Of a DNA stretch of 64,000 bases, positions 1 through 64,000 are shown piece by piece. This stretch comes from a virus (lineage: Duplodnaviria > Caudoviricetes). A program made the position numbers and the translations under genes. The DNA is taken from IMG/VR virus record IMGVR_UViG_2791355130_000003, positions 6,000 to 69,999 of that record; one strand, written 5' to 3'. Numbering within the stretch: position 1 is the first letter of the stretch; every line of letters starts with the position of its first letter. The notes beneath the pieces were generated by a model that had not been told where the DNA came from, ran no database searches, and was given only the letters and a program-made list of their open reading frames with translations.

Positions 1-96
1 CTCTGCCAGGTCTTCGACCGTCCGGCCCTTCTCGGCCGAAATCGCCTTCATGCGAGCTGCGGTCAGCTCGTCGACATACACGGAGATGATCGGCAT
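1..96 (-). CDS. Ribbon-helix-helix-like DNA-binding protein (partial, runs off the window)
   Basis: Read manually: MPIISVYVDELTAARMKAISAEKGRTVEDLAE; start overlaps the stop of the 96..335 ORF. Confidence 0.6.
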   Translation of the reverse strand, partial: MPIISVYVDELTAARMKAISAEKGRTVEDLAE

Positions 97-335
97 CACT
101 CGCCGCCTTCGCCGCGGTCGCGCTTCCGGGCCTTGGTGATGAGCACCACCTCGCCGTTCGGGTAGATCAGCTCGACCTGCTCGTTGCGGCCGATGCCGTC
201 GAAGATTGATTGCAGGTGAAGCGTCAAGCGCTCGTTGGTCCTCTCGAGCACATCCATCTTCGCCTCGATCTGGGCACGAGCGATGCTGGCCTGGAGGTCG
301 GAGAGACGAAGCGGAGCGGTTACTTGGTCGGTCAT
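96..335 (-). CDS. Hypothetical phage protein
   Basis: 79-aa ORF, translationally coupled within the leftward operon. Confidence 0.7.
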   Translation of the reverse strand: MTDQVTAPLRLSDLQASIARAQIEAKMDVLERTNERLTLHLQSIFDGIGRNEQVELIYPNGEVVLITKARKRDRGEGGE

Positions 336-622
336 GCGGTCGTGTCCTTCTGGGGTTGAACGGGAGAAAACTCGACGGTGTTCAGGCTTTCGCCAGGATC
401 CAGCGCGAGGTCGGCGCCGGCCCTCGTAAGGCGGAAGAAATCATCGCCGCCGGTGAGGATTGAGCCTGAGCGCCGCGTCGCGTACCCGGCCTCGACCATC
501 GCCAGCCAATGCGGGTGGTCGGTGCTGCCTTCGCCGGTCACGAAATAGTTGCGGTAGGGTTCCTTGCGCCGGCCGTCGAGACCGAGGGCGTGCCGGGCAA
601 GATCGCGCTGGACCGGTGTCAT
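332..622 (-). CDS. Hypothetical phage protein (RNYF...W..MV.AG.A type)
   Basis: Start re-assigned to MTPVQRDLARHALG; overlaps both neighbours by 4 nt. Confidence 0.7.
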   Translation of the reverse strand: MTPVQRDLARHALGLDGRRKEPYRNYFVTGEGSTDHPHWLAMVEAGYATRRSGSILTGGDDFFRLTRAGADLALDPGESLNTVEFSPVQPQKDTTA

Positions 623-822
623 CGCTTCTTGTCCACCACTTCGAATGTGAACACGCCGTCCACCGCCTTCATCGTGAGATTTGAGGAGCCGGTGGAATCG
701 ATCTCGGCCACCGGCATCTCGACTTTGTTGCCGAGCCGGCGGACCAGGGCGATGATGAGCTGGCTCTTCATTGCCTCGATCACCATCTGGTGCTCGTAGG
801 AGAGGTCGCGGATGCTGGTCAT
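619..822 (-). CDS. Hypothetical phage protein
   Basis: 67-aa coupled ORF. Confidence 0.65.
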   Translation of the reverse strand: MTSIRDLSYEHQMVIEAMKSQLIIALVRRLGNKVEMPVAEIDSTGSSNLTMKAVDGVFTFEVVDKKR

Positions 823-1886
823 GCCGCCACCTGCGGCCGGGCGTTGTGCTCGACGCCGTCGAGGAGGCGGCCGGTGCGGCTCTTGCCGACTCGAGCCATG
901 TAGACATCGCCCGGAAAGAAGCTGCGCTTGCAGAGTTCTTCATCGGTGTGGTGCTCACCGTGCACAATCTCTACGCGGCCAGCTCGCACATCGCCGCCAA
1001 GGTCACCGCCTGCTGACGGCCTGTGCCGCGTCCACTCGCCGTTCTGCTTGTGATGGTAGGGGATGCCAGCGCTTGCGCATTGATCGCGCAGGCTTTGGAA
1101 CCACATCGGGTGCGTCGGCCGGGCCCGGTGCTTTCCCTGGTCTGTCTCGCCTCCCGTTATGGCCCAGCCGAGCGGCGGCAGCTTGATTGAGGGCGCGCCG
1201 AGCAGCGCGTTGAAGGTGACGATGCCCGTGCTGACCTCGGGCCAGTCGTCGAACCTGGCCGGTCCTTCATGGATAACAATCCGCGTCGGGTCTACCGGAC
1301 CGAGCAGCGGCTCGAAACTGGCGAAGGTGAATGCCGGTGAAAGGTCGCGCGCGGCGCAGGCCAGATGAAAGAGGTTGATTGCCCGCGTCTGATCCTCGAC
1401 CGTCGTGCCGATCGCGGCATTGCGCGGCCACATCGCCCGATCTCGAGGAAGTTCTGATGTCCAGCGGGTGCCATCGGCGTTGATGCGCTGAGCCTCCGCG
1501 TAAAGGCGACCGATCAACTGCGGCCGCTTGGTCAGAATGAGCCAGATCAGGCTTGGCGTTGACCGGATGATGTCGAAGAGGTCTCGTCGCCACTGGTGCG
1601 GCACCTGGTTGTCGAAGACGTCGGCGAGGCTGGAACAGAAAACGAATGGACGTGAACCTTTGGCCAACGCCGCCTTGTTCCACCTGACAGGCTGCTGCCA
1701 ATTGCCTGCCGATGTACGGGCACGGGTGCCGGGACCGGCGCCGGGCGCACCCCATTCGACGCGGCCATAGCGCGTGTCCATCAGCGCCTCGGCGTAGCAG
1801 CCGTCGCACGCCGGTGAGACTTTCATGCAGCCGATCCAGGGATTGAAGGTGTGATCGGCCCAGCTGATCGCGGTGATCTCCCCCAT
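819..1886 (-). CDS. DUF5131 / phage Gp37-Gp68 family three-Cys-motif protein
   Basis: WADHTFNPWIGCMKVSPACDGCYA, VFCSSLADVF, LILTKRP, SFEPLLG and GGET motifs. Confidence 0.9.
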   Translation of the reverse strand: MGEITAISWADHTFNPWIGCMKVSPACDGCYAEALMDTRYGRVEWGAPGAGPGTRARTSAGNWQQPVRWNKAALAKGSRPFVFCSSLADVFDNQVPHQWRRDLFDIIRSTPSLIWLILTKRPQLIGRLYAEAQRINADGTRWTSELPRDRAMWPRNAAIGTTVEDQTRAINLFHLACAARDLSPAFTFASFEPLLGPVDPTRIVIHEGPARFDDWPEVSTGIVTFNALLGAPSIKLPPLGWAITGGETDQGKHRARPTHPMWFQSLRDQCASAGIPYHHKQNGEWTRHRPSAGGDLGGDVRAGRVEIVHGEHHTDEELCKRSFFPGDVYMARVGKSRTGRLLDGVEHNARPQVAA

Positions 1887-1887
1887 G

Positions 1888-2217
1888 TCAGGATCCTCCG
1901 CCGGCGAGATCGGCAAGGTCCATCATCACCACCTTTAGCCGGAGCGATGCGTTGGGGCCGATCTCAAGTTCGACCCGCTGGACCTTGGAGACGTCGACAC
2001 CTGTCGCAGCGACCGCGCGCAGATTGCGCTGGACCGATTCCGCCTTGTCTTCGGCCACCTCCTTCTCCACCAGCGCGAGCGCCAGGCTAAAGCCGGGCAC
2101 GCGCTGGAAGTCGGGCACCTTCTTGAGTGCCTCCAGAACCTCGATCGTGGCGATGTATCGCCATACCGATGCAACATGATTGGGGTCGGTGATATCGATC
2201 AGTTGCGGGTCGTCCAT
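1888..2217 (-). CDS. Hypothetical phage protein
   Basis: Start MDDPQL preceded by GAGGAGG. Confidence 0.65.
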   Translation of the reverse strand: MDDPQLIDITDPNHVASVWRYIATIEVLEALKKVPDFQRVPGFSLALALVEKEVAEDKAESVQRNLRAVAATGVDVSKVQRVELEIGPNASLRLKVVMMDLADLAGGGS

Positions 2218-2471
2218 TATGCTGCCTCCTCGTCGGGCGTGCGGTCGGTGTAGGGCGCAAAGCCCCGGAACTGGATGCCGGTGTGGAGCAGCTCGCCCCA
2301 CTCACCCTCGCTGTCGCGGTAGATGATGCGGCGCTCGCCATAGGCGGCCAGGCATCGCTCGACGACGCGCTCGGTATCATTGGTCACGCTAGGCAGGTCT
2401 GGCCTGCAGCGGTCCACGATGAAGACCATACCGGGCGTGATAGCGAGTTCGGTGTAGCTGGCGCGCTTCAT
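2217..2471 (-). CDS. Hypothetical phage protein (SVTND.E.V / IIYRDS.G.W type)
   Basis: Coupled ORF starting MKRASY. Confidence 0.7.
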   Translation of the reverse strand: MKRASYTELAITPGMVFIVDRCRPDLPSVTNDTERVVERCLAAYGERRIIYRDSEGEWGELLHTGIQFRGFAPYTDRTPDEEAA

Positions 2472-2878
2472 CGGAAACCTCGCTGGAGCTTCGGAAAGGG
2501 CCGGCTCGGCATCTTCCTTTTCCGCTTGGTCTTTCCGGTGCGCCCCTCGAGTCGCTTGGTCTTCGCGATCTCGCGCTGGTCGACCGGTGTTTTGACGCCA
2601 TGCGTGGGCTTGTTCAGCGCCACGATGAAGTCGAGGGCGCACGATGGCGGAATGGTGTCATGCGTTTCTGGATCCCAGCGCCGTCGCTGCAGCGCCGGAT
2701 CGTGATCGAACTGAACACCGTCGAGCGGGTTGAGCCGCGCGCCGCTGGGCTCCTTGCCGCCTTGGCGCACCACGATCTCAAGCTTCTCGCGGACGCTCAG
2801 CGCGCGCGGCCGCCAGTTCTCGGGCGGACCGAGCACCTGGGCACTGTGGTCGGGAAGGATTGCGATCCGGCCGGCCAT
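2468..2878 (-). CDS. HNH-like nuclease family protein
   Basis: FDHDPAL...H..KT..D...IAK.KR pattern of phage HNH proteins; Cys ligands absent. Confidence 0.55.
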   Translation of the reverse strand: MAGRIAILPDHSAQVLGPPENWRPRALSVREKLEIVVRQGGKEPSGARLNPLDGVQFDHDPALQRRRWDPETHDTIPPSCALDFIVALNKPTHGVKTPVDQREIAKTKRLEGRTGKTKRKRKMPSRPFPKLQRGFR

Positions 2879-2880
2879 GA

Positions 2881-3987
2881 TCAGCCCGCGCTCGGCGGAG
2901 TGAGCGCAGCGAGCCGCCGCGCCTTGATCTTGTCGGCCAGCTGGCGGCTGCTCTCGTCGTCGTGGAATTGAGCCTCGACGTCGAACTCGGTCCAGATTTC
3001 CTCCACGGCCGCGGTCGACTTCGCACCTTGCAGGGCGATCTGGAAATCCTCGAAGAACTTGCCGTAGTCGAAGGTCGCTGGTTGCTCCTCCTCGGCGGCT
3101 TCTGCGCCGTCGTGCATGCCCTCGACATCCTTCTCGAAACCGTTGTCGGGGATAGGGTCGATGGCGTCGAGGCTGGGCACCGGTGGCGGCGATGGCGGGG
3201 TGAGCCTTGCCTTGGGCGCAGGTTCGTCCTGGTCGTGCTCAATCAGATCGCCGGCGATCTCGCGGGCCTCGAACTCGTCGCGGACGCCGCCAAGCACGTC
3301 GCCAAATAGCTCGCGCAGACAGAAACCAGCAGCGCGCCATTGCTTCATCCGCTTGGGATGGCGGAACCAGGAGGAATCGTTAGGCACGTCGTCCCACACA
3401 TGCTGGTTGTTTTTCCAGACCTTGCCGCGACGGGTCGGGCGTTCGTCCCAAAGGCCGGCTTGCTTGGCATCCGCGACCGAATAGGCCTCGACCTTCATTT
3501 CCCCTGTGTCGGAGCGCACCGCCTTGCACCAGCCGATGGTGCGCTCGTCGACGGTGTTCATCTGGGCAACCACATCCTTGTGCAGGCCGAGATTGAGGAG
3601 CGCCTCTTTCGTCGCATCGCGCAGATAGCCCAGCTCGACCGATTTCGCTCTGCCCGACTTTCGAACGACGTTGATCAGTCCGTCGCCGTAAAGCGCCGGC
3701 TTGCCGCCGATGACGGTAAAGCTGCGCAGCGCCACCATGGGCGGCAGGCCGAGCTCCGCGCCGGACATGATGACGATGGCCACGGCGCTGGTGCCCTTCT
3801 TGCCCCAACGCTTCCAGGCGTCGTCGCCGGCATCCTCAGCCGGCTCGCGACCGACAAGCGCCTGTGGCGCCAGACCGGCCTCGACGATCATGGTGGCGAG
3901 ACGCCAAGTTTCCTCGATCGACTGAGGGATGATGGCGCTGATCGCGCCGCCGACCATAAGGGCCGGTAACTGTGCCCGTTCGTTCAT
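2881..3987 (-). CDS. RecT-like single-strand annealing recombinase
   Basis: GAELGLPPMVALRSFTVIGGKPALYGD, DAKQAGLW, W.RHPKRM...RA..FCLR..F.D motifs; acidic/Pro-rich C-terminus. Confidence 0.8.
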   Translation of the reverse strand: MNERAQLPALMVGGAISAIIPQSIEETWRLATMIVEAGLAPQALVGREPAEDAGDDAWKRWGKKGTSAVAIVIMSGAELGLPPMVALRSFTVIGGKPALYGDGLINVVRKSGRAKSVELGYLRDATKEALLNLGLHKDVVAQMNTVDERTIGWCKAVRSDTGEMKVEAYSVADAKQAGLWDERPTRRGKVWKNNQHVWDDVPNDSSWFRHPKRMKQWRAAGFCLRELFGDVLGGVRDEFEAREIAGDLIEHDQDEPAPKARLTPPSPPPVPSLDAIDPIPDNGFEKDVEGMHDGAEAAEEEQPATFDYGKFFEDFQIALQGAKSTAAVEEIWTEFDVEAQFHDDESSRQLADKIKARRLAALTPPSAG

Positions 3988-4169
3988 TTCCGATCCTCGG
4001 GGTTGAAGCTGTTGGCGCGCCACGTCCGGCGCATCTCGTTTTGCTCGATGCGCATGTCGTTCCATGCGAACCAGAAGGCGGTGGGGACTTCGCGGAAAAG
4101 CCGCCTCAAAGCGGCGCTGATCATCACGGGGAGCCAGAAAATGACGATGGCAACGCGGACCAAGCTCAT
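3984..4169 (-). CDS. Small membrane protein
   Basis: MSLVRVAIVIFWLPV hydrophobic N-terminus; coupled. Confidence 0.55.
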   Translation of the reverse strand: MSLVRVAIVIFWLPVMISAALRRLFREVPTAFWFAWNDMRIEQNEMRRTWRANSFNPEDRK

Positions 4170-4171
4170 GG

Positions 4172-4483
4172 CTATTTGTCCACGTCGTCGAAGATCGACC
4201 GGTTGCCGTTCTCGTCGAGCAGCGTGCCGTCTGGCGCCCATACGTGCCGGCCGTTCGGATGCTTGGCCGCGCGCTGCTCGTCGGTGCGCTTGTCGATGCC
4301 GACGATCGAGATCTTGGCGACGTCGGAATGATCCTTGATCTCGGCTACCGTGACCGATGTCTCGCGGCCGCGCATCGGCACCATCACCCGGGCGCCGACA
4401 GCCACATCGAATGCGCCTGCGAAATAGTCATAAGTCTTGTCGCTCTCGCCGAATTTCACGGCGACGATCTTCTGGTGGGTCAT
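4172..4483 (-). CDS. Hypothetical phage protein (VAVKF...K.YDY type)
   Basis: Start MTHQKIVAVKF, coupled to the upstream gene. Confidence 0.7.
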   Translation of the reverse strand: MTHQKIVAVKFGESDKTYDYFAGAFDVAVGARVMVPMRGRETSVTVAEIKDHSDVAKISIVGIDKRTDEQRAAKHPNGRHVWAPDGTLLDENGNRSIFDDVDK

Positions 4484-5601
4484 GCTGCCCTCTTGTCTGG
4501 AACCCGTTCCATGCCGGCTGGCAGGGCGGCGTCTTTGTTGCGCGCGATGCGGCCGGCGATCTTCTCGACCGCCTCCCGCACCTCCGGCTCGTCTTTCAGG
4601 GCCATGACCAGCGCGTCGTAATCGGTGATGTTCGCGACCCAATAGGTGTGCAGGGACATCTTGGCGCCGGTCCTGCCGGCGAAGACCGGACGGGCTTGTG
4701 CCTCACGTGCAGCTTGCAGCGCACGCTCGCTCAGCCGCTTGGCCTCCGCCTCGGCTTCGATCTGCAAGGCCTCCTGCTCGCTCTCCTGCGCGAATGAAGA
4801 CGCGATGCCGGGGGAGGTGCTGGCTTCACGCCGGGCCTTCTCCTCCTCGACCGCGCGCGCTGCGTCGGCCGCCCGCTGCTCAGCCGCTTCTGCCTCGCGC
4901 CGAATGCGATCGGCGTCCTCGCGGGCCTTGCGCTGGCGATCCTGCTCCTGGCGGTCGAGTTCTTTCAGCCACGCTTCACCATGCTTTTTCAGCTTCTTGG
5001 CGAGGTCCTTGGCATCGGTGCGCAGATCGCGCCATTTGTCATCGACGGCGTTGCCGCCATCGAGCCAAGGGCGCTTCTCGACGTTGAATTGTTCGTCGGC
5101 CTTGTTGGCGATGCCGGCGAGCCGCTTTGCCCAGACGCCCGCCTGATCGGCCTGCTCTTGGGTGCTGATCGGCTTTTTCAGGAAGCCCTCGACCGTTTCC
5201 TTCTCGGCCGCCAGTTCCAGGGTCAGGTCGTTGTGCAGGTCGCCTGTCTTGGCAGGGAGGTTGTGCTCCTTCGAAACCGGCGGCGGGTCATCTGGCCAAG
5301 GCTCGCCGGCCAGCACGGAATGATAGAGCGCTTCGGTGATCGGGTTGCGGCAAGCATAGTTCCAGACCTTGTCGGCCTCCGCTTCCTTGCCGCCCTGCAG
5401 GCAGATGACACTGCCCGCCGCGTCGCGCCAGATGGCAACGGGAACCAGGGGCGCATCCTTGAACGGACGGTTCCTGAAAAAACCCGACTCCGGGCTGTCG
5501 GCCGAAGGGGCGAGCAGGAGCAGCTGATCGTGGGTCAGCTCGCGATATCCGCCCGCCAGCTTCAATGCCTGACGCCACCATGCGTATTGGTCCGCCGTCA
5601 T
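4480..5601 (-). CDS. Coiled-coil phage protein (Gp157/Gam-like recombination-associated)
   Basis: Long helical region, EKRPWLDGG.AVD.KW motif; first gene of the leftward operon. Confidence 0.6.
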   Translation of the reverse strand: MTADQYAWWRQALKLAGGYRELTHDQLLLLAPSADSPESGFFRNRPFKDAPLVPVAIWRDAAGSVICLQGGKEAEADKVWNYACRNPITEALYHSVLAGEPWPDDPPPVSKEHNLPAKTGDLHNDLTLELAAEKETVEGFLKKPISTQEQADQAGVWAKRLAGIANKADEQFNVEKRPWLDGGNAVDDKWRDLRTDAKDLAKKLKKHGEAWLKELDRQEQDRQRKAREDADRIRREAEAAEQRAADAARAVEEEKARREASTSPGIASSFAQESEQEALQIEAEAEAKRLSERALQAAREAQARPVFAGRTGAKMSLHTYWVANITDYDALVMALKDEPEVREAVEKIAGRIARNKDAALPAGMERVPDKRAA

Positions 5602-5627
5602 CCGTCTGTTTCCTTTTGTGTTACACG

Positions 5628-5646
5628 TGAAACCATTTTGGCAACA
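5628..5646. promoter_or_regulatory. Operator-like palindrome (degenerate TGTAACC-N5-GGTTACA)
   Basis: TGAAACCATTTTGGCAACA upstream of the leftward operon. Confidence 0.55.
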
Positions 5647-5854
5647 CAATGGGCGCGACAAAGCGGTCGCGGGGTGCAGTGCTGCTTAGATCGGGAGAAC
5701 CCGGCCGAGCTGGTGCGGGCGAATGGTGCGGGGGGTCACACCAGCCCGGCCGGGGGCACGCAGATACTCAACACATGACCGCGAGGCGTGATGGGAAAAT
5801 ACAACCAGGGGCAACTGGGCCATCGGTCTAGCGATCCTTCTGCGTGATCAGGAT

Positions 5855-5873
5855 CGTAACCGATTTGGTATCT
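5855..5873. promoter_or_regulatory. Operator-like palindrome (OL-like)
   Basis: CGTAACCGATTTGGTATCT. Confidence 0.6.
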
Positions 5874-5924
5874 TTTGCAAGGGGTGTTTCCGAAATGGTT
5901 ACACTGCGAGCAAAAAAAAGCAGA

Positions 5925-6530
5925 TCAGAGTGTGGAAATCCTGAGCCGAGCGCGGCCAATGACCTTCAAGTCCGCCGGCTGCACGGTTTCGTTGGTCGCC
6001 GCGGGGTTGTCGCTGTGGACCTGAACGGCGCCTGTCGTCGTGGGCGAAAGGTAGCGCCATTGCACCGCGCCTGCGATCTCCAGGGCGAAGAGGCCCGGTC
6101 GATTGGGGATGTTGTCGTCCAGATCGATCACAAGCGCATCCCCTTTGGCAACAATGCCATTGGCCTGGTACGCGTCGACCATCATGAACCGAAGGTTGTG
6201 GCCCTCCGAGTTCGGCAGCATCCGCGTCAAAAACTCTGGATCGATCACCAGTCCTGGCGCTGCCGGGCGGCTCTTCCCGGCGGAAATCTCGAATACGTGG
6301 CTGAATTTGCTTACGTCCACCTCCGCAAGCTCTGGAAACATAAGCTCTTCCGGCCTCACGTTGAGGTGCGGCGCGATTCGCTCTGCCCACTTCAAGGTGA
6401 GCTTGCGTCCATTGGGGCCGTCTTCTTCTTCCAAACGGCCCATCTGCGGCCTTGTGGTGCCAACGCGACGCGCCAGCTCGGCCTTGCTGATCCCAGCCTT
6501 TTCCCGGAAGTGCTTAATTCCATTCGCCAT
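5925..6530 (-). CDS. CI-like prophage repressor (XRE HTH + degenerate S24 domain)
   Basis: IKHFREKAGISKAELARRVGTTRPQMGRLE HTH; C-terminal GDALVID...SDN...VIGRA; divergent from cro. Confidence 0.88.
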   Translation of the reverse strand: MANGIKHFREKAGISKAELARRVGTTRPQMGRLEEEDGPNGRKLTLKWAERIAPHLNVRPEELMFPELAEVDVSKFSHVFEISAGKSRPAAPGLVIDPEFLTRMLPNSEGHNLRFMMVDAYQANGIVAKGDALVIDLDDNIPNRPGLFALEIAGAVQWRYLSPTTTGAVQVHSDNPAATNETVQPADLKVIGRARLRISTL

Positions 6531-6565
6531 ATCAATGCGGTAGCTCAAAACGAATTCGTGCGAAA

Positions 6566-6613
6566 CTGTGCCAATTTGGTTACAAACCTTGACGTGTAAC
6601 CAAATTGGTGACA
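6566..6613. promoter_or_regulatory. OR-like tandem operators flanking a CTTGAC -35 element
   Basis: CTGTGCCAATTTGGTTACA (6566-6584) and TGTAACCAAATTGGTGACA (6595-6613) between cI and cro. Confidence 0.8.
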
Positions 6614-6623
6614 AAACCCGGCC

Positions 6624-6860
6624 ATGGAAAACCTGCATCAACTGACGAAATGGCGTTTGGACCGCAATCTGAGCGCTGCCGACGTGGGCCGGATGATCGA
6701 TTGTACGCGGCTGACAGTCGATCGGTACGAGGCCGGCCGGATGCCCAGGCAACCATATCTCGACCGCATCGTCGTTATGTCCGACGGTGAGGTGAACGCA
6801 AACCACTGGTTGGGCAGGGAGGCGGCAGATGTCGTTGCACGGCGCCGGACTCCGGCTTGA
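6624..6860 (+). CDS. Cro-like HTH regulator
   Basis: LTKWRLDRNLSAADVGRMIDCTRLTVDRYEAGRMP; divergent from the repressor. Confidence 0.85.
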   Translation: MENLHQLTKWRLDRNLSAADVGRMIDCTRLTVDRYEAGRMPRQPYLDRIVVMSDGEVNANHWLGREAADVVARRRTPA

Positions 6861-7089
6861 CCCGAGATACGATCAGCACGGTTCCTCGTTCCGTCCGAAA
6901 TTGGTCGGCGCGTTCAACAACTTCCCAGGCCGCAACTCCAAGCGGTTTCCAGCAATCATCGTCGTGGGCCATCGGCTTTCCCCTTGCGGTTGTAGCGATG
7001 ATGGCGGGGAAATTGTTGGATGTGTCCGACAAGGCATCCGAGAATCCCGATGGGTCGTCGTTCCTTCTCCTGTTTTTTGTGAGGAATCG

Positions 7090-7380
7090 ATGCAGGACAT
7101 CGCTGCAGAGCTACAACAGGTGGTGTTCAAAGCCGCCGGAACCATCAAGCCAGGCATGGGCATCAAAGCTCAGATCAACGCCGCTTGTGACGCGCTGGGC
7201 TACCCGCGCGGCCACTGGCGGGTGAGGGAGGCCTGGTATGGCACGGCTTCCAACTGGAACGGCAAAGCCATCTTCGACCTCCTCGGCCGTTACAACCGCT
7301 TGTGCCAAAAGACTGGCTCCGATGTTGAGCCAGTTAACGATCCTGTAGCCGTCATCGCGAAAGCTTCGAACACAGGCTGA
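7090..7380 (+). CDS. Hypothetical protein at the CII position
   Basis: GAGG SD then MQDIAAEL; RVREAWYG motif. Confidence 0.6.
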   Translation: MQDIAAELQQVVFKAAGTIKPGMGIKAQINAACDALGYPRGHWRVREAWYGTASNWNGKAIFDLLGRYNRLCQKTGSDVEPVNDPVAVIAKASNTG

Positions 7381-7475
7381 TTTTGACGGAGGTGTGATTT
7401 CCTCCGCCAATTACTTCGGCCTTAGGTCCGCACGCAATGTTTCAAGTTGAAACATTCCGAGGAGGTTTAATAAAA

Positions 7476-7685
7476 ATGAAGCAGACTGACGGCGGGCAGG
7501 CGGTAAACGGTGAAGTAAAGACAGTTATGGCCGGGTTTTGTCAAACAGCAAGAAGCATTGGATCGGCTGCCGCCGAGCGAAGTGCAACTGTGCATCTTGT
7601 AGCAGCAGCGGCATATCTGGGAGAAACCGTCGGCCCCACCATGACTAAACAGATCCTGTCGGCGGTAATGGCGTCGATCGGATAG
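7476..7685 (+). CDS. Hypothetical protein (lower GC)
   Basis: GGAGG SD before MKQTDGG. Confidence 0.5.
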   Translation: MKQTDGGQAVNGEVKTVMAGFCQTARSIGSAAAERSATVHLVAAAAYLGETVGPTMTKQILSAVMASIG

Positions 7686-7765
7686 GCAATGAACTACCAG
7701 ATAGAACGGCAATACCATTTGTAGCTTGTAGGATTGCCGCTCCTCGCAGTTGAGAGAGCGACGGC

Positions 7766-8701
7766 ATGACTATCATTACCCGCAAGCGTGCGGACCAGTA
7801 CGCCATCATCCCGAACGCTGTCGCCAGTGACGACAGGCTGACGTTCGAGGAGCGTGGCGTGCTGGTCTACTTGCTGGCGAAGCCGCACGACTGGAACGTG
7901 TCGGTCAAGAACCTCCAGAACCAGGGGGGCATCGGCCGCGACAAGGTCTATCGGATCCTCCAGAAGCTGGAGGAGGTCGGCTATCTCAAGCGCGAACAGA
8001 CCAAGAGCTCAGACGGCCGCTTCGGGGCCTACAATTACATCGTCCATGATGATGCTGTGCCCGAGAGCCTGCCGCTGCCGCGTCCTGAAAATCAGGAAGC
8101 GGGCGCACCGCGTCCTGAAAACACGGAAACGGCCTCACCGCTTCCTGAAAAACCGGTAACTGGAAATCCGCTTAACGGTGAAGCCGACACATACAAAGAA
8201 CCTATTGAACAAAATCTACCCCCCTCACCCCCTTCCAGGGGGGGTCTTGGAGATGATTTTGGGAAATTGGTTTCTGGCTATCCAGCGGACAAGGTAGGCG
8301 ATCTCGACACTGCGTTAAGGGCCTACCGCGGTCTGACCGACGTCGAGCGGGGTCAGGCGTCGGCATGCATGGCGCTGTTCGTCCGCGCCATGATCCTGCG
8401 CGGTGTTCGCGTGCCGAAGCTTGCGACATACCTCAGCGAGCGTCGGTTCGCCGAGTTCGATGGCGCTCCCGACATCGACAAGGACGGGCATTTCGTCATC
8501 ACACCGGATCGGCCGGAGTGGCGGGATTGGCTGGGCTCGATCCGCGCCAAGTACGGCGAAGCCGGCGTGCAGACGTCGATCCGTCATCGAAAAATCGTGA
8601 GAGAGACACGCTGGCCACCCGATCTTTCGCTTGCCAATGGTGTAACCAATTTGGCAACATCTGGAACCAGAACGGATACTGCTTCGGCGGCTCGGGCATG
8701 A
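7766..8701 (+). CDS. Phage replication initiator (N-terminal winged helix)
   Basis: YAIIPN...D.RLTFEERGVLVYLLAKPHDW...GRDKVYRIL..LEEVGYL; internal iterons. Confidence 0.85.
   Translation: MTIITRKRADQYAIIPNAVASDDRLTFEERGVLVYLLAKPHDWNVSVKNLQNQGGIGRDKVYRILQKLEEVGYLKREQTKSSDGRFGAYNYIVHDDAVPESLPLPRPENQEAGAPRPENTETASPLPEKPVTGNPLNGEADTYKEPIEQNLPPSPPSRGGLGDDFGKLVSGYPADKVGDLDTALRAYRGLTDVERGQASACMALFVRAMILRGVRVPKLATYLSERRFAEFDGAPDIDKDGHFVITPDRPEWRDWLGSIRAKYGEAGVQTSIRHRKIVRETRWPPDLSLANGVTNLATSGTRTDTASAARA
8078..8250 (+). repeat. Replication-origin iterons (30-bp period) followed by an A-rich tract and C/G inverted repeat
   Basis: CCGCGTCCTGAAAA at 8078 and 8108, CCGCTTCCTGAAAA at 8138, degenerate CCGCTT at 8168. 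Confidence 0.75.
8641..8659. promoter_or_regulatory. Operator palindrome inside the 3' end of the rep gene
   Basis: TGTAACCAATTTGGCAACA, an AT-rich island in GC-rich coding sequence. Confidence 0.7.
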
Positions 8702-9402
8702 TGAAGATGAAACGCCTTTTTCTCGATACGCCCGCAGAGCTGGAGAAGCGGATCGACCGCTTCATCGAGCACATGCGGCATGCCGAGGACATCTTCTTCA
8801 CCAAGAACAAGCGAGGCCTGCCTACGCCGCGCGACCTGCTCTGGATACTGTTTGCCGACGCCGTCGACACGGCCCGAAACGTGCCCGACGTCGAACGCCG
8901 CATGGTCTCCAAGGTCGGATCGGCTATGCCCTCGTCGCGAGAGACCGAGCATCAGGCCTATGTGCGCGAGCTGTCGCGCATGGCCGACGGGATGCCACAG
9001 TACGACAGCACCGAAGTTCGCATCGTGGTTCACCAGTCGGCCGCCGATCGCATGGTCGACATCATGGACCTTCTCCGCTTCGTGCGGGCAGGGCGGCAAG
9101 GGCAAGACGCGCAGCGCTACAAGCGGACGTTCCTGGCGCATGCCGGCGGCCACGGCGTCGAGTTCTGCACCCGCGTCTGGGACCGGCATCGCGTCGAGGT
9201 CATGTCGAGGCAGGCGCTGCACGACGTCAAGAGCCGGGTCCTCGGCCAGATCCTGGTCGGCATCGAGAAGGAGTTCGGCCTGGTTCGCACCAGCCGCAGT
9301 TTCCGGCGCAAGACCGTTCGGGAAATCGACCAGCTTCGAAGGGAACGCAAGCGCGAGGAGAAACGTCGCCGGCGTGAGGAGCAGGAAAACAATGCCGGTT
9401 GA
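8698..9402 (+). CDS. Hypothetical phage protein (possible late regulator)
   Basis: ATGA coupling to rep; MMKMKRLFLD start. Confidence 0.65.
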   Translation: MMKMKRLFLDTPAELEKRIDRFIEHMRHAEDIFFTKNKRGLPTPRDLLWILFADAVDTARNVPDVERRMVSKVGSAMPSSRETEHQAYVRELSRMADGMPQYDSTEVRIVVHQSAADRMVDIMDLLRFVRAGRQGQDAQRYKRTFLAHAGGHGVEFCTRVWDRHRVEVMSRQALHDVKSRVLGQILVGIEKEFGLVRTSRSFRRKTVREIDQLRRERKREEKRRRREEQENNAG

Positions 9403-9817
9403 CATCGCGATGCCGCGCAACCTGGTCGATCGGCGCAAGAACGCCGGCCATGCCGCGATCTGCGCCGTCGGCTTCGAGACTGACCCGGGCGTCTTTCGGC
9501 TCGCTACGGCCGAAAACATCGAAGCGCATCTCCCCCAGCTCCAGCCCGGCCGGTGGGAGAGGCTGCATTTCGCGCACGTCGTCTGGACGCCAGGGCTCGC
9601 CGTGGCCCGCACCATGGTTCTGGGCGCAGAACGCAATCTCGCTAACTGCCATCTCGGCCAGCACTGGTACCGGGCAAGTCTCGACCTTCTTCACGGTGTG
9701 ATCCTGGCCGAGGCCGCAGCCCTTAGGTCCCCCGTTTGGTCGCAGTCCGAGATGATGCAGATGCTCAGAGGTCAGGCCATGCGCGCGGCCGATCGCTTTG
9801 CGGCGGGGATCGTCTGA
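9392..9817 (+). CDS. Hypothetical phage protein
   Basis: Start MPVDIAMPR, coupled. Confidence 0.6.
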   Translation: MPVDIAMPRNLVDRRKNAGHAAICAVGFETDPGVFRLATAENIEAHLPQLQPGRWERLHFAHVVWTPGLAVARTMVLGAERNLANCHLGQHWYRASLDLLHGVILAEAAALRSPVWSQSEMMQMLRGQAMRAADRFAAGIV

Positions 9818-10125
9818 TGTTCCCGACGGCCGACCAGATCGCCCTCGCCATCGTCATGGCCTGCCGGCCGCACCGAGAGGATCCGTTTGCGGTGTGCGCC
9901 GGCGGACTCGGCATGCGCGCTCGTCATCTCGCCATGGAAGCGTTGATGATCGGCTTTCCTGATGCCCGCCGAGTTGGGCTCGGAAAATGTCTGGCCTACG
10001 GCACTCCGCGTTCGGCGCAAGGCCAGGTGATCGGCGCCAAGAAAGGCAAGTGGTGGAGCGACGACCATGTCGACGAAATCGTCGGCGCCATCGTCGCCGA
10101 ACAATACGGCGAGCAAGCGCAATGA
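9817..10125 (+). CDS. Hypothetical phage protein
   Basis: TGATG coupling, MFPTADQIA. Confidence 0.65.
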   Translation: MFPTADQIALAIVMACRPHREDPFAVCAGGLGMRARHLAMEALMIGFPDARRVGLGKCLAYGTPRSAQGQVIGAKKGKWWSDDHVDEIVGAIVAEQYGEQAQ

Positions 10126-10215
10126 CCGCCTTCCTTTCCCGTTTCATCCGTCGTCTTCGCGGCCGCGCAATCCCGCGTGTGTCGTGTCGCGGCATCTACC
10201 TGAGGATCAACTGAA

Positions 10216-10566
10216 ATGGACACTCTACAAACCGCCGGCACCGAGCCGCTGGATGTCGACGAAGACTTCTCGGAAGCCGTCTCCCAGGAACTGGCCCGAG
10301 ATCCCTCCCAGCCGAAACCCTCGGTTCGCAACATGATCGCCACCACCGGTATGTCGCTGAAACGGCACATCGACCGGCTGCGCACCAAGGAGACCGAACT
10401 TGAAGCGACCAAGGCCGCCGCGACGGTCGAGTACGAGCGCGTCATCGCCCAGGCGAAGCTGGTGCGGGACAATTGCTACCAGGAGACCGACGCCGATCTC
10501 CACCAGATCAGGACGACACTCGAGGTGCTCGATCCGGCCCGGGCCAAGCTGTCTGAAATGGCATAA
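10216..10566 (+). CDS. Coiled-coil hypothetical protein
   Basis: 116-aa ORF with GAGG SD. Confidence 0.7.
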   Translation: MDTLQTAGTEPLDVDEDFSEAVSQELARDPSQPKPSVRNMIATTGMSLKRHIDRLRTKETELEATKAAATVEYERVIAQAKLVRDNCYQETDADLHQIRTTLEVLDPARAKLSEMA

Positions 10567-10569
10567 GCC

Positions 10570-11655
10570 ATGGAGGCGGTTGTCCCCTTCGACGATTCCG
10601 GACTCGCTCATGTCATCGAGCGAGCTCGGATGCTGTTCGACGACGGCGACGTCGCATCGGCACGCATGCTGGCCGCTGGCGCCTATGACCAGGCGAAGGC
10701 GGCAGGCAGCTACGCCACCCGCTTCCATGCCGGCGAGCATCTGATCCGGAAGGCACGCCGGCTCCAGGGTGACGCGCTGCTGATCGAAACGCGCGCGAAG
10801 ATCACGATTGCCACCGAATGGACTGCCGCCCAGGAAAAAGGGGAGGCCTCGAAGGGCGGCAGGCCGAAAACCGTTCCAGACGGAAACGGTTTCACGGCAG
10901 CCGAAGCCGGGCTCACCCGAAAGGAAATCCACGACGCTCGCAAGCTGGCGGATGCCGAGCGGCGGGATCCTGGCATTGTCGAGCGGGTGATCGCCGGGCG
11001 CGTCGCGGAAGGACTCGAGCCGAGCCGGGCGAATCTGCGCGTGGCGATCGGCACCGACACCGCCAGCGCGGCCGAGCGCGGCAACAATCTCTACGAGACG
11101 TGCCCGGAAGCGGTGCACACGCTGCTGGCGCTGGAGACCTTCGGCCCTCGCATCAAGGAACCGGCATGCGGTCGCGGCGCGATCTCGCGCATGCTGGAGG
11201 CGGCCGGCTACGACGTCGTGCTTTCCGATCTCGTCGACTATGGCACCGCAGATCGCCATGGCGTCTTGCAGGACGTCCGGGACTTCCTCACCAGCGAGGC
11301 AGGCGACGATTGCGACGATATCGTCACCAACCCGCCCTACGGCGCCGTGCTCAATGCTTTCGTCGCGCATGCGCTGCGCGTGTACCGGCCGCCGAAGATG
11401 GCGCTGTTGCTCAACCTGAATTTCCTCTGCGGCTTCGACGATCCCGACCGCAACTACGCCATGGACGACTGCAAGCCGGCGCGCATCCATGTCTTCACGC
11501 GGCGCCTGCCGATGATGCATCGCGACGGCTGGGACGGCAACGAAGCCTCGAGCCGCATGAACCTGGCCTGGTTTGTCTGGGAACAGAACCTTGTCGGCGA
11601 CTACGACGGGCCGACGGTCATCAATCGCGTCGACTGGAAAGACTATCAGCCGTGA
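10570..11655 (+). CDS. DNA amino-methyltransferase with N-terminal helical/HTH-like extension
   Basis: Motif I EPACGRGAI, motif IV TNPPY, LYET.PEAV. Confidence 0.85.
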   Translation: MEAVVPFDDSGLAHVIERARMLFDDGDVASARMLAAGAYDQAKAAGSYATRFHAGEHLIRKARRLQGDALLIETRAKITIATEWTAAQEKGEASKGGRPKTVPDGNGFTAAEAGLTRKEIHDARKLADAERRDPGIVERVIAGRVAEGLEPSRANLRVAIGTDTASAAERGNNLYETCPEAVHTLLALETFGPRIKEPACGRGAISRMLEAAGYDVVLSDLVDYGTADRHGVLQDVRDFLTSEAGDDCDDIVTNPPYGAVLNAFVAHALRVYRPPKMALLLNLNFLCGFDDPDRNYAMDDCKPARIHVFTRRLPMMHRDGWDGNEASSRMNLAWFVWEQNLVGDYDGPTVINRVDWKDYQP

Positions 11656-12134
11656 ACGTCCAACCCTTCTTGATCGGCGACGGCTGGATCGAGGTGCTCG
11701 ACGGCAACGACACTGCGCGCGACATCTTCGACCGCCACTATTCCCGCTATCGCTACGCCGACGGGCGGCAGCCGGCGTTGTTCGTCGGCCCGGGCGAAAA
11801 GCTCGTCCTGCTCACGGCTGACGCCGGCGCGGTTTCGGCTTGGCGACGCGAGCGGCACCGCTTCGATAATCAGCAAGGCGTCAACTGCGCGATCTTCCGT
11901 CGAGAGACCGGTGAAGTCGCAAGCGATCTGCTTGCCGCCGCAATGGCGATCGTTTGGCAGCGCTGGCCGGGCGAGCGGCTATTCACCTTCGTCGATCCCC
12001 GCGAGGTCGAGCCCACATGGCGCGCAGGACGACCGACATGGGGCCATTGCTTCTATCAAGCGGGCTGGCGCTACGCTGGCATCACGAAAAAACGGCTGCA
12101 CATTTTGGAATGCCGGCCGGAGTGGGTGAACTGA
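11652..12134 (+). CDS. Mom-like / GNAT-fold DNA modification protein
   Basis: GTG start overlapping the MTase stop; FDRHYS, FVGPGEKLVL, NCAIFRRE, FTFVDP, GHCFYQAGW motifs. Confidence 0.65.
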   Translation: MNVQPFLIGDGWIEVLDGNDTARDIFDRHYSRYRYADGRQPALFVGPGEKLVLLTADAGAVSAWRRERHRFDNQQGVNCAIFRRETGEVASDLLAAAMAIVWQRWPGERLFTFVDPREVEPTWRAGRPTWGHCFYQAGWRYAGITKKRLHILECRPEWVN

Positions 12135-12819
12135 TGCCTGCCTACCGCAGCTCGGCTGAGGCCGATATCCGAGATGCCGCTGTGGCCAAGATCCGCCAGC
12201 GCCGCCCCAATGCCAGGATCATCCATGAGATCAACGTCAGCTCGCATGGTCCCAACCGCATCGACGTTCTCGCCGTCGACCGCGCTGAGATCATCGCCTG
12301 CGAAGTGAAATCGGCCAAGGACAAGCTCGACCGCCTGCCGGCACAGGTCGCATCGATGTTCGGCGCGGCGCATCACGTCATCGCCGCCATCCACGAAAAA
12401 TTCCTGGTCGAGCAGGAACCAACCAGTGGGCGGCCCACGAGGAGCGCGACGGGAAATTCTTCATGCGCAACGTGCCCGAGGGGGTCAGCCACAAATGCGA
12501 AATCTGGGTGTACCCGGAGCGCAGGCGCGCCTTGCCGACCGCCAACCACGATCATCTCGAAAAATGGGCGCTGCCTCACCCTGTGTTCGAGCGCCCTCTT
12601 CCGGCAAGCGCTCTCGATCTCTTGTGGCGTGACGAGCTGCAACAGCTCTGCTCTTCGTTGCGTGTCTCCGCCACGCGCCAGTCTGTCATGACTGACATGG
12701 TCGCGGCCTTGCGGTGGCACTGCACCGGCAAGGAGCTGACGCGCGGCATCTGCCGACTCCTTCGAGCCCGCCAGTGCAAGGAAGCCGATCCCGAGATCAT
12801 CGAAAGGACTGCCGCATGA
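12134..12819 (+). pseudogene. PD-(D/E)XK nuclease-like protein split by a frameshift near 12417
   Basis: IIHE...RIDVLAV...ACEVKSAKDKLDRLP.Q in one frame; continuation NQWAAHEERDGKFFMRNVP...LDLLWRDEL in another. Confidence 0.7.
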
Positions 12820-13091
12820 ACCACTTCGCGGGCTTCACCACGCCGGTCGTGGGTGGTCATCACGCCATGCTGCGCTTTGCCGAGGACGGCCGCGCCGAGC
12901 CGGTGCTTGGCCCCGGCGGCGAGCCGAGGATATTCCCGACCGAGGTGGAGGCATGGAAGGCCGTCACCGAAAGCCTGTTGCGCTACTTCAATGGGCATAT
13001 GCGCCGTGATGGCGCAACCATCACCAGCGCCCGCGACGCGGCCGAACGCATCTTTCGAAAGGGCCGGATGATTCCGGTGGAGCACCGCTGA
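12816..13091 (+). CDS. Hypothetical phage protein
   Basis: MNHFAGF start, ATGA coupling. Confidence 0.7.
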   Translation: MNHFAGFTTPVVGGHHAMLRFAEDGRAEPVLGPGGEPRIFPTEVEAWKAVTESLLRYFNGHMRRDGATITSARDAAERIFRKGRMIPVEHR

Positions 13092-13363
13092 TGTCAGGAT
13101 TTCGCGAAGGCTGGGCTCTCAAATCGCCAACGGCCGTTACCACACACTACTTTCGCCGGCGCGGTCTCGGACTCGCCGTATCTCTCTGCGGCTCCCAGGA
13201 TGCGCCGGCCGGGTGGCTCATGGAAAATTCGGGCGCCGGCCAATGCGAACGTTGCGCCACGGTGCGGGCGAAGGAACTCGCCAGATTGGACGTTGTGCCA
13301 CCAGAGGCGGCCGAGGACGAGCGCGGCGACCAACGAGCGTGCGAAGGGAAGGCCGGCGACTGA
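13091..13363 (+). CDS. Small putative Zn-binding protein
   Basis: H...SLCG...CERC; last gene of the rightward operon. Confidence 0.6.
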   Translation: MSGFREGWALKSPTAVTTHYFRRRGLGLAVSLCGSQDAPAGWLMENSGAGQCERCATVRAKELARLDVVPPEAAEDERGDQRACEGKAGD

Positions 13364-13393
13364 CGCGCGCTGGCGAGGCCTCTACACTCGACG

Positions 13394-13429
13394 AAAAAAA
13401 TGGGGCAGCGGAGACCAATCCGCTGCCCC
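13394..13429 (-). terminator. Rho-independent terminator of the leftward accessory cluster
   Basis: GGGGCAGCGGA-ttggtc-TCCGCTGCCCC followed by ATTTTTTT on the minus strand. Confidence 0.85.
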
Positions 13430-13470
13430 TCCCTACCACAGCCGCCGGCCGCAGCCGGCGGTGCGGATTC
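13394..13470 (-). ncRNA. Candidate 3'-UTR-derived antisense sRNA (hairpin - seed CUGUGGUAGGGA - terminator)
   Basis: 8-bp hairpin 13442-13461, 12-nt unpaired seed 13430-13441 complementary to the repeated leader motif, 11-bp terminator stem plus U7. Confidence 0.6.
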
Positions 13471-14322
13471 CTACACCAGCATCGAGCGCGCATGTGCCTG
13501 GCGCAGCTGCGACTCCATCGAACGGATGGAGCGCGACGCCGCCGCCAGCGTGTCGGCCCATTTGTCGGCCTTGGTGGGATCGACCGACTTCAAGGCGATG
13601 CACTCGCCGTCCTTGAAGCCGCCGGCGATCGCGGCGATGATCCGCTCGACCGTCTTCTCCATCCTGCTCATGGCGGCGATATCGTCCTTCGACGGCTCCG
13701 GCCTGTCGTCGTCGAACATGCCGCCCTGCTCGATCCTGTCGCGGACGGCTTGCGCCGCCGCCTTGATGCTCGACCAGTCTTTTAGCTTGCCGCTGGAGAA
13801 CAGCTTCACGATGTTGACCTGATCGGCCGTGGGGAGGTCGACGAGGTCGTTTGCATGGCCGAGCGGGAAGGCACCGCTATCGACCAGCTTCTGGATCGTC
13901 TCGTCCAGATTAAGCAGCGCCGTGCGGGCCTTGATGCGCGTCGGCTGGACGCCGATGTCCTTCGCCAGCTGCTCGACCGTCCAGCCGCGGTCGATCATCG
14001 CGTGAAACGCCCGCGCTTCCTCCAGCGGCTTGATGTCGGCGCGGGCGAGGTTTTCCACGATCGCCTGCAGCGCCATCTCATTGTCGTTGATCTTCACGAC
14101 CTCGCAGAGAATGTCGGCCGCCTCGATCAGCTGGTGAGCGCGCCAGCGGCGCTCGCCGCCGACGATCATGAACTTGCCGTCGACCGGGCGAACCGTGATG
14201 GCCTGGATAAGGCCGCGCTCGCGGATCGATTCCGCCAGCTCGCGAAGCTTCACCGGGTCGAAATGCTTGCGCGGCTGGTCGGGGTTCGGGATCACCTGGC
14301 TGAGGGGGATACGCTTCTTCAT
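13471..14322 (-). CDS. ParB/RepB/Spo0J family protein
   Basis: PNPDQPRKHF, LAESIRERGLIQAITVRP, GGERRWRA, ENLARADI.PLEEA, HTH. Confidence 0.92.
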   Translation of the reverse strand: MKKRIPLSQVIPNPDQPRKHFDPVKLRELAESIRERGLIQAITVRPVDGKFMIVGGERRWRAHQLIEAADILCEVVKINDNEMALQAIVENLARADIKPLEEARAFHAMIDRGWTVEQLAKDIGVQPTRIKARTALLNLDETIQKLVDSGAFPLGHANDLVDLPTADQVNIVKLFSSGKLKDWSSIKAAAQAVRDRIEQGGMFDDDRPEPSKDDIAAMSRMEKTVERIIAAIAGGFKDGECIALKSVDPTKADKWADTLAAASRSIRSMESQLRQAHARSMLV

Positions 14323-14383
14323 GGTCTTGGTCTCCGTGGTAGGGATTGAGGGCAAAACGCCGCCCCGCAGGGCGGCGCTGTAA

Positions 14384-14623
14384 TCAGGGGGCAACTTCGA
14401 GGCCGAGGTAGCCGGTCGCTACCTGTTCGGCGAAGTTCGCGCGGGCATGTGCGCTGGCCCACACCTTCGCGTCCGACAAGCTCATGGCGGGAGAGAAGAA
14501 GGTCTCGACCTCACGGTCGCAGCTCTCGTCGATGATGATGAAGCCCCAGCCGCCATATCCCTTCGGCTTGCGGCCATGGGAACGCTCGTAGAGGGTGGTG
14601 TAGATTTCGATGGGCTTAGGCAT
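14384..14623 (-). CDS. Hypothetical protein (SHGRKPKGYGGW motif)
   Basis: Preceded by leader motif, operator and promoter. Confidence 0.75.
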   Translation of the reverse strand: MPKPIEIYTTLYERSHGRKPKGYGGWGFIIIDESCDREVETFFSPAMSLSDAKVWASAHARANFAEQVATGYLGLEVAP

Positions 14624-14665
14624 GGTCTGGTCTCCGCGGTAGGAAATTTCTTAGGAATATCAGGA

Positions 14666-14694
14666 ACTTAGTTTGTAACCGATCTGGTTACAAG
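14666..14694 (-). promoter_or_regulatory. Sigma70 promoter CTTGTA-N17-CTAAGT overlapped by an operator (14674-14692)
   Basis: Resembles the rhizobial CTTGAC-N17-CTATAT consensus; operator TGTAACCGATCTGGTTACA. Confidence 0.75.
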
Positions 14695-14701
14695 TGGGTT
14701 A

Positions 14702-15031
14702 CTAAGAAAAGTTTCTGACCAGTTCTGCAGCGCGTTGCGGAAATGCCTTTGCGACTGATCGTGTCCAGATCGTCGCTCGATAGCCCTGCCCGCAATCGAG
14801 ATCGCAAGAGAGACCGCCGACTCTTGTTATGCGCCATCCATCCGGCATCGGCTCACCAGCGAGCCAGAGGATGCACCGACGCGCGTCGTCGCGCCGGGCG
14901 AAGTCCTCCGCAACTCGGTCGTGGTAGGCTGTAAGGGAGTACCAATCGCCGCCGTCGCGCTCCGTGTAATAGCCCGGCGCCAGCGACTTGATTGCTTCTA
15001 TCAGTTCGTCGGAGGTGCGAAGGTCAGCCAT
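14702..15031 (-). CDS. Hypothetical protein
   Basis: MADLRTSDEL start, coupled. Confidence 0.65.
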   Translation of the reverse strand: MADLRTSDELIEAIKSLAPGYYTERDGGDWYSLTAYHDRVAEDFARRDDARRCILWLAGEPMPDGWRITRVGGLSCDLDCGQGYRATIWTRSVAKAFPQRAAELVRNFS

Positions 15032-15266
15032 TTTCCTGGCCCTCCTGCACCTCGCATGCGCTGTCGAGGATTTCGACCCCCGCCGGCGACTGTCCCGGGT
15101 CGAGGAGAGAGCGAAGATGGTTGCCGACGTCCTCGACGGGAAATTCTGCCAGGTACTCTTCCTCGCTGTCGTGCGAACCATCGGCGACCGCGCGCCTTGC
15201 GGCTGCATTTGCCAATGCAAGGGTATCGAGGACCCTCACATAGATCGAGACTTCGGCGGTGATCAT
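15024..15266 (-). CDS. Small acidic hypothetical protein
   Basis: GGAGG SD, MITAEVSIYVRV. Confidence 0.65.
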   Translation of the reverse strand: MITAEVSIYVRVLDTLALANAAARRAVADGSHDSEEEYLAEFPVEDVGNHLRSLLDPGQSPAGVEILDSACEVQEGQENG

Positions 15267-15526
15267 CCTAGCCTCCGTTTTGAAGCCGCGAGAAAATCGG
15301 CCGTGCAGATCGTGAAGTCGCCGGCGGCGCCGCCGCCGATGTGGGCATGATGATACTCGTCCAGCTCGTCGAGCAGAGGGCGGATGTCGCCCCAGGTCGG
15401 ATAGGCTTCCTGGTTGCTCTGCCAGAACTCCCCCAGCGTGCCGGTCCACTCCGGCTCGCCGAGGTCGAGCGGGTTCTTCACATGGCCCACGAACAGATGG
15501 ACGGTGGTGGTGATGTCGATCGTCAT
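15263..15526 (-). CDS. Hypothetical protein
   Basis: GAGGAG SD, 87 aa. Confidence 0.7.
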   Translation of the reverse strand: MTIDITTTVHLFVGHVKNPLDLGEPEWTGTLGEFWQSNQEAYPTWGDIRPLLDELDEYHHAHIGGGAAGDFTICTADFLAASKRRLG

Positions 15527-15537
15527 GACTACTCTCC

Positions 15538-16065
15538 TCAGTCCATGTTGCAGCGAACGAGCGCGGTCGCGTAGTCGATGCCGGTCTCTTCGGCATAGAT
15601 TGCGGCCTGATCGCCGGGACGATTGGTGGCGGCCGCCGTCGTCGACGGCTCGGCTTTGGCGATGGCTTCGGCCACCATCGCATTGCTTTTCAGGCTTGGG
15701 TCTCGGATGACGCAGAGTTTGAGCGCCGCCAGGATGTCCGGCCGCGCCCGTTCGCGCGGGATCGCGGCGCGCAAACTGGCCAGGATGTCACCGACGCCCT
15801 TCTGCAGCGGATCACTCTCGAAGCCGGAAATGAACGACTCGGCCCGAGTCAGAGCGTCGACGGTGTCGCTGGCGTGATCGAACGGGAGCCTTTCGACGAG
15901 CTCGTCGCGGAGCGTGGCGGCGGACTCGAGCGTGAGTGTTTCACACGCCCGCGACCCGCCCTTCGGGCCATAGAACGAAAGCACGACTTCGCCCTTGCCT
16001 CGCGCGGCGCTGTTCAGCGATTCCATCGTGCCCTTGGCGGCGATGCTGATGTAAATCGTGTCCAT
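15538..16065 (-). CDS. Hypothetical protein
   Basis: MDTIYISIAA start, TGATG coupling. Confidence 0.65.
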   Translation of the reverse strand: MDTIYISIAAKGTMESLNSAARGKGEVVLSFYGPKGGSRACETLTLESAATLRDELVERLPFDHASDTVDALTRAESFISGFESDPLQKGVGDILASLRAAIPRERARPDILAALKLCVIRDPSLKSNAMVAEAIAKAEPSTTAAATNRPGDQAAIYAEETGIDYATALVRCNMD

Positions 16066-16565
16066 CACATTTCCCCTTCGATCTTGTCGGCCAAGGGCGA
16101 AATAACCTCGTCCCAGATCGCATTGCAGATTTCGTTGTCGGCGTGGTCGGACACGACATCGTAGCCCGAATTGCCATAGATCAGCTGGAACCAGCCGAGC
16201 TTGTCGCCGGTCGGGCTCCGCAGATGAATGCCGTCCTCGTCGGTCGAGAACAGCGCCAGCATGATCGCCGCCTTGTCGTCGGACCGCCTCACCACCCAAT
16301 CCTCGCTGTCGTAGACGGAAATCAGGTAGCCCCGGTCGAGGCAGGCCTTCACCAGCGCGCGGGCGATGCGGCGCTCGGCGCGGATGCGGTCAGCGGTCTC
16401 ACGCGATCGGCGCGCCAACGCCTGCTCGATCGCTTCGTCGAAGCCGGTCTTCGGCTCGCCCATCTCGGCATCTTCGGCCAGCCGGGCGGACAGCGCCTGG
16501 TTGCCCGAGGCGGTGAGAGCATTGCAGATCGCCAGCATCTCAGCCGGCGTAACGTTGATGGTCAT
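16065..16565 (-). CDS. Hypothetical protein (GWFQLIYGNSGYDVVSDH motif)
   Basis: Leader motif upstream. Confidence 0.75.
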   Translation of the reverse strand: MTINVTPAEMLAICNALTASGNQALSARLAEDAEMGEPKTGFDEAIEQALARRSRETADRIRAERRIARALVKACLDRGYLISVYDSEDWVVRRSDDKAAIMLALFSTDEDGIHLRSPTGDKLGWFQLIYGNSGYDVVSDHADNEICNAIWDEVISPLADKIEGEM

Positions 16566-16610
16566 GGTCATTCTCCGTGGTAGGGGTGGATCTCGAGGAA
16601 GGCGCGGGGA

Positions 16611-17213
16611 TCAACCCCACGCCAGTCCCCAGCGCTTGGCGCAAACCGGCCCGTAGCCTACATCGATGGAGCGGTGGTCGGTCAGCTCGATCGCGCAGAA
16701 ACAGCAGTTGCCGGTGCGCTTGCCGTGGGCGGCGCCGGCCTTCGAAGGGTTCTCGGCCAGAGCGGTCAGAGCCGAGACCAAGCCGTCGGGACCGGGCGAC
16801 CGACGCGAGCGGGTGAACTCGCCCTTGCGGTCGATGCGGCCGTACCAGTCGCGGCTCTCGAACGAGCCCGGCGACGAGACGTTGATCTGGCCGGCGTGAG
16901 CGGAGCGCGCACCAGCGAGAGCAAGGACGACCGTCTCGCCGTTGACGTCGAAACGGATCTTCGGATGCTTGAGCTTGTTGGCGATCGCCGTGTCGAACAG
17001 CGCGATCAGGCCATCCATCGAGCCGACCTTGGCCTTTGGCGCCGCGGGCTCGCCGGCTTGTGCGCGCTGGGTCAAAGTCGCCACCCAGGGCCACTGCCGC
17101 TCCGAGAGACTCGAGCGGCTGTCATACTGGTGCAGGAGGGATGCGGCGAACTCCGCGTCGCGGCCGTGCAGCTTCGGGGCTGACTGGCGCAGAGCTTCGA
17201 TTTCGAGGTTCAT
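16611..17213 (-). CDS. DUF6011-type Zn-finger protein
   Basis: C-terminal CCFCAIELTDHRSIDVGYGPVCA; N-terminal EFAASLL.Q...LSERQW. Confidence 0.75.
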   Translation of the reverse strand: MNLEIEALRQSAPKLHGRDAEFAASLLHQYDSRSSLSERQWPWVATLTQRAQAGEPAAPKAKVGSMDGLIALFDTAIANKLKHPKIRFDVNGETVVLALAGARSAHAGQINVSSPGSFESRDWYGRIDRKGEFTRSRRSPGPDGLVSALTALAENPSKAGAAHGKRTGNCCFCAIELTDHRSIDVGYGPVCAKRWGLAWG

Positions 17214-17430
17214 GTCTGGTCTCCGTGGTAGGGATTTCCCAGATCGGTGCGGCTCCGGCGGTTATGCTAGGCCTGGCCCGTCCCCGGTTCGATTTCACTC
17301 GGCCGGTCAGTTTGACGAGAAGTCACCAATCGCCGGCCCGTTGCTGAAAGGGGAGTTCCGGCGAAGGCTGCAGCGGTGAAAGGAAACGGCTTTCTGCTGC
17401 ACCGATCTGAATTTCTAAGTTACTTCAATA

Positions 17431-17459
17431 ACTTAGCTTGTAACCAAATCGGTTACAAG
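17431..17459 (-). promoter_or_regulatory. Sigma70 promoter CTTGTA-N17-CTAAGT with operator (17439-17457)
   Basis: Near-duplicate of the 14666-14699 segment; TGTAACCAAATCGGTTACA. Confidence 0.75.
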
Positions 17460-17506
17460 TGGGTGCAGGCAAAAAAGAACAATAATTTCAATGACTTCGG
17501 TGGCGG

Positions 17507-18103
17507 TCAGTTCACCGGCTTGAACCGGGATTCCAGGACGGCGCCGGAAATCGAGCGCTGGTCGTCGCCGCATTGCACGAGTGCCTGGTCGACGTGTTCC
17601 GGATTGACGCCGATCACCTTCCAGACGCGGCCCTGCTGGTCGGGCGCTTCGGCGCCGAGGTAGGGCGCGACCTGGAGGGGCTGCGGTGGCTGACGCAGGC
17701 GGTATTGCGCCGGCAGCTTGGGATGGTGCCAACCACAGCCCTCGGCCTCCAGGCCATGTTCGAACACTTCGAGCCGGAGCTTTTCTTTCAGCCAGACCGA
17801 GATGTAGGCGCGATGGCAATACTGGTTGTCGGTCGGGGCCTCGTAGCAGAGCAGGGCGACGTCCCTGCCGCCCGAGAGGTCTTCCATCTTGGCGACGATC
17901 CGGCCAGGATTAAGCCTGTCGAGTCCTTCGAAGTAGAGCTGCTTATACTCGCGCTCGCTGGCGGTCTTGAACCATTCGCCTGGGGCGAGTTCCGGCATCT
18001 TGCGATAGCCTGCCGGGTATCCTCGCGGCGTTCCCCTGGACACCCCGATCTTCTGGATTTCGGGCGGCAGCTTGGTGAACCAGGAGCTGGTGAAAATGCG
18101 CAT
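17507..18103 (-). CDS. DUF488-family protein with C-terminal extension
   Basis: MRIFTSSWF, IGVSRGTP, LAP, VALLCYE, CHR motifs. Confidence 0.75.
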   Translation of the reverse strand: MRIFTSSWFTKLPPEIQKIGVSRGTPRGYPAGYRKMPELAPGEWFKTASEREYKQLYFEGLDRLNPGRIVAKMEDLSGGRDVALLCYEAPTDNQYCHRAYISVWLKEKLRLEVFEHGLEAEGCGWHHPKLPAQYRLRQPPQPLQVAPYLGAEAPDQQGRVWKVIGVNPEHVDQALVQCGDDQRSISGAVLESRFKPVN

Positions 18104-18186
18104 CTTCGTCTCTTTCGGTGGTAGGGCTTTGGACAGGTCCAAATGTAAATCCGGTGAACTTCTCAAGCAACCAAAATGACACTGTG

Positions 18187-18205
18187 TGTTACCATTTTGG
18201 TAAGG
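18187..18205. promoter_or_regulatory. Operator-like palindrome
   Basis: TGTTACCATTTTGGTAAGG in an AT-rich spacer upstream of the DUF488 gene. Confidence 0.6.
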
Positions 18206-18210
18206 TTGCC

Positions 18211-18660
18211 TCACCGGTACATCTGCATTAGGTATGGGTTCTCTCCAGCGCCTTCGGGCGCTGTCCTGTGGTAGGGATGGAGAGGAAGGCCGATCAGGGG
18301 CAACCCGGTCGGCCTTTGATATTTTCGGCGTGGCTGTGGCGCCTCGAAGCGCACTTCGGGATAATTGACCCACGCCGTCACCGTCTCGAAACTGATGGCG
18401 CGCGGCAAGCTCTTGACGTCGTCGAGCAGCGTTCGTCCTGCCAGGATCCCATTGCCCGCGAACTCGGCGCCCGAGCGGAAAAACTGGAACGTCCTTCGCC
18501 ATGGTCCGGTTGAGAGCCAGAGGTCCAGGCCCGGCGCCAACTCCACGCGGTCGAGGCTGTCGCTCTCAAGAAGTTCGCAGAAGAGCTGGTGCCCCAGAGG
18601 GCGCGGCGTCTGGTAGTCAATGGCGCGCCGGAGTGTGGAATCGATCAGGATGAAGCGCAT
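18211..18660 (-). CDS. Hypothetical protein
   Basis: MRFILIDS start; FAGNGILAG motif. Confidence 0.55.
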   Translation of the reverse strand: MRFILIDSTLRRAIDYQTPRPLGHQLFCELLESDSLDRVELAPGLDLWLSTGPWRRTFQFFRSGAEFAGNGILAGRTLLDDVKSLPRAISFETVTAWVNYPEVRFEAPQPRRKYQRPTGLPLIGLPLHPYHRTAPEGAGENPYLMQMYR

Positions 18661-19001
18661 TGCAGTTCTCGTGCCTCGAGGCGTTGGTTGATGGTGGGGA
18701 GCGTCTCGCTGGCGAACAATTCGAGCCACCACTTGATCAACTCGGCCTGGTAGCGGTCGTCGGCCGCACGATGGCGGGGCTCGCGTAGCTGTCGCTCGAT
18801 CCAGTCAAGCCGGTCGCGAAGCTCCGGCCGGTAGAGCAGATTGCGGAATGCATCTGCGAGCCGCATGTCCAGCGCGTAATCCCCGGTGCAGCCGAGGGGC
18901 GACCAGTCGCTATGCCAGGACGACCACATCTCGAGGGCCTGGCTGATGGTGGGGAGCCGGCGCCGCCGCTCCTCCTCGTCTTCTGGTAACGGGCGAAACA
19001 C
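18645..19001 (-). CDS. Hypothetical protein
   Basis: GTG start after the leader motif. Confidence 0.65.
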   Translation of the reverse strand: MFRPLPEDEEERRRRLPTISQALEMWSSWHSDWSPLGCTGDYALDMRLADAFRNLLYRPELRDRLDWIERQLREPRHRAADDRYQAELIKWWLELFASETLPTINQRLEARELQCASS

Positions 19002-19036
19002 TTTTGGACTCCGTGGTAGGGATAACGATCCTATGA

Positions 19037-19055
19037 TGTAACCAATTTGGTTACA
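19037..19055. promoter_or_regulatory. Consensus operator palindrome
   Basis: TGTAACCAATTTGGTTACA. Confidence 0.8.
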
Positions 19056-19066
19056 ATATGGTCAAG

Positions 19067-20632
19067 CTAAAAGTAATTTCTGCGGCCGTCCTTCCATAGC
19101 TTGACCGTGACGGTGTTCACGTAGGTCCCGACCTCGGCGAAGGATCCGTGCGGCAGATCGCGGAACTGGCCGTTCAGCCTCTCGATCAAGGCCCGGAAAG
19201 CGATGGCCTTGCGAGTTTCGCGAAACTCGGTGCCGGCCGACATGATGGCGGCGAGGCACCCGCCGTCTTCCAGGAAGTCGAGGGCGTGCACCACATGGTC
19301 GATATCGCGTTCCATGTCGAACGGCGGGTTCATGATGATGCGATCGTATTTTCCCGTCACGGAGGGCCGCAGCGCCAGGAAGTCGGCGGCGTACACCTTG
19401 CGGAATGTGCCCTGCGCCTCGAGCGCGGCGGCGAGCGCTGGCTGGAGCTCCACGCAATCGACCTGGTTGTCGAAGCGGTATTCCTTGCGCCAGCGGTCCA
19501 TACGGGCCTCGTCCCCGTAGCCGTAGTGATCGGCGAAATCCTTGATGCTGGTGAGGCAGCGGCGCGCCAGATTGCCGGTGCCGGCGCTGGGCTCCAGGAT
19601 CCGTAGGCGCGGCTTCTCGATCGGCTGGAGGAGGGGGATACCTTTGAGCAACTCCTCGGCCGCGGCGTCGGGCGTCGGGAAGAAACCGAAGTTCTTCGCC
19701 GGCGTGGTCTTCCGGTTGCGGAACAGATCGTCCTGCTCGCGCGTCTGGCCGTCGCCGATCACCTCGCCATAGTATTCGGCGAGCATCTTGTTGACCCTTT
19801 CCACCAGGTCGTCACGCGTGAACCAGAGATGCGCGTTGCCGTTCTTGTAGGCGACGATCCTGAAATACTCGCCGCGATGTTCGGACTGCTGAGGCTGGAA
19901 GCCCCTGCGCTCGGCGCGCACCACGTTCTCGATGCTGTTGTAGGACGGCTTCTTGCCGTCGAGGACAGAGAAGGTGCGTTCGATATCGCGCACGGTGTCC
20001 CAAGTGCCGCCCCACGAAACGTGGCCGTGGTCGCGGTCGAAGGCATAAGTCAGGATCATGCGACTGCCGACCTTGAAGCCGTCGTGAGACCGGAACCGGC
20101 GATCCAGCTTGGAGAAGGCCGTCGCTATGCCGCGCCGGAAGATCATCTCGGATTCGCCGGCCCACTTCTCGATAGTGGCGTACACGTTGTCGACCGTGAC
20201 CGGGGGAATCCCCATGAGCTCGTCGAGGTTGACCAGCTCCTTGCCGTCGCCGCGGTCATAGCGCTCCGGCACCCACCTCAACGTGTCGCGCAGCTCGTCC
20301 TTGGCCTGCTTGTCCATGAGGACTTCAAGGTCCGTCATCTTCACCAGATAGTGCCAGCACGAGATGTCGATGAGACGGATGGCGGTACGCTTCCACTGCT
20401 CGGCGTCAGGCAAATCGACGGCCTCGAAAAAAGCCCTCACCTCGCGGTTGTCGCGGTCGCCGTACCTGGAGCAGGCATGCTCGCCAGCGGCCGCCTTCCA
20501 GAGAGCGGCCGCCTTTTTCAATTCCCGATCAGCCTGCTGGATCGAGGCGAATGCGCCATGATAGGCGGCCACGGCTGCATCGCGATAGGCGACGATCTGC
20601 TCGATCGTGTTGCGAGGGATCAGCGCGTTCAT
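19067..20632 (-). CDS. DUF4942-domain DNA methyltransferase
   Basis: YFRIVAYKNGNAHLWF (DUF4942-like); FFPTP, LEPSAGTGNL, MNPPF, F.EVGT.V.T. Confidence 0.88.
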   Translation of the reverse strand: MNALIPRNTIEQIVAYRDAAVAAYHGAFASIQQADRELKKAAALWKAAAGEHACSRYGDRDNREVRAFFEAVDLPDAEQWKRTAIRLIDISCWHYLVKMTDLEVLMDKQAKDELRDTLRWVPERYDRGDGKELVNLDELMGIPPVTVDNVYATIEKWAGESEMIFRRGIATAFSKLDRRFRSHDGFKVGSRMILTYAFDRDHGHVSWGGTWDTVRDIERTFSVLDGKKPSYNSIENVVRAERRGFQPQQSEHRGEYFRIVAYKNGNAHLWFTRDDLVERVNKMLAEYYGEVIGDGQTREQDDLFRNRKTTPAKNFGFFPTPDAAAEELLKGIPLLQPIEKPRLRILEPSAGTGNLARRCLTSIKDFADHYGYGDEARMDRWRKEYRFDNQVDCVELQPALAAALEAQGTFRKVYAADFLALRPSVTGKYDRIIMNPPFDMERDIDHVVHALDFLEDGGCLAAIMSAGTEFRETRKAIAFRALIERLNGQFRDLPHGSFAEVGTYVNTVTVKLWKDGRRNYF

Positions 20633-20769
20633 GGCTTCGCCTCAACCGGCTTGGCGCTCACGGCGGCGTGCATCTTCTGGAAGGTGAAGACGTCCTTGCG
20701 CTCGATGACGATCTCGTAGCGCTTGCTGCCGTCGGGCAGCGTGAACTCGTATTCAACTGGCTTGGTCAT
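20629..20769 (-). CDS. 46-aa protein (below the ORF-track cutoff)
   Basis: MTKPVEYEFTLPDGSKRYEIVIERKDVFTFQKMHAAVSAKPVEAKP; leader motif upstream, ATGA-coupled to the MTase. Confidence 0.7.
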   Translation of the reverse strand: MTKPVEYEFTLPDGSKRYEIVIERKDVFTFQKMHAAVSAKPVEAKP

Positions 20770-20847
20770 TGGTCTGGTCTCTGTGGTAGGGATTGGTGGG
20801 CGACGGGACCTCTCCCGCCGCCCTATCGAAGGGATCGTTTGTCTCTC

Positions 20848-21000
20848 TCAGTGCATCGCGCCTCCTTCTGCTGGTGCGTCAGCTTCCACGTCCGCTTCGG
20901 CCGCCTGGAGGTCGGCGAGCCGGTCGCGGCAGGAAGGGCAGCGGCAGCTTTCACTGCTGTCGAAGGGAAAAGGGGTTAGGCAGTCGTCGCAGTAGGGCAT
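20848..21000 (-). CDS. 50-aa Zn-ribbon protein
   Basis: MPYCDDC...CRCPSC; leader motif upstream. Confidence 0.65.
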   Translation of the reverse strand: MPYCDDCLTPFPFDSSESCRCPSCRDRLADLQAAEADVEADAPAEGGAMH

Positions 21001-21040
21001 CGTTTCAACCGTGGTAGGGGAAAACCTTGTAACCACAGTA

Positions 21041-21069
21041 ACTTAGTCTGTTACCAATTTGGTTACAAT
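21041..21069 (-). promoter_or_regulatory. Promoter ATTGTA-N17-CTAAGT with operator (21049-21067)
   Basis: TGTTACCAATTTGGTTACA plus a half-site at 21028. Confidence 0.75.
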
Positions 21070-21123
21070 GCAACCACGGACAAAAAGTCGTGTTCGCCCA
21101 AGTGCGGTTGTCGGGAGGCGGCT

Positions 21124-21270
21124 CTAGCCGTCGCGATCACGCTTTTCGCGGCTGTAGTCGATGGCCGCCCAGATGACACAGCCGACGGCGACCAACACGC
21201 CCAATGTGCGACTGGCGGTGAACGCCGAAATGACCAGGATCAAGACGTATGCGAGTGCGCCGGGTGTCAT
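21124..21270 (-). CDS. 48-aa membrane peptide
   Basis: MTPGALAYVLILVISAFTASRTLGVLVAVGCVIWAAIDYSREKRDRDG, read manually. Confidence 0.5.
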   Translation of the reverse strand: MTPGALAYVLILVISAFTASRTLGVLVAVGCVIWAAIDYSREKRDRDG

Positions 21271-21291
21271 GTCTTTCAAGGGTTGGTCCTT

Positions 21292-22155
21292 TCAAAAGGC
21301 GAATGCGAATTGGCCGGAGGCTTCCTGTCTGGAAGCGACCCCGAGGGGACGGAGACCGGGTAGGGCAGCGATGAAGCCGCCCGGCTGGTAGGCGGGATCA
21401 TTGCGGCGCTCCTCACGCAGACGGCTATCGTCAGCGTCGTGCCGCTTGTTGCCCTGCCAATAGGCAAGGCCGAAAGGCGGGTTGTGGAGCTTGCATTTTG
21501 CGGCCGTCTTGCCGTGATGATCGATAAGCAGGTTCTGCTCCATCACGATCGTCAGCATCTCGTCGACGGTCATTGCCTCCTCGACGAACCAGCGTTCGCG
21601 GGAGAGCCCGCCGCCGGTGAAGGATCGGTAGCCGGTCTCGCTGAAAAACGGCTGATCGAGGTCGATCACGCGACCGTCGAGGCCGACGCCGCCGAAGACG
21701 CCCGGGTAGCGCACGTCGGTGCGGCAACCGTGAATGGTCAGCATGAACCGCCCGGGCTGGCCGTGCATCGGGATTTCGCCATCGGGCGCGGCCAGTTGTT
21801 TGCCGAGCCAAGACGACGCCGAGTTCCAGCAGTTGAAGCGGGAGCGGCAGCGCGGGGGCCAGGAACGGCCGGAACCGTCCGCGCGCTCCTCCCGGCCGCC
21901 GTATTCCTCAATCCGGTAGAGCGTCTCGACACATGCCTCGATCACTAGCTCGTAGGGAAGGCGGCCGGGCTTGTCGCAGGCCATCATCGCGGCGTGGTAG
22001 TGGTGGAGGGCTTCCCGAGCGATTCCGACCAGATATTCATCGGACCCGTCGCGCAGCATGGCGACATTCTCGGCGATCTCCTGACCGCGTTTCTCGGCCT
22101 CGATCTGCCAAGCGTGCTTCTTGGCTGGTGCTTTCGCCTTGGCGGTCTTAGCCAT
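21292..22155 (-). CDS. KlcB-like protein (plasmid kilC-type)
   Basis: YHAAMMACD, AAPDGEIPMHGQPGRF, DLDQPFFSETGYRSF motifs recalled from KlcB. Confidence 0.55.
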   Translation of the reverse strand: MAKTAKAKAPAKKHAWQIEAEKRGQEIAENVAMLRDGSDEYLVGIAREALHHYHAAMMACDKPGRLPYELVIEACVETLYRIEEYGGREERADGSGRSWPPRCRSRFNCWNSASSWLGKQLAAPDGEIPMHGQPGRFMLTIHGCRTDVRYPGVFGGVGLDGRVIDLDQPFFSETGYRSFTGGGLSRERWFVEEAMTVDEMLTIVMEQNLLIDHHGKTAAKCKLHNPPFGLAYWQGNKRHDADDSRLREERRNDPAYQPGGFIAALPGLRPLGVASRQEASGQFAFAF

Positions 22156-22648
22156 TGCCGTACCTCGGAAGTTCTGCGAGCGACGAGAGGGGCGGCAACC
22201 CCATGCGCTCGCGAGATCGGTTGATGATGGGGAGAGGGTCGAAACCCTTGACGCCCGGACCTCGGTAGACCCATGGCGGGTTCTCCGGGTCGAGCCGGCC
22301 GACGTCGTAGCTGTGGAGCATGTCGGCGAAATATTCCGGCGTGCCCGGGTAGGGAGCGCTATTCCAGAGTGCCCGCAGGATTTTCCGGATGTTGTCGCCG
22401 TAGGCGAAAAGCCGGCTCCTTGCACGACGCCAGTTCGCGGCGCGGCGGTCGCGAGTATTCTGCTCCCAGATCACCGCTTGCTCGGCGCGCTGCGCCATAA
22501 CGGTGTCGGCGTCTGGCTGCTCCTCTGCGATCATCTCGGAAAAGAGCGGCAGTTTCTCTCGCTCAAGGCGCTGCTTTCGGGCCAAGGCGAGCCGCTTTCG
22601 CCTCGTGTCTTCGAACGGGCCATATCGGCGTGTCCGGAAGTGGCGCAT
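22148..22648 (-). CDS. Conserved hypothetical protein typical of plasmid leading regions
   Basis: PFEDTRRKR...RKQRLEREKLPLF...WRRAR...YPGTPEYFADMLH. Confidence 0.65.
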   Translation of the reverse strand: MRHFRTRRYGPFEDTRRKRLALARKQRLEREKLPLFSEMIAEEQPDADTVMAQRAEQAVIWEQNTRDRRAANWRRARSRLFAYGDNIRKILRALWNSAPYPGTPEYFADMLHSYDVGRLDPENPPWVYRGPGVKGFDPLPIINRSRERMGLPPLSSLAELPRYGNG

Positions 22649-23382
22649 CAGAGCAACCTCCCCTCGGCCACCTGCCAGACGCCCTCGCCTAGCGGTTCGA
22701 ACGGACCGCGCTGTAGGGTCTGGCGGACCTTCGCCTTCCAGTTCGGATTGCGTTCGGACTTCGGATTCTCGGCCAAGGCGCGGTAGAGATCGTCGAGCCG
22801 CACGGCCGCGCCGGCGCGCTGCATCACCTTCAACACCTCGTCGACCCACGAGCCGACGGAGGCAAAGCCGAAGATCAGCGAGCGCAGGCGCAGCGGCACG
22901 AAAGCGCCGGGAATGCCGCTGGCCGCAAGGCGGTCAGCATCGTCGGCGCCATAGGCGCAGAACACCGACGGCGCGCCGGCATTGGCCTTTGCTCGAGTCC
23001 CTGCGGCATCGTGGAAATGCAGCCGCCCTTCCATGAACAGCAGCGCATCGGCCGCGCGCCAGACGCACTCGTGGAACACCTGCGTTTCGGTGCGGGCGAA
23101 GATCAGCGCGATTCCATGGGCGTGCTCGGCCATACGGCCCATCCAGCGGCCGATCACGTTGTTCGAGTATGGCGGGTTGAGCCACACGCGACCGTGCCAG
23201 GGCCGGGCTAGACCGTTGTCGGCGATGGTGTAGTGCTGGCGCGCCATGTCCCACGGCCGATCGAGGGGAGCGCAGGGATCGAGGTCAAAACTCTCGGCGC
23301 CACCGAGCGCGGCCAGGAGGGCGGGAGGGGTCAGCCAGACGTCGGTGCCGGCCGCCGCGGACTGATGGCTACCGATGGGCAT
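22648..23382 (-). CDS. Phage N6-adenine methyltransferase (Dam family) with C-terminal winged-helix-like tail
   Basis: DVWLTPP, FDLDPCA, DNGLARPW.GRVWLNPPYS, ALIFARTET. Confidence 0.9.
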   Translation of the reverse strand: MPIGSHQSAAAGTDVWLTPPALLAALGGAESFDLDPCAPLDRPWDMARQHYTIADNGLARPWHGRVWLNPPYSNNVIGRWMGRMAEHAHGIALIFARTETQVFHECVWRAADALLFMEGRLHFHDAAGTRAKANAGAPSVFCAYGADDADRLAASGIPGAFVPLRLRSLIFGFASVGSWVDEVLKVMQRAGAAVRLDDLYRALAENPKSERNPNWKAKVRQTLQRGPFEPLGEGVWQVAEGRLL

Positions 23383-23623
23383 GGCGCGCCTCCTCGGTCA
23401 GCCTGCGCAGCACGTCGCCGACGCTGCTGATGGAACTCTCCAGCCGCGCCTCGTCGAGCTCGGCCAGATCGATCTTGGTTTCGTTCCCGTCTTCATCGAT
23501 CATCGTGAAGACGCTTGCGGTGGAGTCCGGCTTGCGCAGGATATCCCACGCCCAGCGTGCGGCCGCTTCGGGATCGCCTTCGCCCTCGTAGTCGATCTCC
23601 CATGTGACTAGATAGCGGGCCAT
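23369..23623 (-). CDS. Hypothetical protein (YLVTWEID motif)
   Basis: Coupled ORF. Confidence 0.7.
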   Translation of the reverse strand: MARYLVTWEIDYEGEGDPEAAARWAWDILRKPDSTASVFTMIDEDGNETKIDLAELDEARLESSISSVGDVLRRLTEEARHAHR

Positions 23624-23991
23624 CAGCGCTGCTCCCGCTTGAGCATGTCGCGCGCCGCTCCGCGCGCCATGGGTCCGTCGCCGAAAGCGCCGTCTGCGAT
23701 CTCTTGTAATTCAGCAGTGCGCGGGTCAGGTCCGTCGCAGGCGTCTTCCTCCTCTTCGTCCACGTCCTCGCGGGTGAGCTGGTCGAACGTCCACTCGTCG
23801 CCCTCCTCGTCGAGGAAGACGATCTTGCCGTTGCGCTTGGCGGTCTGGATATCGTTCCAGAAGATTTCGGTGCCGCCGGCGTATTCCGGCTGGCCCGTCT
23901 CCGGGTCGATGTCGCTGATGTGAGCGCGGCCGGTCAGCCGCTCCAATGTTCCGGTGATCGGGCTTCCGGTAGGTGATAGGTAGTTGGCCAT
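23623..23991 (-). CDS. Acidic hypothetical protein
   Basis: MANYLSPTG start after the leader motif. Confidence 0.7.
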   Translation of the reverse strand: MANYLSPTGSPITGTLERLTGRAHISDIDPETGQPEYAGGTEIFWNDIQTAKRNGKIVFLDEEGDEWTFDQLTREDVDEEEEDACDGPDPRTAELQEIADGAFGDGPMARGAARDMLKREQR

Positions 23992-24120
23992 GGTCTCTGA
24001 TCTCCGTGGTAGGGGATTGTTGCCAAAATGGTTGCGAACGCCGCTTGACAAAAAGCCGGGGGGAGAGGCAGAAATCGCGCAGCCTGATATTGCTTCGCGA
24101 TTCGGCCGGTCCCTGAAAAA

Positions 24121-24372
24121 TCAGTTGGTGTTGAAGCCGTCCGGCGAGGGCTGAATGCCAGCCTCTTTCGCCACAAAGCCCACGACGTCGAGCACGTCGT
24201 CAGAGCTTAGTTTCTCAATGGTTTCGGCGAAGCGCCGCTTGAAATAGGTCTGGTGCTCGGCACCGGCGTAGCGGGCCAAGCCGATGGCAGCGGCGAAGGT
24301 GATCGCTTCCAGGCGAGCGCCGCCGAAGCCGGACTTCTGATGAAGGCTGGCCGCGAGGTCGTTGAGGGTCAT
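24121..24372 (-). CDS. Hypothetical protein (first gene of the leftward cluster)
   Basis: Leader motif and tandem operators upstream. Confidence 0.65.
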   Translation of the reverse strand: MTLNDLAASLHQKSGFGGARLEAITFAAAIGLARYAGAEHQTYFKRRFAETIEKLSSDDVLDVVGFVAKEAGIQPSPDGFNTN

Positions 24373-24396
24373 TGGTCGGTGATCCGTGGTAGGGAA

Positions 24397-24434
24397 AGTA
24401 ACCGTTCTGGTTACAAGTAACTTATTCGGTTACA
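24397..24434. promoter_or_regulatory. Tandem operators at the divergent accessory/packaging junction
   Basis: AGTAACCGTTCTGGTTACA followed directly by AGTAACTTATTCGGTTACA. Confidence 0.7.
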
Positions 24435-24471
24435 CCTCCGATGCAAGTGAAAAAGTGAGGCCCTCGGCGTT

Positions 24472-25785
24472 ATGTTTCAAGGCGTTGTGCCGAAGGAATG
24501 CATCGCGCAAATCCTTCGCGTGTCTGAGGTCGACAAGTGGGGCCGGGTCTATAATTGCTGCTCCGGAACGTTCCGGTTCGAGCAGATCACCCTCGCCACT
24601 TTCCCCGGCGTTGAGATGCACTCCAACGACGTCAGCCTCTACTCGTCAGCCATCGCCGGTTACGTGCTGGGCAAGCCGATAGACTATGAGTTTCACGGCG
24701 CGCTCGACTTCGTGAACGAGTTCGACTTTCGGGAGCCCGATCAGCGCCTCGCCGCGCTGGCCGTCGGCTTCAATCTCGGCCGCTTCGCTGGCGGCAAGGC
24801 GAACGCCTACAAGACCAGCCATCGCGAGCACCTGGTTGCGAACTTCGCCAGCTATGTCGAGCGCACCCTGGACAAGGTCCGCAAGCTTCCGGGCATGATC
24901 CCGATCAAGAGCTATTCGCCGCGCGACTGGATCCTGCATCTCGAGGAGGCGATCGACCGCAAGGCCGCGATCTTCTCCTACCCGCCGTTCTACAAGGGCG
25001 GCTACGAAAAGATGTTCGAGTTCCTGGCCGAGAACATCAGATGGGAAGCTCCCCGATATGAGCTGTTCGACCCCAAGGCGCTGCGCGGTCTCATCGAGCG
25101 CGTGCGGCAGGCGGGCGTCCCCTATTGCATCCTCTCGGACCAGATTTACGACGATCTGAAACCGGAGTTGGAATTCGTCTCCGGCCGGGGCCACCCGCAC
25201 TACTGCTACGTGTCGACCGGCAAGTCGTCCTACCTGCAGCTCGTGCCGCGGTCGGCCCCGTTCCGCTACAAGCCAATCGACCTCGACAAGATCAAGCCGG
25301 ATTCGGTCGTGACGATTGGCCGGGCCGACGCTGCCCAGATGACGTTCCTCAAGGACGTCTACCTCAAGAAGGGCATCACCCACACACCCGGCATGGTGAA
25401 CTACCTGGTGCGCGTCGACGACATGCTGGTCGGCGGCCTGATCTACAACCTCGACAAATTCGCGAAGCGGTCGATTTACCTGCTGTCCGACTTCGCCATC
25501 TCGCGCGAGGGCAGACTGTCGAAGCTCGTCACCAGGCTCGCCTGCAACGGCGAGCTGCTGCGCGACATGGGCAAGCGCTTCATCGACCGTTTCGACAAGG
25601 TGCAAACCTCGGCGTTCTCGGACCATCCGGTATCGATGAAATATCGCGGCATCTTCGAGCAGACCAAGCGCGAGGAGATCGACGGGCCGGAAGGCAAGTT
25701 CCGCCTGCATTACGTCGGCGCCCGCATCGACGAGACGCCGCAACAAGCGTTCGAGTGGTGGTATGGCAAGCACTTCAAGCGTTGA
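24472..25785 (+). CDS. Putative DNA modification enzyme: divergent adenine-MTase-like domain plus GNAT-like C-terminus
   Basis: CCSGTF..EQ, SNDVSLYS, FSYPPFYKGGYEK (motif IV-like); C-terminal YLVRVDDMLVG...YLLSDFAI...RLSKL. Confidence 0.6.
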   Translation: MFQGVVPKECIAQILRVSEVDKWGRVYNCCSGTFRFEQITLATFPGVEMHSNDVSLYSSAIAGYVLGKPIDYEFHGALDFVNEFDFREPDQRLAALAVGFNLGRFAGGKANAYKTSHREHLVANFASYVERTLDKVRKLPGMIPIKSYSPRDWILHLEEAIDRKAAIFSYPPFYKGGYEKMFEFLAENIRWEAPRYELFDPKALRGLIERVRQAGVPYCILSDQIYDDLKPELEFVSGRGHPHYCYVSTGKSSYLQLVPRSAPFRYKPIDLDKIKPDSVVTIGRADAAQMTFLKDVYLKKGITHTPGMVNYLVRVDDMLVGGLIYNLDKFAKRSIYLLSDFAISREGRLSKLVTRLACNGELLRDMGKRFIDRFDKVQTSAFSDHPVSMKYRGIFEQTKREEIDGPEGKFRLHYVGARIDETPQQAFEWWYGKHFKR

Positions 25786-26503
25786 CTGGAAGGCCCTCGA
25801 TATCGAGGCGCGCCAGGTTGATCCGAACACGCTTCGCCGCCGCGAGAAGAACGCGCACTACATGGCACCGGCCATGTTCAAGCGCCTTGTCGAGAACGTC
25901 AAAATCGATGGCCGCCTCACCACCACGGTCCTGGTGTGCCAGAACAAAGACGGCTCCCTCGAGATCCTGTCCGGACATCATCGCACGGCCGCCGCGATCG
26001 AGGCTGGCCTGCCGCTGGTTGACGCGCTCGTCATCACCACCCCGTTGACGGAAAAGCGCAAGGTGGCGATCCAGTTGAGCCACAATTCAATCAACGGCGA
26101 AGACGACCAGTCGCTGCTTGCCCAGCTCTACGCCTCGCTCGACATCGATGCGAAGAAGTTCTCCGGTCTCGACGACAGCGTGCTCTCTGGCGACAAGGGA
26201 CCAGGTGCGACAGCACTCGGCGGAGCGAACATCAAATACGACGAGCTGCTGTTCTCCTTCCTGCCGGAAGACCGCGTGCGGTTCGAGGTCGAGCTGGAGG
26301 CTCTCGCCAAAAGGGCGAAGCGCTTCCGCATCCATGCCGCGCCACAGTCGAAGTTCGACGAGTTCTTCGACGCCATCGTGCGCACCAAGAGCCAGCTCAA
26401 CATCGTCAATTCGGGCATCGCCCTCTCGGTCATGGCGCGCCTTGCCGGCGAGCGGCTGGATCAACTCGAAGCGGAAGCGGAGGACAAATCCGATGCGGCA
26501 TGA
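25763..26503 (+). CDS. ParB/Srx N-terminal domain protein
   Basis: KNAHYM...FKRLVENVKIDG.L, EILSGHHRTAAA, QLSHNSI.G.DD. Confidence 0.82.
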   Translation: MASTSSVDWKALDIEARQVDPNTLRRREKNAHYMAPAMFKRLVENVKIDGRLTTTVLVCQNKDGSLEILSGHHRTAAAIEAGLPLVDALVITTPLTEKRKVAIQLSHNSINGEDDQSLLAQLYASLDIDAKKFSGLDDSVLSGDKGPGATALGGANIKYDELLFSFLPEDRVRFEVELEALAKRAKRFRIHAAPQSKFDEFFDAIVRTKSQLNIVNSGIALSVMARLAGERLDQLEAEAEDKSDAA

Positions 26504-26642
26504 ACTGCCCAGCTTGCCCGGCTCGTTTCCCAAGCCCGAAGCGCCCATCGCCGGCCCGCCATTCGGCACCCCGTTTATCGTGGTGCTCGCCATCCTGTCG
26601 TTCACCTTCGCCGTGTGCCTCGCACGCGTCCTCCTTCCGTGA
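26493..26642 (+). CDS. Small membrane protein
   Basis: GGAGG SD; C-terminal TM segment FIVVLAILSFTFAVCLA. Confidence 0.45.
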   Translation: MRHELPSLPGSFPKPEAPIAGPPFGTPFIVVLAILSFTFAVCLARVLLP

Positions 26643-26892
26643 TCCAGATGCATTCGTGTGTGTGTAACGTAGTGCCGGTGGTTAGCGTGGCCGCAGCGTC
26701 AAGCATTATGGGTCAGTTTGCATTTCGGCGCATGTTTGCAGACCTTATGCCCAGCAACGCTTTGCGGCCCGATTTGACCAGCACAATCGCATTCGGTTCG
26801 GCTCGCGGCATGATGTCCATGGGTTGCGGGATGGGTGGCAAAAAAAAGAGCCATCCCGAACATTCCGAACACTCGCACGCGCGAGTCGTCCG

Positions 26893-27528
26893 GTGATCAA
26901 GACCAAGACCACCGTGGCGACATCGAAGCCGAAGGCCAAGGCCAAGGCTGAAACGGCCACAACGAAGCCGAAAGCCGAGCCGAAAAAAAAGCCGGCGCGC
27001 GGCAAGAAGAAGCCGGCCAGCAAGGCATCGCCTCCTGTGGCGCCGAAGCCTGCTCCCAAGCCTGAGCCGGCACCACAGCCGAAGCCGGCGGAAGGCAACC
27101 GGGGCGGGGCATCGCCGAAACTGACCGAGCGCGACGTGCCGCGCGTGATCGCGATGCTGCGCCAGTGCGGCGGCATCAAGACGGTCGCGGCGGAGAAGCT
27201 GAACGTCGGCCGCACCACGCTCTACGCCTTCCTGAACGAGCATCCTGAAATCCAGGAGGCCGATTCCGAGATCGCCGACGAGTTGCTCGACGTTGCCGAG
27301 GGGCAGGTGGTGATCGCGCTTCGCTCTGGCGATTTGCAGACCGTGCGCTGGTACCTGGAGCTCAAAGGCAAGGACCGGGGCTATGTGCGCCGCGTCGAGC
27401 AGACCGGCAAGAATGGCGGTCCGGTCGAGACGCAAGCAAGGGCGAACCCGAAAGACTACACCGACGAGGAGTTGGACGTCCTGATTGCGGCAGCGCAACG
27501 ACGGAAGGCCGCCGAAGCGCAAGGGTGA
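26893..27528 (+). CDS. Terminase small subunit (HTH) with Lys/Pro/Ala-rich N-terminus
   Basis: G..TVAAEKLNVGRTTLY HTH, WYLELKGKDRGY, EQTGKNGGPVE; directly upstream of terL; start uncertain. Confidence 0.8.
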   Translation: MIKTKTTVATSKPKAKAKAETATTKPKAEPKKKPARGKKKPASKASPPVAPKPAPKPEPAPQPKPAEGNRGGASPKLTERDVPRVIAMLRQCGGIKTVAAEKLNVGRTTLYAFLNEHPEIQEADSEIADELLDVAEGQVVIALRSGDLQTVRWYLELKGKDRGYVRRVEQTGKNGGPVETQARANPKDYTDEELDVLIAAAQRRKAAEAQG

Positions 27529-27533
27529 TTTGA

Positions 27534-29183
27534 ATGGCGCAGAAGTCTGCCGCCGCCCGCGCGCCGCTCAATGCCCCCGACCTCGAAGACCTGCTGATCG
27601 AGCGAGACCGGCGCAAGGCCAAGGGATCGTTCGCCGAGTTCGTCAAGATGGCGTGGCTCGAACTTGAGCCGGAGACGCCGCTGGTCTGGAACTGGCACAT
27701 GCAGGTGGTTTGCGACCATCTGCAAGCGCTGGTCGAGGGCAAGTTTCTCGAGCTGGGCCTGCGCAACCGCCTCGTCATCAACGTGCCGCCTGGCACATCG
27801 AAATCGCTGCTCGTCTCGGTGCTGTTGCAGGCCTGGGAGTGGGGACCGGCCGGCCGGCCCGGCATGCGGTATCTGTCGACGGCGTATAACGACGGGCCGG
27901 TCAATCGCGACACCCGCAAATGCCGCGATCTGATCCTGTCGCGCTGGTACCAGGACCGCTGGCCCGAGGTTCATCTCAGCCGCAGGGCCGAGACCTCGTT
28001 TGCCAACAACAGCACCGGCACCCGCGAGGGCGTGGCGTTCGGCTCGCTCACCTCGCAGCGTGGCGATCGCCTGATCATCGACGATCCGCACTCGACCGAG
28101 ACGGCGGAATCGGCGACCGAGCGCACCGCCACAACCCGCAAGTTTCGCGAGGGCGCGCAAAACCGCCTGAACGACCAGAAGCGCAGCGTGATCATCGTCA
28201 TCATGCAGCGCCTGCATGAGGCTGACGTCACAGGCGTCATCCTCGACGGCAAGATGGATTACGTCCATCTGTGCCTGCCGATGCAGTTCGAGCCCGACCG
28301 CTGCTGCTACACCCCGGTCAAGGTTTCCAGCTCCGTCGGCGAGCCGATCCTGGCGCGCTATGACGCGAGCAAGCAGCACTGGTACGGCGAGAACGACAAT
28401 CTGCCGGACGAGCGTCGCGCCGAGATCGAGGCGATCAAGCTCCAGCTCGTCTGGCGGCAGGATCCTCGCACCGTCGACGGCGAGATCCTCGATCCGATCC
28501 GCTTCCCGCCCGATGAGCTGAAACAGCTCTACAACGACATGACGTCGTATGCCGTCGCGGGCCAGTATCAGCAGCGGCCAGCGCCGCGCGCCGGCGGCAT
28601 GTTCCAGCGCGCATGGTTCGAGGGTCGCATCGTCAGGGCAGCGCCGAAGGGCACCATCTGGGTCCGCCATTGGGACTTGGCCGGCACGCGCGGCGGCACT
28701 GGCGCGCGCACCGCAGGCGTCAAACTCGGCCGCGATCCCGAAGGCCGCTACTATGTCGGCCATGTCGTGACGCTTCGGGAGGAAGGCAAGTCGGTCCGTA
28801 AGACGATCGAGACGCAGGCCGCGCTCGACGGCAAGGCGGTCCACATCAGCCTGCCGCAGGATCCCGGTCAGGCCGGCAAGGCGCAGGTGCAGGATTTCGT
28901 CGCGCAGCTCGCCGGCTACAAAGTGCATGCCGAGGGCGAGACCGGCGACAAGATCACGCGCGCCGAGCCGTTCGCGGCGCAATGCGAGCACGGCAACGTC
29001 CACATCGTCGAAGGCGAGTGGAACACGCTCTACCTCGACGAACTCTGCCTGTTCCCAGCCTCCAAGCTGATGGACCAGGTCGATGCTTCATCCGGCGCCT
29101 TTACGAGGCTGCTCAACATCAAGGGGGCCATGGTGATCAGCGACGACGTTCTTCGGCGCGCTGCCCAGCCGGGGCCGCGATGA
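27534..29183 (+). CDS. terL: Terminase large subunit
   Basis: INVPPGTSKS Walker A, LIIDDPH Walker B, IMQRLHE.D, WDLAGT, DQVDA nuclease motifs. Confidence 0.95.
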   Translation: MAQKSAAARAPLNAPDLEDLLIERDRRKAKGSFAEFVKMAWLELEPETPLVWNWHMQVVCDHLQALVEGKFLELGLRNRLVINVPPGTSKSLLVSVLLQAWEWGPAGRPGMRYLSTAYNDGPVNRDTRKCRDLILSRWYQDRWPEVHLSRRAETSFANNSTGTREGVAFGSLTSQRGDRLIIDDPHSTETAESATERTATTRKFREGAQNRLNDQKRSVIIVIMQRLHEADVTGVILDGKMDYVHLCLPMQFEPDRCCYTPVKVSSSVGEPILARYDASKQHWYGENDNLPDERRAEIEAIKLQLVWRQDPRTVDGEILDPIRFPPDELKQLYNDMTSYAVAGQYQQRPAPRAGGMFQRAWFEGRIVRAAPKGTIWVRHWDLAGTRGGTGARTAGVKLGRDPEGRYYVGHVVTLREEGKSVRKTIETQAALDGKAVHISLPQDPGQAGKAQVQDFVAQLAGYKVHAEGETGDKITRAEPFAAQCEHGNVHIVEGEWNTLYLDELCLFPASKLMDQVDASSGAFTRLLNIKGAMVISDDVLRRAAQPGPR

Positions 29184-30841
29184 TCAAGAAACTTTGGGGC
29201 GCATTGCGCCGTCGTTGGACACGCGGACCAGTCGCCGACGTCCCTGCGTCGGCGCCGCCGGCAGCAGTTCCTCCAGGAGCGCGTCCTCCCACGCGCATCT
29301 CGGATGCGATGCTGTCGGCGATCCGCGCGCAAGCGGCCGCACCGAAGCAGCCGGTGCCGGTCTTCACCCTGCCCAAGCACCCGGATGGCGTGCTCCCGTC
29401 GGGCAACACCGGGCTTGCCATGGACAGCGCCGTCGGCGCGGTTCAGAGCTGGGCGAACGGCTTCGCGCTGAGTGGCTACTTCTCGGAGGGGATCACCTTC
29501 CTCGGCTACGCCTACCTCTCGGAGCTGGCTCAGCGCCCGGAATACCGGGTGATCTCCGAGACCATCGCGACCGAGATGACGCGCAAATGGATCCGCTTCA
29601 CCTCGAACGACGGTGAAGACAAGGCCGACAGGATCGCGGAGCTGGAGGCCGAGTTCAAGCGCCTCAACGTGCGCGACATCTTCTGCCGCGCCGCCGAGCA
29701 GGATGGCTTCTTCGGCCGCGGTCACATCTACATCGACACCGGCGACACCGACGATGTCGACGAGCTGCAAAAGCCGATCGGCACCGGCTGGGACAAGCTG
29801 AGCGTCACCAAGTTCGCCAACAAGCCCATCCAGGCGCTGCGCACCGTCGAGGCGGTCTGGTGCTATCCGACCAACTACAACTCGAGCGATCCGCTCAAGG
29901 ACAACTGGTATCGGCCCGACAGCTGGTATGTGCAGGCCAAGATCGTCCACACCACGCGGCTGATCACGCTGATCGGGCGCGAGGTGCCCGACCTGTTGAA
30001 GCCGACCTATTCGTTCGGCGGCTTGTCGCTGTCGCAGATGTGCAAGCCGTATGTCGACAACTGGCTGGAGACGCGCCAGTCGGTGAACGACATCATCTCG
30101 ATGTTCAGCGTCTTCCTGCTCGCCACCAACCTGGGCGAGACGCTGCAAGCCGACGGCGACCAGCTCTTCCGCCGTGCTGAACTTTTCAATTTGGTCAGGT
30201 CCAATCGCGGCCTGATGATGATCGACAAGGATAGCGAGGACTTCAAGAACGTCGCGGCTCCGCTCTCCGGGCTCGACGTGCTCCAGGCCCAGGCGCAAGA
30301 GCACATGGCGTCGGTGAGCCACATTCCGTTGGTCAAGCTGCTCGGCGTCCAGCCGGCCGGCTTGAACGCCTCCTCGGAGGGCGAAATCCAGGTGTTCTAC
30401 GACTACGTGCATTCCTTCCAGGAGCACCTGTTTCGCCAGCCCATCCACCGCCTGCTCGGCCTGGTGATGACCTCGCTTTGGGGCGAGCCCGACCCAGGCA
30501 TCGACTTCGAGTTTGAGAAGCTCGAAGAGACCAATGAGAAGGAAGCGGCCGAGGTTGAAAAGATCAAGGCCGAGCGCGACGTGATCCTCATCGACGGCGG
30601 CGTGATCTCGCCCGAGGAATCGCGTCACCGCGTTGGCGGCGATCCGGACTCTGACTTCTCTTCGATCGACGTCGAGGACCTGCCCGACCTCCTCGAAGAG
30701 GAAGAGGATGGGCTGGTGCCGAATGGTGGCTCTCCGGCCAAGGATATCGAGGGCGCCGGGGTAGTGGGTCAGGTTGAATTCCGCCCCGATCGCAACCGCC
30801 TACGGCTCTTGGCCCTGATTTCGCAGAAGGATGGCGGCTAG
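29180..30841 (+). CDS. Portal protein (DUF1073 family)
   Basis: F.GY.YLSELAQRPEYR, IPLVKLLG.QPAGLNASSEGE...YD. Confidence 0.9.
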   Translation: MIKKLWGALRRRWTRGPVADVPASAPPAAVPPGARPPTRISDAMLSAIRAQAAAPKQPVPVFTLPKHPDGVLPSGNTGLAMDSAVGAVQSWANGFALSGYFSEGITFLGYAYLSELAQRPEYRVISETIATEMTRKWIRFTSNDGEDKADRIAELEAEFKRLNVRDIFCRAAEQDGFFGRGHIYIDTGDTDDVDELQKPIGTGWDKLSVTKFANKPIQALRTVEAVWCYPTNYNSSDPLKDNWYRPDSWYVQAKIVHTTRLITLIGREVPDLLKPTYSFGGLSLSQMCKPYVDNWLETRQSVNDIISMFSVFLLATNLGETLQADGDQLFRRAELFNLVRSNRGLMMIDKDSEDFKNVAAPLSGLDVLQAQAQEHMASVSHIPLVKLLGVQPAGLNASSEGEIQVFYDYVHSFQEHLFRQPIHRLLGLVMTSLWGEPDPGIDFEFEKLEETNEKEAAEVEKIKAERDVILIDGGVISPEESRHRVGGDPDSDFSSIDVEDLPDLLEEEEDGLVPNGGSPAKDIEGAGVVGQVEFRPDRNRLRLLALISQKDGG

Positions 30842-31018
30842 GTCATCCTCAAAAATCGCAAGGGTTTGCTCGAATAGGGTGAGCAAATGTTCAGCCTCCG
30901 CGCTTTGCCGTCCCTGCGCTCCTATGCGTCTGATCTGTTGGCGTTGCCGTTCCACAAGCTCGCGCCCTTTCGCGACGTGCTTTTCTGCCAACGCAATTCG
31001 AGATTGAAAATCCGTCAT
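30800..31018 (-). CDS. Small helical moron protein
   Basis: LAEKHVAKGRELVERQ...AEHLL.LFEQTL; GGAGAG SD. Confidence 0.65.
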   Translation of the reverse strand: MTDFQSRIALAEKHVAKGRELVERQRQQIRRIGAQGRQSAEAEHLLTLFEQTLAIFEDDLAAILLRNQGQEP

Positions 31019-31179
31019 CGAGGCTCTCCGTCTCTAGGCGGGAGCTCAATATCTCTCAGCCACCGACGCCCAACGCATGCTGTTGCCGGTGATGGGACAC
31101 TATGGACCTGAAAGCTGGAAAGGTCCAATCTTGCGGTGCGGTGGCTTCGAATTTTCGGCTTCGTTGGGTGAGACGCGGC

Positions 31180-31368
31180 ATGAACGAGACGCGCGAAATC
31201 CGGCTTCGGCTGCTCGAAATCGTGGGGCGTGACGTCAGTGTCACCGGCGACAACATCGTTGAAACCGTTCTTGCCTTAGAACGGTTTGTCTGGGAGGCGG
31301 GTGTTGCCAAGCCCGGGGAGCCGGCAGATAGTGCGGCTCCCGTCACGGACAACGCCGGCACCGCTTGA
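31180..31368 (+). CDS. Small hypothetical protein
   Basis: MNETREIRLRLLE...LERFV. Confidence 0.5.
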   Translation: MNETREIRLRLLEIVGRDVSVTGDNIVETVLALERFVWEAGVAKPGEPADSAAPVTDNAGTA

Positions 31369-31443
31369 TCACGCTCCACCTCTGGGAACTCCTCAAAGCA
31401 CAGACGCCCGACGATCGCGAGATCGCCGAGACGCTGAGGGATC

Positions 31444-32262
31444 GTGATGTCCAGCCTGCAAAGTCGTCGGACGGCCAAGCGCAACGAAAAGGTGCTTCGC
31501 CCGGTCCGACCCAACGTCGGGATCGAGACGGCCTATAGGGGCCGTCTGACGCGCTTGATCGACGCCATGAGCGACAGCGTGATCTACTGGCTGAAAGCCC
31601 GTGCCAATACGCCCCGCATAGCGCAGGATGAGACGCCAGCGGATGCGCTGCGCCGATCGATCCGCAAGCTTGCCGCGCAGTGGACCAAGCGCTTCGACGT
31701 CGCCGCGGTGAAGCTCGGCGACTATTTCGCGCTCTCGGTCGAGCAACGTTCGAGTGCGGCGCTGCGCAAGATCCTGCGCGATGGCGGCATCTCGGTCGAG
31801 TTCAAGATGACGGCGGCGATGCGCGACGTCGTCGACGCGACGATTCACGCCAATGTGGCGCTGATCAAGTCGATCCCGTCGCAGTATTTCGACCAGGTCG
31901 AGGGCGCGGTGATGCGGTCGGTGCAGACCGGCCGCGACCTCTCCGGCCTGGTGCAGGATCTCGAGCGATATTCCGGCATCACGCGGCGCCGGGCCGCTTT
32001 CATCGCGCTCGACCAGAACAACAAGGCGACGTCGGCCTTCAACACCGCGCGCCAGCTCGAACTCGGTATCGATGAAGCTGAGTGGCACCATAGCGGCGGC
32101 GGCAAGGAACCTCGCCCCACGCATGTCCAGGCCGGCCGCGAAAGGGTCCGCTACAAGATTTCGACCGGCTGGTACGACCCTGCCGTCAAGCGTTTCATCC
32201 GGCCGGGCGAGGAACCCGGTTGCCGATGCGTCGGGAAGCCGATCATCAAGGGCTTCTCCTAA
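31444..32262 (+). CDS. Head morphogenesis protein (SPP1 gp7/Mu gpF)
   Basis: RRAAFIALDQNNKA, W.HS.GGKEPRPTH, PGEEPGCRC. Confidence 0.92.
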   Translation: MMSSLQSRRTAKRNEKVLRPVRPNVGIETAYRGRLTRLIDAMSDSVIYWLKARANTPRIAQDETPADALRRSIRKLAAQWTKRFDVAAVKLGDYFALSVEQRSSAALRKILRDGGISVEFKMTAAMRDVVDATIHANVALIKSIPSQYFDQVEGAVMRSVQTGRDLSGLVQDLERYSGITRRRAAFIALDQNNKATSAFNTARQLELGIDEAEWHHSGGGKEPRPTHVQAGRERVRYKISTGWYDPAVKRFIRPGEEPGCRCVGKPIIKGFS

Positions 32263-32317
32263 GGAAAAGCGCGTGATCGTATGGGATCACGCGCTTCAGT
32301 GCGCCCAGTTTGCCGGT

Positions 32318-32569
32318 TCAGCGTCTGAACATCCGGGCAACAGCGATCAAAATACATGCGCCGATAAAGCCGGCCACAAGATAGCCAAGCCATCCGGTCA
32401 AGGATATGCCCAGCAATCCGAGAAGGAGGTTAGCGACGATGGCGCCGACAACCCCCAAAAGGATGTTCATGAGCACGCCCATATTGCTCTTCATGAACAT
32501 CTCGGCGAGCCAGCCGGCGATGCCGCCGATCACAATAGCAGCGATCCAACCGACACCTGGATTTTCCAT
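32318..32569 (-). CDS. GlsB/YeaQ/YmgE transglycosylase-associated stress membrane protein
   Basis: WIAAIVIGGIAGWLA...NILLGVVGA. Confidence 0.9.
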   Translation of the reverse strand: MENPGVGWIAAIVIGGIAGWLAEMFMKSNMGVLMNILLGVVGAIVANLLLGLLGISLTGWLGYLVAGFIGACILIAVARMFRR

Positions 32570-32609
32570 GTTTCCCCTTTCCTAGAACCGAAATTGGTTC
32601 GGCGGGAAA

Positions 32610-32635
32610 AACGTGCGGCAAACCAATAAAGTTCC
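32610..32635 (-). promoter_or_regulatory. EcfG/RpoE2-type promoter
   Basis: GGAAC-N17-CGTT upstream of the GlsB-family gene. Confidence 0.7.
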
Positions 32636-32643
32636 TCGACCGC

Positions 32644-32958
32644 TCAGGCGGCAGCATGCAGCGTCGGGATGGCCTTGATCTCGGCGCTGAGTGCCTTCTC
32701 GGCCTGCTCCAGATCATAGTTGCGCTGGAGGTTGAGCCAGAGCACCGGGCCGTTGCCGACCAGCTTTCCAATTCGGAGAGCCATCGGGACCGTGATGGGC
32801 TGCTTCTCGTCGATGATGTCGTAGAGCGTCTTGCGCGAAATGCCGAGCAGCTTGGCGATCTCGGTCTTCGACTTGTCGAGCGCCGGGATGACGTCTTCGC
32901 GGAGCAGTTCGCCGGGGTGCATGGCGGGTAAACCGCGCTTGATGGCTTTCGTGTTCAT
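32644..32958 (-). CDS. higA: HigA antitoxin
   Basis: HPGELLRED, HTH, ITVPMALRIGK, WLNLQRNYDL. Confidence 0.93.
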   Translation of the reverse strand: MNTKAIKRGLPAMHPGELLREDVIPALDKSKTEIAKLLGISRKTLYDIIDEKQPITVPMALRIGKLVGNGPVLWLNLQRNYDLEQAEKALSAEIKAIPTLHAAA

Positions 32959-33236
32959 CAGTGGTAATCCTCCATTTCTACGTCGATGGCGTCCTCGCCA
33001 TCCCACCCGAATGTGATCCGGTAGTTGCCGGTGACGCGGACCGAATATCGGCCTTTGTCTTGACCGACGAGGCCGTGAAAGTGATAGCCGGGCAGGTCCA
33101 TGTCCTGTGGCCGTGCCGCCGCTTCCAAGGCCCGCAGGATGCGAGCGACACGCTTGTCGTCCTGAACGCTAAGACCGCGCGCTTTGCCGGTTTCGAAGAA
33201 GCGTTGCAGGGCTTTGTTTCGGAACGTCTTGATCAT
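32958..33236 (-). CDS. higB: HigB (RelE-family) toxin
   Basis: MIKTFRNKALQRFF, YSVRVTGNYRITF, EDYH; toxin-first order. Confidence 0.93.
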   Translation of the reverse strand: MIKTFRNKALQRFFETGKARGLSVQDDKRVARILRALEAAARPQDMDLPGYHFHGLVGQDKGRYSVRVTGNYRITFGWDGEDAIDVEMEDYH

Positions 33237-33244
33237 GCTTAGAG

Positions 33245-33296
33245 TGTAAGGCAACACCTTACATAAGTCAACAAAAATGTAAGGTCAAGCTTTACA
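33245..33296. promoter_or_regulatory. HigBA promoter/operator palindromes
   Basis: TGTAAGG-N5-CCTTACA and TGTAAGG-N5-CTTTACA flanking a minus-strand TTGAC. Confidence 0.7.
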
Positions 33297-33314
33297 TTTC
33301 AGGAGCGATTTTCG

Positions 33315-35291
33315 ATGCCTGCGAAATCTGAGGCCCAGCGCCGCGCCATGTACGCAGCGGCCGAGGGCCGGGGCGTGCTCGGCATCCCGAAGGCGGTCGG
33401 CGAAGAGTTCGTCGGCAAGGACAGCGCGAGCCAGGCGGCCTCGCTGATGCTGGTCGCACCCGATGGCGATGTCCTCGTGCTCCGGCGCTCTTCGACTGAT
33501 ACCAGCTGGCCCGGCCATTGGTGCTGGCCCGGTGGCAAGTCGGATGAAGGCGAAGACGCCGAGGCGACGGCGGCGCGCGAGACCATCGAGGAGATCGGCA
33601 CGCTGCCGTCTGGCGCGCGCCAGCTCATCGACACGCGCGGCACGCCGAATGGCTGGGTGCATCACACCTTCGCTCAGTGCGTCGAGACGAAATTCGCGCC
33701 GGTGCTGACCGACGAGCATTCCGGCTATGCCTGGGCTCCCCTGCGCTCGCTGCCCGAGCCGCTGCATCCGGGCCTGCGCGACATGCTGGGCGAGCGGCTT
33801 GGCATCGCCGCCGACATGTCGCCCGAGGCATGGGACTCGCTGCGCTCCAACTTCGTGAAGTGGACAAGGGGCGAAGACATCGTGATCGAGGGCGCCTGCC
33901 CGATTTGCGGTGGCTCCGGCGAAGTCGCTGGACCTGGGATCGTGTGCGACGAATGCCGCGGCAAGGGCGCGGTGGCACAGGCCAACGACGCGCTCGCCAT
34001 GGATCGCAACAGCGTGCGCTCGTTCGACCAGGACGGCCATCTGCGCGTCGAGATGACGCCGATCTCGAAGGCCAACATCTGCCCCTACTATGGCCGCGAG
34101 ATCCCCGACTTCGAGGCGCTGGGGCTCGACCCCGAGCGCATCTATCGCCTCTACCGCGATGCGGACGAGCTCGCGAAAGCAGCCCCGACCTTTGTCGGCA
34201 AGCCGCTCTTGCTGAAGCACATTCCGATCAGCGCCAAGGAGCACCCGCGCGAAGCCGTGGTCGGCGCGCTCGGCGATGCCGTCGAGTTCCATGCCCCGTA
34301 CCTCATGGCGCCGCTCAGCATCTGGGACGGCGCTGCAATCGCGCTGATCGAATCCGATCGGCAGAAAGAACTTTCAAGCAGCTATCGCTACCGGGCCGAC
34401 ATGACGCCTGGCACGCTGGCTGGAGAATCCTACGACGGCGTGATGCGGGACATTTCCGCCAATCACGTTGCCTTGGTTGAGGAAGGCCGCGCCGGGCCTG
34501 ATGTTGTTGTCGGCGACAGCAAAATGGAGATCATCACGATGAAGAAAACAGCACTGCTGTCGCGCATGGCGTCCGTCGCCCACGGCGCGATCCTTGCCCA
34601 CGTCATGCCGAAGCTCGCCGCCGATCAGAAGATCGATGTCAGCGCGGCTCTCGCGGGCGTCACCGCCGAAAACTTCAAGGCCAAGCGCCCGGCCATCCTC
34701 AAGGCCGTCGGCAAGGCCGCCGAGGGCAAGCTCGCCGCCGACGAGAAGCTCGACGGTCTCGAGGCGGTTCTCGTCGCGCTCGACGAGGTCGAGGTCCAGG
34801 AAGCCATGGACGAAGACGAGGAGGAGGACGGCAAGAAAAAGAAAGCCGAGGACTCCGAACAGGAGGAGGACGAGGACGAGAAGAAGAAAAAGGCCGAAGA
34901 CGGCGACGAGGACGATGATGACAAGGTCGACAAGAAGGCCATGGACGCGGCAATCGCCGCGGCTGTGGCGCAGGCCAAGACCGAGGTCCGCGCCGAGATG
35001 CTCAAATCGGCCGCCGAAGTGCGCGCCGCCGAGGAGGCCGTTCGTCCCTACATCGGCAAGCTCGCCATGGCCCATGATAGCGCGGATGCCGTCTATCGCA
35101 CCGCGCTCACCTCACTCGGCGTCAACATCGACGGTGTCCATCCCTCGGCACTGCCGGCCATTCTCAAGGCCCAGCCGCTACCTAGCGTCGGCGCACCGAA
35201 GAAGCCGGCCGTCGCCCTGGACGCTGCCGGGGTGAACTCGTTCTACGAGCTTTTCCCAGCCGCCAAGACCCACATCGTCAAGTCGCTCTAA
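33315..35291 (+). CDS. NUDIX + Zn-ribbon + DUF2213 capsid maturation protease/scaffold fusion
   Basis: Nudix box GGKSDEGEDAEATAARETIEEIG; CPICGGSG/CDECRGKG; ISKANICPYYGREIP, ELSSSY, NHVALVEEGRAG; acidic scaffold tail. Confidence 0.88.
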   Translation: MPAKSEAQRRAMYAAAEGRGVLGIPKAVGEEFVGKDSASQAASLMLVAPDGDVLVLRRSSTDTSWPGHWCWPGGKSDEGEDAEATAARETIEEIGTLPSGARQLIDTRGTPNGWVHHTFAQCVETKFAPVLTDEHSGYAWAPLRSLPEPLHPGLRDMLGERLGIAADMSPEAWDSLRSNFVKWTRGEDIVIEGACPICGGSGEVAGPGIVCDECRGKGAVAQANDALAMDRNSVRSFDQDGHLRVEMTPISKANICPYYGREIPDFEALGLDPERIYRLYRDADELAKAAPTFVGKPLLLKHIPISAKEHPREAVVGALGDAVEFHAPYLMAPLSIWDGAAIALIESDRQKELSSSYRYRADMTPGTLAGESYDGVMRDISANHVALVEEGRAGPDVVVGDSKMEIITMKKTALLSRMASVAHGAILAHVMPKLAADQKIDVSAALAGVTAENFKAKRPAILKAVGKAAEGKLAADEKLDGLEAVLVALDEVEVQEAMDEDEEEDGKKKKAEDSEQEEDEDEKKKKAEDGDEDDDDKVDKKAMDAAIAAAVAQAKTEVRAEMLKSAAEVRAAEEAVRPYIGKLAMAHDSADAVYRTALTSLGVNIDGVHPSALPAILKAQPLPSVGAPKKPAVALDAAGVNSFYELFPAAKTHIVKSL

Positions 35292-35363
35292 GGCGAGCGG
35301 CTTCCCCTTCCAAGCCCGTCGAGCCGGCCAGCAAGCCGGCTCTTTTCATTTAGGAGATCGCCC

Positions 35364-36314
35364 ATGTCTGGGTTTCAGACGCAGGTTGCCTACAATCCCG
35401 CCCCCGCTGTCGAGGGCGATTTCGCTTCCACCAATCCCCGCTCTACAGTCCTTGCCGCCGCTGGCGCGCTGGTCTGCGGCGCGCTAGGTGCTGTCATCGG
35501 CCGCTTCGCCTGGCTGAGTTATGTCCAAGCCGACAGCGACAATGCGCCGGCCGTGGTCAACACCTTCGGCACCGGCCCGGTCGCGGGCTTCGTCCATCGC
35601 GAGCAGCAGGGCCTGATCGAGCAATACCTGCAGGAATCGACGATGCTGGTCCCGGCCGGCTTCCCCATCACCGTCTTCGATGGAGGCGATTTCTGGGTGA
35701 AGAACGCCGGCGCGACGCCTGCCCTGGTCGGCCAGAAGGTCTACGCCACCTATGCCGATGGCACGGCGACCGCTGCTCCGTCAGGCTCGCCGAATGGCGC
35801 GACCACTTCGGCCGGCTCCATCGCAGCCGCGACCAGCGGCTTCCTGGGCTCCATCGTCGGCAATGTGCTGACGGTCACGACGGTCAACTCGGGCACGATC
35901 TGCCCCGGCACCACGATCTCGGGCATCGACGTCGTCTCCGGCACCAAGATCATACAGCAACTCACTGGTACCCCGGGCGGTGTGGGCACGTATGCGGTCA
36001 ACATCCCCGACCAGGACGTCGACCCCGGTACAGAGATTTCCGGCACCTATGGCGTGTTCACCGCGGGCGGCACGATCGTTGGCGTCTTCGGCGTCGGCGA
36101 CACGCTGACCGGCGCTGGCATCACCGCCGTCACCACTATTACCCAGCAGCTCACTGGCCCAGCCGGTGGCGCTGGCACCTATGCGGTCGATGTCAACACC
36201 ATAGTCAACGCGGCTGCGCTCACCGCGGCCACCAATGTTGAAACTAAGTGGACCGTGCGTTCCTTCGCGCAGCCCGGCGAGCTGATGAAGATCAGCTCTT
36301 GGCCTCAGGGCTAA
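35364..36314 (+). CDS. Capsid decoration/cement protein with inserted beta-repeat modules
   Basis: GFQTQV...PAPAVEGDFASTNP, GFVHREQQG, GDFWV, ETKW.V; position before the MCP. Confidence 0.8.
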   Translation: MSGFQTQVAYNPAPAVEGDFASTNPRSTVLAAAGALVCGALGAVIGRFAWLSYVQADSDNAPAVVNTFGTGPVAGFVHREQQGLIEQYLQESTMLVPAGFPITVFDGGDFWVKNAGATPALVGQKVYATYADGTATAAPSGSPNGATTSAGSIAAATSGFLGSIVGNVLTVTTVNSGTICPGTTISGIDVVSGTKIIQQLTGTPGGVGTYAVNIPDQDVDPGTEISGTYGVFTAGGTIVGVFGVGDTLTGAGITAVTTITQQLTGPAGGAGTYAVDVNTIVNAAALTAATNVETKWTVRSFAQPGELMKISSWPQG

Positions 36315-36373
36315 ACCCGCCGTCAATCTCGAAACCATGCGCCGCAAGTCGGCGATCTGTGAGGATAACCACC

Positions 36374-37468
36374 ATGAAATTTCACGACTTCGATCAGGCC
36401 GCTGCGGCGTGGGCTCAGCATCGCTCGATGTTCGAGCAGGCGGGTATCTACCTTCCCGATGCACGCGCCTACATCGTCGAGGCGTTCCGCACCAATCATC
36501 TCGCGATGGATGCACAGCCTCAGCTAGCGACAGCACCGAACGCCGGTATCCCGGCGTTCCTCACCACGCTTGTGGATCCTGAGGTCTACCGCATCCTTTT
36601 CGCCCCAACCAAAGCTGCCGAAATCTTCGGCGAAATTCGAAAAGGCACCTGGATCGACCAGACGGCGATGTTCCCCGTCGTCGAGCAGACCGGCGAAGTG
36701 TCGAGCTATGGCGACTACAACGACAACGGCCGAGCCGGCGCCAACATGAATTGGCCGCAGCGCCAGTCCTATCTGTTCCAGACGATTTCCGAGTATGGCG
36801 AACTGGAGATCGAGCGCGCCGGCCTTGGCCGCGTCAATTGGGTTGGCGAGGTGGATGGCGCCGGCGTCACCGTGCTCGCACGATTCCTCAACACGACCTA
36901 CTTCAAGGGCGTGCAGGGCTTGCAGAACTATGGCCTTCTCAACGACCCGAACCTGGCGGCTCCGATCACCCCGGCGCCGAAGGCTTACGGCGGTGTGAAA
37001 TGGATCAACAACGGCCAGATCGTCGCCACCGCGAATGAGATCTATTCCGACCTCCAGTCACTGTGGCTGCAGCTCGTTACCCAGACAGCCGGCCTGGTCG
37101 ACCAGAACACCAAGATGACACTGGCCATGTCGCCGGAATCGCAGCTTGCCATGACCGCGACCAATTCGTTCAACGTCAATGTCGAGGACCTGCTCAAGAA
37201 AAACTTCCCGAACCTTCGTGTCGTTTCAGCGGTGCAATATAGGGCGGAGACAGCGATCAACCCGACGGGCATCTCAGCCGGCAACGTGGTTCAGTTCATT
37301 GCCGACGGCATCGATGGTCAGCAGACCGGCTATTGTGCGTTCAACGAAAAGCTCCGCACTCATCCAATCGTGCGCGCGCTCTCCTCATGGAAGAAGAAAA
37401 TGTCCAGCGGCACCTGGGGTGCGATCATCCGCCAGCCGATGGGCATCTCTCAGATGCTGGGCGTCTAA
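36374..37468 (+). CDS. Major capsid protein (DUF2184)
   Basis: AMDAQP..T.PNAGIPAFLTT.VDP, GEVSSYGD, RQSY.FQT..EYGELE, YGLLNDPNL. Confidence 0.92.
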   Translation: MKFHDFDQAAAAWAQHRSMFEQAGIYLPDARAYIVEAFRTNHLAMDAQPQLATAPNAGIPAFLTTLVDPEVYRILFAPTKAAEIFGEIRKGTWIDQTAMFPVVEQTGEVSSYGDYNDNGRAGANMNWPQRQSYLFQTISEYGELEIERAGLGRVNWVGEVDGAGVTVLARFLNTTYFKGVQGLQNYGLLNDPNLAAPITPAPKAYGGVKWINNGQIVATANEIYSDLQSLWLQLVTQTAGLVDQNTKMTLAMSPESQLAMTATNSFNVNVEDLLKKNFPNLRVVSAVQYRAETAINPTGISAGNVVQFIADGIDGQQTGYCAFNEKLRTHPIVRALSSWKKKMSSGTWGAIIRQPMGISQMLGV

Positions 37469-37602
37469 AGATCCTACAACGCTTAGTGCCGGATCGTAAC
37501 CGTTCTGGCACCAAAGCGTGAAGCGGGGTGGAGCAGCCCGGTAGCCCGCCTGGTCGAATCGGACCCCAGGCTGCGCGAAACTCGGCCACGGCTAGGAAGA
37601 CG

Positions 37603-37627
37603 GGAACCATGCGGGCATTCGGCGGTT
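37603..37627 (+). promoter_or_regulatory. EcfG-type promoter of the HWE kinase moron
   Basis: GGAAC-N17-GTT. Confidence 0.55.
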
Positions 37628-37699
37628 TACCGTTCACCCATGCTGAAGGTCGGTTGTTTGGGCCGCGGGTGCGTGCCGGCCATGTGCCGGAGGCGACGC

Positions 37700-39112
37700 G
37701 TGAAAAACGGTGACAAACAAGACGAAAAAGGCGAAGGTCAGCGGCCGCTCAGTGACAGCGACCTGGTGCAGCTCATCTTTGACAGCGCGACCGACTTTGC
37801 GATCTTCACCATGGATCCCAACGGCATCACCACGAGCTGGAACGTGGGTGCCGAGCGCGTGCTCGGCTATGCCGATGAGGAGATCATCGGGAAGTCTGCC
37901 GATGTAGCCTTTCCTCCCGAGGAGGGCGGAACGAGCGCAGCCGCGGAGGAGCGCCGGATCGCACTCGCGGAAGGGCGAGCCGAGGACGAGCGCTGGCAGA
38001 TGAAGAAGGACGGCACGCGGTTCTGGGCGTCGGGGCTGATGATGCCGCTCGGGGACAGAACCCGAGGTTACGTCAAAATCCTACGCGACCGGACCACCCA
38101 GCACCGTGCTGAAGTGCAGCTTCAGCAGAGCGAAGAGTTATTCCGGCTCCTCGCGACCAATATCCCGCAGCTAGTCTTCCGCTCGAAGGTGAACGGTGAC
38201 CGGACGTGGGGTAGTCCACAGTGGAGTGTCTTCACGGGCTTGGCCTTTGCCGAGAGCGTCGGCTTCGGCTGGCTCGATGCCGTCCATCCTGAGGATCACG
38301 ACGCGACGATGACGGCATGGGCTGAGGCGCCGAGCAAAGGCGAATACTATTGCGAGCACCGCATCCGCCGATCGGCCGATGGCGAGTATCGCTGGCACCA
38401 GACCCGTGCCGCCCCCCTGGACGACGCCGGCGGAGCCGCACTCGAATGGGTCGGAACCTCCTCCGACATCCATGACCTACGCACGCTCAAAGACCAGCAG
38501 AAGGTGCTTTTGGCCGAGCTTCAGCACCGCACGCGCAACCTGATTGCGGTCGTCCAATCACTCGCACGGCAGACGATGCGGTCAAGCGCGTCGCTGGAGG
38601 AGTTTGCGGAGGATTACGAGAGCCGGTTACGCGCGCTTTCGCGCGTCCAAGGATTGCTCGCGCGCGCCGACCATCAGCCGATCGACCTGCGCGAACTGAT
38701 CCAAGGCGAGCTCCACGCGCACGGCGACGGAAGCGTGGACGGGGGCAACGTCACGATCGAAGGCCCGGCGACCTCGTTGCCGGCGATCTCCGCGCAATCC
38801 GTAGCGCTCGCGCTGCACGAACTCGCGACGAACGCGGTGAAGTACGGCGCTCTTCACCAACCGTCGGGCCGGCTCACCGTTAGGTGGAACATAGAGCACG
38901 ATGGGTCGAAGCCACGCGCGAGACTTGAATGGCGCGAGAGCGGCGTCACCATGCCGGAGGGCGGACCCACGCGGAGGGGCTACGGCAGCGAACTGATCGA
39001 GCGGGCGCTTCCCTACCAGCTCGGCGCTAAGACGAAGTTCGAGTTCGGATCGGACGGGGTGCGCTGCGAGATCGTCGTGCCGGTGACGAAGGATGAGAAG
39101 CAACATGGATGA
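37700..39112 (+). CDS. PAS-PAS HWE-family sensor histidine kinase
   Basis: Two PAS/PAC domains; H-box ELQHRTRNL, LHELATNAVKYGAL, WRE, GYGSELI; GGAGG SD + GTG. Confidence 0.92.
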   Translation: MKNGDKQDEKGEGQRPLSDSDLVQLIFDSATDFAIFTMDPNGITTSWNVGAERVLGYADEEIIGKSADVAFPPEEGGTSAAAEERRIALAEGRAEDERWQMKKDGTRFWASGLMMPLGDRTRGYVKILRDRTTQHRAEVQLQQSEELFRLLATNIPQLVFRSKVNGDRTWGSPQWSVFTGLAFAESVGFGWLDAVHPEDHDATMTAWAEAPSKGEYYCEHRIRRSADGEYRWHQTRAAPLDDAGGAALEWVGTSSDIHDLRTLKDQQKVLLAELQHRTRNLIAVVQSLARQTMRSSASLEEFAEDYESRLRALSRVQGLLARADHQPIDLRELIQGELHAHGDGSVDGGNVTIEGPATSLPAISAQSVALALHELATNAVKYGALHQPSGRLTVRWNIEHDGSKPRARLEWRESGVTMPEGGPTRRGYGSELIERALPYQLGAKTKFEFGSDGVRCEIVVPVTKDEKQHG

Positions 39113-39476
39113 GCCGCAACCCGATGCCCTGCGGGGCCGCCGTCTTCTTGTGGTTGAGGACGAGTACATGATCGCTGCTGACCTCGCCCGCGATCTGGAA
39201 GACAGAGGCGCGAACGTAATCGGCCCGGTGGGCTCAATCGAGGATGCGCTTGAGCTGCTCGGGGCGGAGGACCGGATCGACGGCGCCGTGCTCGACCTCA
39301 ACCTGCGCGGCGAACGCGCCTTCCCTATCGCGGACGCGCTGCGCCAACGTGAAGTGCCCTTCATCTTTGCGACGGGTTACGATGCCTCGTCCATTCCTGA
39401 AGCGTACGCCGAAGTGCCGCGCATCGAGAAGCCGATCGACACCCGAGCGCTCGCACGCCTTCTATCGCTGGGCTAG
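39105..39476 (+). CDS. Single-domain response regulator
   Basis: LLVVEDE, AVLDLNL, FATGY, EKP. Confidence 0.92.
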   Translation: MDEPQPDALRGRRLLVVEDEYMIAADLARDLEDRGANVIGPVGSIEDALELLGAEDRIDGAVLDLNLRGERAFPIADALRQREVPFIFATGYDASSIPEAYAEVPRIEKPIDTRALARLLSLG

Positions 39477-39768
39477 TGGTCGCGAGAATATAATGGCCAT
39501 CCACTTAGCTCTTCACGGATAGCAGTTTGCGGATGCTGCTTGCGAGGGTGCCTGTTCCACAGGCCCTGAGCCAGGCGTGACACCGGCATCCGCTCCAATC
39601 TCGCTATCCGAACTTGATCTTGATGATCTTCCACACGCCTACCAGCAGCGCGCTGATCGGCCAGCTAAAGCGTCAGGCCACCAGTCTGAAACCTCTCCCG
39701 TGCCGCCCTCTCAAGATAGGGGCCGGCATCGGCGACTTGAACCGCTTTCCACCAACCGGAGCAAATCG

Positions 39769-40203
39769 ATGTCCACCACTGTCACCGTTGCCTGCAAGCT
39801 GCCGCACGGCCTAATCCTGCGCCTTCACGAGATGGTCGAGCAGAACGAACCGACCGCCGGCGGCAGCTTCCGCAAGGTGAAACGCGCCCAGGTGATCGGC
39901 GAGCCGGTCGTCCTGAAAGGCTATCTGCGCCGGTTCGACCGCCGCAAAGAGCCCGCCCCGATGGCGCAAGACAGCGACTACGCCCTGACCTATGGCGTCG
40001 ATGCCGACTTCTTGAAGAAGTGGCTCGAGCAGAACAAGGACCTCGACGCGGTTAGGAACAATCTCATCTGGGCGCATACCGAGACCGACATGGTCGAGGG
40101 CTTCATCGCGGAGCATGAGGCGCAGAAATCGGGCCTCGAGCCGATCGATCCCCACAACCTGCCGCGTGGAATCCAGGCCTACAAGGCGGATGCTGCGGCC
40201 TGA
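39769..40203 (+). CDS. Conserved head-associated hypothetical protein
   Basis: TVTVACKLPHGL...LTYGVDADF..KW...SGLEPIDP; normally follows the MCP in this phage type. Confidence 0.75.
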   Translation: MSTTVTVACKLPHGLILRLHEMVEQNEPTAGGSFRKVKRAQVIGEPVVLKGYLRRFDRRKEPAPMAQDSDYALTYGVDADFLKKWLEQNKDLDAVRNNLIWAHTETDMVEGFIAEHEAQKSGLEPIDPHNLPRGIQAYKADAAA

Positions 40204-40229
40204 CGCGTAACGCCCAGGGAGGTTTCGCC

Positions 40230-40655
40230 ATGGGCGTCATCGTCGAGTTCAGCCTCGCGAACTTCGTGGCCGTCTACCCGCAGTTCGCGACGCTCAGCCA
40301 GCCACAGGTTCTGCAAGGCGCGCTCCCGGTCGCGACGCTCTACTGCCGCAATGACGGCGGCGGACCCGTCACAACGGCCGAGACGCAGACCACGCTGCTC
40401 AACCTGATGGTCGCGCACATCTGCCAGCTCATGTACGGCGCCAACGGTCAGGCGCCGGCCGGGATTGTGGGACGCGTCTCGAATGCTGCCGAGGGCAGCG
40501 TGTCGGTGCAGGCCGACTTCCCCGTGACGCCAAATAACGCCTGGTTCATGCAAACCCCATTCGGCGCGGCCTACTGGCAGGCCACTGCCGCCTACCGGAC
40601 CATGCGCTACATGCCTGGACCGCGCCGCGTCTACAATCCCTGGCCTAATCGCTAG
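40230..40655 (+). CDS. Head-tail adaptor (DUF4054)
   Basis: F...YPQF, LLNLMVAHI, VGRVSNAAEGSVSV, WFMQTPFGAAYWQAT. Confidence 0.88.
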   Translation: MGVIVEFSLANFVAVYPQFATLSQPQVLQGALPVATLYCRNDGGGPVTTAETQTTLLNLMVAHICQLMYGANGQAPAGIVGRVSNAAEGSVSVQADFPVTPNNAWFMQTPFGAAYWQATAAYRTMRYMPGPRRVYNPWPNR

Positions 40656-41052
40656 CGGGTTGAGTCGGTGTGTCGGTTGGGAGCTGTTCATTCATCAACG
40701 TGGATATCGCCGTGATAATCTGCGGGATGAAGAACGGTTTGGTGATCATGATGCTGTTCGGAACGCCTTCGGCGCCCCACTGGCTGGCGCTATCGCCGCT
40801 GACATAAACAACGGGGATCGTGGACTTGACCTGACGTACATGGCGAGCGACCTCCCAGCCGGAGGGACCGGGGCCAAGACGTATGTCAGAAAGTAGCGCT
40901 TTGAATGCATCCGGCGCTTCATCAAATGCCGCCATAGCAGCAGATGCGCTGCGAACGCCGACCACCTCGAAGCCCGCTTCCTCCAGCCCTGTTTCAAGAT
41001 CGAGCAAGATCATTGTCTCGTCTTCAACGACCAGAACAGCGCCACTGCTCAT
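40645..41052 (-). CDS. Single-domain response regulator (moron)
   Basis: VLVVEDE, LLSDIRLG..SGWEVAR, VYVSGDS, KPF. Confidence 0.9.
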   Translation of the reverse strand: MSSGAVLVVEDETMILLDLETGLEEAGFEVVGVRSASAAMAAFDEAPDAFKALLSDIRLGPGPSGWEVARHVRQVKSTIPVVYVSGDSASQWGAEGVPNSIMITKPFFIPQIITAISTLMNEQLPTDTPTQPASD

Positions 41053-41101
41053 GTGAGGGATCCCCAAGGTCACCTGTGAGGCGATCCCCAAGGTAACCCC
41101 C

Positions 41102-41127
41102 AACTCGGCAACGGGTCGTTTAGTTCC
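41102..41127 (-). promoter_or_regulatory. EcfG-type promoter
   Basis: GGAAC-N17-AGTT upstream of the receiver gene. Confidence 0.6.
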
Positions 41128-41152
41128 CGAATAAAGTGAAAGGACCATTCTC

Positions 41153-41524
41153 GTGGACATTCTTGCTCAATTGCAGCGCGAGTTTCGCGCCTTCCGCAAG
41201 CACGCCGAAGATCGCATTCAGACCCTTGAGCGCAGCCTGCGCCTCGCTTCCCCGCCGCCTCCCGTGGATCAGCCTGAGACGGCCGCCACCGCCGCGGCTG
41301 TCACCGATGGCACAAATGGCACAACCGGCACGAACGGCACGAACGGCGCGGCCGATGCGGGCGCAACCGGCGCTACCGGCGCGGCCGACACCACGGGCGC
41401 AACCGGTGCCACGGGGGCGGCTGTTGGCGGAGCGACCGGTGCAGCGGCCGGCGCGACTGGCGCCACGGGAGCAACCGGCGCGCCCGATCCTGCCGCTGAT
41501 CCGAAGGCCAAGGCAAAGGCGTAA
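41153..41524 (+). CDS. Low-complexity collagen-like (G-A-T / G-T-N repeat) protein
   Basis: AGGA SD + GTG; helical N-terminus then GTNGTTGTNG/GATGATG repeats. Confidence 0.65.
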   Translation: MDILAQLQREFRAFRKHAEDRIQTLERSLRLASPPPPVDQPETAATAAAVTDGTNGTTGTNGTNGAADAGATGATGAADTTGATGATGAAVGGATGAAAGATGATGATGAPDPAADPKAKAKA

Positions 41525-41528
41525 GGCG

Positions 41529-41972
41529 ATGGTCGAGCTCTCCGGCGGCGACAAGCTCGCCGCCAAGCTGGCCGAGATCGCGAAGAGCCTGCAGAAGGCC
41601 GTATCGGTCGACGTCGGCTTCCTGGAGGGCGCGACCTATCCCGACGGCACCTCCGTCCCGCTGGTCGCGGCGCTGAATGAGTTTGGCACCCGCGACACGC
41701 CGCCCCGCCCGTTCTTCCGAGGCATGATCGACGACAAGAGCCCCGAATGGCCCGACGCCGTGGGCAACCTCCTGGTCGCGAACGGCTACGACGCCGAAAA
41801 GACGCTGGGCCAGACGGGCGAGGCCATCAAGGGCCAGTTGCAGGCGGCGATCACCGCCTATGACGGCCCGCCGCTGCAGCCCACCACCATCGCCCGCAAG
41901 GGCAACGACAAGCAGCTCGTCGACACCGGCCACATGCTGGCGTCGGTCGACTATGCCGTCAAGAAATCCTGA
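41529..41972 (+). CDS. Neck / tail-completion protein
   Basis: VGFLEGATYPDG, NEFG...PPRPFFR, TIARKG.DK.LVDTGHML. Confidence 0.85.
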   Translation: MVELSGGDKLAAKLAEIAKSLQKAVSVDVGFLEGATYPDGTSVPLVAALNEFGTRDTPPRPFFRGMIDDKSPEWPDAVGNLLVANGYDAEKTLGQTGEAIKGQLQAAITAYDGPPLQPTTIARKGNDKQLVDTGHMLASVDYAVKKS

Positions 41973-41988
41973 ACCCGGAGACCATACG

Positions 41989-42570
41989 ATGAGGGCCGTC
42001 CTTTTTTCGAGCAACCTCGGCGACATTCCAGCCGACCTTGCATTCAAGAACAACTTCGCGGCCGTGACCGATCCGGCCGCCGCTAACGACTCGAGCGAGG
42101 GTTATCAGGTCGGCTCGGCCTGGGTGAACACCGCGACCGACACCGCGTTTGTCTGCGTCGATGCGACGCCTGGCGCGGCCATCTGGACGGCCACCGCACA
42201 GGTCGGCAGCACGCAGGGCGCCCCGGCAGCGCACACCGTCTCCGGCACGCTCACGCCCGCCGATCTGCTCACGCGCATCATCACCATCCAGCAGGGCGCC
42301 GGCGCTGCCTCAGTGCAGCAGCTCCCGACCGGTGCAGCGCTCCAGGCAGCGCTGCCGGCCGACTTTGAGGCCAACGACTCCTTCGACGTCTCGGTGATCA
42401 ACACCTCCATCGTCGATGCCGAGGATGCCACCATCACCACCAACGCCGGCATGACGCTGGTCGGTTCGATGGACTTCCCGGCGCATAGCAGCGCCACGAT
42501 CCCGTCGAGCGGCATCCTGCGCTTCCGCAACACGGGCGCCGGCACCTTCACGGTCTACCGCGTCGGCTGA
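41989..42570 (+). CDS. Putative virion accessory protein
   Basis: NNFAAVTDP..NDSSEGYQVGSAWVNT...FVCVDATPGAAIW; GGAG SD. Confidence 0.65.
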   Translation: MRAVLFSSNLGDIPADLAFKNNFAAVTDPAAANDSSEGYQVGSAWVNTATDTAFVCVDATPGAAIWTATAQVGSTQGAPAAHTVSGTLTPADLLTRIITIQQGAGAASVQQLPTGAALQAALPADFEANDSFDVSVINTSIVDAEDATITTNAGMTLVGSMDFPAHSSATIPSSGILRFRNTGAGTFTVYRVG

Positions 42571-42576
42571 TCGACC

Positions 42577-42969
42577 ATGAACCTGCACGGGATCGTCTCG
42601 GCGGCGATCGGGACGGTGAACCCGTTCGTGACCGCCACGCTGAAACGGTCCAGCGGCTACACCACGGCGGCCGACGGCACGCGCACCCCGAGCTTTGTCG
42701 ACGTGCCCGGCGTCTCTCTGCAGGCGCAGTCGCTTACCTACAACGATCTGCAGCTGCTCGACGGGCTCAACATTCAGGGCGTGCGCCGCGCCGTCTACCT
42801 CAACGGTTCGGCCCTCGGCGTGGTGCGAGAGCTGCAAGTCGGCGGCGATCTCTTTGTCTTCCCCGCCGGCACTTTCCCGGAAGGCGACACCTGGCTCGTA
42901 GCACTCGTGCTCGAGTCGTGGCCCGACTGGTGCAAGTGCGCCCTGACCCTGCAAATGGATGGAGCCTGA
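42577..42969 (+). CDS. Head closure protein
   Basis: MNLHGIV...VNP, DL..LDGLNIQG, WLVALVLESWPDW. Confidence 0.8.
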   Translation: MNLHGIVSAAIGTVNPFVTATLKRSSGYTTAADGTRTPSFVDVPGVSLQAQSLTYNDLQLLDGLNIQGVRRAVYLNGSALGVVRELQVGGDLFVFPAGTFPEGDTWLVALVLESWPDWCKCALTLQMDGA

Positions 42970-42970
42970 T

Positions 42971-43243
42971 ATGGCGAACGGAACCTTCATGGTGCCATGC
43001 CCCGCCGGCCAGTGGACTAAGGTCGCCGACGGGGCCAACTATTCATCGGCTCTGTTGCAGGTGACAAGCATAGGCGGCGTGCTGGCAGCGATCGCCGACA
43101 GCCAGCCTGCGGAGGGTGCCTCGAACGGCGTCCTGCTCTCCCAGAGCTTCGTTCCGTTCCCGCTCGCCGCCGGCGACCAGGTCTGGTGCCTGCCGGTCGG
43201 CGCCAGCGAGGCCACGGTGCGCGGGATCGGCACCAGCGTCTGA
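42971..43243 (+). CDS. Hypothetical virion-region protein
   Basis: GGAG SD, beta-rich 90 aa. Confidence 0.6.
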   Translation: MANGTFMVPCPAGQWTKVADGANYSSALLQVTSIGGVLAAIADSQPAEGASNGVLLSQSFVPFPLAAGDQVWCLPVGASEATVRGIGTSV

Positions 43244-43974
43244 TGAGCGGCCCGGTCCCCAGCCAGTCTGGCATCCAGACGGTCCTGCGCAGCTTTCTGC
43301 TGCAAATCCTGCCCGCCGGCGTCGAGGTGATATCGGCGCAGGACAACCGCGTCCCGGAGCCGGCTGGCGATTTCGTCACCATGACGGTGAGCCGCCGCGG
43401 TCGCCTCTCGACCAACGTCGACACCTATCAGGACTGCGCTTTTGAGGCCTCCATCGCCGATGCGGTGATGACGGTCACTCAGGTCTCCTTCGGCGCGCTC
43501 CTGGTAGGGGCGAGCGTCTTCGGAACGCCGGTGACAGCAGGCACGGTGATCAGCGAGCAGACCGGCGGTACGCCGGGCGGCGTCGGAACCTATACCATCA
43601 CGCCGGCACAGACCGTGCCGGCGCAGATCCTATCGAGCGGTGCCGAGACCATCGTGCAGCCGACCGACGTCGTCATCCAGCTTGACGTGCACAGCGCGTC
43701 GGATGGCAGCGCGTCCGACATGGCGCAGACGATCGCCACCCTGATCCGCGATGAGCGGGCGACCCGGTATTTCGCGGATGCCGGCATGGATGGCGCGCCG
43801 CTCTATGCTGACGATCCCAAGCAGGTCCCGTTCTTCAACGGCGAGCAGCAATTCGAGACCCGCTACGTCGTCGACGTGCACCTGCAGGCCAACCAGGCAA
43901 TTGGCCTGCCACAGCAATTCGCCGACCAAGCCGTGATCGACGTCGCCAACGTCGAAACGACTTTCCCGGCCTGA
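43243..43974 (+). CDS. Neck/tail terminator protein with inserted beta-repeat module
   Basis: [38 protein letters not shown]. Confidence 0.8.
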
Positions 43975-43999
43975 CCCTCAAACAGAAAGGACCTGGTCC

Positions 44000-45958
44000 A
44001 TGACGACCATCCCGGCCTCGCAGCTTGTGAACGTCATTCCGAACGTTCTCAACGCGGGCGGCAACGCGCTCGTGATGAACGGCCTCGTGCTGACCCAAAA
44101 CACCCGCGTCCCGATTGGGCAGGTGCTCTCGTTTCCGAACGACGGTGTGTCGGTGTCGAACTTCTTCGGCCCGTCCTCGGAAGAGGCCGAGATCGCGGCG
44201 GTCTATTTCGACGGCTTCAACAACTCGACCCAGAAGCCGGCTACGATCCTGTTCGCGCAGTATGCGTCCGCGTCGGTCGCGGCCTATCTGCAAGGCGGCA
44301 AGGCCGACCAGCTCTCGCTGGCGCAGCTCCAGGCTTTGAGCGGCACGCTCAGCGTCAATGTCGACGGATATGTGCGCACCGCGAACGCGATCGATCTGTC
44401 GAGCGCAAACAGCTTCTCGGCCGCCGCGGCGCTGATCCAGACCGACCTGAACTCCGCTCCTCCGCAAGCGGCCACCGTGACGGGCGCCATCGCCCCTGCA
44501 ACGGCAGCCGTGACCGCTTCCATCGCCGGCAGTGTCATGTATGTGACCGGCGTGACGTCGGGCGTTCTGGTCGCAGGGGCGGCGCTCTCCGGCGCTGGCG
44601 TGTCGGCCGGCACGCAGATCACCGACCAGCTGTCGGGAACGCCCGGCGGCATCGGCGAATATGCCGTGTCGATCGGGCAGGTGGTCGCCAGCACCGCCGT
44701 CTCGGCAGCGTATGGCACCCTCACGGTCACTGCGCTCGCAAGCGGCACCTTGGCGGTCGGCCAGACGCTTGCCGGTGCAGGGGTGACGGCTGGCACGCGC
44801 ATCGTGCAGCTTGGCAGCGGCGAGGGCCTTACCGGCACATACTTCGTCGACAAGACCCAGACGGTGGCGAGCGGCGCTATCACGGCGTCGGCCACGCCGC
44901 TGGACGTCACCTATGACTCCGTCTCCGGCGGCTTCGTCATCACCTCGGCCGTTGTCGGCGCGGCGTCGTCCGTCGCCTTCGCCACCGGCTCGGTCGCGGC
45001 CGGTCTCTTCCTGACCCAGGCGACCGGCGCGACGCTCTCTCAGGGCGCCGATGGAACGACGCCTGCCGCCTTCATGGCTGCGATCACCCAGCTCACCCAG
45101 AATTGGGCGACGTTCATGACGATCTTCGACCCCGATGGCGGCTCGGGCAGTGCGCAGAAGCAGGCCTTTGCCGAATGGGTCAACAACACCAATAAGCGCT
45201 ATGCCTACATCGCCTGGGACACCGACATCACGCCCACCGAAGGCAACGATGCGACGTCGAGCTTCGGCAACATCATCTCGAGCGCCAATCTCGACGGCAC
45301 CTGCGCCATCTACCATCCCGCCGGCGGCATCACGACGCCCGCGCAGATCGCGGCCTTCATCTGCGGCGCGGCGGCCTCGATCGACTTCCAGCAGACCAAC
45401 GGCCGCATCACCTTCGCATTCCGGGGGCAGGATGGCCTGGTGGCAGGCGTCACCACCGCGACTGTGGCGAGCAACCTCATCGCCAACGGCTATAACTTCT
45501 ACGGCGCCTACGCGACGGCCGCGCAGCAGTTCCTGGAGTTCCAGAACGGCACGGTGTCGGGCGAGTTCGAATGGCTGGACAGCTATATCAACCAGATTTG
45601 GCTGAACAACCAGCTCCAGCTCTCCCTCATGGAGCTGCTCCAGAACATCAACTCGGTTCCGTATAACGCGGCCGGCTATGAGCTGATCAAGGCGGCCTGC
45701 CTCGACCCGATCAACCAGGCGCTGAATTTCGGTGCCATCCGCGCCGGCGTGACGCTGTCGGCGCTCCAGATCGCGCAGATCAACTCGGCCGCCGGCGTCA
45801 AGGCGAGCGACACCCTCCAGCTGCAAGGCTGGTATCTCCAGGTCAAGGACGCCACCCCGCAGGTGCGCCAGGCCCGCCAGAGCCCGCCGATCAACTTCTG
45901 GTACATGGACGCCGAGTCCGTGCAGCAGATCGAGCTGACCTCGACCCTCGTCCAGTAA
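44000..45958 (+). CDS. Tail sheath protein (DUF3383)
   Basis: [16 protein letters not shown]...[29 protein letters not shown]. Confidence 0.92.
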
Positions 45959-45991
45959 GCGGCAACCAATCCACCCGTCAGGAGCCAGACC

Positions 45992-46423
45992 ATGTCGACC
46001 CTAACCGCCGCGAACGCGGTCATTACCCTTGCCGTGCCGAACCTCTTTCCGACCCCGGTTCAACTGCAGGGCTTCGCCACTGACAACATCTACGACATGG
46101 ACAGTGTCGACCAGGTGGAGACCGCCATGGGCGTCGACGGCATCCTGTCGGGCGGCTTCGTCTACAACCCGATCAACCAGACGTTCGTGTTGCAGGCCGA
46201 TTCCCCATCGATCGCCTTCTTCGAGACCTGGGCTGCGACGCAGGTGCAGGCCAAGGACGTCTACACGGCCAACGGCTCGACCACGCTCCCGTCGCTCGGC
46301 CGCTCCTACATCTCGACCAAGGGCTTCCTGGTGAGCCTGCCGCCGATGCCGGCGGCGGCCAAGATCCTGCAGCCGCGCCGTTTCGCGATCCGCTGGCAGA
46401 GCGTCCAAAGCGTCCCGAACTGA
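45992..46423 (+). CDS. Tail tube protein
   Basis: LTAANA, LQGFATD, MGVDG.LSGG, LQADSPS; follows the sheath. Confidence 0.85.
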   Translation: MSTLTAANAVITLAVPNLFPTPVQLQGFATDNIYDMDSVDQVETAMGVDGILSGGFVYNPINQTFVLQADSPSIAFFETWAATQVQAKDVYTANGSTTLPSLGRSYISTKGFLVSLPPMPAAAKILQPRRFAIRWQSVQSVPN

Positions 46424-46431
46424 GGTAATCC

Positions 46432-46941
46432 ATGCGTAAAGAGATCGACGTCACGATCGCCGATGACGGCCGTGACCAGGGCAAGACCTTTCACATCCGC
46501 GAGATGCCAGCGACGCGCGCGGAGAAATGGGCGATGCGCGCGCTGCTCGCCGTGGCGCGCTCCGGCGTCGAGCTCCCCGACGACTTCGCCGGCATGGGCA
46601 TGCAGGGCATCGCCATCGTGGGCATACGAGCGATCACCAAGATCGCGTTCGAGGATGCCGAGCCGCTGCTCGACGAGATGATGGAATGCGTCACCATCAA
46701 GCCCGATCCCCGCAACCCGGCCATCCAGCGCCCGCTGATCGAGGGTGACGTCGAGGAGATCGCGACGCTGATCCAGCTCCGGCAGGAGGTCATCAACCTT
46801 CACGTCGGTTTTTTTACCAAAGGCGACCAGTCGAAATCGATCTCGACACAGTCGCCGGCGTCCACCTCCTCGAATACGGCAATGTCTCCCGAGCCATCGG
46901 TCAGGTTCTCTCAAAGGGCAAAACCTCGCTCCGCGAGCTAG
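46432..46941 (+). CDS. Tail assembly chaperone (short, G-like product)
   Basis: GRDQGK.F.IREMPA..AEKWA.RA; slippery T-TTT-TTT at 46809-46815. Confidence 0.82.
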   Translation: MRKEIDVTIADDGRDQGKTFHIREMPATRAEKWAMRALLAVARSGVELPDDFAGMGMQGIAIVGIRAITKIAFEDAEPLLDEMMECVTIKPDPRNPAIQRPLIEGDVEEIATLIQLRQEVINLHVGFFTKGDQSKSISTQSPASTSSNTAMSPEPSVRFSQRAKPRSAS

Positions 46942-47051
46942 ACGAGTGGCTGTCGATCGAGGACGTCCACGACCTTCTCGAAGTGGCGATGGTCGACGCC
47001 CACAACCTGATGCTGCTGAGGAAAAGGGACGAGAATGCCAACGGTCATTGA
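46809..47051 (+). CDS. -1 frameshift extension of the tail chaperone (GT-like product)
   Basis: -1 frame open from the T7 run: YQRRPVEIDL...SLRELDEWLSIEDVHDLLEVAMVDAHN...stop 47049-47051; no own start. Confidence 0.75.
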   Translation, partial: FFYQRRPVEIDLDTVAGVHLLEYGNVSRAIGQVLSKGKTSLRELDEWLSIEDVHDLLEVAMVDAHNLMLLRKRDENANGH

Positions 47052-49155
47052 CAGCCTGATCGTCACGCTCGGCCTCGATCCCAAGGACTTCACCGATCAG
47101 CAGAAGAAGACGTCCGAGAGCTGGCTCAAGACCGTCAACGCTTTCCGGAAGGGCGGCAAGGACGTCGAGGAAAGTTCGAAGAAGGCCGCCGAGACCGTCA
47201 ACCTGATCACGCGGCGCGTGCTCGAACTCTTCGCCGTCATCACCGGCAGCCAGGCGCTCAGCGAGTTTGTGCGCAAGCTCACCAATGCAGACGCCTCGCT
47301 TGGCCGCTTCGCCTCGAGTCTCGGTGAATCGCCCCAGCGCATCGCGGCCTGGGAGAATGCAGCCGAACGCTTCGGCGGCTCGGCCGACGCCACCGCGTCG
47401 ACCCTGGAGCGCGTCAACAAGCAGCTCTACAACCTCAACAAGAACGGTGAGGCGCTGCCTCGCGAGTTCTCGCAGTTGCAGGCCTGGACCGGCATGCGGA
47501 TCGACCCCAACCATGGGCTCGATCGCTACCTTTCCGATGTCGCCGCGGCTTTGCAGAGGTTGCACCAGATCGACGCCGGCGCGGCTCACAATGTCGCGCA
47601 GGCGCTGGGAATCGACCCGGCGACCGAGCAGCTCATGTACAAGATGGGCTCAGGCATCGACGTCTATCTCGGGAAACTGGAGAAGAGCCTTTCGCCCAGC
47701 AATCAGGCGATCGAGGCGGCGCAAAAGCTCCAGGCTAGCTGGAACGAATTGCTCCAGCACATCATCGCGCTCGCCAACGCTATCTATGACAAGCTCGGCC
47801 CGGTCCTGGTCGACGCGGCCGACAGAATGACGACCTGGATCGAAAAGAACCAGGACTGGATCCGGACCGGCATTGTCGACGCGGTGAAGAAATTCATCGA
47901 CTGGCTCGAAAAGATCGACTGGAACGCCGTCGAGACCGGCATGCAAAATTTCGCGCGCGGCGCGAAAGAGGTGGTCGACGGGGTCGGCGGCATCGTCCAT
48001 GCCACCGAGATCCTGTTCGGCCTGTGGCTCGGCGCGAAGTTTCTGCGCGTTCTCGCCAATATGCGCATGCTCGCTGCGGGAGGTGCCGGCGGCGTCGCCG
48101 CTGGCGGTGCTCGTGCGGGCCTGGGCTTTCTCGGCACCATCTCAACGGGCGTTGGAATGCTTCTCGCCGGCGCGGCCGCCGTCAAATGGGGCGGCGCGCA
48201 TGTGCGCCACGACCTCGACAACCGCGACCATGGCACCATAGGCAATTGGGTCATGGCTCATCTGCGCAAGGCGCCGGGAAGCCATCCCGGCAAGGATGCC
48301 GACGACAAGATCGCCGTCGACGGCAAGCCGATCTCGAGGAGCAATCCCGTACCGGTCACGATGGCCGAGCAGAGCAACTCGGGCGGCGGGTTCTGGAGCA
48401 ATCTCCTCAGCGGAATCGGCGCCGCGTTCGGCGGCGGCGGCGGTGCCTCCTCTAAGCTCGGCGGGCTCGTCGGCGGCATTGTGGGCAGCACCGGTCCTAG
48501 CGGCCCGCAACGGGCCTCTGGTGGCACGCGAGGCTGGTGGACGCCCGAGCGGCAAGCGCAGGCTTACCAGACCCTCACGGGCGGCGGCCTGTCAGATGCA
48601 GGCGCCCGCGGCCTCATCTCGCGCTGGATGAATGTCGAGGCGTCCGGCGGTCCCTCGACCGTCAACAGCATCGGCGCGTCTGGCGTGGCGCAATGGCTGG
48701 GCTCGCGTAAGGCGCGCCTCATGGCCTTTGCGAAGGCGCGCGGCAAAGACTGGAACGATGCCGACACGCAGTATCAGTTCGTCCTGTCGGAGCTGAACGG
48801 CCCCGAGAGCCGGGCCGGCAGCATGTTGCGCAATGCCAAGACCGACGCGCAGGGCGCTACCGGTGCATCGATGTTCGAGCGCGCCGAGGGCTACAATGCC
48901 TGGAGCGGCATGGACGCCTATACCGGCCGGACCTACCGGGGCATGAAGGGGATCAACACCGGCGCCGCATCGGCGGCGCTGTCGAACATCTCGAGTACGC
49001 ACACGGCCACGACGTCGAACAGCTCGGTGGAGGCCCACATCGGCAAGGTCGAAGTTCACAGCCAGGCCACCGATGCCAACGGCGTTGCGGCCGACATCAA
49101 CGACGCGCTCAGCCGGCGTCTGTTCACCGCGCAGGCAAATAGTGGATTGGCGTGA
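47035..49155 (+). CDS. Tape measure protein with C-terminal tail lysozyme domain
   Basis: MPTVIDSLIVTLGLD; helical core; GLSDAGARG...E...GVAQWLGSR...Q.QFVLSEL. Confidence 0.88.
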   Translation: MPTVIDSLIVTLGLDPKDFTDQQKKTSESWLKTVNAFRKGGKDVEESSKKAAETVNLITRRVLELFAVITGSQALSEFVRKLTNADASLGRFASSLGESPQRIAAWENAAERFGGSADATASTLERVNKQLYNLNKNGEALPREFSQLQAWTGMRIDPNHGLDRYLSDVAAALQRLHQIDAGAAHNVAQALGIDPATEQLMYKMGSGIDVYLGKLEKSLSPSNQAIEAAQKLQASWNELLQHIIALANAIYDKLGPVLVDAADRMTTWIEKNQDWIRTGIVDAVKKFIDWLEKIDWNAVETGMQNFARGAKEVVDGVGGIVHATEILFGLWLGAKFLRVLANMRMLAAGGAGGVAAGGARAGLGFLGTISTGVGMLLAGAAAVKWGGAHVRHDLDNRDHGTIGNWVMAHLRKAPGSHPGKDADDKIAVDGKPISRSNPVPVTMAEQSNSGGGFWSNLLSGIGAAFGGGGGASSKLGGLVGGIVGSTGPSGPQRASGGTRGWWTPERQAQAYQTLTGGGLSDAGARGLISRWMNVEASGGPSTVNSIGASGVAQWLGSRKARLMAFAKARGKDWNDADTQYQFVLSELNGPESRAGSMLRNAKTDAQGATGASMFERAEGYNAWSGMDAYTGRTYRGMKGINTGAASAALSNISSTHTATTSNSSVEAHIGKVEVHSQATDANGVAADINDALSRRLFTAQANSGLA

Positions 49156-49730
49156 TGGCCGGCATTCTTGAACTTCTGACGCAGGACGCCTTCGGATTGC
49201 TGTCGAGCGCTTTCGGCCTGCAGCCATGGGGTATCTACTTCGGCGGAGTGCCGGTGATCATCGCCGACAACATCGTGGAGGTGCAGTATCGCCAGCAATG
49301 GTCGATCTCTGACTTCCCGGTCGAACAGGGGGCCTTCCAGAGCTACGACAAGGTCCAGATACCCTACGACGCTCGGCTGCGCTTCACCGCCGGCGGATCG
49401 GCCGCAAACCGCGCCGCGATGCTGGCGTCGATCGCGGCCGTCGCCGGCGACACCAACCTCTATGACGTGGTCACGCCGGAGGCTGTCTACCTCTCCTGCA
49501 ACATCACCCACTACGACTACAGCCGGCGCTCGAATGAGGGGATGGGGCTTCTCTCGGTTGATATCTGGCTGATCGAAGTGCGGCAGGCCGTCAGCGCCGC
49601 CATGTCGAACACCCAGGATCCGAGCGGCGCTTCTCAGGTCAACGGCGGCACTGTGCAGACCGCGCCGGCGAGCAGCGCGCAGCTCGAGCAATTCAAGACA
49701 TCGTCTGGCCTGCCAGCCGGGGGCTTCTGA
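49155..49730 (+). CDS. Baseplate / distal tail protein
   Basis: WGIY, ISDFPVEQGAFQSYDKV..P, LYDVVTPE..Y. Confidence 0.8.
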   Translation: MAGILELLTQDAFGLLSSAFGLQPWGIYFGGVPVIIADNIVEVQYRQQWSISDFPVEQGAFQSYDKVQIPYDARLRFTAGGSAANRAAMLASIAAVAGDTNLYDVVTPEAVYLSCNITHYDYSRRSNEGMGLLSVDIWLIEVRQAVSAAMSNTQDPSGASQVNGGTVQTAPASSAQLEQFKTSSGLPAGGF

Positions 49731-50044
49731 TGGTCATCATTCCTCTGCAGGCGGTGTCGAACCAGGCGGTCGGCGTGACGCTGGACGGGCAGGTCTCGCA
49801 GATCAGCCTCTATCAGAAGAACACGGGCCTGTTTATCGACCTCTATGTCGACAACGTGCTCGTGATCGGCGGCGTGATCTGCCAGAACCTCAACCGGATC
49901 GTCCGGTCGCTTTACCTTGGCTTCTCGGGCGATCTGCTCTTCATCGACAACCAGGGCGACACCGACCCGTACTATACCGGGCTCGGCACGCGCTACAGCC
50001 TCGCCTATGTGTCGGCGAGCGAGCTCCCGGCGGGCGTCGGCTGA
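49730..50044 (+). CDS. Baseplate component
   Basis: IPLQAV.NQ...LDGQ, YLGFSGDL.F.D.QG..DP.Y.GLG.RY. Confidence 0.8.
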   Translation: MVIIPLQAVSNQAVGVTLDGQVSQISLYQKNTGLFIDLYVDNVLVIGGVICQNLNRIVRSLYLGFSGDLLFIDNQGDTDPYYTGLGTRYSLAYVSASELPAGVG

Positions 50045-50305
50045 TCACTTGCAGCGCTTGAACCGGTCGCCGGCAAAGCAGGTGTGCAGTTCTTTCAGCT
50101 GCGCCGCTACCGCCTCGCGCTGATCGCACGCCTTGATGGTGTCGGGATCATCGCCCGAGCCGCCGCGGCACTGCTCATTCAGGTCGAGATAAGTCTTTTC
50201 GAGCGCGGCCTTGTTCGGCTTCGCCAGCGCCGGCGCGACGGTGAAAAGCAGAAGGGCGGCGCTCGCGGCGGCAAGGACTTTCGGCATGGGCGTGACTTTC
50301 TTCAT
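50045..50305 (-). CDS. Small secreted Cys-containing moron protein
   Basis: Signal peptide ending ALA; LNEQCRGGSGDDPDT..ACD.R; antisense within the tail operon. Confidence 0.7.
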   Translation of the reverse strand: MKKVTPMPKVLAAASAALLLFTVAPALAKPNKAALEKTYLDLNEQCRGGSGDDPDTIKACDQREAVAAQLKELHTCFAGDRFKRCK

Positions 50306-50322
50306 GTGAGGCGGTGATCGAG

Positions 50323-51186
50323 ATGGCGTTTAGCCAGAAGCGAATTTCCGTCGAGTTCGAGCTGGCAAACGGTCAGTTTGAAGGCGGCGGCAACACCGCG
50401 GAGGTATTCGGGCTGCGCGTCGCCTGCAACATCGTCAACGCCGGGCAAGGCTCGGGGCAAGCGGAAATTTCGATCTGGGGCCTGCCGCTGGCTCTGATGA
50501 ACCAGCTATCCACCGTCGGTTCACAGTATCTCCAGATGTACAAGAACGGCATTTCGGTGCTCGCTGGAGATGACGAGACCGGCCAGAACGTCGTGTGGAC
50601 CGGCACCATCGTTTACGCCTATGTCGACGCGCAGGCGATGCCAGACGTGTGCTTCCGGATCAGCTCGCTCCCGGGCGTCTTCCATGCCGCAAAGCCGATC
50701 CCACCGCTGAGCATCAAGGGCTCCGGCGACGCCTCGCAGATGATGAAATCTCTCGCGGGTCAGATGGGCCTGGCGTTCGAAGACGCCGGCGTCAAGGTCA
50801 AGTTCGCCAACCCCTACTATCCGGGCACGGCGTGGACGCAGATGCTGGCGATCGCGCGCGACGGCGGCTTCGACGTCGGCATCGATCGCGGCACGATGGT
50901 CATCACGCCGCCCGGCAAGGCGCGAAACAGTGACACGGTGCTGATTTCGAAAGACACCGGCATGGTCGGTTACCCGTTCTTCCAGCAGGCCTTCGTGCTG
51001 GTCCGCGCGCTCTACAATCCGGCGGTGAAGTATCAGGGCAAGGTGCAGATCCAGAGCGACCTGACGCCGGCCAACGGCACATGGAAGGTCAACCGCCTCG
51101 AGTATCAGTTGGAGGCAATGATGCCCCACGGAAAGTGGTTCATGCTCCTCGAATGCATCGCCGTTGATGCCTCGGCGCCGGCATGA
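50323..51186 (+). CDS. Baseplate hub protein
   Basis: I.IWGL...MNQL, AGD, GMVGYP, W.V....Y.LE. Confidence 0.82.
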   Translation: MAFSQKRISVEFELANGQFEGGGNTAEVFGLRVACNIVNAGQGSGQAEISIWGLPLALMNQLSTVGSQYLQMYKNGISVLAGDDETGQNVVWTGTIVYAYVDAQAMPDVCFRISSLPGVFHAAKPIPPLSIKGSGDASQMMKSLAGQMGLAFEDAGVKVKFANPYYPGTAWTQMLAIARDGGFDVGIDRGTMVITPPGKARNSDTVLISKDTGMVGYPFFQQAFVLVRALYNPAVKYQGKVQIQSDLTPANGTWKVNRLEYQLEAMMPHGKWFMLLECIAVDASAPA

Positions 51187-51845
51187 GCGGCCAAGGCTAT
51201 TTCGGTCAGCAGACCACATCTGACGACACCGCCGAGATCAACCGGCTGCGCTTCCTCATTCGCCAGGAGCTGGCGCAGGCGCGCACCGGCATCCCGGTCA
51301 AGGTCGTCGCGGTGCATGGTGGCGGCGTCGGCGCGCCGCCCACGGTGGATGTGATGCCGCTGATCAATCAGACGGACGGGCAAGGCAACCAGACGCCCCA
51401 CGGCCTCATCTACGGCATCGCCACGATGCGCAACCAGGGCGGCACCAACGGCATCATCAACGATCCGAAGGTCGGCGACATCGGCCACATGACGATCTCG
51501 GACCGCGACATCTCGGCGCTGAAAGCCAACGGCGGAGCGCAGTCAAACCCGGGCAGCTTCCGGCGCGGCAACATGTCGGACGGCATCTATCAGGGGGCCA
51601 TCGCCAATCCGGCCAACCAGGACCAGGCCGTCCAGTTCACCGAGGGCGGAATCAAGCTCTTCGACAAGAACGGGCAGATCATCGAGTTCGCGGCCGGCTC
51701 CATCACCATCACCACCGCGCAGCTGCGGGTGACGGGCGACGTCATCGCCGGCGCCGGTGGCGAGAACATCAGCGTGCTCAACCATCTTCACACCAACGTC
51801 CAGCCCGGCGGCGGCACGTCAGGCCCACCGGAGCCCGGAACATGA
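51183..51845 (+). CDS. Baseplate spike (Gp138-like)
   Basis: TVDVMPL, QGG..GII.DPKVGDIG...DRDIS, C-terminal HLH metal motif. Confidence 0.85.
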   Translation: MSGQGYFGQQTTSDDTAEINRLRFLIRQELAQARTGIPVKVVAVHGGGVGAPPTVDVMPLINQTDGQGNQTPHGLIYGIATMRNQGGTNGIINDPKVGDIGHMTISDRDISALKANGGAQSNPGSFRRGNMSDGIYQGAIANPANQDQAVQFTEGGIKLFDKNGQIIEFAAGSITITTAQLRVTGDVIAGAGGENISVLNHLHTNVQPGGGTSGPPEPGT

Positions 51846-52192
51846 AGACGCTCCTTCTCGACACCGACACCTGGGACTTAGTGGCGGACGCGTCGGGCAA
51901 CATCGCTGTCGCCGACGAGCCCTACGCGCTGGCGCAGGACGCGGCGAGCGCGATCAGGCTGTTCGCGGGCGAGCTCTACTACGACACCACGCAGGGCATT
52001 CCCTACTTCGACCAGATCCTGGGCAAGGCGCCGCCGGTCTCGCTCATGAAGGCGTACTTCAATCGTGCCGCCTTGACGGTGCCCGGCGTGGTCTCGGCGC
52101 AGACCTTCATCCAGTCCTGGACCGATCGGACTGTCACCGGCCAGGTGCAGGTGACGGACGCGGCCGGCAACACCACCGCAGCGAGCTTCTAG
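51842..52192 (+). CDS. Baseplate wedge / sheath initiator
   Basis: LLLD..TWDL..D..GNIA, LFAGELYYDT..GIPY. Confidence 0.82.
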   Translation: MKTLLLDTDTWDLVADASGNIAVADEPYALAQDAASAIRLFAGELYYDTTQGIPYFDQILGKAPPVSLMKAYFNRAALTVPGVVSAQTFIQSWTDRTVTGQVQVTDAAGNTTAASF

Positions 52193-52195
52193 CAC

Positions 52196-53632
52196 ATGGT
52201 CGACACCACCAACGTTCCCCCGCCGCAATGGACGGACACGGGGTTCCTGATCCCGTCGGCCGCGGAGGTGCTGGCGGGCGTGACCGAGGACATCAACGGC
52301 GCGTTCGGTGGCGTCCTCAATCCCGCGCTGAACACGCCGCAGGGGCAGCTCGCCAGCAGCGAGACGGCGGTAATCGACGAGGTCAACTCGACGTTCCTCT
52401 ATTTCACCAACCAGGTCGATCCCGCCTATGCGACCGGCCGGATGCAGGATGCGATCGCGCGCATCTACTTCATCGAGCGCAACCCGGCCCAGCCGACGGT
52501 CGTGCAGGCGCTCTGCAGTGGCTTGCCGGGCGTCGCCATCCCGACGGGCTCGTTGGCCCTTGCCGAAGATGGCAACCAGTATCTGTGCACTGAGGATGGC
52601 GTCATCGGCGGCGACGGCACTGTCACCTTGCCGTTCGAGTGCCTGGTGGTCGGGCCGATCCCATGCCCTGCCGGAAGCCTCGACCAGATTTTTCGAGCGA
52701 TCCCCGGATGGGATTCGATCACGAACCCGGATGACGGCGTGCTGGGCAACAATGTCGAGAGCCGGTCGGCTTTCGAGGCGCGCCGTGCTGCCTCCGTCGC
52801 GTTGAATTCGCAGGGCTCGCTTCCGTCGGTCCTGGGGGCCGTGCTGGCGGTGCCGAACGTCATCGACGCGTTCGTGACAGAGAACGCCAGCAATGACGTC
52901 CAGACCATTGGCGGCATCTCGATCTATCCGAACTCGCTCTATGTCGCGGTGGTCGGCGGCGACGCTGACGATGTCGCGCAAGCGATCTGGTCGCGCAAAG
53001 CGCCCGGCTGCGCATACAACGGCAATACGACGGTCACGGTCTACGACCAGAGCCCCGGCTATGTCCCGCCGTACCCTGCCTATCGGGTGAGCTTCGAGAT
53101 CCCCGATCCGTTGGCGATCCTGTTCGCGGTCAACATCGTCAACACGCATCTCGTCCCCGCCGATGCCGCGACGCAAATCCAGAATGCCATCGTCAGCGCC
53201 TTTGCTGGCGGCGATGGTGGGCCGCGCGCGAAGATCGGCACCACGCTATTTGCGAGCCGCTTCTACGCGCCCGTGGCTGCCCTTGGCTCGTGGGCGCAGA
53301 TCATCTCGATCGAGGTAGGCTCGAACAACAACCCCAGCGCCGTCTTCACGGGCCAGATCGCCGGAACGATACTGACGGTCTCCGCCGTTGCGTCGGGGGA
53401 GCTGGCGGTCGGGCAGATCATTTCCGACACCACCGGCGCGCTGACCGTCGGCACCACCATCACGGCGCTCGGCACCGGCACGGACGGCACCGGTACCTAT
53501 GTCGTCTCCAACAACAAGAATGTTTCGATCGAGACCATGACGGCCGCGATCCCCAATCGCTTCGACATCGGCGTCAACATCGACCAGGTGCCGACAATCT
53601 CCCCCAACGACATCTTCGTCACCCTGACCTGA
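52196..53632 (+). CDS. Baseplate J-like protein
   Basis: [29 protein letters not shown]; beta-repeat insert near the C-terminus. Confidence 0.9.
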
Positions 53633-53634
53633 TC

Positions 53635-54384
53635 ATGGAAGACACAGGACCTCCCTATCCCAGGCCGCCTTCCGGGATACCGAACGGCTTTGGCCAATTC
53701 GCCATTGGCATCAGCCCCATCGGCGATTTCCCGCCTTTTGACGTTTGGCGCACTGTCATCAGCCAGTATGCGAATGCGCCCACGCTGACGCAGCTGATCG
53801 GGAACCTGTTCTCGTATCTCGACCAGACGGCCAACTTCGATGCGTTCTTCGACTACATCTGGAACGTCGACACGGCGCAGGGCTATGGGCTCGACGTCTG
53901 GGGGCGCATCGTCGGCGTCAGCCGGGTTTTGCAGGTCACGACCGGGGACTGGTTCGGCTTCGATGAGGCGAGGCCAGGAGCCGATCCGTTCGGCCAAGGC
54001 GCGTTCTATTCCGGCGCTCCGCTGACCTCGAATTTCGCGCTGTCGGACGAGGCATACCGCCGGCTCATTTTCGCCAAGGCGGCAGCCAACATCACTAACG
54101 GCTCGATCCCCGCGATCAACCAGATCCTGCTCAGCCTCTTCCCCAATAGAGGCAACGCCTACGTTACCGAGGGCGGCAATTACGGGACATGGTTCGGGTT
54201 CGAGGAGTCGCTGAACTCCGTCGGCTTCAACCAGGCATCGTTCTACGCGGGCTCGTCGATCGAGACGATGACGATGACCTACACCTTCGCGTTCCAGCTG
54301 ACCCCTGTCGAACTCGCGATCGTCCAGAACTCCGGCGTCTTGCCGAAGCCAACCGGCGTCAAGGCGTCGGTCGTCATCATCTAA
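53635..54384 (+). CDS. Baseplate protein (DUF2612)
   Basis: ISQYANAP, WNVDTAQGYGLDVWGRIVG, LSDEAYRRLI.AKA, LPKPTGV. Confidence 0.88.
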   Translation: MEDTGPPYPRPPSGIPNGFGQFAIGISPIGDFPPFDVWRTVISQYANAPTLTQLIGNLFSYLDQTANFDAFFDYIWNVDTAQGYGLDVWGRIVGVSRVLQVTTGDWFGFDEARPGADPFGQGAFYSGAPLTSNFALSDEAYRRLIFAKAAANITNGSIPAINQILLSLFPNRGNAYVTEGGNYGTWFGFEESLNSVGFNQASFYAGSSIETMTMTYTFAFQLTPVELAIVQNSGVLPKPTGVKASVVII

Positions 54385-54394
54385 GGATCCCTCC

Positions 54395-55870
54395 ATGAAG
54401 CTTTCCGCCTTGCCTGCCAAGTTCCCCGTCGCTTGGGGAGCTTCGGCGAGCCCGAGCTACATCCGCTCCATCCCGCTCGGCTCGCAGATCGGGATTGTGA
54501 ATGGCGCGGCCTCCCTGACCGACGGCTTTCCGCCACTCAACTTCCTGCCGGTCGGGTCGGGCGGCGTGCCGCCGTTCGGCCAGGACATGAACGGCATTCT
54601 GCAGCAGATCACGCAATGGTCGCAGTGGCAGAATGCAGGCGGTCTGGTCCCCTACGATCCGGCCTTCTCGGCAGCGATCGGCGGGTATCCCAAGAGCGCG
54701 TTGCTGGCCGGCGCGGCGACCGGCGTCGTTTGGCTGAGCACGGCCGACGACAATACGTCCGACCCTGATACGAGCGGCGCGAATTGGGTCAACATCGGAG
54801 CCGCATCCGCGCCCATCATGGTCGGTACCGATGCGGGCTCGGCCAATGTCTGCACCGCCACGGTCCTGCCGGCGCCGGGCGCTTATGTCGACGGCCAGAT
54901 CTTCGTCGTCCAGAAGGCCGCGTTCGACAACAACGGCGCCATGACGGGCAACATTGACGGGCTCGGTACACATCCTATCGTCAACATGGACGGGACCGCG
55001 CTGACGGCAAAGCAATGGCCAGCGAGCGCCACGGGCATCCTCGAGTTCAACAACGCGACGACGTCGTTCCGTCTGCTCAACCCGGCTGTGACAGTAGCCG
55101 CCAACGCGGGCCTTGCCGCGACCGATCAGCAGGTCCTTTCGCTGAGCATCACGAGTTTGCCGGCACCCACCGGCGCACTTTCCTTGAACGACAGCCTTCC
55201 GCTGCACGTGGTGGCGGACGGTGCGGACCGCGAGGTCACCCTTTCGGCGCTCGCCGCTATTCTCCCCGGCGCGATGAAGGCCATGCGCGTCATGACGGCG
55301 AGCGGAACCTACGTGCCGACGGTCGGTGCCAAGAGCATGCTCGTCTTTGCCACGGGCGCAGGCGGTGCTGGTGGCGGTAATGCCACGGCGAACGGCTTCA
55401 CTGGCGGCGGCGGAAGCGCGGGCGGAACGGCGGTCTATTTCGGCGCGGTATCGCAGCAGACCGTCACCATCGGGGCCGGCGGCGTCCCCAATCCATCGTC
55501 TGGTTCCGATCTCATCGGCGGTTCCGGCGGGACAACCTCTTTCGGCGCTCTTGCCGTCGCTACCGGCGGCATTGGCGGTTCTTCCAGCGGCACCAATTCA
55601 TTTGGCGCGGGCGGCCAAGGGGTGGGGACCGGAACCGCCGGGACCCTCTTGATCCACGGCGGCGGCGGATCGCCCGGTTCCGGCCATGAAGGCGGTTGCG
55701 GTGGCACCTCGTTTTGGGGTGGCGGCGGCTACGGCGGCGCAACTCCTTCGACCGGGGTCCAGGTACCCGGCGGTCCGGGCTCTCTCGGCGGCGGCGGTGG
55801 TGGTGGCGACGGCGGCGGGCCCGGCGGGGCCGGCGGCAACGGTGTGGTCGTCATCTTCGAATTCGACTGA
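54395..55870 (+). CDS. Tail fibre protein with Gly-rich C-terminal domain
   Basis: GAASLTDGFPPL..P...GGVPP.GQDMNGIL, IGGYPK.A N-terminal anchor. Confidence 0.85.
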   Translation: MKLSALPAKFPVAWGASASPSYIRSIPLGSQIGIVNGAASLTDGFPPLNFLPVGSGGVPPFGQDMNGILQQITQWSQWQNAGGLVPYDPAFSAAIGGYPKSALLAGAATGVVWLSTADDNTSDPDTSGANWVNIGAASAPIMVGTDAGSANVCTATVLPAPGAYVDGQIFVVQKAAFDNNGAMTGNIDGLGTHPIVNMDGTALTAKQWPASATGILEFNNATTSFRLLNPAVTVAANAGLAATDQQVLSLSITSLPAPTGALSLNDSLPLHVVADGADREVTLSALAAILPGAMKAMRVMTASGTYVPTVGAKSMLVFATGAGGAGGGNATANGFTGGGGSAGGTAVYFGAVSQQTVTIGAGGVPNPSSGSDLIGGSGGTTSFGALAVATGGIGGSSSGTNSFGAGGQGVGTGTAGTLLIHGGGGSPGSGHEGGCGGTSFWGGGGYGGATPSTGVQVPGGPGSLGGGGGGGDGGGPGGAGGNGVVVIFEFD

Positions 55871-55928
55871 TCGTAGCATCGTCGCGCTCGCGTAAGCCAA
55901 CCACTCACACACATTCGGATTGGGACAA

Positions 55929-57902
55929 ATGAATCCCTTCAGCTACGGCAATGTCCTGACCGCTGGCCAGTGGAGCTATCTGTTCTCGCAGAAGCAGGAC
56001 GCGCTCGGCTATACCCCGGTGAACCGGGGCGGCGACACGATGCAAGGGCCGCTCAACACCCAGGCTTCTACGTCCGACGGCGCTGGATTCAGCATCCCTC
56101 CTGGCGCGGCTCCGGGAGTACCCGTCGATGGCCAGATCTGGATGACCATCTTTGGGCTCTTCTTCCAGATCGGCGGGAAAACGATCGGTCCGATCGCCAA
56201 CGGCACCATCGTTGGGCCTTCGAACTCCGTGGTGGGCGATATTCCCGTTTTCTCCACGACCGGCGGCACTGCCCTTACCGACAGCGGGATCTCGCTCGCT
56301 TCGCAGCTCCCCAACCTCATCCTGGCTACTCCAGCCTTCGGAAGCGGAGTGCCCGCGTTCCGAGCGCTGATCGGGGCTGATCTACCTACGCCGCAGCCCG
56401 TGGCCCTTGGTGGCGTAAAATCTGCGGCGGCTCCACCCCATCAGTTCGGGACCGGAGTCGACACCAGCGGCAACCCGACGTTCGCTCAGCCGGCGATCGG
56501 CGACGTCTCGGGCCTTGCCGCGAACATGCTGGCCTTTCTTGCCGGCGGCACGAGCGCCCAGCTCGCCGCGGCGATGGTCGACGAGACAGGCAGCGGTCCG
56601 CTTGTCTTCGCCACGGGCCCCACCATTGCTCTCGGAACGGCCTCGACCGCCGTCACGCAGACGCCCGGCGACAACTCGACCAAGCTGGCGACGACCGCCT
56701 ATGTGCAGGCAGCGATCTTCGCCACCACGACGCTGCCGGCGACCCGGCTTGCCACGACCACCGCGCTTCCGGCGGTCACCTATGCCAACGGAGCATCCGG
56801 CGTCGGTGCCACGCTTACCGCCTCTGCTAACGGTGCTTTGACGGTAGATGGCGTGGCCGCGAACCTCAACGACGTGATCCTGGTCAAGAACCAGGCCTCG
56901 TCGTTCCAGAACGGCATCTACACGGTAACGGCCACCGGTAGCGCGGGCGCGCCTTTCGTCCTGACGCGTGCGACCTACTACAATCTCTCCGCCGACATCG
57001 ATCTTGGCGACCAGACGTTCGTAACGGGTGGAGCGACGCAGGGCGCCACGACCTGGACGCAGAATGCCAAGGAAAACCCGGTCATTGGCACCGACCCGAT
57101 CACGTTCGCCCAGACGGCGGGCGTCGGTTCCTACACTGCCGGCAATGGCCTCACCTTGGCGGGCACACAGTTCGCGATCGACACGACGATCGTCACTGAC
57201 CTGTCCTCGGCGCAGTCGCTCTCCAACAAGACGCTGGTGAGTCCGGCACTCAGCGGCGTGCCCACAGCTCCGACTGCAGCGGCAGGCACGAGCAGCGCGC
57301 AGATCGCCAGCACGGCATTTGCGGCGACCGCAGCTGCCGGCACGCTCGTCAACGTCCAGGTAAAGACTGCCTCGGGCACCTATACGCCGACCGCAGGCGC
57401 AAGCCGTGCAATCGTCTTCGTGACGGGCGGCGGCGCTGGCGGCACGACCGGCACGGGCAGCGGCAGTGAAAGCGGCGGTGGCGCTGGCGCCACGGCCATC
57501 TTCTTCATGAACGGTGTCTCGGCACAGACCGTTACAATTGGTTCGGGCGGCGCTGCCGGCGCCGCAGGTGGATCATCCGCATTCGGCACTATCACTGCGA
57601 ACGGTGGCTCTGCCGCAGCCTCTCAGAGCCTCGGTGGCCGGGGCGGCACGGCAGTCAACGGCACACTCAACCTCGGCGGCGGCGACGGTGGCTCCGGCAC
57701 CAATGCGACCGGCAACTCCCAAGGCGGCGAGGGCGGCGCCAGCTTTTGGGGCGGCGGTGGCGCGGGCGGCCAGACCGCTAACAGCCACAATGCCGGCGCG
57801 GCCGCGCAGGCATACGGCGCTGGCGGCGGCGGCGGTTCGTACAGCGCTGGCGCTGGCGGCGCTGGCGCGCCCGGCGTCGTTCTCATACTCGAGTTCAAAT
57901 AA
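55929..57902 (+). CDS. Second tail fibre/adhesin with Gly-rich C-terminus
   Basis: LGYTPVN.GGDTM.G, DNSTKLATTAYV, LVKNQ...QNGIY, SPALSGVPTAPTA. Confidence 0.82.
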   Translation: MNPFSYGNVLTAGQWSYLFSQKQDALGYTPVNRGGDTMQGPLNTQASTSDGAGFSIPPGAAPGVPVDGQIWMTIFGLFFQIGGKTIGPIANGTIVGPSNSVVGDIPVFSTTGGTALTDSGISLASQLPNLILATPAFGSGVPAFRALIGADLPTPQPVALGGVKSAAAPPHQFGTGVDTSGNPTFAQPAIGDVSGLAANMLAFLAGGTSAQLAAAMVDETGSGPLVFATGPTIALGTASTAVTQTPGDNSTKLATTAYVQAAIFATTTLPATRLATTTALPAVTYANGASGVGATLTASANGALTVDGVAANLNDVILVKNQASSFQNGIYTVTATGSAGAPFVLTRATYYNLSADIDLGDQTFVTGGATQGATTWTQNAKENPVIGTDPITFAQTAGVGSYTAGNGLTLAGTQFAIDTTIVTDLSSAQSLSNKTLVSPALSGVPTAPTAAAGTSSAQIASTAFAATAAAGTLVNVQVKTASGTYTPTAGASRAIVFVTGGGAGGTTGTGSGSESGGGAGATAIFFMNGVSAQTVTIGSGGAAGAAGGSSAFGTITANGGSAAASQSLGGRGGTAVNGTLNLGGGDGGSGTNATGNSQGGEGGASFWGGGGAGGQTANSHNAGAAAQAYGAGGGGGSYSAGAGGAGAPGVVLILEFK

Positions 57903-57914
57903 GGATCGCATTTC

Positions 57915-58307
57915 ATGCAACTGGCAGTCATCCAAGGCACCGACGTCGTCAACATCATCGAGGGCGACCCGACCTTCACGCTCGACGGCTTCACGATCGT
58001 CCCGCTCGCGGAGCCGGGCTATATCGGCGGCACCTATATCAATGGCGCGTTCAGCTCTCCCCCGACACCGCCTCCCGTTGTGCCGGAAAGCGTGTCGGCT
58101 CGGCAATTCCACCTCCAACTAAGCGTTGCCGGTTTGCGCGCCCAGGTCACCGCCTGGATCGGAACGCAGCCTGTCGAGGTGCAAGACGCCTACGAATACA
58201 GCGGCAGCTTCGTGCGCAGCGAGCCGATGATGGAAACCGGTTTCGCGGCGCTCGGCTACACCTCCGATCAGATCGACGCGTTTTTCACGGCCGCCGCCCT
58301 GCTCTGA
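57915..58307 (+). CDS. Fibre-associated / assembly protein
   Basis: VVNII, IGGTY.NG.F.SP, VPESVSARQF, QIDAFF.AA. Confidence 0.72.
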   Translation: MQLAVIQGTDVVNIIEGDPTFTLDGFTIVPLAEPGYIGGTYINGAFSSPPTPPPVVPESVSARQFHLQLSVAGLRAQVTAWIGTQPVEVQDAYEYSGSFVRSEPMMETGFAALGYTSDQIDAFFTAAALL

Positions 58308-58346
58308 CGGCCGCCCACCGACCCCCTATTCCCGAAAGGAACTGTT

Positions 58347-59117
58347 ATGCGTCTCGTCGCTGACGTGCGCCGCGTGGTGCTGTTGTCCCTGAGTTTCTGG
58401 ATGCAGGTGTTCGGCCTCGCCGTGCTCGTCCTGCCTGAACTCTGGTATCGCGTGACCGGCCAGGACTACGACCCAAACGTCGCATGGTGGCTCGGCGTGC
58501 TCCTGCTGCTCGCCGGCATTGTTGGCCGGGTCTACCAGCAGGGACTGTCGGCATGGAAGGAATGGATCCGCATCATTGCCGTGGCGGCGATCGCCTTCGC
58601 TTTGGCGCTCCTGCTCGCATGGCCCTCCGGCGCAAGCCCTTTGGGTGGCAGTCCGGCGACCGAGGCACAGACGCTCGACATCGCCGTGCCGTTCATCGCC
58701 AGGAAGGAAGGCGAAAAGCTGGTCGCCTATAGGGACTCCGTTGGGGTCCCGACCATCGGCTTTGGCCATACCGCCGGTGTGCATATGGGCATGGTGATCA
58801 CGCACCAGCAGGCGCTCGACATGCTACGCCAGGACGTCGCCTCGCACCGCACCGGGCTGCACCGATATTTCACACCGGCGACGATCGACATCCGCCTGCC
58901 TGCCACGCGTGACGCGGCCTACACCTCGTTGGCGTTCAACGTCGGTCCTGCCGGCGCGGGCAAGAGCACGGCAACGCGCCGCCTCAACGCTGGTAACGTC
59001 GTGGGCGGCTGTCAGGCGCTGACCTGGTTCGATGAGGCCGGCCACAGGGTGCTTCGCGGCCTGTGGGAACGGCGCCAGCAGGAAAAGGCGCTTTGCATGA
59101 TAGGCGCAAGCCGATGA
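58347..59117 (+). CDS. GH24 lysozyme endolysin with N-terminal multi-TM (holin-like) region
   Basis: Catalytic E-X8-D-X5-T (EGEKLVAYRDSVGVPTIGFGHT); three hydrophobic segments before residue 95. Confidence 0.88.
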   Translation: MRLVADVRRVVLLSLSFWMQVFGLAVLVLPELWYRVTGQDYDPNVAWWLGVLLLLAGIVGRVYQQGLSAWKEWIRIIAVAAIAFALALLLAWPSGASPLGGSPATEAQTLDIAVPFIARKEGEKLVAYRDSVGVPTIGFGHTAGVHMGMVITHQQALDMLRQDVASHRTGLHRYFTPATIDIRLPATRDAAYTSLAFNVGPAGAGKSTATRRLNAGNVVGGCQALTWFDEAGHRVLRGLWERRQQEKALCMIGASR

Positions 59118-59596
59118 TGCTCGCTTTCCTAGCACCGGTTCTGGCCGTCCTCGGCCCGATCCGGACCTTCTGCACCAGCCGCGTCGGCCTGCCGCTCGTC
59201 GTCGCCGGCGGCATCATTCTCTTTTACGAGGGACTGCCGCTCGGCCCGCTGCGCGACATCCCCTATGTCGGTCCGGAGCTGACCAGTCTCGTCGGGGGTC
59301 GCGTCGGTCGAGCATATGCCGACGGCCAAAAGGCCGAGGACGCGCTGTGGCAGGAAAAGATCAAGCTCGCCGCCATCGCCGAAGCGGCCGACACCAAGAC
59401 GCGGCAGCAGGACATCGACGCCGCGGCACAAGCCTACATCGACAAGCAGCATAGCGACGCCGGCCGCATTGCCGACCTGGTGCGCGCGCAGAAGGACCAA
59501 GACAATGCACCGCCCGTTTCGACGAACCCTTCTGGCTGCAAGCCTGATGGCATCTCTGCAGGGGTGTCAGAGCGCCTCGACGCCATCGGTCGATAG
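59114..59596 (+). CDS. Inner-membrane spanin (Rz-like)
   Basis: N-terminal TM, coiled periplasmic domain, after the endolysin. Confidence 0.7.
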   Translation: MMLAFLAPVLAVLGPIRTFCTSRVGLPLVVAGGIILFYEGLPLGPLRDIPYVGPELTSLVGGRVGRAYADGQKAEDALWQEKIKLAAIAEAADTKTRQQDIDAAAQAYIDKQHSDAGRIADLVRAQKDQDNAPPVSTNPSGCKPDGISAGVSERLDAIGR

Positions 59597-59789
59597 CCTG
59601 GCGCCGAAGCCTACCGCTCACATCGATCCGAGTGTGATGCAAGAATGCCGAGGTGTCGTCGATGTCCCGCACACCTTCATCCCATATGATCAGGCGATCC
59701 TCCTTTGGGCGAAGGATCGGGCATCGCTTGGCGATTGCAAACGCCTCGACCACGCCAAGGGCGACACCATCAAGGCGCTCGTGAAATGA
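59505..59789 (+). CDS. Outer-membrane spanin lipoprotein (Rz1-like)
   Basis: MHRPFRRTLLAASLMASLQGC lipobox; overlaps the i-spanin in another frame; W.KDR.SL.DC. Confidence 0.75.
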   Translation: MHRPFRRTLLAASLMASLQGCQSASTPSVDSLAPKPTAHIDPSVMQECRGVVDVPHTFIPYDQAILLWAKDRASLGDCKRLDHAKGDTIKALVK

Positions 59790-60097
59790 GCGGTGGTGCA
59801 GTGCCTCAACGTCTTCGCGAACTCGACCCGGAAACCATCCTCTGGCTTGATCGCCTCGACAGCAAGCAGCGTGAGGCCCTTATCTGGGCTGGCCGCCTCA
59901 AGCCCGAACAGCGGGATCGGCTCGATGATTTCCTCGATATGGACGAGGATCACTTCCAGGCGGGGTTCGCGGTGGTGAAGCTCTGGACGCGGCTACGCTG
60001 GCTGGGGTCCACATCGATGTGGATCATTTTGACGGTTGCGGGGTTGTTGCTGGCGTTGACCCAGATCATCGACCAGTTGAAGGGATCCAAGCTGTGA
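59786..60097 (+). CDS. Membrane protein with C-terminal TM (lysis cassette)
   Basis: ATGA coupling; WIILTVAGLLLAL. Confidence 0.65.
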   Translation: MSGGAVPQRLRELDPETILWLDRLDSKQREALIWAGRLKPEQRDRLDDFLDMDEDHFQAGFAVVKLWTRLRWLGSTSMWIILTVAGLLLALTQIIDQLKGSKL

Positions 60098-60228
60098 GGC
60101 TGCCGCGCACCGCTTCCGAAGTTCTGACCGGTCTGATTTTCCTCTTGGCCGGGGCTCTCGGGGTGTTGCTCTACCTGCAGATAGCACAGGCGCTCACCCT
60201 GTAATTCCCTTCTCATCACTTTCAGTCT

Positions 60229-60260
60229 CCCCATCGGCTTCGGCCGATGGGGTCTCTTTT
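60229..60260 (+). terminator. Rho-independent terminator of the late operon
   Basis: CCCCATCGGC-ttcg-GCCGATGGGG then TCTCTTTT. Confidence 0.85.
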
Positions 60261-60359
60261 GCATTCTCGGCCTAGCCGCGCCGGCCGGGATTCATCTGAA
60301 GGTTTTTATCAGCTATTGTGCGCAATCATGACGCGCAGTGCCGCCCAGGAGGACTTCAT

Positions 60360-61109
60360 ATGGCTGACACCACGATCGAATGGACCGACGCCACTTGGAA
60401 CCCGGTAGCCGGGTGTACGATCCTTACCGCAGGCTGCACGAATTGCTATGCCATGAGAATGGCCGCCAGGCTGGAAGCCATGGGAATGGAGAAGTACCAT
60501 GGCCTGACCCGCAAAAGTGGGGGTCGTGCGAAGTGGACCGGCAAAGTGGTAACTGACCCGAAGTCGCTCGCGATACCGGCAACCTGGTCAAAGCCGCGCC
60601 GGGTGTTTGTGAATTCTATGTCAGACCTATTCCATGTTGATGTGCCACCGGATTTCATCCGCGAAGTCTGGGCGGTGATGGAGCAAACGCCCCGGCATAC
60701 CTATCAAATCCTCACGAAGCGGCCAGAGGTGATGGCAGAAGTCCTGTCGCGAGGTGACTTTCCTGTGCTTTCAAACGTGTGGCTGGGGACCAGCGTTGAG
60801 GATGGCCGCGTGCTACATCGTCTCGACGATTTGCGACGTGTTCCTGCGGCCATCCGCTTCATCTCATTTGAGCCCTTGATCAGTTCCGTAGCTGGCGCCG
60901 ACCTTGTCGATATTCATTGGGCGATCGTCGGTGGCGAGTCGGGGCCTGGCGCCCGGGAGATGAATCCGCGGTGGGTCGACGAGATCGAGGCCATGTGCAG
61001 GCGGAGCCGAACGGCATTCTTCTTCAAGCAATGGGGCGGCCGCAACAAGAAGGCAGCTGGGCGCGTGTTGAATGGTCAAACCTATGACGAGATGCCAGCG
61101 ACAGTTTAG
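60360..61109 (+). CDS. DUF5131 / Gp37-Gp68 three-Cys-motif protein
   Basis: IEWTDATWNPVAGCTILTAGCTNCYA, FVNSMSDLFH, QILTKRP, GGESG, FFKQWGG. Confidence 0.93.
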   Translation: MADTTIEWTDATWNPVAGCTILTAGCTNCYAMRMAARLEAMGMEKYHGLTRKSGGRAKWTGKVVTDPKSLAIPATWSKPRRVFVNSMSDLFHVDVPPDFIREVWAVMEQTPRHTYQILTKRPEVMAEVLSRGDFPVLSNVWLGTSVEDGRVLHRLDDLRRVPAAIRFISFEPLISSVAGADLVDIHWAIVGGESGPGAREMNPRWVDEIEAMCRRSRTAFFFKQWGGRNKKAAGRVLNGQTYDEMPATV

Positions 61110-61927
61110 AATAGCTGCCCTTGGCCGCTATCGGTCGCCGCTTTCCAAAAGGCAAGCGCGAGTTTGTGGCGAGCGGCCAACGTCAACCAATACAGGTGCT
61201 GACCTCGGCTTCCGGTGATCAGTCGCATGTCGGTTGATGCCGCCATGCCGAGCTTGATCACCTTCGCCTTCCAGAGGTCAAAAACAGCGCGCCGGACGGT
61301 CGTAAATGGCTGATTGGTATCAACAACCAATCGCCAGCCAGGGACGAACTTGTCGAAGGCCGATTTCTGCGCTCGGACGTTGAGCCCGGTGTTGCGCTGC
61401 AGATCCATCTTGCTGATGTGCACCATCATGTCGATGCGCTTCCGCTTTGACAGTGTCTCAATCACTGAAAAATCGAACGCCCCCAGATTGTAGGGATCAA
61501 CGAATGCGAAATGCAAAGCATACTGGTCCAGTTTGGCTCGGATCGTCTTCGCGGTGTCGACTGCCTCCCCATGGAATGCCTCGACGGGCGCACCGGCCAG
61601 GGTCAGACGCTTTCTGGCGAATTCAAGCCGATCTGGGTCTGCGTCAGCAATGTAAACCGAACTAAAGGGCGTTTTTGACTGGACGCTCTCATTCCATGCT
61701 GCTACGCACCCGCCCTCTATAAATTCACCGGTGCGGCGAATTTTGGCGCGACCAGGCCCGCAAAACAGATCGATGTAGGTAGCGCCAGCATTCCCTGGAC
61801 CGATCCACTTTGCCCTTACGCCACGCGAGATCGAGACGTACTTGCAGAGTAAGGCGATCTTTTCCTTCGACCACGCGCCGACTTCTTCGACGGGTAGTCC
61901 ATCATCACCTTCCACCAACTTCCCCAA
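61106..61927 (-). CDS. tcmP: Three-Cys-motif partner protein TcmP (methyltransferase fold)
   Basis: WSKEK..L..Y, YIDLFCGPG, FAFVDPY; convergent with DUF5131, stops overlapping. Confidence 0.82.
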   Translation of the reverse strand: MGKLVEGDDGLPVEEVGAWSKEKIALLCKYVSISRGVRAKWIGPGNAGATYIDLFCGPGRAKIRRTGEFIEGGCVAAWNESVQSKTPFSSVYIADADPDRLEFARKRLTLAGAPVEAFHGEAVDTAKTIRAKLDQYALHFAFVDPYNLGAFDFSVIETLSKRKRIDMMVHISKMDLQRNTGLNVRAQKSAFDKFVPGWRLVVDTNQPFTTVRRAVFDLWKAKVIKLGMAASTDMRLITGSRGQHLYWLTLAARHKLALAFWKAATDSGQGQLF

Positions 61928-62120
61928 ATTCGGCCCTCTCGCAGCTTTGCCCCGTCAAATGTAAGCGGTTTGTGCCTCCAGTAACAAGCGGATCGACTTC
62001 GCCGCCAGACTTCGACATTACCGGGCTTTTCTGCTGCCGGCGAAACACTGCTCACGGTGGGAACGATTCGAGCGCGAGCAAATTGAATCGCCGTGTGTTT
62101 GCGTCAAGAGTTCCGCGTTT

Positions 62121-62348
62121 ATGAGCAGTCCCGTCACCAGCCAGAATTCAAAGCGCGCCGCAGTCCGCAAGGCGCTCGACCGCCACAAAGTCTACATCAC
62201 CGCGCAGCGCTTCTCAGGCGGCACCTACGAAGCTCGGGTGCTGGTCGACGGCGAGGTTTATTGGGCCGATGAATTACGGCTGAGCCAGCTGCGCGCAGGA
62301 ATATCGCCTTCGGAGCTCGAATTGGTGCCGGCGGGTGACGACGGCTGA
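62121..62348 (+). CDS. Small hypothetical protein
   Basis: 75-aa ORF; upstream GGAAC-N18-TT. Confidence 0.6.
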   Translation: MSSPVTSQNSKRAAVRKALDRHKVYITAQRFSGGTYEARVLVDGEVYWADELRLSQLRAGISPSELELVPAGDDG

Positions 62349-62374
62349 ACTTCCGGCGCGGCGCTTTGGTGTCG

Positions 62375-62947
62375 TCAGCCCCGCGCCTGTGGCCTGAGAT
62401 AGACGACGAGGCAACAGATACAAATCCCCAATCCGACCACCGGGTATTTCAGTGCTAAGATAGCAGCGAGCCCGAAAAGCAAGAGCGTGACCAGCGCACG
62501 GAGACGCATCTTCCTCCGCGCCTGTGGTGACACCTCGTTGTCTGGCATCGGGTCAATAAGTTCGCGGATCAAGAAGAGATATGTCAGGTTGACCAGAAAA
62601 AACACGGCCGCATAGAAGGCGACCGGTTGAGGTGCTAACTCGCTGACGGCCATCCAAGCGGTCGCTAAGGGGAGCAACGAAACTGAGAAAAGATGCGCGA
62701 AATTGAGCCACATTAAAGTTGCCGAGCTCTGTTTCGCGTGCCGCAGGAGGTGATGATGATTCGCCCAGACGATCGCAATGAAGAGATAACTCACACCGTA
62801 GCTAAGCCACGTCTCCCATGATGCCAGAAGGGCTTTGAAGGTCGGCGCCTCGGGCGGGCGCAAATCCAAAACCAGAACTGTGATCAATACGGCGAACACG
62901 CCATCGGAAAATGCGTTCAGCCGTTCGAGTCCCGATGAAGGTAGCAC
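62375..62947 (-). CDS. TMEM175-family potassium channel
   Basis: ERLNAFSDGVFAVLITVLVL, WANHH, N..HLF.VSLLP; GGAG SD + GTG. Confidence 0.9.
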   Translation of the reverse strand: MLPSSGLERLNAFSDGVFAVLITVLVLDLRPPEAPTFKALLASWETWLSYGVSYLFIAIVWANHHHLLRHAKQSSATLMWLNFAHLFSVSLLPLATAWMAVSELAPQPVAFYAAVFFLVNLTYLFLIRELIDPMPDNEVSPQARRKMRLRALVTLLLFGLAAILALKYPVVGLGICICCLVVYLRPQARG

Positions 62948-63190
62948 CTGCGTCTCCGTGCCGCTCGTGCACCATGCTAGCGGACTTCGGACGATTCTTG
63001 ATAGGCCCGCTGGCTCCGGCCGGCGGGTTTTTAGGCCGGCGGACAGTGCTCCTCGATCGTCGCCGTGATCAGCTGGAGCGCGGCGCGGCACTCAGGATCG
63101 TTCTGCATTACCTCTTCTCTATACAGTTTTGCTAAAATGCCCGGAACCGGAAGGCCGCTGCGCGGCTTTTATCGCCGTTGGGGTATGTGC

Positions 63191-64000
63191 ATGCGTAACG
63201 CCAGAGAGCGGCTGAAGTTCATCAAGCCGCTGGAGCCTATCCAGGTCGAAACACCGCCGGTCAGCGACGACTGGCTGCATGAGATCAAATACGATGGCTT
63301 CCGCACCCAGCTCGTCCGCGACTGGGCCGGCGTGCGCGCGTTCTCCCGCAACGGCCACGACTGGTCGAGCCGCTATTGGCCGATCGTCAACGCGGCAGAA
63401 AAGCTGCCAGCGGAGTCCTTCATCATCGACGGCGAGGTGATCGCGCCGGAGCCGGACGGGCGGCCGAACTTCCACGCCATCCATTCGCGTATGACTTGGA
63501 ACGCCGAGCTGCTCGCCTTCGTCGCCTTCGACCTACTCTATCTCAACGGCGAGCACGTTCGGGTGCTGCCGCTGATCGAACGCAAGGCGAAGCTCTGGAA
63601 CCTGATCAAGCCGGCTGAGGGCATAATCCAGTATTCGGATCATGTCGAAGGCAACGGCGCCTCCTTCTTCGAAGCCGTCGAAAAGAGGGGCCTTGAGGGC
63701 ATCGTGTCGAAGCGCCGTACGAGCTCCTATCGCAGTGGCAAGCAGGATTTCTGGGTGAAGACGAAATGCTGGGAGGTCGGCGACTTCGAACTGCTGGGCA
63801 TCAAGCGAAAGCCTGGAAAGCCCGCTGCGGCGATCGTGGCGCGCGGTGGCCGATATGCCGGCACGGCGTTCATAACGCTGCCCAGCGGCCTCAGGGAGCG
63901 GCTTTGGAAACGTGTCGAAGCGGCCAGGGTATCCAAGCCTGCGCAGCGGGTGCCGAGCGCCTTCGCGAGTGGGTTAAACCCGGCATCACGGGCAGGGTGA
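63191..64000 (+). CDS. ATP-dependent DNA ligase (LigD-type ligase domain), apparent C-terminal frameshift
   Basis: HEIKYDGFR, IDGE, AFDLL, EGIVSK, WVKTK; the OB-fold motif EWVKPG appears in another frame near 63965. Confidence 0.88.
   Translation: MRNARERLKFIKPLEPIQVETPPVSDDWLHEIKYDGFRTQLVRDWAGVRAFSRNGHDWSSRYWPIVNAAEKLPAESFIIDGEVIAPEPDGRPNFHAIHSRMTWNAELLAFVAFDLLYLNGEHVRVLPLIERKAKLWNLIKPAEGIIQYSDHVEGNGASFFEAVEKRGLEGIVSKRRTSSYRSGKQDFWVKTKCWEVGDFELLGIKRKPGKPAAAIVARGGRYAGTAFITLPSGLRERLWKRVEAARVSKPAQRVPSAFASGLNPASRAG

Follow-up and report, generated by a model that had tools for sequence, protein, structure and literature searches.

A shared leader tag and two candidate anti-leader RNAs in the accessory gene block of a Mesorhizobium prophage

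Ten minus-strand genes of a myovirus-like Mesorhizobium prophage, with start codons from 14322 to 24372, are preceded by nearly the same short sequence, tCCCTACCAC(G/A)GAG. The question raised by this locus is what reads such a shared leader, and whether an inverted copy of it found past the last gene marks an RNA that acts on the whole set. A first-pass annotation had proposed such an sRNA-controlled regulon, an interpretation that is partly supported by the analysis below. The window is the whole stretch of DNA that was analysed (64,000 nt).

The leader tag and the genes that carry it

The near-identical leaders of the first-pass annotation were borne out by our motif scan at 10 starts, which open ORFs of 46-283 codons, all on the minus strand. 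From the right end of the block, leader 1 (24370-24395) has tCCCTACCAC before an ATG at 24372 and an 83-codon ORF (24121-24372), leader 2 (23989-24015) has cCCCTACCACGGAGA before an ATG at 23991 (ORF 23623-23991), leader 3 (20998-21020) has cCCCTACCACGG before an ATG at 21000 (50-codon ORF) and leader 4 (20767-20792) has tCCCTACCACAGAGACCAGACCA before an ATG at 20769, its 46-codon ORF overlapping the start of a DUF4942/methyltransferase gene (19067-20632). Leader 5 (18999-19022, tCCCTACCACGGAGT) leads to a GTG at 19001 (ORF 18645-19001), leader 6 (18101-18127, gCCCTACCAC) to the ATG at 18103 of a DUF488-like ORF (17507-18103), leader 7 (17211-17234, tCCCTACCACGGAGACCAGAC) to the ATG at 17213 of a DUF6011 ORF (16611-17213) and leader 8 (16569-16586, cCCCTACCACGGAGA) to an ATG at 16571 (ORF 16065-16571). 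Leader 9 (14621-14645) is the variant TTCCTACCGCGGAGACCAGACC with an ATG at 14623 (ORF 14384-14623), and leader 10 (14320-14345, tCCCTACCACGGAGACCAAGACC) has the ATG of parB at 14322. This parB-like gene (13471-14322, minus strand; ParB_N and HTH_ParB) is the last of the block.

CCCTACCAC, with up to 1 mismatch, matches 22 times in the window, where 6.3 matches (sd 2.3) would be expected; none of 100 shuffles reached 22. Its exact copies in the window number 11, of which 10 are on the minus strand (14336-24394) and 1 is on the plus strand (13431-13439). A start codon lies 11-15 nt downstream of 9 exact minus-strand copies and of the variant TTCCTACCGC (14636-14645). The host genome (6.18 Mb) has 21 copies of CCCTACCAC, 12 of them held by the prophage, and all copies of CCTACC[AG]CGGAG (7 of 7 in the genome) are confined to the prophage. 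In all 10 prophage cases the tag adjoins the ribosome-binding site and the start codon, and the motif scan found it at none of the late plus-strand genes of the window. Only about 10-22 nt are common to the leader copies, and the sequence further upstream varies between them. The variation within the tag had been taken to preserve pairing through G-U wobble; such changes are present in the leader at 14623 (a C-to-U and an A-to-G change, each of which still allows wobble pairing to the seed described below) and in the A/G after CCAC, but the events are too few for a test.

The promoter regions of the block are marked by operators of a different, palindromic family, TGTAACCA-N3-TGGTTACA, and as there are several of these operator-like regions, the leader genes probably do not form one operon. 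More widely, at least 11 lineages of rhizobial phages have the tag ahead of 3-19 gene starts each, without exception on the same strand as the gene, and among 401 family and 202 genus genomes several copies on one contig were found only in G000, G489 and G307.

Two elements with the complement of the tag

Element A (13394-13470, minus strand) is a candidate 3'-UTR anti-leader RNA, put forward on its inverted tag copy, predicted fold and relatives. Like a 3'-UTR-derived sRNA it is placed between the parB stop codon (13471-13473) and the U-tract end of an intrinsic terminator. It consists of hairpin 1 (13436-13466), the seed CUGUGGUAGGGA (13430-13441), a 12-mer that lies 30 nt past the stop, a terminator hairpin (13402-13429) of 11 pairs (9 G-C) with the loop UUGGUC, and a U7 tail at 13394-13401 (ATTTTTTT). 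The first-pass annotation had drawn the seed as free between hairpin and terminator. The 11-bp terminator and the U7 stand, but the minimum-energy fold lengthens hairpin 1 by pairing CCGCA with UGUGG and leaves only UAGGGA (13430-13435) unpaired, that is 6 of the 12 nt, the other half being paired. Similarly, parB does end the minus-strand block as had been said of the cluster, but a further leader-bearing gene is located at C26:305313, 2.6 kb outside the left end of the window. The several operator-bearing promoter regions also speak against an RNA made only after the cluster is transcribed; element A would instead be made with the last unit. On our own reading of the sequence, UAGGGA and UUGGUC are in the wrong order for colinear pairing with one leader.

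All five type-1 elements (this window, L081, L083, G597 and G600) share GGUAGGG and the UGGUC loop of the terminator without change, while the stems differ, and the seed is more conserved in the relatives than its flanks, which is also a property of 3'-UTR-derived sRNAs. Because the core and the terminator loop are constant where the hairpin stems have changed, the inverted seed is, on this comparison, not a chance copy. In G597, where the element comes after a different gene, ParB was not found in a record rated 100% complete. In L001 and L082 the place of the type-1 element is taken by a hairpin whose loop, UUCUCCGU(GG), is complementary to CCACGGAGAA and so to the CCACGGAGA half of the leader, and the leaders of L082 keep precisely the half matched by the loop (TACCACGGAGA). 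As a separate observation, the parB of L001 looks recombinant, having an unmatched stretch of 50 N-terminal residues and an L082-type 3' element.

The 12-mer after parB had been regarded as the single copy in opposite orientation. It is real, but a second anti-leader element on the plus strand was missed; the copy formerly counted as an eleventh leader is present (18268-18276) but is followed by no start and is better read as belonging to this element. Element B (18238-18324, plus strand), a candidate antisense-strand anti-leader RNA, is proposed on the basis of a covariance model, covariation and strand asymmetry. It has an outer stem CUCUCC/GGAGAG, a hairpin AGCGCC-UUCG-GGCGCU, a seed hairpin GUCCU-GUGGUA-GGGAU with the GUGGUA hexaloop at 18268-18273, and at its end a terminator-like hairpin (18285-18317) with a U-rich tract to 18325. 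In the predicted fold half of the seed lies in the stem. The element overlaps the final ~38 codons of the minus-strand ORF 18211-18660 and is oriented divergently to the promoter/operator region for the gene with its start at 18103.

The architecture of element B recurs in 9-10 lineages, and the covariance model R1 retrieves it from other leader-bearing phage records, with strong matches among 151 genus genomes only in G000, G489 and G434. In the alignment, which had been fitted to the covariance model, 91% of the cells are paired and changes on both sides are seen in 22 of 30 pairs; shuffles give 9.4 (none of 500 gets to 22), and slid controls 7-14. For the seed hairpin the anti-leader strand is the more stable one in 10 of 10 elements, with G-U pairs in 9 of 10 and a closing U-G pair in 10 of 11 rows. 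This strand also has the stronger terminator-like hairpin in 8 of 10, and by our own reading of the alignments a U-rich tract comes after that hairpin in 7 of 9. In G000, L082, G597 and G604 the element is inside a conserved protein C-terminus in which the motif encodes Pro-Tyr-His, therefore coding constraint could account for part of its conservation. Element B is the better conserved of the two anti-leader elements. G434 has a homologue with an altered seed, GUGGGAGG, and without compensating leaders.

The scan of relatives for co-occurrence, which the first-pass annotation had suggested, gave an anti-leader element in 10 of the 11 tag-bearing lineages; the exception is G599, in which 18-19 leaders are present and no anti-leader element was recognisable. 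The suggested Rfam search gave nothing at either element, as cmscan of the window from 12000 to 26000 (E up to 1) returned only an Acido-1 fragment at 20799-20822 with 23 bits (gathering score 50). The C4 family of Rfam is that of the c4 antisense RNA of phages P1 and P7. Observed at this locus are the sequences themselves, how they are conserved, a predicted structure that shows covariation, an asymmetry between the strands and the co-occurrence with the tag in other phages.

Pairing with the leaders and alternative readings of the tag

All 10 leaders are predicted to hybridise with a favourable net energy; the prediction for 28 control gene starts is poor. The mean net cofold energies are -12.0 (element A) and -12.5 (element B) kcal/mol for the leaders against -3.2 and -1.3 for the controls (Mann-Whitney p about 2e-6), a contrast that is not independent evidence because complementarity defined the elements. 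Plain duplex energies for element A did not separate leaders from controls (p = 0.22). Covariation of leader and seed between phages had also been suggested as a check; for the seed flanks none was found, as they form on average 5.26 contiguous pairs with the leaders of their own phage vs 4.74 across phages, with scattered ranks. Qualitatively, both elements of L082 are shifted toward the leader half conserved in that phage, and G434, with its altered seed, is an example to the contrary.

We give about an even chance to the reading that phage-encoded antisense RNAs occlude the shared leader together with the ribosome-binding site. The prophage would tag the 5' leaders of its early and accessory genes with UCCCUACCAC(G/A)GAG, running into the ribosome-binding site, and two short structured RNAs from the same prophage would carry the complement. 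Element A would be the tail of the parB transcript (hairpin, (CUGUG)GUAGGGA, intrinsic terminator with the UUGGUC loop, U7), and element B, from the opposite strand, would offer a GUGGUA hexaloop on a 5-7 bp stem with a terminator-like hairpin directly after. With either RNA, 10-15 nt of each tagged leader could be paired, among them the first G's of GGAG, which would block ribosome loading on the whole gene set simultaneously and possibly also draw RNase cleavage. We infer in this way that both RNAs are produced, pair in vivo and repress, element A giving feedback from the last early unit and element B perhaps acting as a lysogeny or immunity-type brake. A stable RNA of 70-80 nt, of 3'-UTR origin and with the 'timer' role once proposed for it, would be the form expected of element A.

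A DNA- or RNA-binding protein is a serious rival. On the mRNA, the tag may be recognised by the ribosome itself or by a protein, serving as a translational operator for a phage or host RNA-binding protein in the manner of T4 RegA, or as a translation enhancer or standby site, with the inverted copies being by-products of structure or coding. Its location beside the ribosome-binding site, at a spacing from the SD that varies over 0-12 nt in G599 and G601, fits such a separable tag, and by our own reading CUCC...GGAG in G598 can close a small hairpin over it. The function of the start-associated sequences (SAS) of mycobacteriophages, too, is called unknown, with RNA or protein factors left open, in the accessible text of PMC3203893 and, still in 2024-2025, of PMC11373665 and PMC12699233. 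But the recurrence of tag complements near terminators, with the loop or linker placement kept in 10 of 11 lineages, is left unexplained, and the matches in 16S and 23S rRNA are only 7 and 8 nt, which is the chance level. Host genes are without the tag, so that nothing in the host would be available as a target for a host factor. Nor was a universal phage protein found, since the prophage ORFs have a homologue in at most 6 of the 10 other lineages, within the limited sensitivity of tblastn and with some records being fragments. We consider this reading unlikely.

The stoperators of mycobacteriophage L5 are asymmetric; they follow the direction of transcription, and the phage repressor binds to them. 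The tag sites are likewise asymmetric, intergenic and oriented with transcription, so that a repressor-type protein could block transcription at them as DNA sites, the inverted copy after parB then stopping plus-strand read-through into the cluster; plus-strand ORFs do converge toward the parB end, and there is a gene for a Cro/CI-type HTH protein (5925-6872). We nevertheless find this improbable. The motif lies directly at the ribosome-binding site and the start in all 10 genes here, the promoter regions are already marked by the palindromic operator family, and the variant of L001 and L082, retaining only the CCACGGAGA half, would not be the same DNA site. Moreover, the inverted copies occupy the loop of a hairpin or the linker between two hairpins, close to terminators, with stems that covary, and the limit of 6 in 10 lineages for any ORF homologue (some records being fragments) also applies to a common repressor. 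That the repeats are boundary sequences which aid recombination or module exchange between phages and have no regulatory role is very improbable, for although the tagged genes vary among phages, element A comes after different genes and the L001 parB looks recombinant, 10-14 nt is short for homologous exchange, the strand bias is strict, the motif is joined directly to the ribosome-binding site and the structured inverted copies are left unexplained.

Comparison with known systems

Joint shut-off by one phage factor is found in T4, where RegA and RegB target many early mRNAs at their initiation regions or GGAG; these are proteins, whereas the cognate partner in the prophage appears to be RNA. 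The IncN CUP repeats are conserved upstream repeats of hundreds of bp that carry promoters, unlike the short common stretch of the prophage leaders. The CI RNA of P4 is cut from the operon under its control and has two targets in that operon. P22 sar and lambda OOP are further small RNAs through which phages control their genes by base pairing (PMC12197685, accessible text). These three differ from the present case in having one or two targets, in acting as cis-antisense RNAs or by transcription termination, and in being without a shared leader tag. In c4 of P1/P7, the loops of a small phage RNA are complementary to sequence near the ribosome-binding site of its own operon, so blocking translation in immunity (same source). 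Elements A and B would likewise be phage RNAs complementary to sites at the ribosome-binding sites of their own genes, but c4 has one target region (icd/ant) against at least 10 genes with a common tag here. Of 3'-UTR-derived Hfq-type sRNAs, CisR acting on CTXphi is an example (PMC13250501, accessible text); element A is similar in having the intrinsic terminator of the mRNA, a U-tail and a seed conserved above its surroundings, and differs in that its candidate targets are genes of its own element.

The closest analogue of the prophage tag is SAS of the Cluster K mycobacteriophages. As described in the accessible text of Pope et al. 2011 (PMC3203893), where it is set against the L5 stoperators, SAS is a short asymmetric motif with an SD core; 11-19 non-structural genes have it, in one orientation, a few nt ahead of their starts, and it is essentially absent from the host. 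The prophage tag has the same asymmetry, single orientation, position at many non-structural starts and rarity in the host. SAS had been thought to be without an inverted partner, which is not so: four K1 phages have one copy in opposite orientation away from gene starts (PMC3203893), as the prophage has its one exact plus-strand copy (13431-13439). In Anaya a long hairpin between gp96 and gp97 has this copy (59870-59882, GGCCUCCUAUCCC on the gene strand) in its apical loop, and in the right 9 kb of Pixie no inverted SAS copy was found at up to 3 mismatches. That leader tags of SAS type are in general RNA operators, with small phage-encoded anti-tag RNAs as the cognate regulators, is a tentative generalisation that we would call possible but doubtful. 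If true, a temperate phage can silence or time its early, accessory and anti-defence gene set with one seed, the same logic arose independently in phages of Alphaproteobacteria (the CCCUACCAC tag with elements A and B) and of Actinobacteria (K1 SAS with its one inverted copy in a hairpin loop), and the purpose of SAS, an open question since 2011, would be answered. The two differ in host phylum and in sequence family, the 13-bp SAS consensus being GGGATAGGAGCCC vs tCCCTACCAC(G/A)GAG, while remaining the same kind of feature. The accessible text of the SAS papers cited here proposes no antisense RNA, whereas the prophage has two anti-tag elements, one per strand.

Distribution of the leader tag in the prophage, the host and other rhizobial phages

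The source genome is 6.18 Mb long with 63% G+C, its nearest relatives are Mesorhizobium (L001 is Mesorhizobium sp. WSM3860), and the window, which spans G000:C26:307935-371934, carries a myovirus-like prophage. The late genes run rightwards from 24472 on the plus strand (DAM-like/GNAT-like protein, ParB-like nuclease, large terminase, portal, protease, major head protein, sheath, tape measure and baseplate); transcribed divergently from them, small and accessory genes form a minus-strand block between 24395 and 13471 (Dam-type methylase, DUF4942 methyltransferase, DUF488-like, DUF6011 and, as the last gene, a ParB-like protein). The fusion of DAM-like and GNAT-like parts and the ParB-like nuclease form the start of the late operon (24472-26503, plus strand), upstream of the terminase, and with the ParB-like protein of the minus-strand block there are thus two ParB-fold proteins, one per arm. 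An untagged ORF of 48 codons (21125-21269, minus strand), small and very hydrophobic (MTPGALAYVLILVISAF...), lies between the 377-codon ORF at 21292-22425 and the operator region. The closest cultured phages are about 42-45% identical by TerL, and megablast of 13300-24500 against phages and plasmids found no close DNA relative. A tRNA-like gene with the D-loop AGCUCAGUGGUAGAGC and the anticodon loop CUUGGUAAG was seen by eye at G000:C26 about 301,760-301,840, some 6.1 kb to the left of the window; this locus at about 301.8 kb is probably the attachment site of the prophage, and may be its left end.

With up to one mismatch allowed, CCCTACCAC occurs 22 times in the window against 6.3 expected, a count that none of 100 shuffles reaches. 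Exact copies number ten on the minus strand (14336-24394) and one on the plus strand (13431-13439). A start codon follows 11-15 nt downstream of 9 of the 10 exact minus-strand copies and of the variant TTCCTACCGC, the usual layout of tagged starts being tCCCTACCAC-GGAGA-N5-9-ATG. Another full leader, cCCCTACCACGGAGAgtgagcATG, is present at G000:C26:305301-305313 (minus strand), 2.6 kb left of the window start, so the tag extends beyond the 13.4-24.4 kb cluster. Genome-wide we counted 21 copies, 12 of them in the prophage, and the whole-genome scan placed the longer form with GGAG in the prophage only. Among related genomes, CCCTACCACGGAG is present in 12 of 401 from the family and 9 of 202 from the genus, nearly always as a single match; several copies per contig were seen just in the source genome (G000, 6), in G489 (5, the same locus as L001) and in G307 (3). 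As host copies are this rare and multi-copy contigs are limited to these three, the tag is a property of the phage and not of the host. The best pairing of the tag with rRNA was 7 nt (16S) and 8 nt (23S), which is at chance level.

When IMG/VR was scanned for CCCTACCACGGAGA, 98 stretches matched, and the contigs with multiple matches were taken for analysis. In the phage records G597-G606, L082 and L114, CCTACCAC stands upstream of 3-19 ORF starts per record, against 0-3 per record for the reversed-pattern control, and every time it shares the strand of its gene. The first-pass annotation's observation of a shared leader is thus borne out, by the excess in the window and by the tagged genes of these other rhizobial phages, and it reaches well past the window. 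The distance from tag to SD in G599 and G601 varies between 0 and 12 nt, with the tag occasionally between SD and ATG, so that the tag is separable from the ribosome-binding site. Rhizobium phage RHph_X3_2, with just 2+1 copies of CCTACCAC in 50 kb, is for that reason taken to be without the tag system. A metagenome scan with the seed pattern served as a rough negative control: among the matches listed, comprising 116 stretches with a G+C of 0.30 to 0.70, none held at least two leader-orientation copies and 8 held one, and these stretches looked like chance matches.

Two candidate anti-leader elements

Element B, the better conserved of two candidate anti-leader RNAs, lies at 18238-18324 on the plus strand, where the first reading had counted an eleventh leader copy. 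It consists of an outer stem, a small hairpin, the hairpin GUCCU-GUGGUA-GGGAU, which displays the anti-tag as a hexaloop, and a strong hairpin followed by UUUGAUAUUUU. The same arrangement is found in L082, G597, G604, G606, L114, G598, G601 and G602, and weakly in G603; its strand is always opposite to that of the tagged genes, and in at least 6 records it is divergent from the leader/operator region of a tagged gene. A covariance model (R1) built from five examples also recovers G598, G601 and one further IMG/VR contig, and at E about 0.15-0.18 it matches two copies of element A (see below), those in the window and in L081. In the R1 alignment, which is fitted to the model, 91% of cells are paired and both-side changes occur in 22 of 30 pairs, as compared to 9.4 in shuffles (0 of 500 reach it) and 7-14 in slid controls. 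The seed hairpin is stabler on the anti-tag strand in all 10 elements, 9 of which have G-U pairs (C-A mismatches on the other strand), and U-G closes this hairpin in 10 of 11 rows. In 8 of 10 the 3' hairpin is likewise stronger on that strand, and by eye 7 of 9 have a U-rich tract after it. This asymmetry favours the anti-tag strand. Also by eye, a weak promoter-like TTGCCT-N17-TAGGTA lies upstream of element B, and TTGC(C/T)T ... TA(C/G)(G/A)T(A/T) recurs upstream of it in L082, G597 and G604.

Strong R1 matches among 151 genus genomes were limited to G000, G489 and G434. Ten weak ones (E 0.0015-0.009) were rejected as ordinary terminators, as they carry no seed and their 20-kb flanks are without CCTACCAC. 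G434 has a clear homologue of element B (L226, G434:C11:110139-110225, minus strand, 55 bits) with the seed GUGGGAGG and the loop GUGGGA in place of GUGGUA, and close to it are just two or three degenerate leaders (CCACGGAG, CCTGCCACGGAG). This seed and these leaders do not compensate for each other, and the region may represent a prophage in decay.

It may be noted that the minus strand at this place holds a conserved ORF (18211-18660, 149 aa) that has homologues in L082, G597 and G604, is without a Pfam or PHROG match and gave no match among phages by tblastn. In G000, L082, G597 and G604, element B falls within the conserved C-terminal ~38 codons of this ORF; the CCCTACCAC motif there encodes Pro-Tyr-His, and therefore coding constraint may add to the conservation of element B in these four. 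A coding region and a candidate antisense RNA gene thus appear to share sequence. The frames that overlap element B in G598, G601, L114 and G606 look non-coding.

Element A (13394-13470, minus strand) follows the parB stop and comprises hairpin 1, CUGUGGUAGGGA, an 11-bp terminator with the loop UUGGUC, and U7; its fold is much more stable than shuffles (z = -5.3). The terminator and U7 had been described correctly. The seed, described as unpaired, is predicted to be only partly so: the fold lengthens hairpin 1 by pairing CCGCA with UGUGG and leaves UAGGGA alone free in the seed. The free pieces (UAGGGA, UUGGUC) are in the wrong order for colinear pairing with one leader. Element A is retained in L081 (ParB 95% identical). 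In L083 (ParB 97%), G597 and G600, the stem sequences of both hairpins differ from those of the window. Conserved in all three are the GGUAGGG of the linker, at an unchanged position, the loop UGGUC and, further upstream, AUCCG, which pairs with the 5' part of the seed; in G597 the gene upstream is not parB. Hairpin 1 was considered as parS and rejected, its sequence differing among phages with 95-97% identical ParB. L001 and L082 are without GGUAGGG and have instead a first hairpin whose loop, UUCUCCGU(GG), is complementary to the SD half of the leader, CCACGGAGAA; the leaders of L082 conserve exactly this half (TACCACGGAGA), and the three bases upstream vary. A comparable hairpin in G598 (30961-31050, plus strand), with UCUCCGUGGU in its loop (anti-SD plus anti-CCAC), may be a further element of this second type. 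For a given 80-nt 3' region, the probability of containing by chance a 9-mer that complements some stretch of a 22-nt leader is roughly estimated at about 0.004. G599 has 18-19 leaders, yet no recognisable anti-leader element was found in it; a hairpin loop there containing UCUCCGUG (about 9140-9200, plus strand), again anti-SD plus anti-CCAC, may also be of type 2.

A further short match, UCCGUGGU at 21073-21080 (minus strand), is the complement of ACCACGGA and is immediately preceded by a T-run in the intergenic region 21036-21125. Two close relatives retain it (L001 3048, L083 2392); it may represent a minor third anti-leader site or a chance occurrence.

Word counts were also made. Of the 7-mers before predicted terminators, TGGTAGG (9 of 16 sequences), GGTAGGG and GTAGGGA (8 of 16 each) rank at or near the top, a ranking of little weight because generic GC-rich words score equally and terminators are predicted loosely (662 predictions in 679 kb). 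Nor does a census of hexaloop hairpins discriminate: 8 of 11 lineages have GTGGTA, and 44 hexamers attain a count of 8 or more. GUGGUAG is also present in the D-loop of the C26 tRNA-like gene and in a tRNA-like stretch of G600 (~41.2 kb), which makes such loops a source of false seed matches. The likeness of the anti-tag loop to a tRNA D-loop was taken as coincidence, and no tRNA gene was found in the window.

Predicted pairing with the leaders and protein-based readings

Either element is predicted to form 10-15 contiguous pairs with typical leaders, entering the GG of GGAG, and for several B elements the predicted pairing spans the whole GGAG when wobble pairs are counted. Plain RNAduplex energies are noisy in this GC-rich DNA. 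Cofold energies net of unfolding both partners average -12.0 (A) and -12.5 (B) kcal/mol over 10 leaders, as against -3.2 and -1.3 for 28 control gene starts (21 late genes plus 7 starts in the tagged block that lack the tag; p about 2e-6), a contrast that is not independent evidence because the elements were defined by that very complementarity. On comparing seed-flank pairing with own and with foreign leaders, we found no phage-specific co-variation with own leaders.

The proposal that an RNA complementary to the shared leader is encoded here is strengthened by the comparison of phages and by element B, a second candidate with better conservation. Against it speak the negative flank test, the absence of a recognisable element from G599, the coding overlap of element B in four records and the order of the free pieces in element A. 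We give a putative phage-encoded anti-leader RNA mechanism about an even chance.

Readings in which the tag is recognised by a protein are, as a group, a serious but minority prospect. One of them treats the tag as a DNA site for a binding protein, in the manner of stoperators, and the orientation of the tag fits such a role. It leaves unexplained, however, the fusion of the tag to the ribosome-binding site, the half-site variant of L001 and L082, and the placement of the anti-tag in loops or linkers with covarying stems. Moreover, six promoter-like regions are already marked by a separate palindromic family, TGTAACCA-N3-TGGTTACA, which with up to one mismatch has 24 matches against 11.6 expected. 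Inverted pairs of these half-sites are located at 6577-6613, 14674-14692, 17439-17457, 19037-19055, 21028-21076 and 24408-34, where the DNA is richer in AT, ahead of tagged genes as well as inside or next to the HTH gene at 5925-6872, and they look like repressor operators that divide the minus-strand block into several transcription units. As to the protein itself, any ORF of this prophage has a homologue in at most 6 of 10 other lineages by tblastn (some records are fragments, and distant homologues are possibly missed), so no universal phage partner was found. A host factor would have no host targets. ParB is not the general partner because G597 and G601 carry tags and elements and have no ParB.

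Comparison with known regulatory systems

Neither element has a match in Rfam. The phage antisense RNAs c4, sar and OOP, familiar for many years as regulators of single phage genes, have one or two targets each according to the relevant part of a recent review (PMC12197685). A phage labelling a dozen unrelated genes by one leader tag together with a complementary RNA was not found in that part of this 2025 review of phage sRNAs or in literature searches, and searches on the motif and on rhizobial prophage sRNAs gave nothing on this system (supplementary files lay outside the search and may hold a mention). If true, the anti-leader RNA mechanism would be a simple means of turning off translation of early, accessory and anti-defence genes in concert, and would supply a bioinformatic rule for finding such regulons, namely a leader tag plus an anti-tag adjoining a terminator. 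The tag/seed pair could also be used as a portable, orthogonal translational switch.

By analogy, the closest counterpart of the tag is the start-associated sequence (SAS) of Cluster K mycobacteriophages. The sections of PMC3203893 dealing with it describe a 13-bp asymmetric motif that includes the SD core, stands 3-7 bp before the starts of 11-19 non-structural genes, is absent from the host and is of unknown function; passages of papers from 2024 and 2025 still call its role undefined (PMC11373665, PMC12699233). The first-pass annotation held that SAS is not known to have a cognate antisense RNA. In the same sections of Pope et al. 2011 (PMC3203893), four K1 phages have one opposite-orientation SAS away from gene starts. 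In Pixie, an inverted SAS was not found in the right 9 kb. Anaya has its copy (59870-59882) on the gene strand, between gp96 and gp97 in a gap of 385 bp; this copy is predicted (L354, 59800-59950) to occupy the apical loop of a long hairpin just downstream of another strong hairpin. A similar layout is seen in the type-2 anti-leader hairpin of L001 and L082, and the RNA mechanism, if true, would offer a concrete hypothesis for the role of mycobacteriophage SAS.
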